A program made the position numbers and the translations under genes. 64,000 nt of DNA from Candidatus Altiarchaeia archaeon (lineage in GTDB: Archaea > Altiarchaeota > Altiarchaeia > IMC4 > QMZM01), in assembly GCA_049299895.1 (NCBI GenBank), contig JBAQYF010000006.1, positions 29 to 64,028 on the forward strand, read 5' to 3'. Numbering within the stretch: the stretch's first letter is position 1; every line of letters begins with the position of its first letter. This document shows, in pieces, positions 1 to 64,000 of this stretch. The notes below the pieces were generated by a model, which saw only the letters and a program-made list of their open reading frames with translations, did not search any database and had not been told where the DNA came from.

Positions 1-1
1 C

Positions 2-96
2 GAGTGAACCTCCTACGTGACTCCATTTATGCACCCCTTAAAATTATTTTCCCCTACAAAAACTTAACTACCTGTCCACTTTAAGGGGCGCACTCC
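2..96 (-). repeat. Short repeated element, copy A (inverted partner at 34280..34444)
   Basis: rc(31..96) aligns with 34280..34345 at roughly 80% identity by eye. This includes a perfect 23-mer (63..85 = rc of 34291..34313, CTTAAAGTGGACAGGTAGTTAAG). Both copies begin GGAGTGC and end TTCACTC, giving short inverted termini. It overlaps the last codons of the HxlR ORF. The left flank is cut by the window edge. Confidence 0.6.
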
Positions 97-456
97 AATT
101 TCAAATATCTCTTCCAGATTTTTGCCGGCAATCAAAGGATAGGTTCTGTCAAAGATCTTATTGTCGAGTCCGAACATTATCATTTCGTATACTAGTTTGT
201 TAAGGCTTTTTCCCATAGGGGTTAATTCATAGGTTGCTTTTAGAGGCGTTATGCTCACTATCTCTTTTTTGATGAATCCCAGCTCTTCGAGCCTCTTCAA
301 TTGATCCGATAAGACTTTATTTGTTAAGCCTTCGTTGACCTCTAAAAACCCGCTAAACGTTTTGTAGCCTAAAAAAATATCTTTAATTATTGTCATAGAC
401 CACTTTCTGGAGAGTTCGCCATAGATTAGACGGTATCTTTCTTTTTGAGTCACCAT
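64..456 (-). CDS. HxlR-family winged-helix transcriptional regulator
   Basis: ORF 64..558, with the start placed at internal ATG 456 (MVTQKERY...). RKWSMTIIKDIFLGYKTFSGFLEVNEGLTNKVLSDQLKRLEELGFIKKE..LKATYELTPMG fits the HxlR wHTH pattern. It is divergent to an oxidoreductase gene, the usual HxlR context. Confidence 0.75.
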   Translation of the reverse strand: MVTQKERYRLIYGELSRKWSMTIIKDIFLGYKTFSGFLEVNEGLTNKVLSDQLKRLEELGFIKKEIVSITPLKATYELTPMGKSLNKLVYEMIMFGLDNKIFDRTYPLIAGKNLEEIFEIGVRPLKWTGS

Positions 457-579
457 AATAACACCTTGTATCTTTGAAGTTACAAAAGGTATAAATATAA
501 CCTTTTGATATAAAGTATTAGAAAGTAACACATATATTTGCGAATAAATAGTGAACAAAACAAAAAGGTGAAAAAAAAC

Positions 580-1479
580 ATGTCTTCCATTGAAACACAG
601 GACCTCGACCTAACGACCCGCCACTCGCAGTATCCGGACATCGATCCCAAAACTGCATTGAAGGGAAGCGCTTCCGGTAAAACGATCTTTTTGTCCGGCG
701 CGTCGCGGGGCATCGGGCAGGCGACCGCGGTAGCCTTTGCCCGGGCGGGAGCAAAAGCGGTTTATGTCACCGCAAGGTCTGTAAAGGAGCTTGAAGAGAC
801 CAAGGCCAAGGTAACCGAGGCGAATCCGAAGACTCTGTGCGCATACAGGGTCTGTGACGTGACCGATGTGGGACAAGTCAAAGCGGCGATCGATGATTGT
901 GCGGCCAAATACGACGGAATAGACGTCGCGGACGCCAATGCCGGATACCTTGACAAATGGAACAAAATCGGCGAATCAGACATCGCCAGCTGGTGGAGAA
1001 CGTGGGAAGTCAACCTGAAAGGATCGTATTACGTTGCCCGCTATGCCATACCTTACCTTATCGAATCCGCACGTTCTACCAAAAGACCTGCAGGCGGTTA
1101 TTTGATCCTGATCTCTTCCGTCGGCGCACAAATGCTGACGCAGGGGGCGTCGGATTACCAGACGTCAAAGCACGCTATAAACCGCCTATGCGAATTCATA
1201 GACGTGGATCACGGCGCGGACGGGATAAAATGCTTTGCCGTCCATCCCGGCGGGGTGTCTACGGCTCTCGCCAGGAACATGCCCGAGGAAATACATCCAT
1301 ACCTCGTGGACAAACCGGAACTGGCCGCAGGATTCATCGTCTGGCTCTGTTCAGGCAAGGCCGACTGGGCCAAGGGACGCTACCTGAGCAGCAACTGGGA
1401 CGTCAAAGAATTAACGCAAATGAAAGACAGGATACTCAAAGACGATCTACTGATGAACCGCTTGCGCACCAAAGGCTGA
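580..1479 (+). CDS. Short-chain dehydrogenase/reductase (SDR) family oxidoreductase
   Basis: ORF 538..1479. ATG 580 is preceded by AGGTGA about 10 nt upstream. It has the Rossmann motif GASRGIG, NAG, and catalytic YQTSK (YxxxK). It is visibly more GC-rich than its neighbours. Confidence 0.85.
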   Translation: MSSIETQDLDLTTRHSQYPDIDPKTALKGSASGKTIFLSGASRGIGQATAVAFARAGAKAVYVTARSVKELEETKAKVTEANPKTLCAYRVCDVTDVGQVKAAIDDCAAKYDGIDVADANAGYLDKWNKIGESDIASWWRTWEVNLKGSYYVARYAIPYLIESARSTKRPAGGYLILISSVGAQMLTQGASDYQTSKHAINRLCEFIDVDHGADGIKCFAVHPGGVSTALARNMPEEIHPYLVDKPELAAGFIVWLCSGKADWAKGRYLSSNWDVKELTQMKDRILKDDLLMNRLRTKG

Positions 1480-1543
1480 AAGACAATTCAAGGAAACTTT
1501 TAATCAACCACTGAAGGAGAAAACGGCACGCAATAAAATAGGC

Positions 1544-1735
1544 ATGCCCCTCGCGGGATTCGGAACATACCGGCTGTCAAACGACCAGGCGGAATTCTGC
1601 GTAAACGAGGCAATCAAAGCAGGATTCAGGCATATCGACTCAGCAGAGGCATACGATAATGAAGAAGACACTGGCAAAGGCATAAAAACACGACATATTT
1701 TGCGAAGGAAGTTAGGGGGACGATTGAGGGGGTAA
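1544..1735 (+). pseudogene. Aldo/keto reductase, 5' fragment only
   Basis: The first ~48 codons (GFGTYRL..EAIKAGFRHIDSAEAYDNEE) match the AKR N-terminus, including the Asp/Tyr of the catalytic tetrad. Similarity then ends and the frame stops after 63 codons, whereas AKRs are ~280 aa. Confidence 0.7.
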
Positions 1736-1821
1736 AATATGAAGGAACAGGATCAATATAAGTGAGGCAGAATACGGCAGATATGAAAACATTGTGCCCA
1801 AGACTGCTTATCCGCAAGGGA

Positions 1822-2274
1822 TTACCTTCCTGCAAATTCCCTTAAATAGTCATCCGGCGTCTTTATCCCAACCTCTTTTACATCGTCGTATTCCGAATCG
1901 TAGGACAATAATATGCTTCCATACAAAAAGGAGGTTGCTAGGATCACGCTGTCCACATATGAAAGGGTTTTCTGTTTCCGGGAGTACTGCGCCTTGAAGT
2001 ATCCCGCAAGAATGGCAGTCTCAGGCGTTGTGTTCGCAACATAAAAGTATTGGCGGATGAATAAAAGGATCGTAGGTATCAGATCCTCTTTTTTGCTGCG
2101 TATGCATACTGTGACGAGCTCCGAGAGAGTGCAGACACTGACTACAGCTTTCAGTTCCTTGGAAACGATCATTCCAAGCAGTAAGCCTGCAATGTCTTTC
2201 CCATCTTCGGCAAAGAAATATCTTAAGAAAACGCAGGTATCAACAAGAACCAGTTCTTCGCTTTTCCCGTCCAT
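1822..2274 (-). CDS. vapC: PIN-domain toxin (VapC-like)
   Basis: ORF 1822..2301. LVLVDTCVFL is the first acidic PIN motif, with later SELV and SYVDSVILATS / SYDSEYD acidic positions. It overlaps an antitoxin-sized ORF upstream on the same strand. The start (2274 vs 2301) is uncertain. Confidence 0.7.
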   Translation of the reverse strand: MDGKSEELVLVDTCVFLRYFFAEDGKDIAGLLLGMIVSKELKAVVSVCTLSELVTVCIRSKKEDLIPTILLFIRQYFYVANTTPETAILAGYFKAQYSRKQKTLSYVDSVILATSFLYGSILLSYDSEYDDVKEVGIKTPDDYLREFAGR

Positions 2275-2452
2275 AGTCTTCCTCGCGCAGTTCCCGAACA
2301 ACGGATACGGCCTTCTTTTCAGACTTGAGAACGCCCTCTAACTCCTGCAACTCCACCTTCGGCCTGGAGAGGACTCGAATCTCGATGTTGCCAACAGTCA
2401 GCTGGTTCGCCCAAGGCTGCTTCAAGTCAACCGACCTCTCCGTCTTTTTCAT
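2240..2452 (-). CDS. Small antitoxin-like partner of the PIN toxin
   Basis: 70-aa ORF directly upstream of and overlapping the PIN gene. Size and position are typical of VapB. I could not assign a fold by eye. Confidence 0.5.
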   Translation of the reverse strand: MKKTERSVDLKQPWANQLTVGNIEIRVLSRPKVELQELEGVLKSEKKAVSVVRELREEDYGREKRRTGSC

Positions 2453-2709
2453 AGTTCATATTTTGTTTTATGAGCATATAAGACCCTGGCGAGGGCTTGG
2501 GAAACATCCTTCTGAAGCACGATCTACCCCCGGTTAACATAAGACTTGAAGACCGGCAGGAGTATTACTCGTCACTCCGAGCATACGAGAACGAAGGAAA
2601 TCTAAGGCCATCCATAGAACTGATACTCAGAAGACTCAGAGCGACCAAAAAGAGGTAGCCGGGTTGGATGACTACAAATAAAGAGGACGTAGTCATGAGA
2701 AGGGGGCCT

Positions 2710-2755
2710 TCACGCAGCCATCTTTCCACCCCCACACCTCATCACCGATATAACT
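2710..2755. repeat. DR1: degenerate copy of the ABC-2 permease 3'-end repeat
   Basis: TCACgCaGCCATCTTtCCaCCCCcACACCtCatCaCC compared with TCACTCCGCCATCTTCCCCAGCGACACCGTCGCCC at 14363, in the same orientation. It overlaps the stop codon of the RelE-like gene. This is the weakest copy. Confidence 0.4.
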
Positions 2756-3002
2756 TGTCGTGATGCTCGTAGTCTTCTATCATCACAGTCTTCGTGTTCT
2801 CATCGACCGAGTACGTCAGGACGAAGCTTCCGACGTGCACGCGTTTCCAGTTTTGCAGGGGTTTTCTGAGGTTCTTGTAGTGCTGCGGGTTTATCAGTAT
2901 CTCGTCAAGCTTCTTGTAAACCGCTTCCATCTGCGCCTTGTCTTTCTTTGAAAGCTTCGCAAATACGCGGTCAACCGAGGGCTTGACTGCCAGGTTATAC
3001 AT
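2742..3002 (-). CDS. relE: RelE/ParE-family toxin
   Basis: 86 aa. ...NPQHYKNLRKPLQNWKRVHVGSFVLTYSVDENTKTVMIEDYEHHDKLY has RelE/ParE-like size and C-terminal pattern. It sits 1 nt after an antitoxin-sized ORF. Confidence 0.7.
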   Translation of the reverse strand: MYNLAVKPSVDRVFAKLSKKDKAQMEAVYKKLDEILINPQHYKNLRKPLQNWKRVHVGSFVLTYSVDENTKTVMIEDYEHHDKLYR

Positions 3003-3003
3003 C

Positions 3004-3243
3004 CTATTTTCCGTAGCGCTTGCGCATCTCGGCGACTGACCCCACCTTGATCGCCTTTTCTTTCATGATGCCTTCGGCCTTCTTTATGTATTCCGGTCTA
3101 AGCTCGGGTTCTAAAAGCTCCTTTTCGTACAACTCGGCCATAAGATCGATCGCCTCGGACTTGTCTTTAAGGCCGTATTTCGCCTTAAGGATGTTCAATA
3201 GCCTGTTAGTCTTCTCGGAAACGTTGATCAGCGCCTGGACCAT
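3004..3243 (-). CDS. Antitoxin of the RelE-like toxin (archaeal DUF2683-like, from memory)
   Basis: 79 aa. MVQALINVSEKTNRLLNILKAKYGLKDKSEAIDLM... resembles small archaeal antitoxins. It lies directly upstream of the toxin on the same strand. Confidence 0.6.
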   Translation of the reverse strand: MVQALINVSEKTNRLLNILKAKYGLKDKSEAIDLMAELYEKELLEPELRPEYIKKAEGIMKEKAIKVGSVAEMRKRYGK

Positions 3244-3305
3244 GTATACACCTCATATATATGATATTAATAGGGAATTAGAGGAAATAAATCAGGATGT
3301 AGCAT

Positions 3306-3707
3306 TCAGCTGAACAGCCTGTTGAATTCTTCCGGCTTGACGATTTTTGTTCCTCGAAATTCCTTGATCTTCAACAGATGATTATCCTGGCTCACTATGT
3401 AGTCGGCCTCCGCAGCTACTGCCGCCTCAAGAAACATGTTGTCGTCGGGATCGTCTGAAACCGCATCGATCTTTTCGACAGGCTCGACCATTATGCAATT
3501 AGAGATCACAAGGTCGATCCATGCGCTGATAAGGTCATCCGGCAACCTGATCTTAAAATCTTTTAATACCGTCTCTATCTCTGATATGGTTTCCAGGGAA
3601 GCGACCAGCGCGTATTTCCCGTCCCTCCACAGTTCCAAGGACTCCCTGGAAGCGCCGGACCAGAATATGCCGGATATGAAAACGTTCGTATCCAGAACGG
3701 CCTTCAT
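3306..3707 (-). CDS. vapC: PIN-domain toxin
   Basis: MKAVLDTNVFISG at the N-terminus, then ...SEIE..., DDPDDNMFLEAAVAAEADYIVSQDNHLL, so four acidic PIN positions are present. There is a 4-nt overlap (3704..3707) with the upstream AbrB-type gene. Confidence 0.85.
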   Translation of the reverse strand: MKAVLDTNVFISGIFWSGASRESLELWRDGKYALVASLETISEIETVLKDFKIRLPDDLISAWIDLVISNCIMVEPVEKIDAVSDDPDDNMFLEAAVAAEADYIVSQDNHLLKIKEFRGTKIVKPEEFNRLFS

Positions 3708-3961
3708 TTTCTGGCTCTTTTAATGGCGTCCTTTACGTCCTTAGGCTTGATCTCCCTTTCGGCAACGTATTCCGCCGTCTTCTCCCGAAGGACATTGAAA
3801 TCCGAAAGAGACGGCATCGAGATCCTCTTCAGGACCACCGTATCGCCCTCGCCCATGACAGCAAACTTCGCACCCTCCTTCAGGCCGAGACGCGTTCTCA
3901 CGTCCAACGGTATCACGACCTGCCCCTTCGAGGACATGCTCGTAACTACGATTTTTTCCAT
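3704..3961 (-). CDS. vapB: AbrB/SpoVT-family antitoxin
   Basis: SSKGQVVIPLDVRTRLGLKEGAKFAVMGEGDTVVLK is the swapped-hairpin AbrB/MazE motif. It appears translationally coupled to the PIN gene. Confidence 0.85.
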   Translation of the reverse strand: MEKIVVTSMSSKGQVVIPLDVRTRLGLKEGAKFAVMGEGDTVVLKRISMPSLSDFNVLREKTAEYVAEREIKPKDVKDAIKRARK

Positions 3962-4024
3962 GGTAAGAATGTCTTACTTTAGAATAATTTGGGATTGAGG
4001 GGATAAAAGAGGGGAGATTAGAAC

Positions 4025-4070
4025 TCACCCAACCGTCTCCCCAGATTCTTCGTCAACCGGAACTTGTGAT
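4025..4070. repeat. DR2: copy of the ABC-2 permease 3'-end repeat
   Basis: TCACcCaaCCgTCTcCCCAGaTTCTTCGTCaACC.. in the same orientation as the other copies. It abuts the stop of the PIN gene at 4072. Confidence 0.55.
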
Positions 4071-4071
4071 T

Positions 4072-4468
4072 CTAATCAACAGCCGAGATCATATCCTTAG
4101 TCTTCAAGACTTTTATCCTTGCCTGTTTCTCGAAATGTCGGTCATTGCTCCAGATAACAGACCCCTCAAAAGCTAACGCAGCGGCAATATAAGGTACGTC
4201 CTTCAAGTCGATCACTCCGATGACCTTATAAGCCTCGTCCCGGTAAGGCAATAGAACATCCGAAGAAATCACAGAGACATAATTGAGCAGCTGAATAATC
4301 AATCCGTCGAATTCTTCATTGGTGAGGCCGAATTTCTTCAAGAGCTCAACGCGATTCCCTTCGATCTCTTCAAGGATAATTTCAGGAAAAAGGAAAACGT
4401 CGTCTGATGAGATCAGAATCCTGCGAGTCCTTCAGGACGAAGACGTTAGCATCCAGGACGAGCTTCAT
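4072..4468 (-). pseudogene. vapC: PIN-domain toxin interrupted by a 1-nt frame change
   Basis: ATG at 4468 gives MKLVLDANVFVLKDSQ... and stops after 28 codons. The rest (..ILISSDDVFLFPEIILEEIEGN..KKFGLTNEEF...SNDRHFEKQ) continues in another frame to 4072. The ATG overlaps the TGA of the upstream antitoxin (ATGA). Confidence 0.7.
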
Positions 4469-4695
4469 TTTTTCAGCTTCATGAATTTCTTGGAAGCCGA
4501 TGCAGAGATCTTATCAGAGAACTCGTCAGCCTCCCGCAGGGTAAGTCTGCTTTTGGAGGATATCTCTTCCATGTACTCGAGATCCGAGACCTTGTCGGCT
4601 AAAGCCTTGCGCACTACCTCGCTCCAGCGGATCTCGGAGTGCTTTTTCATCTTCTTGTGGAGGTCCTCGGGAATGGATAAGGTGATGTTTACCAT
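4465..4695 (-). CDS. vapB: Ribbon-helix-helix/CopG-like antitoxin
   Basis: 76 aa. MVNITLSIPEDLHKKMKK... is an N-terminal beta-strand plus helices typical of RHH antitoxins. It is coupled to the PIN gene downstream. Confidence 0.65.
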   Translation of the reverse strand: MVNITLSIPEDLHKKMKKHSEIRWSEVVRKALADKVSDLEYMEEISSKSRLTLREADEFSDKISASASKKFMKLKK

Positions 4696-5038
4696 TTTGT
4701 ATCATTGATATAGTCGTCAAGCGGGTGAGGCTTATAGACTCAGCCCGCTATTTCGTGAACCTTTCTTAAAGGTTCTGTGAATATATGTGATTACACATAT
4801 AAGAGTATATGGTTCATCTACATGCTCGTCATATAATCACTTCGCCCCTACAGGACATACGAAAAAATCCCCGCATTCCATTGTTTCCCGCTCAGAGCAT
4901 TTAGGTAAGTCTGCTGCTTATAAAAAAAAAAAAGAGATTTAATAGGTTCGCTAAATAACCGTTTACCTAAAAGTATCGATTTTTGTTAATTACAGAACTC
5001 AAAAGTATAGAAAATCTAGGAATATGAGAATTTGGCTT

Positions 5039-5088
5039 TTCACTCCACCATCTTCCCCAAGCTCTTCGTCGACCACCAGAACACCGCC
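5039..5088. repeat. DR3: copy of the ABC-2 permease 3'-end repeat
   Basis: TCACTCCaCCATCTTCCCCAaGCTCTTCGTCGACCA. It matches 18 of the first 19 nt at 14363. It lies 20 nt beyond the stop of the retropepsin-like gene. Confidence 0.7.
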
Positions 5089-5107
5089 GCAAACAGTAAT
5101 CACGTAC

Positions 5108-5527
5108 CTACTTATTCTTTTCTATGTATATGTCGCCTGATTTTTCACAGAAGGTGATGTTGAAGTTTTCAAAGAATCCCTGCCTTCCGATCAACACGCC
5201 CACCTTTTTTGCCGAGAGCATTGGAATGTGGGCGATAACTTCTATTTCATGTTTTTCTCCTTCGCTCTCGACGGCTAAGGTTACCGGGCACATTGCGCAT
5301 GTTAGTTCCTTGTCGATCCCTGTGATCTTCTGGGATTTGAGTCTTTGATATTTTATGCCCAGGATGGATGCGACGTCTTCGGGTATAAAGGTGTAGTCAG
5401 CCCCGGAGTCTAACAGAGCAGTAATCGGCAATTCCTTGGACTTGTACTTTAGTTTTATGGGTATTATTGGAGTAAGTCTTGCTCCCATCCGATACCTAAA
5501 ATGCATCGTCATTGTAGATCGATTCAA
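5108..5527 (-). CDS. Retropepsin-like (clan AA) aspartic protease
   Basis: ALLDSGADYTFIP contains the D-S/T-G-A active-site motif. The size (~130 aa) fits a single-lobe retropepsin-like protein. The start is ambiguous because several Met lie near the N-terminus. Confidence 0.7.
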   Translation of the reverse strand: MNRSTMTMHFRYRMGARLTPIIPIKLKYKSKELPITALLDSGADYTFIPEDVASILGIKYQRLKSQKITGIDKELTCAMCPVTLAVESEGEKHEIEVIAHIPMLSAKKVGVLIGRQGFFENFNITFCEKSGDIYIEKNK

Positions 5528-5546
5528 AAAAAGAATCTTCTTTCAG

Positions 5547-5741
5547 CTATACGATCAGACATTTATCTCCGTAAACTTTGTCCATTAACAACTCTTTTGC
5601 AGGATGCTTCTTTTTTGCTTCATTGTACACGCTTTTGGCGTTTAAACCTGATGCGACTATTTTCCCGTCAACTACGGCGATCCATTTATCCGTGTATTCC
5701 TTCAAGGGAGCCGACATAACAAATGAGTAGTTTTTGTCCAT
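5547..5741 (-). CDS. Small protein, DUF5678-like (from memory)
   Basis: 64 aa. ..YTDKWIAVVDGKIVASGLNAKSVYNEAKKKHP.. It lies 19 nt upstream of the protease gene on the same strand. Confidence 0.5.
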   Translation of the reverse strand: MDKNYSFVMSAPLKEYTDKWIAVVDGKIVASGLNAKSVYNEAKKKHPAKELLMDKVYGDKCLIV

Positions 5742-5900
5742 TTTGCTTTCACCCGATCAATAATAATTTTTTACGAAGCTTTATTAATACTTATTTTCGT
5801 AGGCAGAAGCTAGAGTAAGAGAAATAGAGCCAGCAACCACCCCAAATGTATATCTAATTGGGGAAAACAAACTTAAAAGACGTAAAAAGGCTGGATTACC

Positions 5901-5946
5901 TCACTCCGCCATCTTCCCCGGGCTCTTAGTCGACCAGAAACTTGTG
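5901..5946. repeat. DR4: copy of the ABC-2 permease 3'-end repeat
   Basis: TCACTCCGCCATCTTCCCCgGGCTCTTaGTCGACCA. The first 19 nt are identical to 14363..14381. It abuts the decayed PIN remnant. Confidence 0.75.
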
Positions 5947-5949
5947 GTT

Positions 5950-6215
5950 CTAGTCAACAGCAGTGATCATATCTTTGGTCTACAAGATTTTCACCCTTGT
6001 CTATTTCTCGAAGTGCCGGTCATTGGTCCAGATAGCGGGAGCCTCATATGCGAGGGCCGTTACAAGTATCAGAACAACATCGGGGTCTATTTCGCCCAAC
6101 AACTCAAATGCGTGTTCCTTCTGGGGAAGCGTTTTTTCGTCCGGGACCACGATCACGTATTTCAGCAGAGTATCGAGGCCATGGATATCCCAAATGTATC
6201 CATTCTTATAGTAGA
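5950..6215 (-). pseudogene. PIN toxin remnant (C-terminal half, in-frame stops, no start)
   Basis: The minus-strand reading ..LLGEIDPDVVLILVTALAYEAPAIWTNDRHFEI*TRVKIL*TKDMITAVD* is homologous to 4072..4341 at both nucleotide and protein level. It has two internal stops and lacks the N-terminal half. Confidence 0.65.
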
Positions 6216-6249
6216 AATACTATAATATTATAGTAATAATTATATAATC

Positions 6250-7311
6250 ATGGATCAAACCACCTACCGGATATTGAAGGGGTTAGGCAGCAGCCCAGGC
6301 AAAGATTATTCCATCAACAGCCTTACAAGGGAGCTTGGAGCAGGCAGCCATAAGGCATATTACAAGAACGTCTATGACAAGATAAAGGAATTGAATAAGG
6401 AAGGGAACATAATCCTGGAAAAAACAGGCAACTCCAGCAGGATATCGATCAATTACGATGACTACGGCACTATCCTCCTATTATCCCAACTGGAATTGAT
6501 GAAAGAGAGGGAACTATTGGAGGGTGACTTAGAACTGAAAATGCTTTTATCGGATATAAGCACCTCTTTTAGCAGGGATTTCTGCTGCATTAAATATATC
6601 GCCATCAATCATCCGCACAGGAACAGGTCCCTGAACAGGCAGGAATTCCTGTTCGCCCTAAAAGACCGGGCGACAAAAAAGGACACAATAGACATATACC
6701 GGAAAATGCTGGACCTAGAAGCCGCCCACAACATAAAGCTGGATTGCCTGATCCTCAGGGAGAACGAATTACGGGAACTATTCAAAGAACAAGCCCACAA
6801 CCCGCTCAAGGAAATGATACCAGAACAGACGATCCTGAAGTACCAGGAGGAATACTGGCAGGAGATAAAAAAGATGCTCGAAGAAGGAATCAATATCCGC
6901 GGCGCAGAAGAGATCAATCCCGCAAAGATAGACGAAAAAGACTTATCCTACAACCTGGGAAGATTCGGATACAAGGAAACGGGAGGAACGATCGAAAAAG
7001 GAAAAAACTACGCCATTGAAACGATCATAATCTCCTTAATGCTAAACGGAGACGCACGCAGAATGGAGGCAATACCCCTCATCCTAAGCAAGAACCGGGA
7101 AAGAGGACGCAAGCCGATATACAACCTGCTGATATTCCTGGCAAAAAAATACCGAAAAGAAGAAAAGATCCACGCCTACCTGAAACTGCTAAACACAGGG
7201 AAAAACAAGGAAAACAAAGACGCAACAGACATAATGACAGCCCTCGGCATAAAGCCCGCGAAGATAGACGAAAAAACGATAAGGCAGAAGATGAGGTTAT
7301 ACAATGGATAA
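6250..7311 (+). CDS. Hypothetical protein with an N-terminal winged-helix-like region
   Basis: 353-aa ORF. The N-terminus (YRILKGLGSS..YSINSLTRELG...VYDKIKELNKEGNIILEK) looks like a wHTH. The rest is unassigned. The motif PAKIDEK occurs twice. Confidence 0.6.
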   Translation: MDQTTYRILKGLGSSPGKDYSINSLTRELGAGSHKAYYKNVYDKIKELNKEGNIILEKTGNSSRISINYDDYGTILLLSQLELMKERELLEGDLELKMLLSDISTSFSRDFCCIKYIAINHPHRNRSLNRQEFLFALKDRATKKDTIDIYRKMLDLEAAHNIKLDCLILRENELRELFKEQAHNPLKEMIPEQTILKYQEEYWQEIKKMLEEGINIRGAEEINPAKIDEKDLSYNLGRFGYKETGGTIEKGKNYAIETIIISLMLNGDARRMEAIPLILSKNRERGRKPIYNLLIFLAKKYRKEEKIHAYLKLLNTGKNKENKDATDIMTALGIKPAKIDEKTIRQKMRLYNG

Positions 7312-7343
7312 GACAGATCACGCATATACTTCCGAAGGACATT

Positions 7344-8306
7344 TCAGTCTTTTTCTTTCTTCTTCGGTTCCAGGCCGTACACTTCTTTCAATACGACTCC
7401 AAAGGCGTTTGCGAACTCTTTCGGGAATTCGCGGAATCCTTTTTCTATGCTGGAGTTGAGGCTGCCGTATTTGACTTCCAATATGGAAAAATCTGTATCT
7501 ATTATATCATAATTGATGTTGGATGCCGTGTTCTTCAGATCCGTTAAGGCGCTGATCCCCTCGTCCAGCCTTGCCCCAAGCTCATCCGTGTCTCTGGCAA
7601 GGACGAAGTCGTCTCTCTCCTCGACTATGGCGTTTTTTATCTCCTTCCTGTAAACACTTGGGTCAACGGGAGTTATTTTTTTAAGGACGTAAGAAGTTTT
7701 CCCGGAGTCTAATGCTTTCAGACGCCTCAAAATCGCTTTCTTCTTTTCAAGCAGAGGAATCGCCCTGGCCTTCTTCTCGTCGAGGTCCCCGGAAATAAGG
7801 ATGCCGTCGAGCACATCAATCGTTTCGGACAATTGGTTTACCAATCTCTGTCTCACGTTCTCAGACTCTACTTCCTTAGAGATCAAACCATTAATATCCT
7901 TCTGGAAACCTATGATCTCCCCCGGCCTGCCTTTGCATACAGCAAGAACGCTTTCGTCGTAGTTCTGGAGGTTTAGGACAAAGCCGCGCAGCTTATGGGA
8001 TTTTGCAATCGATCTGATCTTAGACCTAAAAACGACCCCTTTAACAATTCCATCGAAGAGGAAAGCCTTGGAAACCAATTCTGCCATTTTCTCATTAAAA
8101 AATAGGATGAAAAAGGTTAAAAATGCGTTTAAGAAGGTATTCCGGGCAAAAAAGGATTGATAAGGGGAGTTATGGTCATACACAGACGGCGTCTGGAGTT
8201 TCTTCAGGACGATCGCCCACTCCGAAGACCGTGAATCTGAGACCGCCCTATAGGCCCAAACTCTTTCGAATGCAAGGGGGATGAGGATCTGGTCCTTCGA
8301 GGACAT
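7344..8306 (-). CDS. Hypothetical protein: acylphosphatase-like domain plus helical C-terminal region (true start may be ATG 8087)
   Basis: From M74: FLFDGIVKGVVFRSKIRSIAKSHKLRGFVLNLQNYDESVLAVCKG approximates the acylphosphatase signatures. The first ~45 codons (MSSKDQILIPLAFER..WAIVLKKLQTPS) and the upstream DNA are homologous to the AbrB antitoxin locus at 3830..4030. The 5' part therefore looks like a fused antitoxin remnant. Confidence 0.5.
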   Translation of the reverse strand: MSSKDQILIPLAFERVWAYRAVSDSRSSEWAIVLKKLQTPSVYDHNSPYQSFFARNTFLNAFLTFFILFFNEKMAELVSKAFLFDGIVKGVVFRSKIRSIAKSHKLRGFVLNLQNYDESVLAVCKGRPGEIIGFQKDINGLISKEVESENVRQRLVNQLSETIDVLDGILISGDLDEKKARAIPLLEKKKAILRRLKALDSGKTSYVLKKITPVDPSVYRKEIKNAIVEERDDFVLARDTDELGARLDEGISALTDLKNTASNINYDIIDTDFSILEVKYGSLNSSIEKGFREFPKEFANAFGVVLKEVYGLEPKKKEKD

Positions 8307-8587
8307 GGTGGTGAGGGGGAGATTTGAGATGGTAAGAACGGCTTACATGAGGATAATAAATGGAGGGAGATAAAAGAGATGAATTGGTTAGCACCTTCTC
8401 TGCACGCTTCTGGGCACGTCATAGCAGCGGCTAGTACAGAATAAGTATTAGTCATTTCGTGGAAACATCATTTTCATCTTCTTTTTGGACGAGGCGATGT
8501 AATTTATTTAAAGGATATTATATCATATTGAAAGTTATTTAGATTAGTGTTATAACTTGTAGATAAAACTATCTTGTAACCCACAAT

Positions 8588-11134
8588 ATGGTTTCAACAG
8601 ATAAACAGTTATGGAATGAACTTGAAGTTGATTATACAAAAATTACTAAGGAGTGGGAAAAGAAATATAAAAAAACCTGTAAAAGAATTCTAAACAAACG
8701 ATTTGATGAAAAGGATATTGATGAAATTGCAGAATCTTTTGGGATAACTATTGTTGGCCCAAATAAACCGGGCAAGGTTGATGAAATTATTAATTTAGAA
8801 TTTGGAAAGACCGTATGGATGTTATATGAATTTCAAAAAACCAAAATTTTAGTTATTGAAGAATTTTGTTCTAGCGCTACGGTACAAACTAGACTACCTG
8901 AATTAGCATTAAAAGAAACAATAATGGGACAAATATCCTTGATGTTTGTAGAACGAAAAGAATTAATCCGGGAAATATATGTGCTTAATAATAGAAGAAA
9001 TTTAAAATCAATTAAATATCACAAATCTGTGATACCAATTACAACGCAGCACATAGACACAATAATACAAAACAAAAACAGGCTAATTAAATTTCTTAAC
9101 AAAAGAGATAAGGAAAATTATAAATGGAAATTTTATTTAAAGACAACCATTAATAACACTGTTTTACTGATGTTTCTAAGACAAATCAATGATAAACTAG
9201 AACGGGAAATAGATCGACCCAAAAGGAAAAAAACAACGTTAAAGTGCTTCATTGAATTTCATCTTGGGGAAAAAGATATCCAGATTTTATGCTCAAGGTA
9301 TGTTGATTGGAAATCTTTAGAAAAAGGTGTCGAGAAAATATTGTTCCAGATTCCGCAAGTTGAAGAATGCTTCAATGACTTTGAAAATACCTTGTACCGG
9401 CAATTTAAGGATAATCTATGCTCAGAAGAGGCTCAATCTGAAATAAAGATAGTTGAGATTACATTCCCTAGAAGTGAACTGAATGGCTTACCTAGATTAC
9501 ATTTGACGGACATAACGAGAAATCAGGGATTAGCCAACTCATTACAAACACTAATGGATGAAGAGAAAATCAAGATTTTTACTCTGAGAGACATTTCATC
9601 ACTAAAAATACGATATGATAATAGAACTAAGTCAATACAAGTCAATTCTATTGGACCTGGTTTGGTAGAACTTGATTTAGACACTAGAGGTTTGGATCAA
9701 GAAGAAATCAACGCACTAAAAGAAAAATTTAAAGAGGTATTTGGTTTCCCATTATGCCATCCTGTAGCTCAACCTCACAATAAGCAGGATTTAGAAAGAC
9801 TGCTATCCAATATTTTCTCAAGACAAGAAGTGTTTAATCCACAGGAATATGAGTTAAAAATTATCTCCAAGCTAATTGAATTAGATTTAATTACCTGTCA
9901 AGAACGCTATTATTGTGTTTGTACTGCAGATCCAATCCATCATAAAGACGAATATTCTAATCCAGATGAAGAAAGATGTTATTCATGTCATGCAAGAATT
10001 GAACCCGTCAAGAAAGTACTTAAACCCCTTTCTTCCGAACCCAAAATTAGCTCGTTTATAAAAAACATTCTATTAAGAGAGGGGATTTCTGCAAGAGAAC
10101 CGATTTACAAACATAAGGGAGAAATCAAGTTGATTTCAACGACATATAAAAATCGTCCCTGTTACTTTTATGTAAACTGCAAACCTTTGCCTACAAAAAT
10201 TATTAGCTTTTTTAAAGCTTCCGGGTTACCCATAATATTCATAAATGTTGGATCTGGAAGACTGAGTAAAAAAGTCCAGGAATATAATATGTTCAAACCT
10301 GTCGACCTTAATTATTTAATTATTTCTACATTTGAGGATAATCTACCACCCAGTTACTTTAGTGAATTAGTAAAAGAGAGAATCGATCTTCTTTATTCTA
10401 ACATAGTTGGAGCTGGAGAAAGTTCTTACAACCGACTTAATGAATATCTATCTGGTGGAGTTGGATATGATAGACAAAAACTTGAAGATGATTCCTTTAA
10501 TTTGTTAAGGATGATTTTTCCAAATTCTCAGAAATGGGGCAAAGAATATTCTAGTAAGCCATTACCAGATGGTGTTGGAGGACTAAGTATAAATGGAACT
10601 CCCAGAGGTTGTTTCACGTGGGATTGTAAATTAGCTGAAGGCAAAGAAACCAATGGTAATTTTATTCCTCATATGTTAAACCGGGGGGAGAAGAGAGCTG
10701 GACGAGAGTATATCAAACGGTTATGTGAAAATAAAGAGATTACTCAGTATCATTCATCAAAAAAATTAGATGCATTTATTATAATTTCGAATTGTATGAA
10801 TACAACAAATTTCAACAATTATGCAAAGCATCTTTCAAAAACAGAGTTTTATTTGCAAAGCAAGAAGAAATGGAAAGGCAAAGTAATTTATATTTCAACA
10901 AAAACCTTATTGCATCTTTACCGGAAATACCAAGCTGAGTTTTCTAGGCCAGAATTGAATCAAGAGACCTTAGATCAAAAAATTTCATCTTTATTCTTAA
11001 AGAAAAATAGATTGCCAAAAAAGATATACTATGACGAGATTACCGAAGAAAAAATCGACGAAATTATTAATGATTATAGAGCATCAATTAATTCACCCCC
11101 TAATATCAATCCGAATACTTTGGTGGAGGATTAA
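8588..11134 (+). CDS. Large orphan nuclease-like protein: unknown N-terminal region, Zn-ribbon, C-terminal PD-(D/E)xK (FokI-cleavage-domain-like) module
   Basis: 848-aa ORF in an AT-rich block. CVC..x22..CYSC is a Cys4 cluster. The C-terminal region ..LEDDSFNLLRMIF..GKEYSSKPLPDGVGGL-x12-FTWDCKL..REYIKRL..AFIIISN has the order E..PD..DxK and spacing similar to the FokI catalytic domain. Confidence 0.6.
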   Translation: MVSTDKQLWNELEVDYTKITKEWEKKYKKTCKRILNKRFDEKDIDEIAESFGITIVGPNKPGKVDEIINLEFGKTVWMLYEFQKTKILVIEEFCSSATVQTRLPELALKETIMGQISLMFVERKELIREIYVLNNRRNLKSIKYHKSVIPITTQHIDTIIQNKNRLIKFLNKRDKENYKWKFYLKTTINNTVLLMFLRQINDKLEREIDRPKRKKTTLKCFIEFHLGEKDIQILCSRYVDWKSLEKGVEKILFQIPQVEECFNDFENTLYRQFKDNLCSEEAQSEIKIVEITFPRSELNGLPRLHLTDITRNQGLANSLQTLMDEEKIKIFTLRDISSLKIRYDNRTKSIQVNSIGPGLVELDLDTRGLDQEEINALKEKFKEVFGFPLCHPVAQPHNKQDLERLLSNIFSRQEVFNPQEYELKIISKLIELDLITCQERYYCVCTADPIHHKDEYSNPDEERCYSCHARIEPVKKVLKPLSSEPKISSFIKNILLREGISAREPIYKHKGEIKLISTTYKNRPCYFYVNCKPLPTKIISFFKASGLPIIFINVGSGRLSKKVQEYNMFKPVDLNYLIISTFEDNLPPSYFSELVKERIDLLYSNIVGAGESSYNRLNEYLSGGVGYDRQKLEDDSFNLLRMIFPNSQKWGKEYSSKPLPDGVGGLSINGTPRGCFTWDCKLAEGKETNGNFIPHMLNRGEKRAGREYIKRLCENKEITQYHSSKKLDAFIIISNCMNTTNFNNYAKHLSKTEFYLQSKKKWKGKVIYISTKTLLHLYRKYQAEFSRPELNQETLDQKISSLFLKKNRLPKKIYYDEITEEKIDEIINDYRASINSPPNINPNTLVED

Positions 11135-11178
11135 AAAAAAAACACATCAACCTTCGCCATAAACCGATTATACTCATT

Positions 11179-11226
11179 TCACTAAGCCATCTTTCAGACT
11201 CTTCAGTCGACTATTAGAACATCAGC
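11179..11226. repeat. DR5: decayed copy of the ABC-2 permease 3'-end repeat
   Basis: TCACTaaGCCATCTTtCagACTCTTCaGTCGACtAttAGAACATCA in the same orientation. It lies in the intergenic gap between the two AT-rich modules. Confidence 0.55.
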
Positions 11227-11330
11227 ATTGCATATATCATTATAACCACATATCTCTTAAATGATATAAGTAGTAGCCCTGAATTTAGTATAACCGCCTT
11301 ATAACCGTAGGAATTCTAAGATTCCATGAA

Positions 11331-12317
11331 TTGAAAAAGATAATTTTCCTTGATGTCGGGTGGATGAAATCGTATAGAGGACTTGGATCAGATGACACTA
11401 TTGAGGGGGGAGGGGCATTTGTTCAGGAACATGGATATGGTCATGAAATATTTAACTTTTTGCCTCTTGATGGTTATTACTATGGTTTTGTTGAAACAAA
11501 GCAAAGGAACAGTATTAGAAATAAGATAAATATAACGAAATTGGGCGCTTCTAAGACGGACGAATATATTGATGGGGTTCTAGTTATTTGGGTCGCACCA
11601 GACCCTGAGAGTGGCACGAAGATAATCGGCTGGTTTGATAATGCTAGAGTATATAGAAAGGAGCAAGAGTCAGATGACAATAGAAGACTGTTCAAAAATG
11701 AGATATTTGGATTCTTCGTGAGAGCTAAGGTGGAGAATTGTCGACTTCTTTCTCTAGATGAAAGGATTTTTAGTATACCTAGAAAACAAAAAGGAGGTTT
11801 CGGTCAATCTATGCTGTGGTATGCAGACCAACCTGAGATGGAGGAATTTGTCCAAAAAGTCGTAGACTATGTTCATACAGGTAAGGTTGAATCCCCAAAA
11901 CAAGTGTCTCCTAGATTTCACAGACAACTTGATCCTTACAAACGAATAAAAATTGAGAAGGAAGCTATCAAAGTCATTACAGAGTATTATGAGGGACTTG
12001 GGTACCAAGTAGATTCAGTTGAACAGGATAATGCGGGTTGGGATTTAGAAGCAATTAGTGGAAGTAAGGTCCTTAAACTTGAAGTAAAAGGCCTGTCGCA
12101 AGACTGCATTGTAATTGAACTAACCCCAAATGAATATGAAAAGATGAACCAGAACAGAGATAGTTATCGGATATGCGTGGTTATAAAAGCGTTATCTGAT
12201 AGCCCTGACAGAGTTATATTCTCATATTCACCTGACTCAAACTGCTGGGAAGATGATGAAGGCCGGAAATTGAAGATAAATGAGATCCATAAGGTTAGTG
12301 CACGAGGGTATATCTAA
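11331..12317 (+). CDS. DUF3883-type (PD-(D/E)xK-like) C-terminal domain protein with unknown N-terminal domain
   Basis: 328 aa, TTG start in the ORF track. The C-terminus DNAGWDLEAISGSKVLKLEVKGLSQDCIVIELTPNEYEKM..SYRICVV matches the DUF3883 pattern (G-D..EVKG...LT.NE). The N-terminal ~190 aa are unassigned. Confidence 0.6.
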   Translation: MKKIIFLDVGWMKSYRGLGSDDTIEGGGAFVQEHGYGHEIFNFLPLDGYYYGFVETKQRNSIRNKINITKLGASKTDEYIDGVLVIWVAPDPESGTKIIGWFDNARVYRKEQESDDNRRLFKNEIFGFFVRAKVENCRLLSLDERIFSIPRKQKGGFGQSMLWYADQPEMEEFVQKVVDYVHTGKVESPKQVSPRFHRQLDPYKRIKIEKEAIKVITEYYEGLGYQVDSVEQDNAGWDLEAISGSKVLKLEVKGLSQDCIVIELTPNEYEKMNQNRDSYRICVVIKALSDSPDRVIFSYSPDSNCWEDDEGRKLKINEIHKVSARGYI

Positions 12318-12466
12318 ATTTTAGATCTTCACACATATTTCCTGTTAGGAGAAAAGTAAGTTACGTTTTAACAAGGGAGATGGATTAAGATAGCTACCTT
12401 TAAGTAAGCAGTCTTCCTTTTAGGGGTTAAAGAATAGAAGTAATTGGTTGAGGTCAGACCTTTGAA

Positions 12467-13510
12467 TCATTCAATTGAAGTGGTATCTGAGACTACGGAG
12501 TCATTAAAAACTGTTTTTAGTGTTTTTATTTGATTTTCATTCAAAATGTTTCGTTCACAGTAATGGTTTTTATGAACTCGACCTAATAAGACAGGTCTGC
12601 AATCAGGTATTGTAAAATCCCGAGTATAAGCTATAACTGCACTGATATTTTCTGTGCTTGGTTCTGTAAAAGCTATACTGTCCAATTTACGTGTACCATA
12701 TTTCCTAATGCATTCACCAGTTTGGTTGTCTAAAAAAAAATTTAGTACAGGAGTTCCGTGTAAAGCCTTATCGGGGGCATATTCCTTGTCAAAATGAGAA
12801 TATCCAGTGTTAATGACAACCACTACTGGATTTTTATCATTTTTCTCTCTTTTTTTAATAATTTCAGCAATATTTTTAGCATATTTCTCAATCAACTTCT
12901 GCCCAAGAACGTCTTTTTCGGGAGGTTTTAACTTATAAGAGCTAAACCCTTCAGAGTGTACTTTTTCCTCTTCAACATCCATCCTCCAGTTAGGAGTATA
13001 AACCTCAAGATACACCAAACCACCAGCAATAAAAGCGCTTAAGTCAGGTGTCTTCCCAGTTATATCTGGCTCCAAAATGACGCAGTAACCTGATTTTTTT
13101 AGAACGGCTGCAACTTCAATCTCTGAAAGTGTGTCAAAAAATTGGTTTGGACTAGTTAATTTAGATCTCAAACGTTTAGATCCCTCAGTACCTGACTTAA
13201 TTCCAAGAATACGTAAACAGTTCTCGAGGTGATTAAGAAGCAGGTATTCAGTATGGCAATCAACTTCATCTATCATCAGTAGAAACTTCTTCATTTCTAG
13301 GTCAATCGAATCCGCTCCTTCTTCTCTAGGAAGCTTACATTTATCTAAATGCAAATTTAATAGTTTAGTGGAATCTGGAGGAAGACCCTTCAAAAAAGAT
13401 TTAATTAGGTGTTTGTCTCGTTTATCATCTAAAATCCAGTCCTCATTCACTAAATTTGTCAAGTAAGGCAACTCAGCAAGTCTGCTTTTTATTGAATCCA
13501 TATTTTCCAC
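12467..13510 (-). CDS. Hypothetical protein, possible nuclease fold
   Basis: 347-aa ORF, AT-rich. SEIEVAAVLKKSGYCVILEPDITGKTPDLSAFIAGGLVYLEVYT has E..PD..E-x-(Y) spacing reminiscent of PD-(D/E)xK, but the Lys is missing. This is a weak call. Confidence 0.45.
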   Translation of the reverse strand: MENMDSIKSRLAELPYLTNLVNEDWILDDKRDKHLIKSFLKGLPPDSTKLLNLHLDKCKLPREEGADSIDLEMKKFLLMIDEVDCHTEYLLLNHLENCLRILGIKSGTEGSKRLRSKLTSPNQFFDTLSEIEVAAVLKKSGYCVILEPDITGKTPDLSAFIAGGLVYLEVYTPNWRMDVEEEKVHSEGFSSYKLKPPEKDVLGQKLIEKYAKNIAEIIKKREKNDKNPVVVVINTGYSHFDKEYAPDKALHGTPVLNFFLDNQTGECIRKYGTRKLDSIAFTEPSTENISAVIAYTRDFTIPDCRPVLLGRVHKNHYCERNILNENQIKTLKTVFNDSVVSDTTSIE

Positions 13511-13613
13511 GCTAAATAGTCGTTAGTTAAATGTATCATTTAAAGTTATTTTCCATTAAAAGGAGCTATAAACGCATTTAGATTATATTACTCTAGGGTT
13601 CATTGATAATAAG

Positions 13614-14327
13614 ATGATATTTCCAGATCCAGTCTTATGGAAGGAACTTCAGGATAGGGTAAAAACTGTTTTCTGCGACATTGGTTTTCAAGCAGAAACC
13701 GAAATGGAGATTCAGACAGTCAGAGGAACGGTTAATATTGATGTGATTGGGTTTGATAATAAACATAAACCCGAGATTACGTATTTGTGTGAATGTAAAA
13801 ATTGGAATTCTAACGTCCCAAAAGAGAAAGTCCATGCATTTAGATCTGTGGTTGGCGATTACGGAGCTAATTTTGGCATAATAATATCAAAGAGGGGATT
13901 TCAAAAAGGTGCTAGGGAAGCTGCAAAAAAAACCAATATATCTTTACTTAACTGGACCGAGTTCCAACAAATGTTCTTTGACAGATGGTTCGATGCTAAG
14001 GTTGAGAGCTTAAGGCATTATGCAATGCCTCTCGTTGCTTACAGTGAACCGCTAAATTGCAGTCGAGATGGGGAATTTGAAAAAATCAAACCTAGCGAGC
14101 GTCAGAGAAAGGAATTTTACCGATTGATTATTGAATATTCTGGCTTCTCAATGTATTTGTCCCAACTTTATTTTGGATCTATTAAAGACACTATTTCATT
14201 CCCTCTGGAAGACAAAGAGTTAGAGATAAAAGTAGAAACCGCATCTCATTTTTTCGATGAACTACAGAAAAAATGCATAGCAGGACTAATTAAGTTTGAC
14301 ACGCTTTTTGGAAAAGAGATAAGATAA
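13614..14327 (+). CDS. Mrr-cat-type restriction endonuclease domain protein
   Basis: ..VNIDVIGFDNKHKPEITYLCECKNW...VPKEKVHAFRSVVGDYGANFGIIISKRGFQKGAREAAKKTNISLL is the Mrr_cat (D..ExK) pattern. It is followed by a ~120-aa unassigned C-terminal extension. Confidence 0.7.
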   Translation: MIFPDPVLWKELQDRVKTVFCDIGFQAETEMEIQTVRGTVNIDVIGFDNKHKPEITYLCECKNWNSNVPKEKVHAFRSVVGDYGANFGIIISKRGFQKGAREAAKKTNISLLNWTEFQQMFFDRWFDAKVESLRHYAMPLVAYSEPLNCSRDGEFEKIKPSERQRKEFYRLIIEYSGFSMYLSQLYFGSIKDTISFPLEDKELEIKVETASHFFDELQKKCIAGLIKFDTLFGKEIR

Positions 14328-14362
14328 TGCGAATAATTTTCGATAGAATAATCCGGCTTTCT

Positions 14363-14408
14363 TCACTCCGCCATCTTCCCCAGCGACACCGTCGCCCACT
14401 TGAACATC
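14363..14408. repeat. DR6: reference copy, the actual 3' end of the ABC-2 permease CDS
   Basis: TCACTCCGCCATCTTCCCCAGCGACACCGTCGCCCACTTGAACATC is the reverse complement of ...KWATVSLGKMAE-stop. Confidence 0.8.
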
Positions 14409-15124
14409 AATATCGCAAGCACCGTCATCAGCACGTATCCTTCTATGATCACATCATTCCCGTAGTTCCCCGTGAATAGCATCCGTGAAGCATCTACCGC
14501 GTACGCAAGCGGGTTCAGCTTCGCCAGGGTCTGCAGCCATGCGGGTGCGAGGATCATCGGCAGCATTATCCCCGATAGCAGCATTACGGGCATTGCGATC
14601 ATGTTTAGCGCCGGCGCGAGGCTGTCTTCTATTTTTAGGATTAGTCCGAGGGAGTATGATAGTGATGCCATTGTTATTGCTATTAGCATGTACATGGGGA
14701 GGGCCAAAAGAAAGCCCAGGAGGTTTAGTTTTAGTCCCATAGGTATTGCTATAAGGGTTATGATCAGGCATTGTGCCAGATACACTGTCACGTCTTTTAG
14801 GATCATTCCCAGTAGTATTGCGCTTCTGTTTACCGGCGTTACGAGGAATCGTTCTATTACTCCTGAGCGGATATCGTCTATTACGTTGAATCCTACGAAT
14901 ATGGGTCCGAAGATGCCGAGCATGACAAGCAGCCCTGGAATGAATACCTGTACCGTTTCTCCTTCCGGGATCCCGGGGACTGCTCCGAGGTTTTGTAGCA
15001 GGGGCATGAACAGGAAGAGGTAGAGCATGGGCATGAACAGGTTCACAAAGACGTATACGAGGTTTCTTAGCGTGTGGGTCATGTTTCGCCGGTACATGAG
15101 CATGACATCGTTTATTGCTTTCAT
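14363..15124 (-). CDS. ABC-2 type transporter permease
   Basis: 253 aa with about six hydrophobic spans. It has a 4-nt overlap with the upstream ABC ATPase gene, a DrrAB-like arrangement. Confidence 0.85.
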   Translation of the reverse strand: MKAINDVMLMYRRNMTHTLRNLVYVFVNLFMPMLYLFLFMPLLQNLGAVPGIPEGETVQVFIPGLLVMLGIFGPIFVGFNVIDDIRSGVIERFLVTPVNRSAILLGMILKDVTVYLAQCLIITLIAIPMGLKLNLLGFLLALPMYMLIAITMASLSYSLGLILKIEDSLAPALNMIAMPVMLLSGIMLPMILAPAWLQTLAKLNPLAYAVDASRMLFTGNYGNDVIIEGYVLMTVLAILMFKWATVSLGKMAE

Positions 15125-16101
15125 TCTTTGTCCTCCCGCAGCGATCGCCCGGTATATTTGAGGAATACGTCGTCTAGGCTTGGCTTGGACATGTTGACGT
15201 TCTCGACGATGAGATTCTTTGCGTCCAGGGTCCGTAAGATCTCTGGGAGTTTTCCTTCGCCGTCTTTTATGTAGAGGTGTATCGTTGTTTCCTGGCAGGT
15301 GAGGGATTCTGTTTTTATCTTTTCTTTCAGGAGATCGATTGCTTTTGCCGCGGTGTCCTGCGATGGGAAGCCCAGCTCTATTTTGTCTGCGCCTATCCCG
15401 TTTTTGAGTTCTTCAGGCGTTCCTTTAGCGATTATTTGGCCGTTGTCCATTATCGCTATCATGTCGCATAGTTTGTCTGCTTCGTCCATGTAGTGGGTGG
15501 TTAGGAATATCGTTACGCCGTCCGCTTTTAGTTTTTTTATCTCTTCCCAGAGGTATGATCTGCTCTGCGGGTCTAGGCCCGTTGTGGGTTCGTCGAGTAA
15601 TAAGAGCTTTGGCTTGTGTATCATGCCGAGGGCAACATCCAGTCTGCGCCTCTGTCCGCCGGAGTATGATGCTGCGGGCCGGTCGATGAATGAGTCCATC
15701 TGGAAGCGTTTGACGGATTCTTTTGCGTATTTTTCGGCGTTCTTTGCGTCTATCCCGTAGAGCCTTGCCTGCAATACGAGGTTCTCGTAGCCAGTGGACT
15801 GCTGGTCCGAGCCCCCGGCCTGGCTTACGTAGCCTATGTGTTTTCTTATCTCTGCCTGCTGCCTGGAGAGATCGTATCCTGCTATCTTTGCAACTCCTCC
15901 CGTAGGTGAGAGCATGGTCGAGAGCATCTTTTGCGTCGTCGACTTGCCCGCGCCGTTGGGTCCGAGGAAGCCGAATATCTCGCCATGCAGGACGGTTAGG
16001 TCTACGCCTTTTACGGCCGCAACCTCCTTTTTTCCTTCCTTGGATTTGTAGTAAAAGGTCTTCTTCAGGCCTTTTGTTTCGATGATGAGCGACGTTTCCA
16101 T
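15121..16101 (-). CDS. ABC transporter ATP-binding protein (DrrA-like)
   Basis: Walker A GPNGAGKST, signature YSGGQRRRL, Walker B LLLLDEPTTGLD. The start is placed at ATG 16101 (METSLIIETKGL..) rather than ORF start 16182. Confidence 0.9.
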   Translation of the reverse strand: METSLIIETKGLKKTFYYKSKEGKKEVAAVKGVDLTVLHGEIFGFLGPNGAGKSTTQKMLSTMLSPTGGVAKIAGYDLSRQQAEIRKHIGYVSQAGGSDQQSTGYENLVLQARLYGIDAKNAEKYAKESVKRFQMDSFIDRPAASYSGGQRRRLDVALGMIHKPKLLLLDEPTTGLDPQSRSYLWEEIKKLKADGVTIFLTTHYMDEADKLCDMIAIMDNGQIIAKGTPEELKNGIGADKIELGFPSQDTAAKAIDLLKEKIKTESLTCQETTIHLYIKDGEGKLPEILRTLDAKNLIVENVNMSKPSLDDVFLKYTGRSLREDKE

Positions 16102-16168
16102 GATGTAGGTAATAACTACGTATCTGTCTTTTAATAACGCGTATTCAAGTAATAAGAAAAACCTGAAA

Positions 16169-16656
16169 ATGGCCTTCGACAAGATCTACGATTCCGAGAC
16201 CGGCTGCTGCCCAAGGTTTGATCCCGCGCCCTGGGACAAAAAAGTTATCGTCTTAAAGGATCGTCTGTTATGAAGGAGCATGTGACTTCATTCATGCATA
16301 TCCCCCTGAATATGGGCGGCGTCATGAAGCGCAGCATGGAGAGGATCGTTTCCGCAGGAGCATTGTCCCCGGAGCCTTTGATGCTTTCGGACGAGAATTC
16401 GATGTGGGGTTCCGACATATACATAGCGGTAACAAAAGAGGTTCCCGGGGCGAACAACGTGAGGATCTCCGGGACTTTCCTGTCAAAGGTCTTTGTGGGC
16501 GAGTTCAAGGAGATGGGCAAATTCATAAAAGAGATGGATGAATACGTCAGGTCTGAGAATAAGACCATGAAAAAACTGTATTTCTATTACACCACGTGCC
16601 CTGCCTGCGCAAAGCACTACGGCAAGAACTATATCGTGCTGCTAGCGCAGGTATGA
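16169..16656 (+). CDS. Conserved hypothetical protein (family recalled from methanogen genomes), frame-disrupted
   Basis: 16270..16656 encodes ..HVTSFMHIPLNMGGVMK...YFYYTTCPACAKHYGKNYIVLLAQV. A 34-codon ORF from ATG 16169 (MAFDKIYDSETGCCPRFDPAPWDKKVIVLKDRLL*) lies in another frame and overlaps it. A 1-nt insertion near 16265 would give one continuous protein. Confidence 0.55.
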
Positions 16657-16803
16657 TTTTTGACACCTGCCAGCCTATTTCTTCAGCCTCTTTGGCATTC
16701 CTGTTCCCCCGGCGGATCAGATAATGAGAAGATATCTTAAAAATATTGAACAATCTATGACTTTTTATACCTAAAATCTAAATATATTACGTAGTTTTCC
16801 AAA

Positions 16804-17577
16804 ATGAGCGAGAAATACGTCGATCCTGGCATTCTGGCAAGCACCAGTATAGTAGCAATAATCCTCTTAGCTTGGACCATTAATGCTTATGTTTCGATCA
16901 GTCCTCCCGGGAAGAACGTTTACGTGGAGGATATGGTAGATATATTAGCCGTTCCCGGGGTGTCGACCACTACGACTTCTACCACGGTAGTCACTACGAC
17001 TACTACGACTTCTTCGACTACGACGACTACTACTTTGCGCTGGGAGGAGGTTGAGTGCTTTTCCAACGCCGATTGCGGGACGAACGGTACTTTTGTCACA
17101 AAAGAGTTCACCTGCTATGAGGGGAACATCTACCGGCAGTACGTGCAGTTCCGCTGCGAGAAGCCCGGGACCCGGGAGGCCAGATGCGTCGGGACCGAGA
17201 AGAAGGATTTTTTGAACAAGTGCGGCGTAAACGAGCACTGCATCGACGGGGATCAGTACTGCGCTTATGCGCTCGACGTTCCCCTGACCAAGTCGGATTA
17301 CGTGCCTGAGAATTCGACGCTGGTCTATGTGAGCAACAAGGGTTTTTCGTCGAGCAAGGGTTATACTTTCATGGCGATGTATGTGGTGTCTGAATTGGAC
17401 AAGCCCAAGCGCCTGGCAGTGGACGTGATCAGGCCGAACGGCTACGACAACTGGGAGTATGTCGGCTACAATAAGGGGACAGATGTTGGCAACATAAGCG
17501 TGGGGATAAAAGAGTTGTACAAGAACGGGTATGAGATTAGAGCAACGTTGTGGGTCCTTGAGAAGGATAAGAGATAA
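16804..17577 (+). CDS. Membrane-anchored/secreted protein with Thr-rich linker and Cys-containing domain
   Basis: N-terminal hydrophobic span ILASTSIVAIILLAWTINAYV, then TTTTSTTVVTTTTTTSSTTTTTT, then a Cys-containing globular region. No family recognised. Confidence 0.65.
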   Translation: MSEKYVDPGILASTSIVAIILLAWTINAYVSISPPGKNVYVEDMVDILAVPGVSTTTTSTTVVTTTTTTSSTTTTTTLRWEEVECFSNADCGTNGTFVTKEFTCYEGNIYRQYVQFRCEKPGTREARCVGTEKKDFLNKCGVNEHCIDGDQYCAYALDVPLTKSDYVPENSTLVYVSNKGFSSSKGYTFMAMYVVSELDKPKRLAVDVIRPNGYDNWEYVGYNKGTDVGNISVGIKELYKNGYEIRATLWVLEKDKR

Positions 17578-17682
17578 TCAAAGTATTCTCTCCCGGTTCA
17601 CCGGGTAAATTCTGCTGCGAGCAGGAAAGAGAATATTTCCAGGAGAAAGGGAAATATGAACATTTCCGCTGATTCGCTTATA

Positions 17683-18558
17683 TTATTTCGCTGTCTTCCT
17701 CTTCGCGTAAACGAATACCGCCACCGCCGCCAGGACCAGCAGGACTATCAGGTAGAAGAAGTAATTGGCTCTGTTCCCTCCTTGCTCCTCTCCCGGCAGA
17801 GTTTCATCCGGAGCTTCGGATGTTAGTGTTTCTTCTGTGATTGACACTTTGATGGGTATTTTTACGTTGCTCCTGGAAGGATCGTTTGTTCTGAGTGTTA
17901 TTTCTCCTTGTTTTTCTCCGGTTTCTGCGGTGTCAATGGAGAAGGTGTAATCAGCGATGCCTTCTATGGGCGGCAGCGTGAAACTTTTTTTGTCCGCGCT
18001 GGCATATTCCGGGGTCTCGAAAACGCCTTCCAGCGGGGCGTTTCCCTCGGAGAATACCGTCAGCCTGAGGGTCAGGGGGGAACCCCTTGAAACTGTTTCC
18101 TCAAAGGAAGCGGGGGTGTAGGCGATATAAGGAGTATTATCTGGCAGCGTCTTGTATTTCGGGGCAACGTATGCGGGGTCGTGCTTGTTGCCCTGTTCGA
18201 GCAGCCAGGTCATCAGTTCTCCTCTGTCGTCGAGGAAGGAATTCTTGACGGATGCGCTTTCTGTTATCACCATGCCTTTTGTGAATACATATACCTGGGA
18301 GTAGGGAAATGATGCGTCGCCGTAGTTCTTTATGGATACGTAGCTATCGGCAGGTATTTTCTTGAGCTGGACGGATGGAAGATTTTGTATTCTTGCCGTG
18401 AGTTCTGACAGTTCTGCCGGAGTCATGTCCCATTGCACGGTTCCGCGTCCGGAGTAGACCTCGATGGATGCTGCAACCTTTGAGTTCCCTTCGGCAAAAC
18501 CTGATTGGGATATTAGGTACATAAGTATCAAACCGCTTATTATCGTCTTCTTTTTCAT
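17683..18558 (-). CDS. Secreted protein with C-terminal TM anchor
   Basis: Signal-like N-terminus MKKKTIISGLILMYLISQSGFA and C-terminal YFFYLIVLLVLAAVAVFVYAKRK. It lies 19 nt downstream of the 842-aa gene on the same strand. Confidence 0.7.
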   Translation of the reverse strand: MKKKTIISGLILMYLISQSGFAEGNSKVAASIEVYSGRGTVQWDMTPAELSELTARIQNLPSVQLKKIPADSYVSIKNYGDASFPYSQVYVFTKGMVITESASVKNSFLDDRGELMTWLLEQGNKHDPAYVAPKYKTLPDNTPYIAYTPASFEETVSRGSPLTLRLTVFSEGNAPLEGVFETPEYASADKKSFTLPPIEGIADYTFSIDTAETGEKQGEITLRTNDPSRSNVKIPIKVSITEETLTSEAPDETLPGEEQGGNRANYFFYLIVLLVLAAVAVFVYAKRKTAK

Positions 18559-18576
18559 TTTTTTATTAGTCTACCT

Positions 18577-21105
18577 TTAGTAGGGGCATGAACTGCCGCC
18601 CGCTATGCTTACCGCAGTCTTGTCCACGCAGAAGTATCCGCAGAATGACGTGTATATCCCGCGGTCCGCAGTCTCGGGGTTTGTTATCTTGTTTCCTGAA
18701 TTGTCGACGTTCCTTACGGTGGTTGAACCGGGCTTGTGCGACCAGCGGCCGTTATCGTCAAGGCGGTACCAGTGGAAGTCGTCTCCTGGCGCGACGACCA
18801 ATGCCACTTTGTGCATGCAGCCCGTGCATGGGCCGCCGGTCTTCCCCAGGTACTTGAGACCGTCCGCATTCGCCCCCTGTATGACCGAAGAGCATTCAAG
18901 TGCTACCCTGTAGCCATGTGCGTATCCGGGCTGGGCGAAGTTGTCTGTCTCCTTGTCGCATCCGTAGTTGTAGCAATTGTTGCAGTTCAACGCCCTGAGG
19001 TCGTTGTTCCATCTGCCGGGATTATAGGACGGCACGCAACTGGATAGAGTAGTTGTTGTCGCAGTGCTGCTGGTCGTGGTCGCCTGAGTTGTGGAGGACA
19101 CAGTAGTTGTCGTTGTGACCGACGCAGTGGTTGACGTGAATGTGGTTGATACATACGTGGTTGTGACAAAGGATGTTGTCACAAAAGTAGTCGGCGCGTA
19201 GGTGGTTGTCACATAGGTCGTGGGATAGAAAGTAGTGCTCGAGCCGCAGCACGTATCATCATAATCAAGATATGACAGGCCTATTGAGGAGTCATCGACG
19301 CATCTGAAACAATCCATGAACGTGGAGCAGTCCCCTACGGGCGTTCCGAAGCAAAAATCCATCGGCGTCGGGAACAGTGTTGTCGGGGGGATCGTTGGCG
19401 TGGGAATGGTAGTAGGAGCTGATCCGCAGGAGGTATCATATTCAAAAGTCGGCCCGTAGGCGGGATTGTCTACGCACCTTAGGTACATCACCCAGAAGGA
19501 GCACTGCCCGACCGGTGTTCCGTCGATGCATGTTCCAGTGCTTAGAGTGGTCGTGGTTATGGGGTTTGTGGTCGATGCCGAGGAGGTAACCGGGCTGGAA
19601 GACGTGGGGGACAACGTCGTAGTAACACTTCCGGAACATCTGCCTTTTACACAACCGGACTGCTGGCTGTTAGAGCCGCGGGTAATATAAATAGTCTGAC
19701 CATTATACCTGCAAGCAGTAATAGCAGGAGAACCACTAATCGTATTAGTCCCGCCCTGGCAAGTAACCGTACAGTCCATGTCACCGGGCCGGCAACAATT
19801 AACGCAAATATCACCAGAAGGAACAGGAACATGAGTCGTCGGAGGAGACATAGTAGTAGGACCAGGAGGCATAGTAGTAGGTATAGAACCGCTGCATCGG
19901 CCATTCACACAATTCTGGGACTGAGAACTTGTACCACTCCATACGGTAATCACACCGCCAAGATACTGGCAATCGGTAATAGCAGGAGATCCGTCAAAAT
20001 TCCTTGTTCCCCCGTCGCATACGACGCTGCAGGTCATATCTCCCGGTTTGCAACAGTCATTGCATATCTCATCCGCGAAAGATGCCTGGGGGTTGATCTC
20101 TTTTCCAGGGTAGTTCAATATCAGCCGGGGCCCGTTAAAGCTGTTTCCGTAGAAAATCACGTCCTGTGAAACCCATGCATTATTCCCGGAGCATGATGCT
20201 TTTCCTGCCGATGCCCAGGGGTCTTCTGTTCCGCGAATCTGCAGAGACAGGGTTTTCTGTCCCGAGGAGTAAGCTTTGTTGACCGCGTCTGTAACGTCGA
20301 AGGATATGTCTCCCCCTGAATCCACCCATATGACGGATAACATGCTGCCAGATGCGTCGAACAGGTCTTTGCATTCTCCGCAATAGGGCTGTGTGCATAT
20401 GTCTCCTCCGGCCACGCAGGAAACAGGCTTCCAGGAACTGCTTGCACTGTAAACGGATACGGACTGCATCTTGTTTACGGCGCTTACGGACAACTTCAGG
20501 CTGGCGCCGTATATAATCATTGGAGAGATCGCAGGCAGATCGTATTTAAGATTCACCCTTTCTCTTGCGGGCGAATAATACATTTCTTCTTTGTTGTAGC
20601 ATTTGTAGCCTGCGGAGTATTCTCCGGAATTGTCTGGAGCCGAGCAGGCGTAATAAGAGTTCTCGCATCCTTCATGCACGTTTATGGCATATACCTGGGC
20701 CGACTCCGCCGGGGCCAGAGCCCTGGACTCAACGACTTGTATCTGGGCTTGATAGGCCCGGGTCCTACCGCAGGAGAAGTAATCATAGTCTACCTGCAGC
20801 AAAAGTTCTTTGTCGGGGATGGGGGAAACCGTTACCTGGCATTTTTTGCTTTCTTTCGCTCTCACCTGGTAGGACTCGCATGAGAAGGACCTGAAACCCT
20901 GGCTTGCAGATATCCTCTTTATGCTCGCATCAGTGTCTCCCGCATTGGCCACAACGACTTGGAAAGTGTTTACCTGTTGGTATTTCAGAGTATCGGCGTT
21001 GAGTACGCTTAGCGAGATTTTTGCACTTGGACAAACAGCGGACTGGGCAAACGCATGGCATACCAGTAGAATTAAAACACAACATATAAAAGCTTTTTCT
21101 TTCAT
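18577..21105 (-). CDS. Large secreted Cys-rich, Thr-linker protein with C-terminal Cys/His module
   Basis: Signal-like N-terminus. There are two copies of a C..CC.PGDM.C.V.C.GGT...GSPAIT.C.Y module, two copies of C..GTPVG.CS....C.RCVD, and long T/S/V-rich linkers. The C-terminus reads NCNNCYNYGCD...DDFHWYRLDDNGRWSHKPG. Confidence 0.8.
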   Translation of the reverse strand: MKEKAFICCVLILLVCHAFAQSAVCPSAKISLSVLNADTLKYQQVNTFQVVVANAGDTDASIKRISASQGFRSFSCESYQVRAKESKKCQVTVSPIPDKELLLQVDYDYFSCGRTRAYQAQIQVVESRALAPAESAQVYAINVHEGCENSYYACSAPDNSGEYSAGYKCYNKEEMYYSPARERVNLKYDLPAISPMIIYGASLKLSVSAVNKMQSVSVYSASSSWKPVSCVAGGDICTQPYCGECKDLFDASGSMLSVIWVDSGGDISFDVTDAVNKAYSSGQKTLSLQIRGTEDPWASAGKASCSGNNAWVSQDVIFYGNSFNGPRLILNYPGKEINPQASFADEICNDCCKPGDMTCSVVCDGGTRNFDGSPAITDCQYLGGVITVWSGTSSQSQNCVNGRCSGSIPTTMPPGPTTMSPPTTHVPVPSGDICVNCCRPGDMDCTVTCQGGTNTISGSPAITACRYNGQTIYITRGSNSQQSGCVKGRCSGSVTTTLSPTSSSPVTSSASTTNPITTTTLSTGTCIDGTPVGQCSFWVMYLRCVDNPAYGPTFEYDTSCGSAPTTIPTPTIPPTTLFPTPMDFCFGTPVGDCSTFMDCFRCVDDSSIGLSYLDYDDTCCGSSTTFYPTTYVTTTYAPTTFVTTSFVTTTYVSTTFTSTTASVTTTTTVSSTTQATTTSSTATTTTLSSCVPSYNPGRWNNDLRALNCNNCYNYGCDKETDNFAQPGYAHGYRVALECSSVIQGANADGLKYLGKTGGPCTGCMHKVALVVAPGDDFHWYRLDDNGRWSHKPGSTTVRNVDNSGNKITNPETADRGIYTSFCGYFCVDKTAVSIAGGSSCPY

Positions 21106-21324
21106 TATAATACCTGTTAACGGATTGGGCGGATGACAATAAATACCTTATGGAGGGGAGGATTGCATATTTGGACAGGGGAGTAAATCACTGCGCAGGA
21201 TTACAATGTATTCTTAATAGGGGATCATCATATCCCGGCCTCAATAGGATTGCAGGGCATACGCCCTTGCCAACCTGCCGCGTAGTGCCCTCGCCCTGCT
21301 TGGGCACTACTTCCCAATTCTAGA

Positions 21325-22572
21325 TTACTCATATCTCAGGGCCTCGACCGGGTTCAGTTCCGACGCCTGCTTTGCAGGCAGGAACCCGGAGAGGACTCCC
21401 ACTATAAAAGAGAATGACAGCGCCCCGATTATGAGTTGAGGCGTGATCGACGCCTGGATCATGGTCGAGTCAAGCTGTGTTAGCGCGACGTATTCTACTC
21501 CTTTGCTCATAGCCGCCCCCAACAGGCAGCCAAGCGAGCCTCCGATCAGTCCTATTATCCCGGATTCTATAATGAACATAGTCGTTATGGTGGAATTACG
21601 GGCGCCTATCGCTTTCATGACTCCTATCTCGCGGGTTCTCTCCAGGACGGATGTGTACATCGTATTCATGATGTTCACGCCGCCAACTACCAGGGATATG
21701 AGAGCTATTCCTACGACTATTGCTTGTACCGCATCGAGTATCGTCCCGACGGCGGACATTATCTGGTCCATTGTGATCACAGTTACGCTTTCTTCTCCTT
21801 TCTTTTCGCTTCTGTCCCTGCGGATCTTTTCTTTTATTTTTTCTGCTACGTCTTTTGGTTCGTAGTCGTCTCGGACCCGGACCATTATCTCCATATAGTC
21901 GTCTTTTACGGAAAAGAGGCTTCTGTAGTCGTCTTCTATTATGTAGATATTGGTATCGTCCGATGGATTGCCTATCCTGCTGATGAATGAAGCGACTGTG
22001 AATCTCCGGTCGTTTATGGTTATCTTGTCCCCTATTTTCAGGGGCGTGTCGAATATGTTATCCGTGCCGTAGTATTCGTATCCTATTGCAGCCTTGCCTG
22101 ATTCTCCCGCCTTGAATTTCTTTTGTCCTTTTTCTATTTTTATGCCGGTTCCTTCCAGGAGGATGTCCTGCGCGTCTCCGGGGGCTAAACCGCTTACGTA
22201 CGCATAATAAACCTGGTCCCGGTATTTTATTTTTGCGCTTTTCGCGCTCAACCCGGCAGCAAGGTCTACTCCCTTCACGGATTTGATCAGATCTATATCG
22301 TGGTCTGTGAGCTTGGATGAGCCGCCCCCCATCCCGCTAGCCATTACCAATATGAGGTTCGAGCCGAGGATTGCGAACTGCTGGTCTATGGCATTCTGCA
22401 GTCCTTCACCAAGAGAGATCAGTGAGACTATGGCGGCGATCCCGATCACTATCCCTATCACTGTGAGCCAGCTTCTGATGCCCTTGTTTTTTATGCTTTT
22501 CAGCGAGATCTTCAGTAAATCTTCGATCATTTTTTTGAACCTCGATTTATCAAGTGGGGTCGTAAACCCCAC
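21325..22572 (-). CDS. ABC transporter permease, MacB/FtsX-like
   Basis: N-terminal TM, a large extracytoplasmic domain, then a C-terminal 3-TM FtsX-type block (..RTREIGVMKAIGARNSTI..). It is paralogous to the next gene. Confidence 0.85.
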   Translation of the reverse strand: MGFTTPLDKSRFKKMIEDLLKISLKSIKNKGIRSWLTVIGIVIGIAAIVSLISLGEGLQNAIDQQFAILGSNLILVMASGMGGGSSKLTDHDIDLIKSVKGVDLAAGLSAKSAKIKYRDQVYYAYVSGLAPGDAQDILLEGTGIKIEKGQKKFKAGESGKAAIGYEYYGTDNIFDTPLKIGDKITINDRRFTVASFISRIGNPSDDTNIYIIEDDYRSLFSVKDDYMEIMVRVRDDYEPKDVAEKIKEKIRRDRSEKKGEESVTVITMDQIMSAVGTILDAVQAIVVGIALISLVVGGVNIMNTMYTSVLERTREIGVMKAIGARNSTITTMFIIESGIIGLIGGSLGCLLGAAMSKGVEYVALTQLDSTMIQASITPQLIIGALSFSFIVGVLSGFLPAKQASELNPVEALRYE

Positions 22573-22595
22573 AGTTCATGACCGACCTTGGTCGG

Positions 22596-23819
22596 TCACC
22601 TGTATCTCAATGCATCCACTGGTTTCATCTTTGCAGCCCGCATGGCCGGGAAATATCCGGAAGCGCACCCTACCAGTATGGAGAACACCATTGCACCGAG
22701 TAGGAGATCCGGTCCTGCGTATAGGGCGAACTCTGTTATCCCGTATGCTATCACTATCTTTTCACCGACAAAGCTTGCGGCCAAGCCCAGTATTATGCCG
22801 ATTATCCCGCCGACGAGTCCGAGCAGGCCTGATTCAGCCATGAATATCAGGAGTATGTCGTTGTTTCGCGCTCCGATGGATTTCATGACCCCTATCTGCC
22901 GGGTGCGCTCAATAACCGAGGTGTACATCGTTGTCATTATGCCGACCCCGCCGACGAAAAGCGAAATGGCGGCGATCCCGGATAATACCAGGGTCACTAT
23001 GCTCAGGACGGTCTTGAATGAAGCAATCATGCTTTCCGCCGTAGTGACAGAGAAGTCTTCCTCTTTTTCCTTGACATTGCGGTGACGCCTTAGGTTTTCT
23101 TTTATATTCTCTGCGACATCAGATGGATCGTAGCCCTTCTGCACCTTCACGGAGATGGTTGCGTAATCGTCTTCTATTTGGAATACTTCTTTTGCCGCAT
23201 CCTCGGGTATCACCACCCTGAGGTTATCCATCGGGTTTCCGGTGTCCTCCTTTACCCCTGCGACTGTGAATTCGGTATTATTTATTAGTATCTTGCTCCC
23301 GACTCTCATGTCTTTTTCGAACCGGTCTATGCCGAGAGCGGGCCCGATCAGGGCCTTGTATTTGTCGCCTTTTTTCAAATAGGTCCCAGTCTCAACATTC
23401 TGAAACTGGGCATCCTTAAAGAACTGAAAGTATTTTGAATCGGTGGATATGCCTTGGACCATCAAGTACTTGGTCTTTTTATTATACTCCACACTCGCAG
23501 TCTGCATAATGACACCGACTGCAAATTCCACCCCCCGCGTCTTACGGACGGTGTCGAGGTCGCTGTCTCCAAGCTTCGCCGAGGACATGCTGCTCCCGGG
23601 CGCAGAATTCATGATACCCCCTCCTCCGGGGCTGATTGCAATGCGGTCTCCGCCGACTTTTTCGAACTGCCGGTCTATGTAGTGCTGCAGGCCCTGGCCC
23701 AGGGAGATAAGGGTCACGACTGCCATTATCCCGATGAATACGCCCATCATAGTGAGCCAGCTTCTGAGCTTCCGGTTAGCCATGCCGTCGAGGGCAAGCT
23801 TGAAATAGTCCTCCCACAT
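22596..23819 (-). CDS. ABC transporter permease, MacB/FtsX-like
   Basis: Same architecture as the previous gene (..RTRQIGVMKSIGARNNDI..). Confidence 0.85.
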   Translation of the reverse strand: MWEDYFKLALDGMANRKLRSWLTMMGVFIGIMAVVTLISLGQGLQHYIDRQFEKVGGDRIAISPGGGGIMNSAPGSSMSSAKLGDSDLDTVRKTRGVEFAVGVIMQTASVEYNKKTKYLMVQGISTDSKYFQFFKDAQFQNVETGTYLKKGDKYKALIGPALGIDRFEKDMRVGSKILINNTEFTVAGVKEDTGNPMDNLRVVIPEDAAKEVFQIEDDYATISVKVQKGYDPSDVAENIKENLRRHRNVKEKEEDFSVTTAESMIASFKTVLSIVTLVLSGIAAISLFVGGVGIMTTMYTSVIERTRQIGVMKSIGARNNDILLIFMAESGLLGLVGGIIGIILGLAASFVGEKIVIAYGITEFALYAGPDLLLGAMVFSILVGCASGYFPAMRAAKMKPVDALRYR

Positions 23820-23861
23820 GTTTCAGACAAAAGATAAAAAAAATAAAATAAAATAAAAGGT

Positions 23862-25508
23862 TCAGCCTTTTTTCTTGAATAGTTTCGAGTCCAAAAAGCC
23901 GATCACTGCGCCTACCAGCTTGAAGAGGAACCATAGGACGATGACTGCAATTACTATCCCTATTATCCCGCCTACCGCCGCTATCAGGATGGAGACCGGG
24001 CTTCCGGTGGGTTGTTTCTGCGCGTATTCCTGCATGGACAAAACTGAGAGCTCCAGGTTCACCGGGTCTATGTGGTCCAGGTTGCTATTCTGTTCCTTGT
24101 AGGATACTTCGAAACGGATGGGCATCTTTCCGGAGGATACGTTGTTTACCAACTGTATCTCGAATTCCTGGCTGTCTGTCGCGTCGGAGTCGAGGTTGCC
24201 TATGTATACTTCGTTCGACGAGGTCACGTCATAGTTCTCTGTCGGGAGCAGCTTGAGGTTCAGGAATTTTACCTGGGCGAATCCTTTGTTGACTACGGTA
24301 ACGGTTATCATCCCTTTCGTTCCTTCGGTGAAGAGGTCTGTTTTCTCCAGGAACACCTTTATTTCGGGTTTTCCATCCACCTGCATGCCTATAGACTTCT
24401 GCGTGGAGTGCTTTACTCCGGCCTGGTCGAAGTAGTCTATGCTGACGGGTATGTTGTAGGATTTTATGTCCGCAGCCGAGTCGACCGACGCCTGGAATAT
24501 CAGGGACTTTGATTCCTTGCTTTTGAACTGGCCGATGTATATCTCCGACGACCCTATGGCCGTGAACGGAGAGTCGAAGTTCAGAGTCACGCTGGCATCT
24601 TCAGCAGACGCGCTCCCCACGTTCTCAAGGCTTACGGTTATGTTTGTCGTGGAGCCGGGGCTTGCGCCCAAATATGATACGCCGATGACCTTGAAGTCCA
24701 CGTCAAATCGCTGGACTTCGATGCCGATTGGCAGGGTCTCTTTCAGGGAATTCCCCGATACGTCGTAGTACTCCAAAAGCAGGCCAAACGAGCATACGCC
24801 CACGTCGCTCGGCTGTATCACGTATTCTATCCCGAAGCTGCCGCCCTTACCCAGGTCGCCTACGTAGACCTTCGAGGAACCGATCAATGATGCGCACGCA
24901 GTAGTGCCTGCAGGAGCAAGCGTTGCCGTGACGCTTCTTGCTGCGTCCTGGTTCGTCCCGCGTATCACGAGTTTCGAGGACATGTCTTTATAGAAGCTCC
25001 CTTTTTCCACGGATACCTGGAAATTTGCGTCTCCGTATACGCGGATGGGGAGGTCCCATACCGTGAGCTGGTCGTTCTTCCTCTCGCCTTCCTCGTTGTA
25101 GCCGTCATAACTTATCCGCACCGAGGTTGTGTGCAGGCCTACGTATGCGTTCTTGGATACTGATATCGTGGCGGAGACCGTTTTTGATTCAAGAGGCTCT
25201 ATGCGGCCCACGTCAAATTTCTTGTTGACTGATATGTCGCCAGTCCCTGGGATGTTCACGACTACGTCCTCAGCGGCCTGCGTGCCTACGTTCTTTATGA
25301 CGACGGTCAATAGGCCGGAGTCTCCTGCTTTCAGGTTCGTGTCGACTCGCGTCAGGTCGTAGTCCAGCACCATGTTGGTCGGGGCGACCCTTGCAATAGT
25401 GGTCGCCGTCCCGTATGCAGCCGTTGCAGCGGCGGCGTGAGCAGACCCCCCAAGTATCGCAAATATCGTCAGCAGCATCATTCCGTTTAAAAATCTTTTC
25501 GCATCCAT
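23862..25508 (-). CDS. Secreted multi-domain beta-sandwich (CARDB/COG1361-like) protein with C-terminal TM
   Basis: The start is placed at ATG 25508 (MDAKRFLNGMMLLTIFAILGGSAHA), which avoids overlap with the ATPase gene. Repeated ..VTV.N.G...A.DV.V.. strands are present. The C-terminus is IAAVGGIIGIVIAVIVLWFLF. Confidence 0.7.
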   Translation of the reverse strand: MDAKRFLNGMMLLTIFAILGGSAHAAAATAAYGTATTIARVAPTNMVLDYDLTRVDTNLKAGDSGLLTVVIKNVGTQAAEDVVVNIPGTGDISVNKKFDVGRIEPLESKTVSATISVSKNAYVGLHTTSVRISYDGYNEEGERKNDQLTVWDLPIRVYGDANFQVSVEKGSFYKDMSSKLVIRGTNQDAARSVTATLAPAGTTACASLIGSSKVYVGDLGKGGSFGIEYVIQPSDVGVCSFGLLLEYYDVSGNSLKETLPIGIEVQRFDVDFKVIGVSYLGASPGSTTNITVSLENVGSASAEDASVTLNFDSPFTAIGSSEIYIGQFKSKESKSLIFQASVDSAADIKSYNIPVSIDYFDQAGVKHSTQKSIGMQVDGKPEIKVFLEKTDLFTEGTKGMITVTVVNKGFAQVKFLNLKLLPTENYDVTSSNEVYIGNLDSDATDSQEFEIQLVNNVSSGKMPIRFEVSYKEQNSNLDHIDPVNLELSVLSMQEYAQKQPTGSPVSILIAAVGGIIGIVIAVIVLWFLFKLVGAVIGFLDSKLFKKKG

Positions 25509-25509
25509 T

Positions 25510-26334
25510 TTAGTTGCCTCTCTTTGTTTTATTGTTATCGTGTCTTTTATCATTTGTTTTATCGTGCGCAGGAGTTGATCCGTCTTGCTCATGCCTCCGT
25601 TCAGGCCGGCAGACGCTCTCGTGATCCGGGTTCTCCCCGGTGGATTCTATGACCCCGTCTTTTATCCTCACAGAGCGTTCCGCGTATTTTGCGATATCCG
25701 TGTCGTGTGTTACCATGATAATTGTTTTCCCTTCGTCGCAGTGCAACGTGGAGAGCATCTCCATGACCTCTTTCCCGGTTTTCTGGTCAAGGTTTCCTGT
25801 CGGCTCGTCCGCGAGTATGACCGCAGGATCGTTTGCAAGGGATCGTGCTATCGCCACCCTCTGCTGCTGTCCCCCGGATAGTTCGGTCGGCCGGTGGTTG
25901 AGTCTTTTTCCAAGGTCTACCAGTTCCAGGAGTTCTTTTGCCTTCTTTTCTCTTATATCTTTCGGGGTGTTCTGGAAGGTCATCGGGAGCATCACATTCT
26001 CCAGGGCGGAGAGACCGGGCATGAGGTTGAATGTCTGGAATATGAAGCCTATCTTTCTCCCCCGTATCTGGGCGAGGTCGCTCTCATGGAGTTTTGAGAT
26101 ATCCTGCCCGTCCAAAAGGACGCTTCCCCTGGTCGGGACGTCCAGGCATCCTACCATGTTCATAGCGGTCGATTTCCCCGAACCGGACGGACCCATTATA
26201 GAAACGAACTCGCCGCGGTATATCTTCAGGGAAAGGCCTCTTAGCGCCGCTACTTCGACGTCTCCCATCGTGTAGATCTTCCACACGTCCTTGAGTTCTA
26301 TGACTGGTTCTTTGTTCTTTGAATGCTCCGACAT
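25510..26334 (-). CDS. ABC transporter ATP-binding protein (MacB/LolD-type)
   Basis: Walker A GPSGSGKST, signature LSGGQQQRVAIARSL, Walker B ILADEPTGNLD. It has an unusual ~45-aa charged C-terminal tail. Confidence 0.9.
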   Translation of the reverse strand: MSEHSKNKEPVIELKDVWKIYTMGDVEVAALRGLSLKIYRGEFVSIMGPSGSGKSTAMNMVGCLDVPTRGSVLLDGQDISKLHESDLAQIRGRKIGFIFQTFNLMPGLSALENVMLPMTFQNTPKDIREKKAKELLELVDLGKRLNHRPTELSGGQQQRVAIARSLANDPAVILADEPTGNLDQKTGKEVMEMLSTLHCDEGKTIIMVTHDTDIAKYAERSVRIKDGVIESTGENPDHESVCRPERRHEQDGSTPAHDKTNDKRHDNNKTKRGN

Positions 26335-26366
26335 TTTAGTAGTTTATATTGGTTTTGCCGAATAAA

Positions 26367-26882
26367 TCAGGGATTATAAGTCCTCAGACCGCTTCCTGCT
26401 TTTCCCGCGGATATATTGTCCATGTCTTCTATCATGTGCTTGAGTATCTTTTCGAATTCCACCATCTGAGAGTAGTGGTCCCTGACTATCTCGTATTTCC
26501 TGCGGGCCCGCTCGTCCCCGGATCTGTTCTTGTATTTTTTTAGTATGGGGGGCAATAGTTCCATCGCGGTCTTTACGCCGTTCTCATAGGCCATTGCCAG
26601 TTTCTGCTTGTTGAGTTTGAGTATGTCCTTGTCCATGTAGAAATATGCTTTCCGGGTCTTGGGTTTTTTTACCCTTCTTACAAAACCGTGCGTTTCCAGC
26701 ATCTTCATCATGTTGGAAATAGATGCGAGACTATAGCCTGTCCTCTTGGCCAGATCGTCCATGGCGACCGCATCAGGCTCGATAAACAGTATGGCGATGA
26801 CCGTACCGGGCATGTCCCCGTGGCCGAAAGACCTGCCCGAGGCATTGAAATAGTCTATGAAGTCCTTGTCTATACTATCCAT
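26367..26882 (-). CDS. GbsR/MarR-like winged-helix transcriptional regulator
   Basis: ..GDMPGTVIAILFIEPDAVAMDDLAKRTGYSLASISNMMKMLETHGFVRRVKKPKTRKAYFYM.. It is the first gene of the co-oriented ABC cluster. Confidence 0.65.
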   Translation of the reverse strand: MDSIDKDFIDYFNASGRSFGHGDMPGTVIAILFIEPDAVAMDDLAKRTGYSLASISNMMKMLETHGFVRRVKKPKTRKAYFYMDKDILKLNKQKLAMAYENGVKTAMELLPPILKKYKNRSGDERARRKYEIVRDHYSQMVEFEKILKHMIEDMDNISAGKAGSGLRTYNP

Positions 26883-26967
26883 TATTTTACGTCTTTTAAT
26901 ATTTTATAAAAGTTATGAATTATATTATTTGCAGATTATATATATAAAAAGCAGAAGAGGGAAAACG

Positions 26968-27942
26968 TCATTGTATCCCATAGGATATCTCAAGCATGCG
27001 GATGTTGAGTACGACTATCACGAACAGCACGTAGAGCATTATGAGGGCTACTCCTTCCTGCCAGAGTATGTGTTTTTCCACTTCCACGAAGGTCGTGAAC
27101 AGGAATGCGACGACCACCATGAAAAATGCGCTGACGAGAAACAGGAACATGTTCGGCTGAATGGGGGTATTGCTCACTAGAGCAACCGTCCCAAGGACCA
27201 GCGTATTATTCGCTACAACGCTTCCTATGATGTCCCCGAACGCCATGTACTTGTGCTTCATCAGTATCGCGCCGGAACCGAATATCAGCTCGGGCAACGT
27301 AGTTCCTATCGAGATCAGGAACAGGCCTACGAGTATCGAAGGGGACAACAGATCGGATGCGAGAGCCGTCGAATATTTTACCAGGAACTGTGCGCTTGCA
27401 AGCAGGAGAAAAACGGACGCGATCGCAATAAAAGAGTTCTGCAGGAAGTCTGCGTGGGATATCTTTTCCCCTGTTTCCTCTTTAAAGCGGCTCCTCTGGA
27501 CGAATATCCTCGTTATATAGAGAAAAAACGCAGATATCAGGAGGAAACCGTCGAAGCGGTCCAGGCTGCTTCCCATCAGCATAAGCACGAGGGGCATTAT
27601 CGTTATGACGAACATGTACAGGGTATCGGTCTGCACGGCTTTTGTTTCCATCCGGATGCCTTTTCGCAGGAGAGCCATCACGCCCACGACCAGGGTAAGG
27701 TCTATTATGTTGCTTCCAAGGACATTGCCAAGCGAAAGCTCGGGATTCCCCTCCACGGCAGACGTAACGCCTATGAAGAGCTCCGGGATAGAGGTAGCGA
27801 TGGCAACTATCATAAAACCCACTATGAAATCCGTCATCCCGAAGTAAAATGCGACCTTCGTTAAGGACTTCACCAAAAGCTCCGCCGTAACTATCAAAAC
27901 AAGGCAGGAAGCCATGAAGAAAAACAACGCAGTCATTAACAT
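26968..27942 (-). CDS. Ca2+/cation antiporter (CaCA, YrbG-like)
   Basis: Two alpha-repeat motifs are present, GNVLGSNIIDLTLVVG and GDIIGSVVANNTLVLG, with about 10 TM spans. The start is placed at ATG 27942. Confidence 0.85.
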   Translation of the reverse strand: MLMTALFFFMASCLVLIVTAELLVKSLTKVAFYFGMTDFIVGFMIVAIATSIPELFIGVTSAVEGNPELSLGNVLGSNIIDLTLVVGVMALLRKGIRMETKAVQTDTLYMFVITIMPLVLMLMGSSLDRFDGFLLISAFFLYITRIFVQRSRFKEETGEKISHADFLQNSFIAIASVFLLLASAQFLVKYSTALASDLLSPSILVGLFLISIGTTLPELIFGSGAILMKHKYMAFGDIIGSVVANNTLVLGTVALVSNTPIQPNMFLFLVSAFFMVVVAFLFTTFVEVEKHILWQEGVALIMLYVLFVIVVLNIRMLEISYGIQ

Positions 27943-28052
27943 TTTCTTAACAGATATACTTTTACCCGGACCAATATAAAAACTGCACTTAATGCGCACT
28001 TATTAACCTCTTTGACAATAAACAATATGGAACAACATACAGAGGTCCGCGC

Positions 28053-29708
28053 GTGCTAAAAAAAATACCCAGGAAGATTAGGAATCTGCAGAGAAGCAGG
28101 GAGATAGGGAACGTCCTCATAAAGCAGGGATTCGGAGCAATCATCCAGAGGATAGAACTGCGGCTACCCCTGACGAAAAAACCGGGAAAGGGCGTCGAGA
28201 ACATACCTGCTCCCGTGAGGGCGAGGCTCGTCCTAGAGGAATTGGGTCCGACGTTCATCAAATTCGGGCAGATACTCTCGATGCGCCCGGAACTAATACC
28301 CGCCGAATACATAGAAGAGCTGAAAAAATTGCAGGACAACGTACCCTCATTTTCCTACGAGGAAGCCGCAGAGATGATAAAAAAAGAGCTCGGCTCCCCG
28401 GTCAACGAGATATTCGAATCATTCGACAAAGAACCCATCGCGGCGGCGTCCATTTCCCAGGTGCACAAGGCGATCCTCAACGGCGAAGACGTCGTAGTAA
28501 AGGTCCAGAGGCCCAGGATAGAATCGGACATAGAGGCGGACCTCGACATACTCTTTGAACTTGCAAGGCTTATCTCAAAGCACATACCCGAAAGCAACCT
28601 CTACGACCCGGTAGGAATAGTGAGCGAATTCTCCAAGAGCATCAGAAAGGAATTAGACTTCATGGTGGAGGCAAGGAACGCGGACAAATTCAAGAGGAAC
28701 TTTACGGGATACGCGGGCGTCTACGTTCCCCCCATCTACTGGGAGGCGAGCGGGAAAAGAGTCCTTACCATGGAGATGATACGCGGAGAGAAAGTAGAGA
28801 CCAGCATAAAGGACCTGGACGCAGAGGAACGCAAAACCCTCGCGGACATTATCGCAAAATCGTACATGAAGCAGATATTCGAGGACGGCTTCTTCCACGG
28901 GGACCCCCACCCGGGAAACATCGTCATAGTGGACCGGGAGGTCATCGCCTACATGGACTTCGGCATAATGGGGAGGGTCGACGAATACATGAAAGACCGG
29001 CTCTCAAGCCTGTTCATCGCGATAATACAGAAGAACCGGGAGCGCATAGTAGACGAACTCCTGGACATCGGGATCACCGGAGACGAAACGTCCATACCGG
29101 AATTCAGAAACGACATAGGGGAGATAATAGACGAATACTACGGCACGGAACTAAAGCAGGTGGACATCCCCACGATGATGAACGACGTGCTTAAAACCGC
29201 AATAAAACACAGGATAAAGATCCCCGCGAACTTCACGCTCCTCATAAAGACGCTCGCCAACATGGAAGGCCTCTGCCAGAGCCTCTCCGCTGAATTCAAC
29301 TTCACGGAGACTGCTAAGCCCTTCGTGGAATCGATGGTCGCAGAAAGGGTCTCACCGAAAAGGGTGTTCTCCAAGTTCGTTGAGAACCTCTCGGAGATAA
29401 ACGAATCGGTAACGGTCCTCCCCAGGAAAGTGAACCAGGTATTAAACAAACTACAGCAGGGGAAACTGGTAATAGACCTCGAGCACAAGGGCTTGAGCAA
29501 GATGATAGGAGAACTTGACACCATGACAAACAGGATAGCGACAAGCCTCATCGTATCCGCGCTGATAATCGGCTCATCCGTGATAATGCTCGCTGGAAAA
29601 GGGCCTCTCCTCTTCGATTTCCCGGTGGTCGGGATAGTCGGCTACATGACCGCGGGATTCATCGGGTTCTTCCTGGTGTTATCGGTCCTCAGGAGCGGAA
29701 AATACTAG
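28053..29708 (+). CDS. ABC1/UbiB-family atypical kinase
   Basis: ..LGPTFIKFGQILSMRPELIP..., AAASISQVHKA, FFHGDPHPGNI, and two C-terminal TM spans. GTG start. Confidence 0.9.
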   Translation: MLKKIPRKIRNLQRSREIGNVLIKQGFGAIIQRIELRLPLTKKPGKGVENIPAPVRARLVLEELGPTFIKFGQILSMRPELIPAEYIEELKKLQDNVPSFSYEEAAEMIKKELGSPVNEIFESFDKEPIAAASISQVHKAILNGEDVVVKVQRPRIESDIEADLDILFELARLISKHIPESNLYDPVGIVSEFSKSIRKELDFMVEARNADKFKRNFTGYAGVYVPPIYWEASGKRVLTMEMIRGEKVETSIKDLDAEERKTLADIIAKSYMKQIFEDGFFHGDPHPGNIVIVDREVIAYMDFGIMGRVDEYMKDRLSSLFIAIIQKNRERIVDELLDIGITGDETSIPEFRNDIGEIIDEYYGTELKQVDIPTMMNDVLKTAIKHRIKIPANFTLLIKTLANMEGLCQSLSAEFNFTETAKPFVESMVAERVSPKRVFSKFVENLSEINESVTVLPRKVNQVLNKLQQGKLVIDLEHKGLSKMIGELDTMTNRIATSLIVSALIIGSSVIMLAGKGPLLFDFPVVGIVGYMTAGFIGFFLVLSVLRSGKY

Positions 29709-29761
29709 CCAGAAAAGGATTTATTATACAATAGTAAATAGATTACCAACAGATTACTTCA

Positions 29762-30070
29762 ATGCGACAAAAAATGGACGAATACACGCGCAAACTCGCG
29801 CTACTGGGGATCGGAATAGCGGCCCTCACGCGCGAAAAGGCAGAGGAGATAGTAAATGAATTCATTGAAACAGGAGACATCTCAGAAGACGAGGGAAAGA
29901 AGATGGTAAAAGACCTGATGAACAGCAGCACAAAGCATAAAGGCGCCCTCGAGAAAAAGATCGAAGACGAAGTAAAGAAAGCCGCTGCGAAACTGAACCT
30001 GGCGTCAAAAGAAGACATAAAACGCCTGGAGAAGAAGATCGCCGCGCTCGAAAAAGGGAGGAAAAAGTAG
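29762..30070 (+). CDS. Phasin-like / COG3937-type small coiled-coil protein
   Basis: 102 aa. LALLGIGIAALTREKAEEIVNEFIETGDIS..EGKKMVKDL... is typical of the small proteins that follow UbiB-type genes. Confidence 0.6.
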   Translation: MRQKMDEYTRKLALLGIGIAALTREKAEEIVNEFIETGDISEDEGKKMVKDLMNSSTKHKGALEKKIEDEVKKAAAKLNLASKEDIKRLEKKIAALEKGRKK

Positions 30071-30186
30071 GCCGGATACCCTTTCTTTTTATATTCTACA
30101 GAGTATTTTTTTCCGATCGCTTGTTTCTTTCGGATCCCTAAAACATCCGGCAACGCATTTGCAGGATGATCTGAACGGGGAGATGC

Positions 30187-30430
30187 ATGATGAACATCAA
30201 AAAAAAGATTTGCCTTGTTCACGGCAGGCATGGCACTTGCAATGATATTATCGTTCCACCTGCTGCTGAACATATTCATACTGTCGAACTTGCAGGAACA
30301 GGAAACAAAATACGTTAAATACTCGGTCGAACGGCTGGATTCCGCATTCTCGACACGCCTGGACTATCTTTCCAGCGTCGTCAGCGACTGGGCGGTATGG
30401 GACCCATCATACGAGTTTATCCGCGGCAAC
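30187..30430 (+). pseudogene. CHASE4-type sensor, N-terminal fragment
   Basis: ..FALFTAGMALAMILSFHLLLNIFILS (TM) ..VERLDSAFSTRLDYLSSVVSDWAVWDPSYEFI is the start of a CHASE4 sensor domain. The ATG ATG at 30187 is in a different frame, separated by an A8 tract (30199..30206). The reading then runs into the convergent gene and loses sense. Confidence 0.55.
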
Positions 30431-31900
30431 GACATAATGCCCCCCGTTCAAATGAACCGTATTAATGCCGAGAACGTTCGAGCCCCCATGCATATACGAC
30501 CCTGGAAAACTGAAATTATAAGGACCTGCTGGGATCATGTTCTCCAAACTGCCTATTTGCTGGCCGTTCATGCCAAAAAAGACGCTATGAGGTTGTACAC
30601 CACTGTAAGGAGTGAAAGAAGTGAATAATTCACCATCATACACATCAAGCGTATCGTAAAACCAGGGAAGACCAAAACGAACACCAATATTCGGCTTATT
30701 AGTACAATACCAATCACTTATATCAACGCACAACTCACCATCATCGATAAGAACAGGAAAAACACCACTTCCTTCAGGAACAGAACCCGCATACTCTGCT
30801 GAAATAACGGTCTCAGGATCCTTAGCATATATCAATCCAGAGATGTTCGTGAAATTCGCATATAATGTAGGAATAACCTCAAAACGAGTAGATACACCAC
30901 TATCCAGCTTACCGTGATTGATGACCGGATTGAATGTGACGTTCGATTTGATGGAATCATCCGCGTAGACCATCAAATCGGTCAAGGTGTCGCCGTAGTT
31001 GCGGATCTCATACGTCTTAGCCAGCGTATGATTATCTACTGCAACCTCCGTGACAGTGAAATTGATATTGGGAATACGCACCGAGACGTGCACGACAGCA
31101 TTGTCGGAAATGTTATCCGCATCCAAATTCTTCAAAGAAACGGGAATGTCATACTCGCCCAAAACAGCATCCTGCGCATGAACCATGAAATCAACGCCAA
31201 CAGTCTCTCCGGGCGGGACGGTAACGTTCTGATCAACAGAGCCGTTACCCGTGAATCCGACGATAAGGTCGGAATACGAGTTATTGACCTCTAATAGTAG
31301 TTCATGCACCTTTGTATCCGTATTTCGGACATTTATCGTCGTATGCTGGTTGTAATCCCGTTCAACCGTGTACGAATACGTCTTCTGCGTGAATACGACC
31401 CCGTTGTCGACGTAAAGTGATCGATTCTCGCTTACTGCGCAGCCGCAGGCGGAGCAGCTTTTGACATACCATCCATAGCCGGTATTCCGTGTAAGGTTTG
31501 TCTGGATTGCATGTAGTAAACCGTCCAGGGATTCGAATACTTCGTAATCCGTCGCGTTGTCCGATCTAAGATACAGCTTCCCGGTAGCGTTTGAGCTTGT
31601 CCTGTAGCTGATCAGTGCTTCGGTGGAACTAATGATCGACGAATCTTTCGGTGACAGGTCGCGTATATCCGGCGCAGGGCCGATTTCCAGGCTTGCCTGC
31701 GCACTGCCTTCCAGACTTGAGACGTTTAACGCGTACGTTCCCGCAGCGCCGCAGTCTTGTGGTACGTTTACGTTGAGCTGGATGTTTTCCGATTCGTGCG
31801 GGTTTAGTATCCCTGCGCTCTTTTCGATGTCGTACCATCCTACTGCAAGGCCCGTAACGCTTAGATTGTATGCCCTTGCAGCGCCGTTGGGATTGTTCAA
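30407..31900 (-). CDS. CARDB/NEW3-like multi-domain surface protein segment (probably the continuation of 31927..34224)
   Basis: 497-aa ORF with a TTG start and no signal peptide. The frame stays open upstream of the start without a start codon, and the first beta-sandwich domain (..TSVGGSSEYTISLNNPNGAARAYNLSVTGL..) begins before the annotated start. Confidence 0.7.
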   Translation of the reverse strand: MNNPNGAARAYNLSVTGLAVGWYDIEKSAGILNPHESENIQLNVNVPQDCGAAGTYALNVSSLEGSAQASLEIGPAPDIRDLSPKDSSIISSTEALISYRTSSNATGKLYLRSDNATDYEVFESLDGLLHAIQTNLTRNTGYGWYVKSCSACGCAVSENRSLYVDNGVVFTQKTYSYTVERDYNQHTTINVRNTDTKVHELLLEVNNSYSDLIVGFTGNGSVDQNVTVPPGETVGVDFMVHAQDAVLGEYDIPVSLKNLDADNISDNAVVHVSVRIPNINFTVTEVAVDNHTLAKTYEIRNYGDTLTDLMVYADDSIKSNVTFNPVINHGKLDSGVSTRFEVIPTLYANFTNISGLIYAKDPETVISAEYAGSVPEGSGVFPVLIDDGELCVDISDWYCTNKPNIGVRFGLPWFYDTLDVYDGELFTSFTPYSGVQPHSVFFGMNGQQIGSLENMIPAGPYNFSFPGSYMHGGSNVLGINTVHLNGGHYVVAADKLV

Positions 31901-31926
31901 GCTTATCGTATACTCGCTACTGCCGC

Positions 31927-34224
31927 CTACAGAGGTCTTGCCTTCCCCGGATATGTGATTTGTAGAAGGATAGGAGTAGTTGTAGTGGTCGTTGTAGTCG
32001 TCGTAGTGGGCACATATCCTGATCTTACCTCGATCGTCCTCGCCTTTCCGTTATCTGTCTCCCCGTCATTTCCTGCATGGTCTACTGCGCGGCCGTAGTA
32101 TGCATATGTGCCGTTTGAAAGATTTTCCATGAGGGCGTAGAACCCCCATTTGACCGGATAGCCGTCAGATGCGTATTTCTGGAACTCCGAGACATATTGC
32201 AGTCTGATCTCTTCTGCACTTAGCGCCCTAGTATACATCTTTACTTCGTCTATGTCTCCTATGAAATAATTCCCTGCGTCGCTCCCGCCTATCACCAGAT
32301 TTGCTCCCGAGTCAGTGTTCCAAGGCCCCTGATATGAGGTTGACACAAGTTCCCGGTCGACCCACAACGAGATGAGAGTGCTATTTCTAACTAGTACTAT
32401 CTGATGCCACTTACCGTCAGTTATGCGTTTTTCATCATATAACGAATGCCTGCTTAACTCCCATTCGCTTATGCCCGGACCATAATCTGTAAACACTCCA
32501 TATGCCTGCCCATCACTTAACGCAATACCATACCACTGATAGGGATAACCGGAATTACGCTTTGACATAATCTCCCTAAAGCCCTCGCTATTATCCGTCC
32601 TGATCCACGCACTGATTGTTGCAGGACGAGCACCTAATAACAGACTTGGGGATGACTGGGCAGATACGTAGGATGAGCCGTCAAAGCGCATGCATCCCCC
32701 GAATCTGCATTCAGGTATCCATGATCCGGAGTGTATTTGCCCGTCGTTTCCGTAGCTGGAAATATCCACTGCTTTTGTTTCACTTTCTCCTATTCTTTGT
32801 TCGTTATTGAGGTTTAAGCCCAGCACAAGGGAGCGATTGTAGAATGTGCATTGTTCGCCATTCCAGTTAAATGTAAAACTGCCCAGGTCGCTCTCATTCA
32901 TGGTTATGTTGGCCTCTGCATAGCTGTACTGGGTGATTGACCCGTTCGCAAGTGTCGGCGCAGTGTAGGCGATTGCAACGGTCTTATTGACCTGTAACGT
33001 ACGGGCGGAGTCATTATCCGTCCGATCGGCGTTTCCTGCAAGATCATGCGCCCTGCCATAATAAGTGTGTAAGCCATTTAGAACGTCCTTTACCTTCAGG
33101 GAAAAACGCCATTCGATAGAATCCTGAAGTGAGTATTTACAGAATTCAGACAGGTACTGTAAGCTGATCTCTTCGTCAGTTAACGCCCTTGTGTATATCT
33201 TTACTTCGTCTATGTCTCCTATAAAATAATTCCCTGTGTCGCTCCCGCCTATCACCAGATTTGCTCCCGAGTCAGTGTTCCAAGGCCCCTGATATGAGGT
33301 TGACACAAGTTCCCGGTCGACCCACAACGAGATGAGAGTGTTATCTCTGGTTAGTACTATCTGATGCCATCTACCATCGGTTATGCGTTTTTCATCGTAA
33401 AGCGAATGCCTGTTTAACTCCCATTCGCTTATGCCCGGACCATAATCTGTAAACACTCCATATGCCTGCCCATCACTTAACGCAATACCATACCACTGAT
33501 AGGGATAACCAGAATTACGCTTTGACACGATTTCCCGGAAACCTGCGCTGGAGTTGGTCCTGATCCATGCAGTTATGGTAGCGGGTCTTGCTCCTAACTG
33601 GAGACTTTCTGAACTGGGTATCCTCACGTAGCTGTTTCCATCAAACCGCAGGCAGCCATTAAATTTTCCCTGCTCGGTCCATTCGGCCCCATAGATTGTT
33701 CCGTTGTTGCCGTATTTCGACACGTCGATTGTATGGTTTGCATCCTCGTCAATGGATGGATTGTTGTTGTAGTTTTGAGATAGTGCAAGAGAGCGATCGT
33801 AGAAAAAGTAATCCACGCCATTCCAGTTTAGCTTGTAGGAGTCGAGATCTTCTGCTTGTATTGACGCGTTTATTTCTATCCAGCTCTCAGTAGTCGTTGT
33901 GTTGTCTTCGGGCGTCGGATCAATAAAGGAGATGGCCGGCCCTTCGTACGAAAAGGTAAAAAATTCATCATAATCTTCCGGATCATTTGCCGGAACTATC
34001 ATGTTTGTAATTTCTGATTCTACCGTCTCATTAATCCCCCCGGGAATGTTCCCTGCTACGATCGGCTCAATTATATTCATGCGGTAGAATGAGCTTAACG
34101 TGCTGAAGAGGTCGGTATTTTGCGCCGTTACCAAAGTCGCATATAGTAATATGATGATTATTATCCCCAATACACCTAAACGTTTACCGGCCACCTTACG
34201 CATTTTACCTGTTGCACTACTCAT
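31927..34224 (-). CDS. Surface protein with two LamG (Laminin_G_3-like) modules and a poly-Thr linker
   Basis: N-terminal anchor/signal LGVLGIIIIILLYATLVTA. There are two ~320-aa repeats, each with LRFDG.SYV....SL.LGARPATI.AWIRT....NLVIGGSD.GNYFIGDIDEVK.YTRAL. It ends with TTTTTTTTTTTP and 14 more codons. Confidence 0.85.
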   Translation of the reverse strand: MSSATGKMRKVAGKRLGVLGIIIIILLYATLVTAQNTDLFSTLSSFYRMNIIEPIVAGNIPGGINETVESEITNMIVPANDPEDYDEFFTFSYEGPAISFIDPTPEDNTTTTESWIEINASIQAEDLDSYKLNWNGVDYFFYDRSLALSQNYNNNPSIDEDANHTIDVSKYGNNGTIYGAEWTEQGKFNGCLRFDGNSYVRIPSSESLQLGARPATITAWIRTNSSAGFREIVSKRNSGYPYQWYGIALSDGQAYGVFTDYGPGISEWELNRHSLYDEKRITDGRWHQIVLTRDNTLISLWVDRELVSTSYQGPWNTDSGANLVIGGSDTGNYFIGDIDEVKIYTRALTDEEISLQYLSEFCKYSLQDSIEWRFSLKVKDVLNGLHTYYGRAHDLAGNADRTDNDSARTLQVNKTVAIAYTAPTLANGSITQYSYAEANITMNESDLGSFTFNWNGEQCTFYNRSLVLGLNLNNEQRIGESETKAVDISSYGNDGQIHSGSWIPECRFGGCMRFDGSSYVSAQSSPSLLLGARPATISAWIRTDNSEGFREIMSKRNSGYPYQWYGIALSDGQAYGVFTDYGPGISEWELSRHSLYDEKRITDGKWHQIVLVRNSTLISLWVDRELVSTSYQGPWNTDSGANLVIGGSDAGNYFIGDIDEVKMYTRALSAEEIRLQYVSEFQKYASDGYPVKWGFYALMENLSNGTYAYYGRAVDHAGNDGETDNGKARTIEVRSGYVPTTTTTTTTTTTPILLQITYPGKARPL

Positions 34225-34279
34225 TTTTTTGCGCCGTTTCCATAGTATTTTACTTCGAGCATATAAATCATCCCGGGAT

Positions 34280-34444
34280 GGAGTGCATCGCTTAAAGTGG
34301 ACAGGTAGTTAAGCTTTTGTTTGAAAAATATTTTTAAGGGGCGTACTCAAAGATCAGCTACCTGCCGCCCAATGAGTACGAAAAACGCGCAAATTTAAGT
34401 GCGAAAGTAGCTTAACTTAACGGACACACAAAGGAGTTCACTCC
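34280..34444 (+). repeat. Short repeated element, copy B (longer; inverted partner at 2..96)
   Basis: 34280..34345 matches rc(31..96). It carries an extra ~85 nt with two more copies of the GACAGGTAGTTAAG-like core (34346..34369 inverted, 34393..34416 direct). It ends GGAGTTCACTCC. Confidence 0.6.
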
Positions 34445-34550
34445 AATATGGGGTCTACCGACCCCATGAACGCATCTACCAACCAAACCAAACACACTTT
34501 CTTATTTTTTCCCCGCTCTCTCCATATCATCTTAGAGTATCTATGAGAAT

Positions 34551-35582
34551 ATGGATCCAATGCGTCATTATTCCATCTGGCTGGAGAAGTACGGCAAAAG
34601 CCGGGACATTATCCTTGGTAACCTGCAGGGCTACAAGAGGGATATAGACTCGGTCAGATCCAATATAGGCGACAAGAACCTTATTTCCCCAATTAAAGGA
34701 GATGCGCCGGAGATAAAGGCCAGGATGTGCTTTGTCGACGGCGGCGAGGGCATGAAGGAGTTATTGGGGGCATCTATCTATTTTATCAGGGCGTCCGCTC
34801 TTGTCCTGGACAAGACGGGCGACACCGTGGGGGAAAAATTCGTGCGGGACCTCGACATGGGGATCCTGGAATACGATGATTATACGAAGGAGAGGATCGA
34901 GTTCCTGCGTTCCATGCTGGAGTACGACGTCGCGGAGAGGTGTATCGAGGAGCATTCCCCGGAGTATGTTTTCATGGACGGCTCCTTGTATGTTAATTTT
35001 AAAAAGAGGCCCGTCGACTGCGATGAGTACATTCTCTGCCGGAAGAAGTTCACCCGGCTCCTGAAATTGGCCAAGAGCAAAGGCGTGCACATCTGCGGGG
35101 TATCGGAGGATTCCCGTTCCAGGTTGTTCATCCAGTTCCTTGCGAGCAAATACAATATGAAGTTCCCGCATTTCATGACGGATTCCTCGCTTTTGCGCAT
35201 GATCTCCCGGAACACGAAATACAGGACTATCGAGTTTACGCCTAATTCGAAATTCGAGTCCAACGGGGATGCTAATAGCACGTTGTCGGTCTCTTTTCCA
35301 ACTGTTTACCTGCAGCCGACCGAGGTTTCCAATCCGCTGAGAATAGACGTCCCTTCCTGGGAGAAGGATTTTGACAAAATAATAAGCCTCATAATGCAGC
35401 TATCAAAGGGGAGCAAACAGTACGGCTACCCGATGCCCCTTTATCTTGCCCACCTGGACGCGCGCATAGAGCAGAAGCATGCGGACTGGAGCACGACGCA
35501 GTTGATACATTATCTGTCCAAGAACGATCCGGAGCTCTACGAGACCATCCTCCGGGAAAGAAGGCATGCATACAGGCCTTAG
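34551..35582 (+). CDS. nurA: NurA-domain 5'-3' nuclease
   Basis: Motifs ..CFVDGGEG.., ..VFMDGSLY.., ..ICGVSEDSRSR.., ..GYPMPLYLAHLDARI.. occur in NurA order. No HerA gene is adjacent. Confidence 0.75.
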   Translation: MDPMRHYSIWLEKYGKSRDIILGNLQGYKRDIDSVRSNIGDKNLISPIKGDAPEIKARMCFVDGGEGMKELLGASIYFIRASALVLDKTGDTVGEKFVRDLDMGILEYDDYTKERIEFLRSMLEYDVAERCIEEHSPEYVFMDGSLYVNFKKRPVDCDEYILCRKKFTRLLKLAKSKGVHICGVSEDSRSRLFIQFLASKYNMKFPHFMTDSSLLRMISRNTKYRTIEFTPNSKFESNGDANSTLSVSFPTVYLQPTEVSNPLRIDVPSWEKDFDKIISLIMQLSKGSKQYGYPMPLYLAHLDARIEQKHADWSTTQLIHYLSKNDPELYETILRERRHAYRP

Positions 35583-35636
35583 CCTCATTTGGATAAACGT
35601 ATTTATAGGAGGCCACTTATTATGTAAACAGGAGAA

Positions 35637-36623
35637 ATGGCCAAATACCGGGTAGCTGCTTTTTCGGCGACCAAATATGAGATAGCATCGGAGGTCAGGG
35701 ATATTTCCAGTCCGCAGGGGATAAAAGAATTTCTGGGGAAATATTCCGTGACCTGGCTTGACTGCACCAATGCAAGCGTAGCTGAAATAGCGGAAATAGG
35801 GGAGATCTTCGGATTCCACAGGCTCTGTCTTGAGGACTGTTCCAAGTTCCCGCAGAGGCCTAAAGTAAACGACTACGGGGACTATTTTTATATGGTGATA
35901 CGGGAGATAGAGTATCATAAAGACGTGCACTCCCATCAGATCAGCATGTTCGTCGGAAAGAATTATGTCGTGACAATAAGGGAAAAGCAGGACAAACTCC
36001 TTGACTCCCTGTTCGAAAGAATCGCCCAAAAGAGCCCCAGGCTGCAGGACAAAGGCTCGGATTATCTGTGCTATGCCATATCGGATCAGGTGATCGAGGG
36101 ATACGCCCCCATATTGGACATAATAGAAGATGAGATAGAAGCCATAGAAAAAGAGATCCTTGGAACGACTTCGAAGGAGACGCTTAGGAGGATATTCAAG
36201 CTCAAAAAGGACCTCCTGTTGTTGAGGAAGATAATCATACCCACGAGGGAGATGCTCATCTACTTTGAGAGGGAGGATCTCCCGAATATGTCCGACAAGT
36301 CGAGGATATACTTCCGCGACGCGTACGATAACATCGTCGGCAGCATGGAGCTGATAGACACCTACAGGGAGATAACCAGCGGAGTGATAGAGTCTTATCT
36401 TTCTACCTTGTCCAATAACATAAACAGCGTAGTCAAGGTCCTGACGGTGCTTGCGTCCCTCGCTCTTATACCGACGCTGATTGCCAGTATCTACGGCATG
36501 AACGTCGATTTCCCGGAAAAAGACGTGCTCGGAGGCAGGAACACGTATTATCTGGCTTTGACGCTCATGCTGTTAACGACCGGGTTTATGCTCTATTATT
36601 TCAAGAAAAAGGAGTATATTTGA
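35637..36623 (+). CDS. corA: CorA-family Mg2+/Co2+ transporter
   Basis: 328 aa with the YGMNV (GMN) motif between two C-terminal TM helices. Confidence 0.9.
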   Translation: MAKYRVAAFSATKYEIASEVRDISSPQGIKEFLGKYSVTWLDCTNASVAEIAEIGEIFGFHRLCLEDCSKFPQRPKVNDYGDYFYMVIREIEYHKDVHSHQISMFVGKNYVVTIREKQDKLLDSLFERIAQKSPRLQDKGSDYLCYAISDQVIEGYAPILDIIEDEIEAIEKEILGTTSKETLRRIFKLKKDLLLLRKIIIPTREMLIYFEREDLPNMSDKSRIYFRDAYDNIVGSMELIDTYREITSGVIESYLSTLSNNINSVVKVLTVLASLALIPTLIASIYGMNVDFPEKDVLGGRNTYYLALTLMLLTTGFMLYYFKKKEYI

Positions 36624-36626
36624 CGG

Positions 36627-37208
36627 CTACTCTTTTTTTGCCTTGACCCTGGCCGCGACCCATTTTATCGCATCCATCTCCCTTTTTCTCCCGTAGGCTA
36701 AAAGGAACAATAGGAGCAGCACGGACAATACCTCAAGGGGGGTCCTCATGGGGAGAAGGTTTAAAGTGACAATAAGCCAGAAGGCATCCCCGATAACTAC
36801 GCCGATTGCTATGAACAATATGGCCCCGGTCCGTTTGATCTTCAGGACATACGCAAACAGCACGGCCCAGAATATCCCGACAAGGAACGTTAGGACGGAG
36901 AGTGCCAGGTAGAATCCAAGTTGTCCCAGCCTCTGTTCGAATGCTTCCTGTATCTCGTCCCCGAAGCTTATGACGTCCGCGGCCTTCTTGTGGGTTATCT
37001 TCGAGAACTTGCAAAATATCCCCTGCGCATAATATTTCCGGTAGTGGCCCCCGTATTCCAAAGCCCAGAATATGATAGGGAGAGGCGCAATGTATACCAG
37101 GGAGAGATAGACGTATACCCATCCGGGCGTAAGATGCAGCGCGTTCAGGGCGTACGGTATGGCAACGACAGGCCCGAAGAGGTATGCGAGCAGGATGAAA
37201 TTCAACAT
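36627..37208 (-). CDS. Integral membrane protein, function unknown
   Basis: 193 aa with 4-5 hydrophobic spans. No motif recognised. Confidence 0.6.
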   Translation of the reverse strand: MLNFILLAYLFGPVVAIPYALNALHLTPGWVYVYLSLVYIAPLPIIFWALEYGGHYRKYYAQGIFCKFSKITHKKAADVISFGDEIQEAFEQRLGQLGFYLALSVLTFLVGIFWAVLFAYVLKIKRTGAILFIAIGVVIGDAFWLIVTLNLLPMRTPLEVLSVLLLLFLLAYGRKREMDAIKWVAARVKAKKE

Positions 37209-37212
37209 AACA

Positions 37213-38058
37213 CTACCCCTGTCCCAGAAGCATGAATGGGATGCCCAATACCAGACCGAATACCCGGTTTAGTACGAGCTTCAGCCAGCCCAGGTATGGG
37301 ACGCGTATCCATCCCCTTGCCAGTATCTGCTGGTCGGTGACCGGCAATATTCCCCCGCATTGATCCGTGCCCCGGTTGTTGTCCCCCTTTGTGATATACA
37401 GCCGGAAGCTGTCTCCAGAGGGGAAGCTTCTGTACGCGCACCCACTGGATCCTTTCTGGCAGCTCTTTATATAGGGTATGAATTTTGATTCGAAATCCTT
37501 TTGCGTGTAGCAGTCAAGCGTCCCTGAAACGTCGTATACCCTGCCTTCGCGCACGTCTACTACGCCCACGACCCGGTGGATGATGGGTTCGCTGCCGGAA
37601 ACCCTCCGGTCCCGGACATATATCACGACGTCGCCCACTTTTGTCTGCTGGAATATGGGAAGGACCGTTCCTGCTCCGTCGGGGGTTATGACGAGGACCA
37701 TGTCGCCCACCGAGAAACCGCTTTTCAGGGGGAACTTGTCGATGTCCGCTTCCGGTATCTTATCCGCCACCCAGTTACGCCAGTTATTGCCTGAATCATA
37801 TTTGCAGCGGCCTTCCAGGAGCACGGGCCAGACGGATTCTGCGAACCTGTAACTTATGGAGCCGATGACGTCGTCTTCGTGTATCATGCTGCATGAGACG
37901 ACGGCAACTATCGGAACGGGCATGTGGGCGCCGAGCAAAAGCTGTAGTACTGTGAGTATGATCAGAAGTGTGAGCAGTACTTCGAGTATCTCCCTCCAGA
38001 GCGGCTTGGAATCATCATCCGCATCCGAGTCATTCAAGTAATCTCCCAAGCCTTTCAT
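37213..38058 (-). CDS. Signal peptidase I, archaeal S26B/Sec11-type (paralogue 1)
   Basis: N-terminal TM, then VVSCSMIHEDD (Ser box), GDMVLVITP, EPIIHRVVGVV (His box), ITKGDNN..D. It carries a Cys-containing insertion before the GDNN box. Confidence 0.7.
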   Translation of the reverse strand: MKGLGDYLNDSDADDDSKPLWREILEVLLTLLIILTVLQLLLGAHMPVPIVAVVSCSMIHEDDVIGSISYRFAESVWPVLLEGRCKYDSGNNWRNWVADKIPEADIDKFPLKSGFSVGDMVLVITPDGAGTVLPIFQQTKVGDVVIYVRDRRVSGSEPIIHRVVGVVDVREGRVYDVSGTLDCYTQKDFESKFIPYIKSCQKGSSGCAYRSFPSGDSFRLYITKGDNNRGTDQCGGILPVTDQQILARGWIRVPYLGWLKLVLNRVFGLVLGIPFMLLGQG

Positions 38059-38120
38059 CTTATGCCGTGTAAAGAGAACGATATAATCTATTAGTCAGCC
38101 CCTCATAAAAAGAAAAGAGC

Positions 38121-38996
38121 CTAGAAGAGGTTTGGAACACCCAGCAATCCGAGGAATCGTCCCAGGATTATCTTGAACCATCCTACGTAGGGGATGCGCC
38201 AAAAGCCCCGCGCAACCACTTGCGCGTCCGTTACAGGGAGCATGCTACGGTAATAGCCGCCCCTGCACTGGTCCGATACCTGGTTATTGTCTCCTTTCGT
38301 TATGTAAAAGGAGTAGTTTGCGCCCTTGGGGTAATCCCTGTACGGGCAGCTTGCTTTTCCTTCCTGGCAGGACGAAACATATGGGATGAACGTATTCTGG
38401 AAGTTCTCTTTTGTAAAACAGTCAAGCGTCCCCTCGACGCTGGAAACATTGCCTCCGGAAACTTTGACCAGGCCGACCACCCGGTGTATTATCGGCTCAT
38501 TTGCTACCGCATTCTTGTCTATCCTGTAGATGACAACGTCGCCTAATCTTGGCGCAGAGAACAGGGGGATTATCGTTCCAGTCCCGTCGGGAGTTATGAC
38601 GAGTATCATATCCCCCACAGAAAAGCCGCTCTTCAGGGGGAAGGAATCTATGTTTGCGCCAGGCACCCGATTGGTTATCCAGTCACGCCAGCCGGAACTT
38701 GCGTCATAGCCGCAGGGACCGTCCAGGAGAACTGGCCAGACCAGTTGGGAGATCCCCTGGGAGACTGCGCCGATCACGTCGTCCTGGTGCAGCATGCTGC
38801 ATGAGACGACGGCGACCAGGGGAACCGTCATGTGCGCACCGAAGAGGAGTTGTAGGACGATTATGATTACTGCCAGGGTCGCAAGAACCTCTAAGATGTC
38901 CCTCCACCAGGGCATGTCTTTTTCTTCTTTTTTTGCAGGGGGTTTTTCTTCCTTCCCGGCGCGCGCGCCGCCCTTTTTCTTCTTCATTGACGCCAC
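38121..38996 (-). CDS. Signal peptidase I, archaeal S26B/Sec11-type (paralogue 2)
   Basis: Same box order: VVSCSMLHQDD, GDMILVITP, EPIIHRVVGLV, ITKGDNN..D. It is tandem to paralogue 1. Confidence 0.7.
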   Translation of the reverse strand: MASMKKKKGGARAGKEEKPPAKKEEKDMPWWRDILEVLATLAVIIIVLQLLFGAHMTVPLVAVVSCSMLHQDDVIGAVSQGISQLVWPVLLDGPCGYDASSGWRDWITNRVPGANIDSFPLKSGFSVGDMILVITPDGTGTIIPLFSAPRLGDVVIYRIDKNAVANEPIIHRVVGLVKVSGGNVSSVEGTLDCFTKENFQNTFIPYVSSCQEGKASCPYRDYPKGANYSFYITKGDNNQVSDQCRGGYYRSMLPVTDAQVVARGFWRIPYVGWFKIILGRFLGLLGVPNLF

Positions 38997-39057
38997 AATC
39001 CTACCGCACCTATTTATGAATTTGAATAATGAATATATTATAAGCCAACGGCAATAA

Positions 39058-40206
39058 ATGAGGGAAATGATGGATTATGCACCTAGGATGTCCCGGATAA
39101 AAGAATCAACGACCTTCAAATACTCTGCGCTCGCAAGAAAACCGGGGGTAATAGACCTCACCATAGGCAGGACAAATTTCGACACCCCTAAAGCGATAAA
39201 GGATGCCGCAAAGAGGGCGCTGGACGAAGGCAAAGTCAACTACACGCCGACAAAAGGCATACCTGAGCTCCGGGAGAGGATAGCAGAAAAGCTGCGCGAC
39301 GTAAACGGCATGCAGGGCATAGACAAGGAGAACGTCCTAGTATCCGCGGGCGCAAAGCAGCTCATATTCGAAGCGGTCCTCGCAATCGTCGGGGAAGGAG
39401 ACACCGTCGCGATACCCGACCCCTCCTGGGTAAGCTACGAATCGATAGTCGAGTTCGCGGGAGGAAAGATCGCCTGGCTCCCGCTTAACCCGGAACGAGG
39501 ATTTATCCCGCAGGAAAACTTTCTCTCAGCGCTCGAAAACTCCAAGCCCAAACTGATATTCCTTAATTCTCCCAGCAACCCGACAGGGGCAGTATACCCC
39601 CAGAAAGTCATCAGGCAGATAGTGGACATCGCCGAAAGAAAACAATCCTGGCTGTTATCCGACGAGATATACGAAGAGATCATATACGAAGGAGAGCACT
39701 ACTCGGCAGGCAGCATATCGGATAAATGCATCGTCATAAACGGCTACTCCAAGAACTGCTCCATGACGGGCTGGCGCCTCGGGTACGCCGCATCAAAGAA
39801 CAAGGAAGTTTTGGAGAAGATGAACGCGATACAGGAGCAGTCGGTATCCTGCGCAACCTCCTTCGTACAGTACGGAGGCATCGCCGCATACACCAGGGAA
39901 GCGCGCAAAGAGACGCTTGCGATGAGGGAGGAACTGCGCAAGAGAAGGGACCACCTGACGCAGCGCCTGTCCGGGATAGAGAACTGCATATGCATAAAGC
40001 CCTCGGGCGCATTCTATGTGTTCCCGTGCTTCGGAGACGTCGACGATGTCAAACTTGCGGACCGACTGATAGACGCGGGCGTCGCAACCGTTCCAGGCAG
40101 CCCGTTCGGCACAAAGGGCAGGGGATGCCTCAGGCTCTCATACGGAGCCTCCGACATAGGACAGATAGACGAAGCGATAGAGCGGATGAAAAAAGTCATA
40201 CACTGA
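39058..40206 (+). CDS. Class I/II PLP-dependent aminotransferase (aspartate aminotransferase-like)
   Basis: ..NSPSNPTGAVY.., ..SDEIYEEI.., ..YSKNCSMTGWRLGY (PLP-Lys), ..RLSY.. Confidence 0.9.
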   Translation: MREMMDYAPRMSRIKESTTFKYSALARKPGVIDLTIGRTNFDTPKAIKDAAKRALDEGKVNYTPTKGIPELRERIAEKLRDVNGMQGIDKENVLVSAGAKQLIFEAVLAIVGEGDTVAIPDPSWVSYESIVEFAGGKIAWLPLNPERGFIPQENFLSALENSKPKLIFLNSPSNPTGAVYPQKVIRQIVDIAERKQSWLLSDEIYEEIIYEGEHYSAGSISDKCIVINGYSKNCSMTGWRLGYAASKNKEVLEKMNAIQEQSVSCATSFVQYGGIAAYTREARKETLAMREELRKRRDHLTQRLSGIENCICIKPSGAFYVFPCFGDVDDVKLADRLIDAGVATVPGSPFGTKGRGCLRLSYGASDIGQIDEAIERMKKVIH

Positions 40207-40210
40207 AAGG

Positions 40211-40897
40211 ATGGATCTATTCTCGGACGAATTACTCAAGAACATCGGGCTTGTGTCGGTAATAACCGTCGTATCGTTAATAGCCCTGCTTGTTATAGCC
40301 CTCGTCCTGACTTACCTCATGTTCCGGAACACAAAGATCATAAAGTTCATAAACAACCGGGTAAGCAGCATCGTCCTAAAAATCCTTCTGACGATACAGG
40401 ACCTGTTATACATGCCGGCAAAGAAGATAATAATCATGGCCGGCGGAAACGACATGATGATAGATGCGGTCGGGACCGAGATGAGGAACATCCTCTTCAA
40501 GAACGCGTTCTCCCAAGTACCGTACAGCGAGCGCATAATAGTGATACCTCAATGCCTGCGTAGCATGGAATGCCCGGCCAAGTTCAACTCGGTCGAAGGC
40601 GCAAGATGCCTGGAATGCGGGAAGTGCAAGATAAAGGAGATATCAAAGAAAGCAAAAGAGCTCGGCTACATCGGAACATTCATCGCCCCGGGCAGCAGCT
40701 TTATCACGAGGATAGTAAAGAAGACCAAACCAAAAGCCTTGATAGGACTGGGCTGCCCCTACGAAGTGAACCTCGGGCTTCTGGCGGTTTCGAGCAAAGG
40801 TATACCATGCCAGGGCGTGACGCTCCTGACGAACGGCTGCGTGACGACGGACGTGGATTTGAATGCAGTGTTTGAGACGATGGAATTGTTGAAGTGA
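40211..40897 (+). CDS. DUF116-family protein
   Basis: N-terminal TM plus ..IVIPQCLRSMECPAKFNSVEGARCLECGKCKI....GLGCPYEV.., the Cys pattern I associate with DUF116/COG1852. Confidence 0.65.
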   Translation: MDLFSDELLKNIGLVSVITVVSLIALLVIALVLTYLMFRNTKIIKFINNRVSSIVLKILLTIQDLLYMPAKKIIIMAGGNDMMIDAVGTEMRNILFKNAFSQVPYSERIIVIPQCLRSMECPAKFNSVEGARCLECGKCKIKEISKKAKELGYIGTFIAPGSSFITRIVKKTKPKALIGLGCPYEVNLGLLAVSSKGIPCQGVTLLTNGCVTTDVDLNAVFETMELLK

Positions 40898-40911
40898 ATG
40901 ATTATCGTTCC

Positions 40912-43900
40912 CTATAGTGCCTGTTTTCTTCCAATATCATCCACCATCGAAGCATCCATTCCCTTCTCTTTTAGCTGCTTTTTGAGGTCTTCCGGTTTCT
41001 TTCCTGCCTTCAATTCCCGGGTTATCCATTCAATGACCTCTTTTTTTCCTTCTATCTTCCAGTATTTGCTGCCCAGCCTACGCATGATCTGTTTCAGGTG
41101 GTCTTGTTCGATGACAAGCTCTCTTTCGTTGTCGAGGACGACTTTTCTTGCATCTTCTTCCGAGAGCTTGCGGCTGTAGTATTCCTGCATCACGTTCTTT
41201 TTTACGTCTTTTAAGCCGTCGATGTGCAGCAGCACTTTCTCGTATTCTCTTTGGATGGCTGCTTTCTGCCTCATTCTTTCAAGGTAAAAGAAAGACAGGA
41301 CCGCAATCAAAAAGAGCGCCACGACCGCCGCCGTCCCCTGCATCAGGTTGCGCTCTGTCAGCAGTGCCTGCGGGGAGGTTACTTCGTCGCCTGATATCTT
41401 CGCTTTTGACGCGCCCGCATTCCCGAACCGGTCTGCCACCGAGACGTATATCTTTGAGTCGCTTAGGCGGAAGGAGTAGTTACCTATGTAGGTATCACCC
41501 ATCTTCCTGAAGAACACGTCACTTTCCTGGACGGTTCCCGTTATGCCTTCATCAGATATCCCGCTTCCATCGGGGTATGCAACTCGCAGCAGTATTACTC
41601 CAGCCTTCGAAAGATTCTCGCCATTCTTCGGAGACAATATCTCGATTAACAGCTCGTGCGATAGATCGAATCCCAGGTCTTTAACGCTGCTCTGTTTTTT
41701 CCCGTCCATGTTCCCGGTACCGTATAGTATGAGAGGTATGTGAGTTCTGGCTTTTTCAGGTATGACGTAGGTCAATAAATAGTTCTTCCCGGACCTCTTG
41801 AAGGAGTATTTGTTATTGGTCCATTCCTCGTACAGGACCAGGTCGCCCTCGTCCAATTGCTTGCCGCCTGAATCGAATGAAACGGAGAAGTCCACTACCT
41901 GGCCGTACGCAAAAGTCCTTCCAACCGGCGACTGTACTATGATGCGCAGGTCCGTTTCCTTTGGGACGAGTATGAGCTTTTTCACGCTTCCTGCGCTATT
42001 GCCCCCGTAATCGGACGCATTGACAAACAAGTCTATGAAGTCCCCCTCGCCGTTCAAAAGGGCGTAATCCAGGCGTGCATAGTATTTCCCGGCAACCTGT
42101 TCCTCAAAAGAAAGAGACACGTTCCGCCTCCCTGAAAGCATCCCGGTAACATGCGCGCCACCGATTCCTGAGCCGTTGGAGTAGTAAACCGAGACGCTTA
42201 TACCGGATAAAACGTCTCCTATCTGGTATCTTTCCTTTTGAGGATCCGCCGAGATGTCCACATAGACGGCAAGAGGAGATACGTAAACCATCCGGCTATC
42301 CCGGTCTTTTCCGCCCAGTTCATCCACCAGGGAAAGGGTCGCCTTGTATGTTCCAGACATAGTATATGCGTGCCCTACTATCACGCCCACTGCAGAAGAT
42401 CCGTCTCCGAAGTCCCAGAGGAATTGCGAGTTGTTTGACCTAATGGATCCTTCTCCGTTGAAGAATATCGGCGCCCCGACTGTTGAAGTATACGGACCTC
42501 CCGCATCTGCGAGCGGATCCGCCCTTATTCCGGGAATAGTCGTAGATACCGTTTCTCCGCCGGTATCATGATTATCATGGTCCCGTCCGGGGATGGTCGT
42601 TTGCGACCCGGGGCTTGTTGAATCCGTTATATCCCTCCCGGCAGAGGGCAGCGTAGTGGGGGAAATAATCGACGTCCCTACGGCGTATTCAGTTGTGGGC
42701 GTTGTCGACGATGCGCCCTCTATGGTCGTACCGGTTACAAGAGTGGTCGTTACCGCGTATTCTGTAGTGGAAGGAAAAGAGATGAGCGTTGTTCCAGGTA
42801 TGGTCGTTACCGGTGCGGTAGTAACCGGGGAAAACGTAGTGGGGAACATTGTAGAAGACACAGCCGCAGTTGTCTGGGGGGACGTAGTCGCAGGGGACTG
42901 CGTGGTTGTGGGCGCCTTTGTAGTGGGTGCCTGCGTATCTTCATCGTCCTCGTCGTCGCTTGAGCCGGAGTGATGATATGCTCTTGTCGTCGTAGTGGTC
43001 GAGGTAGTCCTCACGGTGAATATACCGTCATCCAGAGAGGCAACATTCCCTGCGGAATCGTTGACCAGGCACATGAGAGAATAATTGCCTGCAAGACCCG
43101 AAGTGTCCAGGTCGTACCAGTAGGAGTTCCCGGATCTTTCCGAATAGACGTAATCGACAGCTTCGTTTATTCTGAAAAATGCCGTATCCAGGGAGTATGT
43201 CCCGGCGGAATTTTCCTGGCTTAAGCGCAGGTATTCGCCGCGGTAAATGCTCGATGCATTGGCGCTGCATATGGATATTAACGGAAGGATCGTGGTCGTA
43301 GTGGTCGAGGAGGTGGTCGAGGACGAGGACGTGGTCGAGGACGTGGAAGAAGTAGTAGTCGACGTTGTCGTCGGCTCGGTGGCTGGAGGGGAGGTAGTCG
43401 TGGTCGTAGTTGCCGCGGTAGTTGCCACGATAAACACACCATCTGCGAGGTAAGCCATATTGCCGCCAGTATCGTTGACGTAGCACGAGAGTGAGTATTT
43501 GCCGAGCATTCCGAAAGTATTCATATGGTATAGATAACGGTTCCCGTCATTGGTTGAATAAGTATAATTCGTATGGTTCACGCTGTTATTGACTGCGAAA
43601 AACGCCGTGTCGATAGGCGAGGTACCATTAGTGGCATTCTGCATGAGCTGTATAAATATCCCCGGAGTAACAGTAGACTCGTTCACGCCACAGTATTCTA
43701 CCAGGGGGAGGATAGTCGTAGTTGTCGTTGTCGACGTGGTAGTGGTCGTAGCGGCAATAGAGATAATCCTGGACGCGCTTGTATTCCAGGCAGTATTCGC
43801 AGAGCAGTTGACGAGCCAGTAATACGTTCCCTGGGACAGCGGAGCAGGCACTATTTGCGTCAGAGTATCGTTCAAAGATGTGGAATTGCCCCCTTTTTGC

Positions 43901-46900
43901 GAGCCGTTCAACAGCAGGATGCAGTCATATGACGTATTCATCCCGACGACTATGTAGCTGAAAGCAGGAGTATTGTTGGTCGTAGAGGACAACGCGGGAG
44001 GTGAATACAGCGTAACGTAGAATTCCGGGAGAGACGTCGAGGTGGTCGACGCGGTCGTAGTGGTCGTTGTGGTTAAAACAGTAAATAGTCCCCCGGGGAG
44101 CGATGCAAGATTGTTATTCGTGTCGTTCACATAGCAGGTGAGATTGTAATCGCCCGATAGGCCGGATGTGTCCAGGTCGTACCAGTACATGCTGCCGAGG
44201 CTGTCATTATACGTGTAGTTCTGGGATCCGTTGACGTCGAATAATATCTGGTCGAGGGAGTAGTCCCCGGCGCTGACGTTCTGTTTTAGCCTCAACGCAT
44301 TTCCCTGGCTAACGGATAACTCGTCCGCAAGACAGTAAGTGATCGACGGGGGAATGATTGTGGTCGACGTTGTCGTCGACGTGGTTGTTGTGGTCGTAGT
44401 CGACGTCGAGGTGGTCCGTACGGTAAACGAACCTCCTCCCAGAGAAACAACATGGCCCAGGGCATCGGTCGAATAGCACGTCAGGGAGACGTTCCCGGAC
44501 AGGTTTGTAGTATCCAGATCGTACCAGTACGCACGGGTATTGCTGGCTATGTAGGCAGAGTCTGCGGATGTGCGGTTATCGGTTCCGTTTATTTCGAAAA
44601 CCGCGGAAACCATTGGCGGGTCTGGCGTAACATTCTGACTCAGGTTGACGGCATCGCCCCTGTATACTATTGCAGGGCTTGCCGCGCAGGATAATATCAC
44701 TGGCAGGGTGGTTGTGGTCGACGTTGTCGTAGAACTGCTGCTCGAACTGGAAGAAGAACTACTGCTCGAACTGCTCGAAGAAGAACTGCTGCTGGTAAAA
44801 CGCACCATAAAATGCGTAGCCGACGTATTGGTTATCAACGCGGCAGAATCATTGGCGTAAACAACAGTGTAATAATCTCCATCGCTCAGATTAAGGGTAA
44901 TATTAAAGCATCCGGGAAGAGAAAGGCCCACGCTACCGTTCAGGTCATACCAGCAGGAATCTATCGACCCGGTACCATTGAGAACAGTATAATTCAAACT
45001 GATATTGGCAGCATAATAAGTCTGATTCAAAGGACTCTCCATACGGATAACAGGCGCAAAAGTAGTCGTAGTCGTAGAACTACTGCTCGAACTGGAAGAA
45101 GAACTACTGCTCGAACTGCTCGAAGAACTGGAACTGCTCGTAAACATAACCTCAAAATATGCAGTACTCGTATTTGTAACAAGCTCGGCCGAATCATTAG
45201 CGTAAACTATTGCATAATACGCACCATCACTCAAATTAAGGGTAATATTAAAACATCCGGGAAGAGAAAAATTAGCATCGCTGTTCAGATTATACCAACA
45301 CGTATCCAGGTCCGCCGTTCCAGGCGTTACTGTATAGTTGAGACTTATATTGGCCGCATAATATGTCTGGTTCAACGGACTATGCAGTGAGACATAAGGC
45401 GCAAGAGTCGTCGTAGTGGTAGTGGTTGTAGTGGTCGTTGTTACGATGCTGAAGTTGCCGGAGGTGTAATAGACAGAGTTATTGCCACTGTCGTTCGCCC
45501 AGCACTTCAGAGTGTAATTCCCCGTACCCATAGAAGAAGTATTAAAGGACAAGTTATAGAAAGTCCCGTTCCCGCCAGATGCCGAATAATTCGTGCCGTT
45601 AAACTCGAACAAGGCAGTAACAATATTAAACGACCCGGGAGTCACGCTCTGATTGAACGTGATATTCCAGCTTCTCATGACAGATGCATTGTCAAATACG
45701 CAAGAGGTTATATCAGGCCGGGTAAGAACCGAGAAATTACTATCATCCATCAAAGCAAGGTATCCCCTGGAATCGTTCACATAACAGCGCAGGGAATAAT
45801 TACCCCCCGAAAAATCAGTAGTATCTAGGTCATACCAGTAGGAATGGTTATCGCCGGACAGAGGAGAATAATTGCCGTGGCTGTAATTCATACTGCTATC
45901 GGAATTCAACTCAAAAAACGCATTAACCAGCGGATAAGTACCATTCGACACATTCAAGGCAACCCGTATGGATTCACCCGGGTAAACGTCTGATACATTG
46001 CTACCACAATTGTACACGACCGGGAGAATCGTTGGCAGTACTATTTTGTATGTGCGCAGGGATGTAGAATTCCAGTTGCCGGAGGTGTCGTTTATGAACG
46101 CCCTCACTGTGTAGTTCCCAAGGACTAGACCGGTCTTGTTCTCCCAGAAATATATTCCGTCATTATTGTCGAAAGACTCGTTGGTACCGTTCCATTCGAG
46201 GATCACGCTTTCGCGGTTCAGGTCTGTGGCTCTGACATTCACATAGAGGTAGTTGCTAACAAGCGCCCCTTCGGGAGAGGTAGTGGAATTATATGATATC
46301 AACGGTTTAACCGTATCCACAATCACATTCTCGGCGGACGTTGAATTCACATTCCCATAGAGGTCCTGGACATGGGCAGAATAACTGTAAGTACCATCCA
46401 CTATGTCGCTGCTATAGTTCTTATATATCCCGTTCCGGGTGGAATTATAACTGGATAGTCTCTCCTCAGTTGAAAGGACACGATCCCATATACGGACTTC
46501 GTCTATTGAGCCGTTAAAACTGTAAGAAAGATTTGCAACTCCACCAACTATTGGCGCGCCTATGCTAACATGCTGCCCGTTCACTTCAGGGGTAATCGAC
46601 ATATAACCTGCGGATGAATTGAGCACACCGTTGACGTATATGTATAAATAACCCTCTGAAAATATCCCTGCAAGATGCACCCATTCCCCCTTCTTAACGG
46701 CGCGTGTAGTAGACGTCGACATCGAACCGCCTGAGCTGCGCGCGGCCACATATGCAACCCCACTAGAGTCCAGATACAATCCATAGCTCATATATTTCCC
46801 GATTACACTAATCCCCGGCTGGGATTTGGATATTATAACCGAATTGCTATATTGATTGATATTTACCCACGCCTCCAGAGTGAAATATTTCCCCAAATTC

Positions 46901-49900
46901 AGGCTAGAATCATTGCCTGCGTCCACATATCCCCTATTGAACACCATCGCCCCTCCGAATTTCCCTGAAGGGACATAACTGGTGCAGTTGTTTACTCCGT
47001 CGTTGCTCCAGGTAGAATGATCCTCGTAGTCAGTATTGTTATTGAAGCGCATCCAGAGAATCAGCGACCGGTTAAAATCTATCATCCCGGTCGTGTCGCC
47101 GCTCATATTGATCGAGGCGTTGACCCACAGCCAGGGCTTGTTCGTCGCCTCGTTTGTAAGCTTCGTCGGATAAACGAATGATATCCCGGGAGTAGATATG
47201 ACCGGGGCGATGGATACGCTGTCCGACGCATTCAGGGGTTCATAGCCAATGCTTGAACCGTTGCAGGAAACGTTCCACATGATGTCGCCGTCAGAGGGGA
47301 AACTTCTGTTGTATCGGTACAGCCGGGATGTGCTATTATAAACCATATACTGGGGGGTCGTCCAACCGGAAGAGAGATTAAAGGAGATACTGCAATAGAC
47401 GCCGGCACCTTTAACAGGCAGGCGGCTTGCCTTGCCGGTGTAGTTTGCGTAGAAGCTGCCTTGTTTATTCACATATATCACATTGCTTCCGCCCTCCGTG
47501 TCGTTGTCGTCCCATAAGGCCAGATCAGAGTTTACTCCGGTCGAATAAACGGTGAACCCTGTTACGTTGAATGAATAGTTCCCGGCCGAGTAAGCATCAG
47601 GTATGCAGCTATCGCACACCAGACCGTCGCGGTATATGAGCGGCGTTTGCCCGTAAGGCAGATTGTATAAAGAGATCACTGCGGACTTGTTAAGCCTCGG
47701 ATCCGCAGAGGAGCTGACGCGAATATAATTATGGGAGATATTTATCAACGCGTTTAGGTCCGCTCCTCCAGACAGATTAACGGATTCAACGTATACTATC
47801 TTCCCGTAATTGAGGGATTCGATCGTCAGATTGGTTATGTTGGACGTATCCTGCACATTAGATAGGTCGCTTGTTTCGCCTCCGAAGAAAGAGGATAATA
47901 TGACGTCAAAATACGCAGTCTGCGATGAAGCATTCAAGCCGCCGGAATCCGAGCAGTTCACCTTCCAGGCGTATCTGCCGGATGAAAGAATGCTTAAAGA
48001 GAAATTCTGTGCAACATCCCTTGATACGGAGGTATTCGTGCGATTAAGCGCGCCGTTTAAAACAAGGCTGCAGTTTATTTCACCATAGCCACCTGAGACC
48101 AGATAAAGGAATACTACCGATCCGTCATTGTCCCCGGAAAGATTTGCAGGCGACTGAAGCGACGCGCTTAGATCGTATTTCTCGCTCAACGGGAGATAGT
48201 CCGTATCGTTCCCGCAGGATGCGGCCCCGCTGCATGAGCCGTTAGCCAGAAGGTCATAGGGACTGTCGCAGAATCCATCGTGGTTTGCGTCAATGCACGT
48301 ATCCGAGTATCCCCCGCCTGAGGGATCGGTATAGTAGTTCCCGGCTATTTCACTTCCACGGGAATACACCCTTTGTCCCTGCCGCCGCGTAATATTCCAC
48401 GAATTATCTGCGAAGCTCCCGAACGCCGCAGGCCCTAATGAACCGTTGATGAGACAGTTATAGACCGTGTTGTCCAGAGCCCCTCCGGAGAAATACATCC
48501 CGTGCGATTGCCTGCTGGTTATGATAGAATTAGAGATTACGTTATCTGAGGCGCCGTTGATATGCACCCCGAATGCGTTCGTGGAGGATACGGAGATACT
48601 GTTCCCGGACAGGTTAATGCGAGAGGAATAATCCAGGTATATGCCGTCCGCATTATGTCCTGAAGTGACTAAAGTATTGTTGTAGACGGCAACGTAATTC
48701 GACCGGTATAAAAGGATGCCAAGGGCATCGCTGCCGGAGGTGTTTAAGTCATTACCTGAAACGTCGTTACCTGCGCCCCCGTACGAATACAACCCATAAC
48801 ATGCAGGCCCGGCAGTCCTGAGAGTATTATTCCTTATCGTGCCGTTTTGAGAGCCGTTCTGATAAATGCCATACGATTCTGCAACATAAGAACCCTGCAG
48901 TATGATGCAATTTTCAATCGTGACATTGTGATAGCCTGCAGAATTGTTCACACCGTACCCCTGGGCGGTTTGGGAATATGTTATTGAAAAACCGCGGCAA
49001 TCAAGGAAGATATTATCCGCACCTGCGTGCATGCACGTGCCGTTCGAAGAAACATTCGCCGTAAGATTGTAGGAAACACCGGGGAGATCAAGGGACATGC
49101 AATGATTTATGCCTCCATAAGGCGAATCGACTGTCAGATAGCGGATACTGCTCTGATTTGTAACGTTGTTTTTGCCGCATAACACATACCACGAGTGCGT
49201 CCCTTCGGTCAGCGAACGATTCACGGATATGGCGGTTGCAGTGCCGTTGTAAACATCCGGGTCATTTCCCGAGGGGATATTGTCAAGGAATAATTCGCAT
49301 GAATAATGCGCCCTATTCCCAGTAACTGTATAATTGAAACCAGGCATATTATCGCCGGTTACCGAGCGGTTCTCAGGGTAATTTATCGATAACGAGAATA
49401 AAGGCGCATAAACGGTCAGGTTATATTCAACCGAGATGCCTGTGTTCCCGGCCAGATCAATGCATGAGACAGACCAGTTATAGCCCCCGTTTGCCAGGGA
49501 GATGTTGTTGTAGTACTGGCTGGCATCTTTATTTGCAGAAGAATTTGTTATAACCGAGCCGTTTAACATAAGACTACAATTACTGTCTTCCGTTACGTTG
49601 TAGGTGAAATCAATCAGGCCTGAATCGATGTGATAAGTATTATTAAACGGAGAAAGGGGATAAACGACCGGACGGGTCAGATCGACAATAAGAGACCGCA
49701 TATTGTAGGGCGCATCGGTGTAACCTGCAAGGCCGGAAGTATCGTTAGCCCATCCGTAATATGCGTACGTACCCTCTGACAGATTGGTTGCGTTGCTGTA
49801 AAACCGCCAGTGGGTAGAGTTATATTTTTGGAATTCCGAGGAATAACGGAAAAAAACCTCATTTTGCGTAAGGGCACGATTAAAGACATTCACTTCATCA

Positions 49901-51738
49901 ATCAAACCCCCGGTCATGCTGCCGATCAACAGATCTGAACTGGCCGCGTTTACTGAAACCTGCGGAACTGAGACGGCAACCTTCGCGGAATCAACGTACA
50001 GGAGCATGGATGCGCTCCGGTCATATGATAAAACAACGTAGTGCCAGCCGGCGCTAAGATTATATCTCAAAGAGTTATCGCTGATGAAAGCGATCAACTC
50101 ATTGTCAAATGAGGTAACCAGAGCATAGCTGTTCTGCGACTTCCCCAGTAGGGTTCCGCGAAGGGATTTAACCGGGACGTTGCTGCTTGTAACAGACCCG
50201 TTTCCAAGCTGGCCATCGCTACCGTCTCCCCAGCACATCACGGAACCGTTAGCCTCAACCCCGCAGGAATGATACTCGCCTGCGCCTATGGCAGTAAAAT
50301 TCAATTGTCCCGCAACATAAACGGGCGAAGGACTATTGGCGTCGATAGAACCATTTCCAAGCTGGCCGTAATAGTTATCACCCCAGCACAGGGCAGATCC
50401 GTTTAGCAAAATACCGCAGGTATGCGAGCCAGTAACGCTGACATCTATAGTCACATAATTATGATTGCCAGCTATCGCAACAGGGATATTCTGATCAATA
50501 TAAGACCCACTCCCCAGCTTACCATTTGAATTCGATCCCCAACAGACCGCGGAATTATCGGTCAGTACACCACAAGAATAGTGATTTCCCGCACGTATTT
50601 GCTTGAACCGGCGGTTTCCGCCCACATAAATCGGGACCCATGCATCAATACCGGTGGATCCATTACCCAGCTGCCCATTGCCGTTATAGCCCCAGCATAG
50701 TGCGGAATCATTCTCGAGCACCCCGCAGGTATGGCGTAGTCCGACGCTTATCCGGGTGAAGTTATAGTTACCGGAAACATAAACAGGCGCCAAGCTATAA
50801 TCGTTTGTCCCCGCAGAACTCCCATTCCCAAGCTGGCCTTTATTGTTACTACCCCAGCATATCGCAGTTTTATTTATCAGAATCCCACAAGTATGATAAC
50901 CGGCATCGATAGTTGAAAAGATATGGTTCCCCGCCACATAAACAGGATACGGACTGCTCGTTCCAGAAGAACCATTGCCCAGCTGGCCCTCTGCGTTATT
51001 TCCCCAGCACAAAACAGACCCATTTTTCAGCACGCCACACGTATGCTGCAGTCCTGCGCTTATCAACGTAAAATTGTATCCCCCGATAACTGGAACCGGC
51101 ATGTTCCGGGAAAGATACGATCCATCGCCTAACTGCCCATAGGTATTCTTTCCCCAGCAAACTGCTGCGCCTCCGGTAAGGAGAGCGCACGAGTGAGAAT
51201 CACCGACTGATACGTTGAGAACAGAATCAGGCAAAATATTCAGCCATGCCGCAAGCGTCAGCTGACCGGTGAAATTCAGGCTCGCATCATCCGGAACCCG
51301 TATGTAATCATCTCCTCCGTCGAACTGCATGGCTCCGCCGAATCTCCCGGAGGAGTTCCATGAGGCCCCGTATACAGTGCCGTTGTTACCCTGCCGGGAG
51401 ATGTCCGTAACATGCGTGGAGTTCTCGCCGATGGCGTAATTGTTGTTGTAATTGAATGCCAGAACAAGCGAACTGTCGTATACGGATGTATTCGTCCCGT
51501 TCCAGTTGAACCGGAAGGAATCCAGATTATGCTCTTTTATGGATACGTTTATTTCAGTCCACGTATTCTTGGTAAATCCCCCGTCACCCTTGGAGGGATA
51601 AGTATAATTCAAAATGGGATAGGCATACGACACGCAGGAAGAAAGGATAAAAAAGCAGATGGCGAGCAATAAATAAAACCTCGGCCCACGGACCCTTTTC
51701 TTGTAACCAGTGTCTACCGACCCTATGAAATAGCGCAT
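40912..51738 (-). CDS. Giant (~3600 aa) surface protein: LamG with inserted 7-blade RCC1 propeller, Ig-like domains, right-handed beta-helix, second LamG, many sequon-rich repeat modules with poly-T/poly-S linkers, PKD domain, C-terminal TM and coiled-coil tail
   Basis: ORF 40912..51765; the likely start is ATG 51738 (MRYFIG...FYLLLAICFFILSSCVSYA). There are seven CWG.N..GQLG.GS repeats. Beta-helix repeats read ..NVTIENCII..GTIRNNTL... LamG ends with IDEV.(I/V)(W/F)(D/N)R.L. The PKD module reads WDFGDGS. The TM is AAVVALFLIAVLSFFYL, followed by a ~115-aa charged tail. Confidence 0.9.
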   Translation of the reverse strand: MRYFIGSVDTGYKKRVRGPRFYLLLAICFFILSSCVSYAYPILNYTYPSKGDGGFTKNTWTEINVSIKEHNLDSFRFNWNGTNTSVYDSSLVLAFNYNNNYAIGENSTHVTDISRQGNNGTVYGASWNSSGRFGGAMQFDGGDDYIRVPDDASLNFTGQLTLAAWLNILPDSVLNVSVGDSHSCALLTGGAAVCWGKNTYGQLGDGSYLSRNMPVPVIGGYNFTLISAGLQHTCGVLKNGSVLCWGNNAEGQLGNGSSGTSSPYPVYVAGNHIFSTIDAGYHTCGILINKTAICWGSNNKGQLGNGSSAGTNDYSLAPVYVSGNYNFTRISVGLRHTCGVLENDSALCWGYNGNGQLGNGSTGIDAWVPIYVGGNRRFKQIRAGNHYSCGVLTDNSAVCWGSNSNGKLGSGSYIDQNIPVAIAGNHNYVTIDVSVTGSHTCGILLNGSALCWGDNYYGQLGNGSIDANSPSPVYVAGQLNFTAIGAGEYHSCGVEANGSVMCWGDGSDGQLGNGSVTSSNVPVKSLRGTLLGKSQNSYALVTSFDNELIAFISDNSLRYNLSAGWHYVVLSYDRSASMLLYVDSAKVAVSVPQVSVNAASSDLLIGSMTGGLIDEVNVFNRALTQNEVFFRYSSEFQKYNSTHWRFYSNATNLSEGTYAYYGWANDTSGLAGYTDAPYNMRSLIVDLTRPVVYPLSPFNNTYHIDSGLIDFTYNVTEDSNCSLMLNGSVITNSSANKDASQYYNNISLANGGYNWSVSCIDLAGNTGISVEYNLTVYAPLFSLSINYPENRSVTGDNMPGFNYTVTGNRAHYSCELFLDNIPSGNDPDVYNGTATAISVNRSLTEGTHSWYVLCGKNNVTNQSSIRYLTVDSPYGGINHCMSLDLPGVSYNLTANVSSNGTCMHAGADNIFLDCRGFSITYSQTAQGYGVNNSAGYHNVTIENCIILQGSYVAESYGIYQNGSQNGTIRNNTLRTAGPACYGLYSYGGAGNDVSGNDLNTSGSDALGILLYRSNYVAVYNNTLVTSGHNADGIYLDYSSRINLSGNSISVSSTNAFGVHINGASDNVISNSIITSRQSHGMYFSGGALDNTVYNCLINGSLGPAAFGSFADNSWNITRRQGQRVYSRGSEIAGNYYTDPSGGGYSDTCIDANHDGFCDSPYDLLANGSCSGAASCGNDTDYLPLSEKYDLSASLQSPANLSGDNDGSVVFLYLVSGGYGEINCSLVLNGALNRTNTSVSRDVAQNFSLSILSSGRYAWKVNCSDSGGLNASSQTAYFDVILSSFFGGETSDLSNVQDTSNITNLTIESLNYGKIVYVESVNLSGGADLNALINISHNYIRVSSSADPRLNKSAVISLYNLPYGQTPLIYRDGLVCDSCIPDAYSAGNYSFNVTGFTVYSTGVNSDLALWDDNDTEGGSNVIYVNKQGSFYANYTGKASRLPVKGAGVYCSISFNLSSGWTTPQYMVYNSTSRLYRYNRSFPSDGDIMWNVSCNGSSIGYEPLNASDSVSIAPVISTPGISFVYPTKLTNEATNKPWLWVNASINMSGDTTGMIDFNRSLILWMRFNNNTDYEDHSTWSNDGVNNCTSYVPSGKFGGAMVFNRGYVDAGNDSSLNLGKYFTLEAWVNINQYSNSVIISKSQPGISVIGKYMSYGLYLDSSGVAYVAARSSGGSMSTSTTRAVKKGEWVHLAGIFSEGYLYIYVNGVLNSSAGYMSITPEVNGQHVSIGAPIVGGVANLSYSFNGSIDEVRIWDRVLSTEERLSSYNSTRNGIYKNYSSDIVDGTYSYSAHVQDLYGNVNSTSAENVIVDTVKPLISYNSTTSPEGALVSNYLYVNVRATDLNRESVILEWNGTNESFDNNDGIYFWENKTGLVLGNYTVRAFINDTSGNWNSTSLRTYKIVLPTILPVVYNCGSNVSDVYPGESIRVALNVSNGTYPLVNAFFELNSDSSMNYSHGNYSPLSGDNHSYWYDLDTTDFSGGNYSLRCYVNDSRGYLALMDDSNFSVLTRPDITSCVFDNASVMRSWNITFNQSVTPGSFNIVTALFEFNGTNYSASGGNGTFYNLSFNTSSMGTGNYTLKCWANDSGNNSVYYTSGNFSIVTTTTTTTTTTTTLAPYVSLHSPLNQTYYAANISLNYTVTPGTADLDTCWYNLNSDANFSLPGCFNITLNLSDGAYYAIVYANDSAELVTNTSTAYFEVMFTSSSSSSSSSSSSSSSSSSSSSTTTTTFAPVIRMESPLNQTYYAANISLNYTVLNGTGSIDSCWYDLNGSVGLSLPGCFNITLNLSDGDYYTVVYANDSAALITNTSATHFMVRFTSSSSSSSSSSSSSSSSSSSSSTTTSTTTTLPVILSCAASPAIVYRGDAVNLSQNVTPDPPMVSAVFEINGTDNRTSADSAYIASNTRAYWYDLDTTNLSGNVSLTCYSTDALGHVVSLGGGSFTVRTTSTSTTTTTTTSTTTSTTIIPPSITYCLADELSVSQGNALRLKQNVSAGDYSLDQILFDVNGSQNYTYNDSLGSMYWYDLDTSGLSGDYNLTCYVNDTNNNLASLPGGLFTVLTTTTTTTASTTSTSLPEFYVTLYSPPALSSTTNNTPAFSYIVVGMNTSYDCILLLNGSQKGGNSTSLNDTLTQIVPAPLSQGTYYWLVNCSANTAWNTSASRIISIAATTTTTSTTTTTTILPLVEYCGVNESTVTPGIFIQLMQNATNGTSPIDTAFFAVNNSVNHTNYTYSTNDGNRYLYHMNTFGMLGKYSLSCYVNDTGGNMAYLADGVFIVATTAATTTTTTSPPATEPTTTSTTTSSTSSTTSSSSTTSSTTTTTILPLISICSANASSIYRGEYLRLSQENSAGTYSLDTAFFRINEAVDYVYSERSGNSYWYDLDTSGLAGNYSLMCLVNDSAGNVASLDDGIFTVRTTSTTTTTRAYHHSGSSDDEDDEDTQAPTTKAPTTTQSPATTSPQTTAAVSSTMFPTTFSPVTTAPVTTIPGTTLISFPSTTEYAVTTTLVTGTTIEGASSTTPTTEYAVGTSIISPTTLPSAGRDITDSTSPGSQTTIPGRDHDNHDTGGETVSTTIPGIRADPLADAGGPYTSTVGAPIFFNGEGSIRSNNSQFLWDFGDGSSAVGVIVGHAYTMSGTYKATLSLVDELGGKDRDSRMVYVSPLAVYVDISADPQKERYQIGDVLSGISVSVYYSNGSGIGGAHVTGMLSGRRNVSLSFEEQVAGKYYARLDYALLNGEGDFIDLFVNASDYGGNSAGSVKKLILVPKETDLRIIVQSPVGRTFAYGQVVDFSVSFDSGGKQLDEGDLVLYEEWTNNKYSFKRSGKNYLLTYVIPEKARTHIPLILYGTGNMDGKKQSSVKDLGFDLSHELLIEILSPKNGENLSKAGVILLRVAYPDGSGISDEGITGTVQESDVFFRKMGDTYIGNYSFRLSDSKIYVSVADRFGNAGASKAKISGDEVTSPQALLTERNLMQGTAAVVALFLIAVLSFFYLERMRQKAAIQREYEKVLLHIDGLKDVKKNVMQEYYSRKLSEEDARKVVLDNERELVIEQDHLKQIMRRLGSKYWKIEGKKEVIEWITRELKAGKKPEDLKKQLKEKGMDASMVDDIGRKQAL

Positions 51739-51838
51739 CTTTTGAGTCAACAGTAGAGCCAGCACCCGACCCCTAGCATATTAAATTATATTATAGAAAG
51801 TATATAAGACAGAAAAACGGGCACATGAAAGGAAAGAA

Positions 51839-52123
51839 GGCAGTGGTCTATAGTCCATCTTTTGTAGGTCTTTAAAACATGGTCCGGATGGACCACTAGA
51901 TGACCTTAGGGCATTCTTCTAAGCGTCGCATAGGACTTGCACCCAAGCCGCGCTCCGTTTCACAAGACCTGTGGCGTCTTCAGCTAGATGCATCATAATC
52001 GAACCGCCACTGGCCGTCTACGTCTCTGTAACGCGGCATCAGCTTACGCCGAATATTTATGCGAGGGGTGGATGGAACTTACCTCCCCGTCAAATAGACA
52101 GGGACAGCCCGGCGACCACTACC
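51839..52123 (-). ncRNA. rnpB: Structured RNA, best read as RNase P RNA
   Basis: This is a GC-rich island in an AT-rich spacer. The minus-strand RNA has a 10-bp terminal helix (GGUAGUGGUC / GACCACUGCC, with a G-U only in this orientation). A hairpin CCCUGUC-UAUUU-GACGGGG is followed by GGGGAGGUAAGUUCC (compare the universal GGAGGAAAGUCC). GUGAAACGG lies mid-molecule. Near the 3' end, ACAAAAGAUGGACU (compare ACAGAA..GGCUUA) can pair with UCCAUC/AAG of the 5' motif as a P4 helix with a bulged U. An AAATAAATT TATA-like box lies ~27 nt upstream and a T-rich run downstream. Confidence 0.55.
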
Positions 52124-52158
52124 TGGATATATAGCGGATTACGGGAATTTATTTGAAT

Positions 52159-52383
52159 TCAATCATCCCTTTTCCCAGGATAAGTATTCCTCCCGCCGCA
52201 GATTATTTCCCTTCCTGGATTCGCCGTCCCCTGGAAGCATGTGCATGTACCGCATTTCCCGCAGCAATTGCAGGAGCCGCTATCGCATGACGCGTTAGCC
52301 AGACAGGCTGGATTTTTCCATCTGCCCGTCGCAGCCTCATACGACATCCCCATATGTATCCCATCCGCCGCACGCGACCCCAT
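52159..52383 (-). CDS. Small Cys-rich ORF (hypothetical)
   Basis: 74 aa with core CLANASCDSGSCNCCGKCGTCTC. It is a GC-rich patch between AT-rich spacers. No SD and no homology recognised. Confidence 0.3.
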   Translation of the reverse strand: MGSRAADGIHMGMSYEAATGRWKNPACLANASCDSGSCNCCGKCGTCTCFQGTANPGREIICGGRNTYPGKRDD

Positions 52384-52542
52384 TTAGATCATTTGTATTA
52401 GTCTGCGTTTATTCGTACAGAGACTAAACAGCAAATAAAGAAATTAAAAACAGGCCAAATTGTATTCTAAAGGTGTGATACATGCTAATCATTAGCTATT
52501 ACCTCAATCATTAATAAAACGTAGTTATCCCAGACAATCGCA

Positions 52543-53970
52543 TCATGTGCGGTCTGCACAGTCCTGAGGGCATGTGATTCTGTCTTCGTCTTCCTCACAT
52601 GCCAGGTTCCCGCACACCGAATTTATTTCGCAATCAATGGCGCAGTTAGTCGCGTTCTCGCCTACGGGTTTTTCGCAGAAGCCGTTCCCGCAGACAGACC
52701 TATGCAGTCCGCAATCCACGGGACAATTCAACTCATTCTCGCCTGTTGCGCAGAAATTATCCCCGCAGACGATCCTTTTCTCAATGCAGTCCCGCGCGCA
52801 GCTTGCCTGGCTCTCCCCGACCTCACAGAACCCGTTGCCGCAATCCGCCCCGTTACCGCAGTCCTGGGGACAATTTTTTCCGTCTTCTCCCTGTTCACAA
52901 TAAATATTTCCGCAGACCGGCGCATTTACGCATTTCCCATCTTTGCAGATCGCTCCGCTGACCGGCCCGCACGGAGAGCACACTGCGTTCTTGCACTCAG
53001 CCGGAAGACTTGATGAATAGTCTTTACCGCTTTCGTATACGACGATGATTCCATCCAATCTGCTCTTTGGAAGAACTGTTGGACAGGCGCAGCATGCGCC
53101 GAGGTTTACCGCGACGACGCAATCGAATGAATCTACGCATTCCTGCCCTGCCGAGTCTTTGCAGTCAGGGGGACAATTGCACTTGTTTTCACCCTTACCA
53201 CAGATGCCGTCTCCGCATTTGAGGCAATAGTAGCCGTAATTGTCCAATGCTAGACACTTCCCTGATCGGTCAGGTTCCCACTGGTCGAACACTTTGATCA
53301 ATCCGGGGCAGCATTCTTTGCTCTTATCTTCGCCGAGGCCGCCCAGCCTTTCGCCTTCCTCGACGCATTCTGATTCAGTATTGGAACAATCCTGAGGGCA
53401 GTTGCACCTGTTCTCGCCTTTGCCGCATATCCCGTCTCCGCAATTGACACAGATCATAAAACCCGCAGGCGTGAGGCTGCAACCGCCGCGTCCGTCAGGT
53501 CTGGGCTCGTCTACGATCTTTGACAGCCCAGAACAGCACTGCGGCAAATCGTTGTTAAAATGACCCGCAGTCTCGCCTTCTTTGGCACAGTTCTGATTCG
53601 TCAAAGTGGTAGTCGACGTGCCACTACAGTCCTCCGGGCAGTTGCACCTGTTCTCGCCGCTGTCGCACACTCCATTCCCGCAGGGTTTGCATATGCTTCC
53701 ACAGCTTGCAGTTATACATTGTCCGTTCTGCTCCAGGGAGAGTTGTATATGAGTTAGTCCTTGACAGCATGGAATCGTTCCTGGTACGCACGGTACATCT
53801 TCGTCCCTGCATTTACAAACACATCTTGATCCATCGCCACCGACGGCTACTATCCCTCCAACATCAGCACATTCCTTCCTTTCTTCCTCCGAGGGGCCTG
53901 CAGAGAGCTTCTTTGTACATATATCCTGGTAAGAGCTATTGTTCTCTGTAACAATTTGTTTGTTTTCCAC
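52543..53970 (-). CDS. Cys-rich repeat protein (8 x CG(D/N)GxC...E....C..DC units), signal peptide displaced to another frame
   Basis: 475-aa ORF with a GTG start and no signal peptide. A signal-like ORF (ATG 54034, MNHHKFIFGMFLVCMCFF..) lies just upstream and is separated by an A8/T8 tract at 53979..53986. Confidence 0.75.
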   Translation of the reverse strand: MENKQIVTENNSSYQDICTKKLSAGPSEEERKECADVGGIVAVGGDGSRCVCKCRDEDVPCVPGTIPCCQGLTHIQLSLEQNGQCITASCGSICKPCGNGVCDSGENRCNCPEDCSGTSTTTLTNQNCAKEGETAGHFNNDLPQCCSGLSKIVDEPRPDGRGGCSLTPAGFMICVNCGDGICGKGENRCNCPQDCSNTESECVEEGERLGGLGEDKSKECCPGLIKVFDQWEPDRSGKCLALDNYGYYCLKCGDGICGKGENKCNCPPDCKDSAGQECVDSFDCVVAVNLGACCACPTVLPKSRLDGIIVVYESGKDYSSSLPAECKNAVCSPCGPVSGAICKDGKCVNAPVCGNIYCEQGEDGKNCPQDCGNGADCGNGFCEVGESQASCARDCIEKRIVCGDNFCATGENELNCPVDCGLHRSVCGNGFCEKPVGENATNCAIDCEINSVCGNLACEEDEDRITCPQDCADRT

Positions 53971-54119
53971 GCAAAGGCAAAAAAAAGCACATGCAGACTA
54001 AGAACATACCGAATATAAATTTGTGGTGATTCATTTTGGATCGATTAATGAATTTGACGATATACCTTAATAAGAACCACACAGACAGTTAAACGCTTCG
54101 CACCAGATCCATTAAACAA

Positions 54120-54371
54120 AAATACGAAGCTAACGCATATAGAAAAAAAATCCAAAAGTCATACACGTTTGATAAGAAGAAAAATATAACAAAACAATGA
54201 TGAATTACCGTGCACAAGAACCTTAAGCAGGTTCACGAACAATGGATTTCGCTCCTGCTCAATCCACTTGACGAATTAAATACGAAGCTAGCGCATGTAG
54301 GTCATAATTTTGATGATCATACAAGTCATAAGAAAAATAATAAACGAACATGTATGAGTTACCGTGCACAA
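54120..54371 (-). repeat. Two ~95-nt direct repeats (period 158 nt) immediately 3' of the 23S gene
   Basis: 54120..54217 and 54278..54371 share AAATACGAAGCTA(A/G)CGCAT(A/G)TAG....(G)TTACCGTGCACAA. The proximal copy supplies the strand complementary to the 23S 5' flank (57262..57290). Confidence 0.6.
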
Positions 54372-54386
54372 ATAGTTTATCGCTAG

Positions 54387-57250
<2,864 letters not shown>

Positions 57251-57536
57251 CTCTGGCGAACTATTTTATGCACGGTCTCATACATGCAGTTAACTTGAGT
57301 TAAATGCACTCGACCCTTCGGACCCAACACTTCGATCGGGTACTGCATATAAGATATTAAAATGATAAATGAATTTTTTCTTCCTTGTTTATTTCATAGA
57401 ACCTGATATTTTCTGAGCATTTCTGGGGGTAGTCATTTAAGCACAGGCCGACTATAAGTCTACTACCCTTGATTGAAAAATTTTAATGAATAAGATATTA
57501 CGCACGAAGTATTTAAAAATACTCTATGCAATCGCA

Positions 57537-57610
57537 TGGACCCGTCGGGATTCGAACCCGAGGCCTCCCGCGTGCAAGGCGGGCGATCTACCAGACTGAT
57601 CTACGAGCCC
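57537..57610 (-). tRNA. tRNA-Ala: tRNA-Ala (anticodon TGC) in the 16S-23S spacer
   Basis: rc = GGGCTCGTAGATCAGTCTGGTAGATCGCCCGCCTTGCACGCGGGAGGCCTCGGGTTCGAATCCCGACGGGTCCA. It forms a cloverleaf with a G3:U70 pair, anticodon loop CTTGCAC and a GTTCGAATC T-loop. CCA is not encoded. Confidence 0.95.
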
Positions 57611-57706
57611 TTCCCGACGGTAGCTATCTTTATTTTCTTTAAATGATTGCTGAATTTAGCACCTTAGTGCGAACGACTAATCCCATACTGTTTTAGTAAA
57701 TTTCTT

Positions 57707-59196
<1,490 letters not shown>

Positions 59197-60142
59197 TAGT
59201 TGTCGCAAAATAAATAAAGGATATAATTAAAGGATTGTTTAGTTCACACTAAAGTTTTGCTTTCAGCAATCATCTAATCAGGTAAGCGCGAACATCGCAA
59301 ATACCCTCCTAACGAACGAAATAATATTAAACGAAATCGATGAATATAATATAGCGCTTTTGGACTATATAAATCAAATAATATATCCGCCGCATGCTTG
59401 TTTAAAAGAGCCCCGTATTATGCCTTGAGAGCAGTGAATCAAACGGGCGAAACAAGCCTATAGGAAATAATATACGCCTTGGTCTTTAAAAAGCATTCAG
59501 ACTTTTTCTGTTGGAAAACAGATAGAAGGCCTAAACGAAAAATTAAAAACGATGCTACAATATATGATATACAGACTTAATAATGAAGGAAAAAAATAAG
59601 AGACATACAGCTTTGTTATCGATCGCATCAATATTCTTTCTGCGGTCCCTACACGCTATCCCACTAGCGAGCGCAGAATAGTGTGATGTCATAAACTAAA
59701 AGAATTTGACAGATAACATATACATAGAGGCAAAGAAACATTAAACAGAAGCGGGTGCCTGAAATTCGGAGGAATAAAAAAAACAGATTCTCTAAGTCGA
59801 TATTAAAGGAGACGCATAGTCTCCATTAACTGTGCAAGACTAATGTGAAGATCCGAGTAGTCATCGCAGGCAAACGCAGAGAGCAAAAGAAAGAGCCGAT
59901 GGAAAAACAAAGGCCAGACGCCGAGAAAAAAAATCCCTGGAAGACGCCGAAAAAAGAAAAAAAGGAAGAAATCGTTTTTGAAAGACGAGCAGAAGATAAA
60001 AGAACCGGAACTCGAAAGGGCGAAACTTAAAACGATCATTGCCGACGAAAAAGAGCGAGGCGTTAAAAAAAAAGCCAAGCGAATAGGTTTTACAAATCCG
60101 TCAGTGGGGTCGAAGACCCCACCCGGGGAGGGTCAGGAAATA

Positions 60143-60173
60143 CCAAAAACTGGGGAGGGGCGGTAGCCCCTCC
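60143..60173 (-). terminator. Hairpin plus T5 downstream of tRNA-His
   Basis: Minus strand: GGAGGGGC-UACC-GCCCCUCC (perfect 8-bp stem, 60154..60173) followed by CCAGTTTTT. Confidence 0.45.
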
Positions 60174-60181
60174 GCGGTTTG

Positions 60182-60256
60182 GGCCGGGACCGGGATTTGA
60201 ACCCGAGTCACAGGATCCACAGTCCCGTAGGATAACCAAGCTACCCTATCCCGGCC
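60182..60256 (-). tRNA. tRNA-His: tRNA-His (anticodon GTG) with genomically encoded G-1
   Basis: rc = G-GCCGGGATAGGGTAGCTTGGTTATCCTACGGGACTGTGGATCCTGTGACTCGGGTTCAAATCCCGGTCCCGGC-C. The anticodon loop is CTGTGGA. The extra 5' G pairs with discriminator C73. Confidence 0.9.
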
Positions 60257-60518
60257 ATGCATAGATACAGGTATGTAATAGGGTTCTTTCTAATTAATAT
60301 AAGAATGCAGGAAACGAACTATGAAACCGGAGGGGTCAAAAGACCACACTTTGCCAGCTTGCGCTGGCATTGCCTATGGCATGCCTTCATAAGGCCCTTT
60401 AGGGCTTTTCTTTTGGGGACGAAACCTCTTTTTGTCCGCGGACATGCCTTCAGGCATTTTCGGGAAAAGGAGATAGGTCCAAAGGTTTTTATATACGAAC
60501 CAACTAAGAACATATACT

Positions 60519-60878
60519 ATGTCTTATTGTGTGAACTGCGGGTCGGAGGTCACTGCGGGTGCCAGGATTTGCGCTGACTGCGGCTATGACCCGAACATCA
60601 AGGGGAGGAGGATCCGTCCTGATCGTTCCAGTATCGAGAGTTATGCGGAGGTTTTGGCCGAGGCTGACAGCATCTCTGAGAAGCCGGAGAAAATGGTGTG
60701 CAATAGTTGTTTTAAGAGTTTTGAGCGTTCCCTTGATTCGTGTCCCAACTGCAGCGAGAAGAATTCGCATAAGTGCGTTCCTGCGCCGGCTGATTCCCAG
60801 GCGAAGAAGTACGCCGCTTATGCTGTTTTGGCATTGCTCGCGATAATTGTTGTTTTGTCCATCGGGTACGGTTTATAA
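60519..60878 (+). CDS. Zinc-ribbon membrane protein
   Basis: CVNCG..x11..CADCG and CNSC..x12..CPNC, plus C-terminal TM AAYAVLALLAIIVVLSIGYGL. Confidence 0.7.
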   Translation: MSYCVNCGSEVTAGARICADCGYDPNIKGRRIRPDRSSIESYAEVLAEADSISEKPEKMVCNSCFKSFERSLDSCPNCSEKNSHKCVPAPADSQAKKYAAYAVLALLAIIVVLSIGYGL

Positions 60879-60879
60879 A

Positions 60880-61836
60880 ATGAACGAACTGCGCAAGGAC
60901 TATTTGTTGAATCGCTGGGTCATTATTGCAAAGGATCGCGGGCAGCGGCCCGATCAATTCGCCAAAAAGCACGTCGACCAGAAGAAGAGCGATGCTCCCT
61001 GTTTTTTCTGTCCCGGGAGCGAGTCTTCCACGCCCGCCGAGATATCGAGGGTTGAGGAGCATGGCAAATGGATCATCAGGGTCTTTCCCAACAAGTTCTC
61101 TGCTACTTCCTCTGAGCATAAGGAATATGGGAGCGGCATGTTCGTCGGGAGATCCGCTTACGGGAAGCACGAGGTCATCGTCGAGACCCCGGACCATTAT
61201 AAGAGGCTGTCGGACCTCTCCGACCGGCATATAGAAAAGGTTTTGGATGTCTACATCGATCGGATCTCCGGGAACGAGAAGGATCCGAAGATCAAGTATG
61301 TCCTGCTCTTCAAGAACGAGGGGGACGAGGCGGGCACGTCTCTTGTGCATTCGCATTCGCAATTGGTCTCTTTGAGCATTGTGCCTCCGGCTATCCTTGA
61401 GGAGGTTGGTGCTGCGAAAAGGTACCGGAAAGAAAAAGGAAGGTGTCCTTACTGCGACATATGGAAAAAAGAGTCAAAAGGCGAGCGCAGGATATGGGAG
61501 GACAGATTTGTTTCTACATTCACTCCTTATGCGTCCAGGTTCCCATTCGAAGCATGGGTCCTGCCTAAAAGGCATGTGACTACGCCCGAGGACATGTCTG
61601 TTGCAGAGAGGAGGTCCTTTGCAAAAGGATTGATGAGGATCATACGCCGGCTGGATCTGAGCCTGGATCATCCGCCGTATAATTTCTATTTTCACGTATC
61701 CCCTAAAGGAGGCGACCTGCATTTTCATGCCGCCATCTGCCCGAGGATAGCAAGGTGGGCCGGTTTCGAGCTTGGTTCCGGGATAATAATCAACACGATG
61801 CCTCCCGAGCTTGCAGCAGAGCATTACAGGGCATAA
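60880..61836 (+). CDS. galT: Galactose-1-phosphate uridylyltransferase-like (HIT superfamily, GalT type)
   Basis: Start at ATG 60880 (MNELRKDYLLNRWVIIA..). It has the CFFCPGSE Zn site, ..RVFPNKF.., ..GKHEVIVETPDH.., and the active-site HSHSQ. Confidence 0.8.
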   Translation: MNELRKDYLLNRWVIIAKDRGQRPDQFAKKHVDQKKSDAPCFFCPGSESSTPAEISRVEEHGKWIIRVFPNKFSATSSEHKEYGSGMFVGRSAYGKHEVIVETPDHYKRLSDLSDRHIEKVLDVYIDRISGNEKDPKIKYVLLFKNEGDEAGTSLVHSHSQLVSLSIVPPAILEEVGAAKRYRKEKGRCPYCDIWKKESKGERRIWEDRFVSTFTPYASRFPFEAWVLPKRHVTTPEDMSVAERRSFAKGLMRIIRRLDLSLDHPPYNFYFHVSPKGGDLHFHAAICPRIARWAGFELGSGIIINTMPPELAAEHYRA

Positions 61837-61927
61837 GTACATTACGGATGGTGGACTATAATATACGTATATATTATAGCTTGACTAAATTTCTAATTAA
61901 CACAAACAAATTTAGCTTATATCGAAA

Positions 61928-63595
61928 ATGAAAAATTTCCCAGGCATTGCGCTTCTCATCCTGGCACTCTGCGTCAACCAGGCATCAGCGGCTACTTACA
62001 GCGGGGTCGAACCCATAGGCGAATACGGCATCAATGATATAGTCGGGATCCAGGCCCAGGACCTCGACTATGACAATTCAAAGGAGATAATCGTTTATAC
62101 AAGGTCTATGGTATATGTTTTCAGCAGCGGGATTACGCTTAAGTGGACCTATGGAATAGACAACCTGAAGGCGATATACGTCTCGGACATCGATAACGAC
62201 CAAAACAAGGAGATAATCGCGGTCTCAGGAGAGATAGTCAACAACATGGAATGGGGCAACATGTTCATTTTGGACATTGACGGAACGGTCCTACACGCAT
62301 ATGACCGCAAGAGCGGCGAATCATATCCGCACATACTCTTTTATTCCATAGTATCTATCGATTCCGATTCCAACGGCTATGAAGAGATCATCGGCGCCTC
62401 ATCTAACGGGGTACATTCCCTGAAAGACACCTACGACAGGATTATCTGGACGGCTAGGACGGATGAGCGGATAAAAGAGGTTGTCATAAACCGGATCGAT
62501 GCAAAGAATAAGGGGATACTTGCCCGGTCGGATACGAACCTGTATTCTTTTACTCTCGACGGAACGCTGAGGAAAAAATTCAACATATCGGCAGGGATCA
62601 AAAAAATGGCCGTCCTGGAGCTCGGACCAACAAAAGACGACTACATCGCCATTGTAAGAGACGACGATCAGTTGACGATCCTTGATTTGGATTTTAACGT
62701 GCGCTTTGAAGCAGGCATCATAGGTAACATAGTCGAGCTTTCTGCTTACGACATCAACGATGACGGCTTAAACGAAGTCATCCTCGGGACGAAGAACGGA
62801 ATTTACATGCTGAACGGCAGGTATATGATAACAAATAAATATGTTACAGGCGAACCGGTCTCGGGCGTGTACTACCTTGATTGGGAGGGGAACGGAGAGA
62901 AGGAATTGATATTCGCGTCCGGGGAGTATATTTATGCAGTCAGCAAGACGGGAGAACTGGAGGAGAAGACAGGGACGGGATTCCATATCACAGGCCTTAT
63001 CGCAGAAGACTCTGGGAAGGAGGACAAAATAGATCTCATAGCGCATTCTAACGAGAGATTATCCGCGTATGCCAAGAAGAAGGAGACGCAAACTGAATCC
63101 GACGCCAGGAACAGTTATCTTTCCGCCGTGGGCTTCCTGGAGATGGGCAGATACGGCGAAGCCGAGAGGAGCGCGCAGGAGGCACTCGGGATATACGTCA
63201 AAACCGGCGACACCGCAAACATCAACGCCTGCCAGACGCTTATTTCCAAGATATCCGCGGAGAAGAAAAAAGAAAAGACCGAAGCCGCAGAAAAAGATTA
63301 TCAGGAGGCGGAGAGCTATTTTCTTGCGCAGGATTACGCTCTGGCCAGGCAATACGCAAACAAGGCGTCAAGAGAGTATATGGAATTAGAGGACTTGGAG
63401 GGGGTATCAAAGTCCGGCGAGCTTTCTAACAGGATCAATGCCGTGTCCTCGGAGGATGCAAATCAGGAGAACATACGCGAGATACTGGACTCTGCAAAGA
63501 AAATAAACGTATTCCCCATACTGTCCGTGTTCCTCTTAATAGCAATAGTATTGATGCTCGCATTATTGATCGGAAAGAAAAATGAAAAACAATAA
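61928..63595 (+). CDS. Secreted FG-GAP/VCBS-like beta-propeller protein with TPR-like region and C-terminal TM
   Basis: Signal peptide MKNFPGIALLILALCVNQASA. It has repeated D.D.D/N...E(I/V)I(V/A/L/F) calcium-site-like motifs (DLDYDNSKEIIV, DIDNDQNKEIIA, DSDSNGYEEII, DINDDGLNEVIL, DWEGNGEKELIF). The C-terminus is VFPILSVFLLIAIVLMLALLIG. Confidence 0.75.
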   Translation: MKNFPGIALLILALCVNQASAATYSGVEPIGEYGINDIVGIQAQDLDYDNSKEIIVYTRSMVYVFSSGITLKWTYGIDNLKAIYVSDIDNDQNKEIIAVSGEIVNNMEWGNMFILDIDGTVLHAYDRKSGESYPHILFYSIVSIDSDSNGYEEIIGASSNGVHSLKDTYDRIIWTARTDERIKEVVINRIDAKNKGILARSDTNLYSFTLDGTLRKKFNISAGIKKMAVLELGPTKDDYIAIVRDDDQLTILDLDFNVRFEAGIIGNIVELSAYDINDDGLNEVILGTKNGIYMLNGRYMITNKYVTGEPVSGVYYLDWEGNGEKELIFASGEYIYAVSKTGELEEKTGTGFHITGLIAEDSGKEDKIDLIAHSNERLSAYAKKKETQTESDARNSYLSAVGFLEMGRYGEAERSAQEALGIYVKTGDTANINACQTLISKISAEKKKEKTEAAEKDYQEAESYFLAQDYALARQYANKASREYMELEDLEGVSKSGELSNRINAVSSEDANQENIREILDSAKKINVFPILSVFLLIAIVLMLALLIGKKNEKQ

Positions 63596-64000
63596 AATAA
63601 GGATTATTTACCTGTTAGCGGTTTTAGCATTATTGCTGCACGTATCCGCCGGCGCATGGGCGATCACTAATACCAAGCCGGTAGCGGACGCCAATTATAT
63701 AGAAGCGGAGAAAGCATACAACCGGACTGAATACATAAACGCCAGCGACGCTGCCAATAGAGCCCTCAGGTATTATCTGGACGGCGGATACATGGACGGC
63801 GTCATGAAGACCAATGAGCTAATCGGCAAGATAGACGAAGGGCTGAAAAAATTCGGGGAGAACTTCTATAAGGAAGGCTTAAAATATTTCAACAACGGGG
63901 ATTACGACAAAGCAATAGAGAACGCGCAAAAGGCCAGAAGCTACTATGAGGCAATAAAAGCAGACAGCACGGAGGTGCAGAAATGCGATCAATTAATTAG
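63582..64000 (+). CDS. Secreted protein, 5' partial (runs off the window)
   Basis: ATG 63582 overlaps the end of the previous gene. MKNNKIRIIYLLAVLALLLHVSAGAWA is a signal peptide. The frame is open to the window end. Helical ..YFNNGDYDKAIENAQKARSYYEAIK.. resembles the TPR-like tail of the preceding protein. Confidence 0.6.
   Translation, partial: MKNNKIRIIYLLAVLALLLHVSAGAWAITNTKPVADANYIEAEKAYNRTEYINASDAANRALRYYLDGGYMDGVMKTNELIGKIDEGLKKFGENFYKEGLKYFNNGDYDKAIENAQKARSYYEAIKADSTEVQKCDQLI

Follow-up and report, generated by a model that had tools for sequence, protein, structure and literature searches.

An archaeal genome carries, downstream of the gene for an ABC-2 type transporter permease, a 12-kb array of small cassettes with toxin-antitoxin (TA) and defence genes, each cassette terminating in a copy of the last 40-80 bases of the permease gene. 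The question raised by this locus is how such an array has been built at the end of a protein-coding gene. The array is part of a 64-kb stretch of DNA (64,000 nt, referred to here as the window) from an archaeal lineage whose metagenome-assembled genomes bear the label Ca. Altiarchaeales or Euryarchaeota; the related loci used for comparison (numbered with the prefix L) come from metagenome assemblies throughout. An original prediction, made from the window alone, proposed that an island between 1700 and 14408 had grown by serial site-specific integration into the permease 3' end, each event regenerating the gene end and pushing the older copy outward, or else as an integron-like cassette array.

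Table 1 Permease gene, copies of its 3' end, cassettes and border features in the window
Feature	Position	Strand	Evidence
ABC transporter ATPase, upstream partner of the permease	15121..16182	-	Pfam ABC_tran, DrrA1-3_C
ABC-2 type transporter permease gene, 253 aa	14363..15124	-	Pfam ABC2_membrane, E 2.8e-29
Cassette A	11257..14362	.	Pfam, weak PADLOC hits, GC profile
Cassette A: Mrr_cat restriction-endonuclease-like	13614-14327	+	Pfam / weak PADLOC
Cassette A: 347-aa protein without family	12467-13510	-	
Cassette A: NOV_C/DUF3883-like	11331-12317	+	Pfam / weak PADLOC
Copy 1 of the permease 3' end	11179..11256	-	nhmmer E 1.4e-4
Composite region B	5939..11178	.	
Region B: orphan 848-aa ORF	8588-11134	+	
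Region B: AbrB-like N-terminal remnant	8169-8306	-	
Region B: acylphosphatase-like gene	7344-8087	-	
Region B: 353-aa wHTH protein	6250-7311	+	
Region B: PIN_2 C-terminal remnant	5953-6177	-	
Copy 2, 38 nt	5901..5938	-	profile E 1e-5
Cassette C	5109..5900	-	Pfam
Cassette C: DUF5678 protein	5547-5741	-	Pfam
Cassette C: retropepsin-like aspartyl protease	5108-5527	-	Pfam
Copy 3, 69 nt, ..FAAVFWWSTKSLGKMVE*	5040..5108	-	profile E 3e-12
Cassette D, including 5' spacer	4066..5039	-	
Cassette D: RHH_12 antitoxin	4465-4695	-	
Cassette D: PIN_2 toxin, frameshifted	4072-4468	-	
Copy 4, decayed, frameshifted	4025..4065	-	nhmmer E 0.06; aligned with copy 2 and L016
Cassette E, two TA pairs	2742..4024	-	Pfam
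Cassette E, pair 1: MazE/AbrB-like + PIN_3	3704-3961 + 3306-3707	-	Pfam
Cassette E, pair 2: DUF2683 + ParE	3004-3243 + 2742-3002	-	Pfam
Copy 5, outermost, decayed, 5'-deleted	2710..2741	-	positional homology with L002 second copy and L016 terminal copy
Further PIN toxin (1822-2301) + upstream small ORF (2240-2452)	1822..2452	-	Pfam PIN, E 1.7e-12
Truncated aldo/keto reductase gene, N-terminal 63 aa only	1544..1735	+	Pfam Aldo_ket_red, profile positions 4-57 of 291

Five extra copies of the permease 3' end are present downstream of the true end and on the same strand (Table 1). The sequence TCACTCCGCCATCTTCCCC occurs on the plus strand at the true end (14363) and at 5901 without mismatch and at 5040 with one mismatch, three matches where shuffled sequences predict 0.02, so the repeats claimed in the original prediction are real and withstand the shuffle test that had been named beforehand as able to refute them. 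Read on the minus strand, the true end is ..FKWATVSLGKMAE*, the 5901 copy ..FWSTKSPGKMAE* and the 5040 copy ..FWWSTKSLGKMVE*. A profile made solely from eight true permease ends of relatives (nhmmer) and run over the 64 kb matched copies 1 to 4, each of them minus-strand and downstream of the permease gene, and gave no comparable match elsewhere in the window; the copy at 2710 fell below its detection. Decay of the remaining copies, also predicted, is evident in copy 1, which is A+T-shifted and has stop codons inside. Copy 4 is weak alone and forms part of a repeat of ~150 nt (PIN_2 gene end plus copy) common to 5901 and the metagenome contig L016, copy 2 meeting the PIN_2 gene end at the same junction as copy 4 and L016. 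Since its position matches the second copy of L002 and the flank beyond it (2635-2698, 64 nt) is 85% identical to the flank past the terminal copy of L016, the 2710 element is a decayed, partly deleted copy.

The copies are fragments of true permease coding sequence, with up to 74 in-frame codons in relatives. In public collections the motif is confined to these loci, the remaining hits being unrelated coding sequences, and duplicated ends are seen for no other gene of the 64-kb window. Copy 3 is 100% identical over 37 nt to the true end of L007 and carries the allele of the sister clade, FWWSTKS, instead of the FKWATVS of the window lineage; the copies are therefore imported and not local duplicates.

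The permease itself is full-length (253 aa) in all arrays and the cassettes start directly 3' of its stop codon, the target gene remaining intact because incoming DNA restores the gene end. Synonymous-codon identity of its last 15 codons is 0.84 against 0.57 overall, which ranks first of 240 sliding windows. The last ~45 nt (14363-14407) are the putative primary attachment site. The neighbours of the permease arrays are an ABC ATPase, a Bact_hydrolase-family gene and genes for secreted or membrane proteins, the ATPase being a core gene whose synteny is kept in all relatives.

The units are 0.65-3.1 kb long and, like integron cassettes, mostly hold one gene or operon each with a putative recombination site at the end; gene orientation is biased towards the permease strand without being uniform. 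The cargo of most units is a TA pair or a defence-type gene, type II TA modules being recognized as adjacent small genes that match PIN, PIN_2, PIN_3, ParE_toxin, MazE_antitoxin, DUF2683 and RHH_12. Gene content of the intervals is as originally described, apart from a supposed split TA cassette in region B, which dissolves into two unrelated remnants, the PIN_2 C-terminus and the AbrB-like N-terminus. Region B has lost its internal copies by deletion, and its acylphosphatase-like gene matches L001 9738-10527 at 76.6% identity, a stretch that in L001 forms a cassette between permease-end copies. Cassette A has a low GC content (32-36%). Cassette D shares 87% nucleotide identity with L016 and 84% with L007 and L014, as against ~75% for core genes, and its spacer is homologous to DNA past the true gene end in L008. 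The ParE pair of cassette E is 90% identical at the nucleotide level to that of L002, where it is the first cassette and lies between two copies. The structure models of the 353-, 347- and 848-aa proteins, with a pLDDT of ~35, gave no identification. The truncated aldo/keto reductase gene marks a rearranged distal border, and it is uncertain whether the PIN pair past the last copy belongs to the array; of the limits first given for the island, the left one (1700) is approximate, the last copy lying at 2710 with both these features beyond it.

Repeat-bounded variation among relatives, which the original prediction had called for, was found in L041, L002 and L016. L041 matches the window at 96.5% identity between 15584 and 14362, in the ATPase and permease genes, and is unrelated to it from one base past the stop codon, cassette A being absent and the divergence falling at 14362. 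The L041 gene end and its downstream DNA are in turn collinear with the second copy of L002 and the DNA beyond (80.7% over 1.1 kb), so that the 654-nt ParE cassette is an insertion/deletion between two copies; likewise, the terminal copy and flank of L016 match copy 5 and its flank, which makes cassette E a copy-bounded insertion/deletion. Occupied and empty sites with breakpoints at the repeats are thus seen between the window and L041, between L002 and L041 (ParE), and between the window and both L016 and L008. The same cassettes recur at varied positions and in different genomes: PIN_2 with its 38-nt copy is found twice in the window and again in L016, ParE is shared by the window with L002 and other contigs, and L001 and L042 both possess the acylphosphatase-like gene together with a long fragment. 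The length of the copy is kept with the cassette across genomes and array positions (38 nt with PIN_2, 170-225 nt with the acylphosphatase-like gene), and TA cassettes exceed core genes in identity between genomes (ParE 90% versus 72%, PIN_2 87% versus ~75%). Because relatives hold different cassettes at the same spot, the permease gene end is a reused insertion site.

Extra downstream copies are present in all four relatives with enough DNA past the permease; three of these come from the genome collection (L001, L042 and L002) and one, L018, is a metagenome contig. Each of the four has two or three copies, and the repeats in L001 and L042 are exact over 44 and 45 nt; the median cited for att sites of crenarchaeal elements is 45 bp (PMC6563490). 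None was found at 77 loci with more distant permease homologues, 70 of which have at least 3 kb of downstream sequence, and the pattern is limited to this lineage. Permease fragments lie upstream of the operon in L007 and L044, the former unexplained by simple downstream insertion. Taken together, the genome comparisons support a serial, repeat-bounded insertion downstream of the permease gene in which the gene end would be regenerated and older copies displaced outward, as the original prediction had it.

The best reading of these data, to which we give about an even chance, is that cassettes lacking a recombinase recombine site-specifically within the last ~19-45 nt of the permease gene, the enzyme being supplied in trans. 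The last ~45 nt would serve as the chromosomal attachment site in this archaeal lineage, and the mobile units would be small DNAs with their own permease-end copy at the 3' side (38 to ~225 nt, of a length typical of each cassette). Recombination between this copy and the gene end would place the cassette directly past the stop codon, leaving the permease reading frame intact and the copy of the cassette at its far side; repeated insertion would yield an array with older cassettes further out and their copies decaying, and later deletions would fuse or truncate cassettes. The window and L041 both retain the lineage-specific FKWATVS end despite unlike first cassettes, which places the putative exchange 3' of FKWATVS, within the ~19 nt of shared sequence (GGGGAAGATGGCGGAGTGA). 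The copies sit on the strand and side that site-specific insertion predicts. The enzyme, probably a tyrosine-type recombinase, may be encoded at another place in the genome or by a transient element, since no cassette encodes one, and with a trans-supplied enzyme the cassettes would behave like cis-mobilizable elements or integron cassettes.

Searches with Pfam, NCBIfam, PADLOC and PHROGs detected no integrase, transposase or recombinase domain in ~30 cassette genes of six arrays (~35 kb), with the sole exception of an IS5-like transposase in L042, and no recombinase domain in the ORFs tested across the remainder of the window, in keeping with the original statement that no recombinase is visible there. 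The collections searched yielded no plasmid or virus contig bearing the ~45-nt site, for which that prediction had proposed a search, and no circular contig. Inspection of the copies revealed no dyad symmetry, which counts against the site-specific reading, and eight folds (four copies, both strands) gave no hairpin (z from -0.5 to +1.6 versus shuffles). Several known types of element were considered and rejected. The integron-like alternative holds as far as the small cassettes each end in a site, but a canonical integron is excluded, as attC hairpins are absent and there is no intI beside the platform site. An SSV-type provirus does not fit, for the ORFs that run across the copies are short and antisense, no int(N)/int(C) fragments are present, and a 344-aa ORF running into a copy in L001 encodes a membrane protein without similarity to integrases. 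The casposon was discarded, there being no Cas1 match and the repeats being 38-225-nt direct copies of coding sequence. As to a Xer/dif module, a dif-like site consists of two 11-nt inverted repeats flanking a 6-nt spacer (PMC8371274); by inspection at most three of 11 positions are complementary in any 11-6-11 register of the aligned copies, which hold just a GTCGAC palindrome and a direct GAAGA repeat.

The main rival to the site-specific reading is homologous recombination independent of any dedicated recombinase, which we consider possible but rather doubtful. A donor permease 3' fragment with a neighbouring gene would be circularised, or excised between two direct copies, and a single RadA-mediated crossover would put the circle into the end of the resident permease gene, with the fragment length in each cassette recording where the donor piece started. 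This would account for arrays in which no recombinase is found, for copies that are allele mosaics from different lineages and, with a circle carrying the whole operon, for the upstream fragment of L007; the widely varying fragments (38 to ~225 nt), being true in-frame coding homologues with good homology up to 225 nt, are explained equally well by either process. The resident end of the window lineage and the cassette copies share just ~19 identical nt, however, and the preceding 27 nt differ at nine positions (counted from the aligned copies), which makes them a poor substrate for homologous recombination. Moreover, synonymous conservation is raised in the last 15 codons only and not over the 225-nt homologous stretch, and a generic process would be unlikely to act at one site in one lineage, leaving all other genes of the window and the 77 distant loci without duplicated ends.

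The units could also be remnants of integrase-bearing integrative plasmids or proviruses, deleted down to a TA pair or defence gene and now themselves immobile, i.e. CIMEs in the strict sense; we regard this as improbable. Such accretion is the usual source of gene-end tandem arrays in bacteria (PMC5704250, PMC3146451, bioRxiv 10.1101/2020.12.28.424599), TA modules are the parts likeliest to outlast deletion, region B proves that deletions happen, and the low-GC cassettes A and B look recently imported. Yet no integrase gene or recognisable fragment is left in ~17 units from six genomes, whereas the Dehalococcoides ssrA islands have kept an integration module in 16 islands (PMC3146451), and independent decay would not yield small cassettes that recur with identical boundaries and fragment length. 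The ParE cassette, moreover, is far more alike between genomes (90%) than their core genes are (72%). That nothing has moved, the copies being leftovers of local permease duplication or rearrangement or a chance-similar dispersed intergenic repeat, is very improbable. The strong degradation of the copies at 2710 and 4025 and the upstream fragments of L007 and L044 might speak for it, but it is already contradicted by the comparisons of shared cassettes and copy-bounded insertions/deletions. Copy 3 is the allele of another clade, cassettes common to several genomes occupy differing positions at identities above those of core genes, and the motif, a piece of permease coding sequence, occurs nowhere else in the window.

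With site-specific exchange as the preferred reading, the locus resembles several known systems. When phage 21 or e14 integrates into icd of E. coli, the element brings an alternative 3' end for the protein gene that is as long as ~165 nt, icd stays functional and a displaced gene-end fragment is left behind; there a lone prophage integrates by means of its own integrase, while here a cassette array is reiterated. In tandem accretion of ICEs, IMEs and CIMEs the target is likewise a gene 3' end regenerated by the incoming DNA, and units are separated by att copies, the ICESt1-related elements of Streptococcus thermophilus being the example cited (PMC5704250), just as the permease arrays show direct repeats of the target 3' end downstream in the orientation of the gene. 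Units devoid of an integrase retain their att sites there and are open to mobilisation in cis or in trans. Those arrays contain integrase-bearing members and units of many kb, whereas the six arrays described here have units of 0.65-3 kb without a recombinase, no integrase domain being detectable in any unit or beside the site. The Dehalococcoides ssrA islands (PMC3146451) and Prochlorococcus tycheposons (bioRxiv 10.1101/2020.12.28.424599) also arise by successive integrations beside one conserved gene, with serial direct repeats of its 3' end, newer units pushing older ones outward and some units without integration genes, but their targets are tmRNA or tRNA genes, many units carry integrase modules (DsiB, tyrosine recombinases) and fragmented integrases persist among the remnants. 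Integron arrays, including archaeal ones (PMC9668308), share small one-gene or one-operon cassettes, often TA pairs, a terminal recombination site of cassette-typical length, a fixed platform and a recombinase outside the cassettes; they differ in having intI beside the platform and attC hairpins defined by structure, in place of sequence-conserved coding-end copies and mixed gene orientation.

Also known are the archaeal integrations into protein-gene ends covered by a survey of Thaumarchaeota (PMC6563490) and a review (PMC8371274), in which the element supplies the stop codon and arrays formed by site re-use are mentioned. The elements there, recognised by their integrases, are proviruses of several genes, casposons or cryptic elements, and the att sites are mostly shorter than 26 bp, as opposed to 38-225-nt gene-end copies on integrase-less mini-cassettes. 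The sense of novelty in the original prediction was therefore only partly right: an ABC-2 permease gene is not among the targets named in the portions consulted of PMC6563490 and PMC8371274, but archaeal protein-gene-end integration and arrays by site re-use, the general principle, had been described (PMC6563490). The permease array is a variant of tandem accretion at a gene end, a process already known, and its host is an uncultured archaeal lineage.

The 3′ end of the ABC-2 permease gene, read on the minus strand as ..FKWATVSLGKMAE-stop, recurs downstream of the gene in five further copies, numbered outward from it. A window scan located the 19-mer TCACTCCGCCATCTTCCCC at 14363 (the true end) and 5901 without mismatch; at 5040 one position differs. 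These 3 plus-strand occurrences compare with 0.02 expected from shuffles; the minus-strand readings at 5901 and 5040 are ..FWSTKSPGKMAE-stop and ..LLFAAVFWWSTKSLGKMVE-stop. To guard against circularity, only true gene ends, those of eight related permeases, went into a nucleotide profile. It matched copies 1 to 4, all downstream of the permease gene, with no further noteworthy match in the rest of the 64 kb. Copy 4 is part of a repeat of ~150 nt (PIN_2 gene end plus copy) common to 5901 and the related contig L016. The decayed copy 5 is below profile detection, but its position corresponds to the second copy of the related contig L002, and over the next 64 nt outward the sequence is 85% identical to the flank past the last copy of L016. 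The profile matches, the ~150-nt repeat and these correspondences together indicate that all six copies, the number claimed in the original prediction, are real. Duplicated ends of other genes were not found in the window. A Logan contig of 5306 nt (L121, from SRR28062479), assembled independently from the same strain, agrees with window 1104-6409 at 100% identity and confirms copies 2 to 5 and the gene units between them, cassettes C to E.

Features of the permease locus, its downstream units and two distant genes (window coordinates)
Feature	Position	Strand	Description
ATPase gene	15121-16182	-	Precedes permease gene
ABC-2 type permease gene	14363-15124	-	Pfam ABC2_membrane, E 2.8e-29
Cassette A	11257-14362		GC 32-36% vs ~50% background; Mrr-type nuclease, unknown 347-aa protein, NOV_C/DUF3883-like protein
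Copy 1	11179-11256	-	Profile E 1.4e-4
Region B (composite)	5939-11178		Orphan 848-aa ORF, AbrB-like remnant, acylphosphatase-like gene, 353-aa wHTH protein, PIN_2 C-terminal remnant
848-aa ORF	8588-11134	+	Region B
AbrB-like antitoxin remnant	8169-8306	-	Fused in frame with acylphosphatase-like ORF
320-aa fusion ORF	7344-8306		Product of that fusion
353-aa protein	6250-7311	+	Region B
Copy 2	5901-5938	-	Profile E 1e-5
Cassette C			DUF5678 protein, retropepsin-like protease
Copy 3	5040-5108	-	Profile E 3e-12
Cassette D			RHH_12 antitoxin (intact), PIN_2 toxin
PIN_2 toxin gene	4072-4468	-	Frameshift near N-terminus
Copy 4	4025-4065	-	Profile E 0.06
Cassette E			AbrB-PIN_3, DUF2683-ParE
Copy 5	2710		Decayed
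Giant ORF, 3617 aa	40912-51765	-	Internal repeats
Neighbour of giant ORF	52543-53970		Cys-rich repeats

Two further features lie past the outermost copy: one more PIN pair and the truncated gene of an aldo-keto reductase. Region B had been read as containing a split toxin-antitoxin (TA) cassette, a description that was not borne out: its two remnants are unrelated, the PIN_2 fragment resembling the toxin of the related locus L008 and the AbrB fragment belonging to a different TA type. The 848-aa ORF, with no relatives among 5.8 billion protein clusters and no match in Pfam, NCBIfam, PADLOC or PHROGs, is a true orphan within the low-GC block of a defence-type island. About 184 clusters of proteins of ~350 aa are related to the 353-aa protein and make up with it an uncharacterised family, which has an HVO_A0114-like winged helix at the N-terminus and a conserved ..KMRLYN motif at the C-terminus. 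A profile of the family, made from 50 of the about 184 relatives, matched solely the wHTH domain (HVO_A0114) in Pfam and nothing in PDB, and the two-arginine pattern of tyrosine recombinases is absent from its conserved residues. For the 353-aa and 347-aa proteins, AlphaFold models from single sequences reached a pLDDT of only 34-35, too low for use.

The sources of close permease homologues (73-98% identity) are MAGs and metagenome contigs carrying the label Ca. Altiarchaeales or Euryarchaeota. The upstream order of FtsX/MacB genes, Bact_hydrolase-family gene, ATPase and permease is kept among them, and the DNA after the permease is different in nearly all. It encodes DUF2683-ParE in L002 and two other contigs, RHH_12-PIN_2 in L008-10, L014 and L007, an acylphosphatase-like gene followed by a 344-aa protein and a trypsin-like protease in L001/L027, a GNAT acetyltransferase in L042 and L030, and a PDC-S01 ATPase, a 487-aa membrane protein and a TIR-like protein in L018. 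Extra permease-end copies are present in L001, L042 and L018 (two each), L002 (one) and L016 (the terminal copy). Across the arrays copy length is characteristic of each cassette: copies that follow PIN_2 measure 38 nt (twice in the window and in L016), the one behind ParE in L002 measures 72 nt, the L018 copy behind the PDC-S01 ATPase at least 130 nt, and those behind the acylphosphatase-like gene in L001 and L042 170-225 nt, with an in-frame stretch of 74 codons among them. A metagenome DNA scan for the site gave 16 matches, only those in L014, L016 and L018 being relevant; the remaining 13 were discarded as unrelated bacterial coding sequence on the opposite strand. More distant relatives of the cassette antitoxins (70% at the nucleotide level) lie in other defence islands and carry no permease-end copy, so that they give no indication of a vehicle.

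A tRNA-Leu(TAG) gene lies just past the variable region in three relatives (L001 13288-13370, 130 nt beyond the last permease-end copy; L007 11966-12048; L030 4297-4379) and is missing from the matching side of the window, where the distal flank is rearranged. L007 also carries a permease 3′ fragment of ~190-215 nt (1943-2157) upstream of the ABC operon, in the order fragment, 80-aa gene, NosD and NucS_C-TPR genes, ATPase and permease, a layout that is not produced by simple downstream insertion.

Comparison of these loci bore out the expectation that cassettes bounded by the repeat vary among relatives. The near-identical strain L041 matches the window at 96.5% identity from the ATPase to the permease stop codon and is unrelated from one base further on. 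Its gene end and downstream genes are collinear with the second copy of L002 and the genes following it (80.7% over 1.1 kb), so that L002 differs by a 654-nt ParE cassette between two copies. The last copy of L016 and its flank are the counterpart of window copy 5 and its flank, which makes cassette E a copy-bounded insertion or deletion, and DNA past the true gene end in L008 is homologous to that past window copy 3, so that window 5109-14362 is all extra relative to L008. Identity between genomes is 90% for the ParE cassette against 72% for core genes and 87% for the PIN_2 cassette against ~75%; the acylphosphatase-like gene has diverged as much as the core genes. Window copy 3 is the FWWSTKS allele of a sister clade, with 37 nt identical to the true end of L007, and the gene end of the window lineage (its members P0001-P0003 and L041) is FKWATVS or a close variant; the copies thus arrived with the cassettes and not by local duplication. 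As a control, 80 genome loci with permease homologues were compared, and downstream copies of the own gene end were detected in just three, all of the close clade. The other 77, 70 of which have at least 3 kb downstream, gave one 21-nt match on the opposite strand and one 27-nt match upstream of the gene. The latter (L044 342-368, a Bathyarchaeia MAG) copies its own permease end (..LRSLKKMAS-stop) 7.8 kb upstream of the gene, adjoins the C-terminus of an rve/DDE transposase-like ORF and is the only sign that the phenomenon might extend beyond the close clade.

The place of the exchange can be narrowed. The window and L041 share the same lineage-specific gene end and have different first cassettes, and the other allele type appears in the window's first outer copy (11179); this puts the crossover 3′ of the allele-specific segment, inside the shared GGGGAAGATGGCGGAGTGA. 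Exact repeats of 44 and 45 nt in L001 and L042 begin with (A)TGTTCTGG. Synonymous-codon identity between nine clade members peaks in the last 15 codons, which rank first of all 240 sliding windows (0.84; overall value 0.57). This pattern points to frequent exchange, or to a constraint acting at the DNA level, limited to about 45 nt. In the gene ends at window 14363-14407 and their homologues, invariant blocks ATGTTCTGGTGGTCGACGAAG and GGGAAGATGG..G.GTGA surround a variable 6-nt segment of Ser-Leu codons (for example AGCTTG, TCATTA, TCGCTG and AGTTTG), which changes across genomes and adjacent copies.

Serial insertion at the permease end, with the end regenerated each time, was the origin of the island first proposed, and the tests of mobility support it well. 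Concerning the mechanism, we prefer, at about even odds, site-specific recombination in which the enzyme works in trans on cassettes lacking a recombinase, because the process is confined to a single site and a single lineage, the conserved segment is sharply delimited and short, the inferred crossover falls within ~19 nt with poor flanking homology, and identical small cassettes reappear across genomes. No recombinase domain was found in the cassette genes of six arrays, in operon neighbours or in the other tested window ORFs, the sole exception being an IS5-like transposase in L042. The idea that a 344-aa ORF overlapping a copy in L001 might be a split integrase was discarded. No contig of the virus collection carried a copy of the site, three matches without permease homology being due to chance. 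Homologous recombination of circularised donor fragments would account for both the missing recombinase and the varied fragment lengths, but it leaves the site and lineage specificity unaccounted for and seems to us rather unlikely. That the cassettes are fossil remnants of ordinary integrase-bearing elements agrees with the textbook route, yet it is at odds with the total absence of integrase debris and with the conserved cassette boundaries, and we consider it improbable.

The locus may represent an archaeal integron-like gene-capture system without attC hairpins, a proposal we make tentatively. Its platform would be the final ~45 nt of a housekeeping ABC-2 permease gene, each mobile cassette (TA pairs, defence genes) would bring its own copy of the gene end as a recombination site, and a recombinase encoded elsewhere would shuttle cassettes in and out, leaving strains of one lineage with different defence repertoires at one locus.

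To our knowledge, how toxin-antitoxin pairs and small defence genes pass from genome to genome has largely not been explained, least of all for uncultured archaea. At this locus they accumulate as discrete units at one precisely defined site; every unit bears a copy of the site, and the units change between near-identical strains. Should the cassettes be mobilised in trans, an integron-like store of cassettes would have been reached by a second route, with the end of a coding gene in place of attC hairpins, and a demonstration of this would raise the interest of the locus; the short conserved 45-nt site would make the question directly testable. Should they be fossils of ordinary integrative elements, the locus would still be of use as the marker of a hot spot for integration and of a defence island in an archaeal lineage about which little is known.

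For archaea, integration into the 3′-distal part of protein genes is already described, as are arrays that arise when one site is used again (PMC6563490, PMC8371274). In bacteria, accretion of integrase-less CIMEs at gene ends has been described (PMC5704250), and ssrA and tRNA islands are built in the same way (PMC3146451; bioRxiv 10.1101/2020.12.28.424599). The window array differs from these known systems in its target gene, in its very small cassette-like units and in wholly lacking recombinase genes. As for the integron-like array envisaged in the original prediction, both defining tests of an integron, intI and attC, were negative: attC-like architecture was rejected since the copies form no hairpin, and a dif-like one since inspection of the copies revealed no 11-6-11 dyad symmetry. 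The array is thus not a canonical integron, but it behaves like an integron cassette array.
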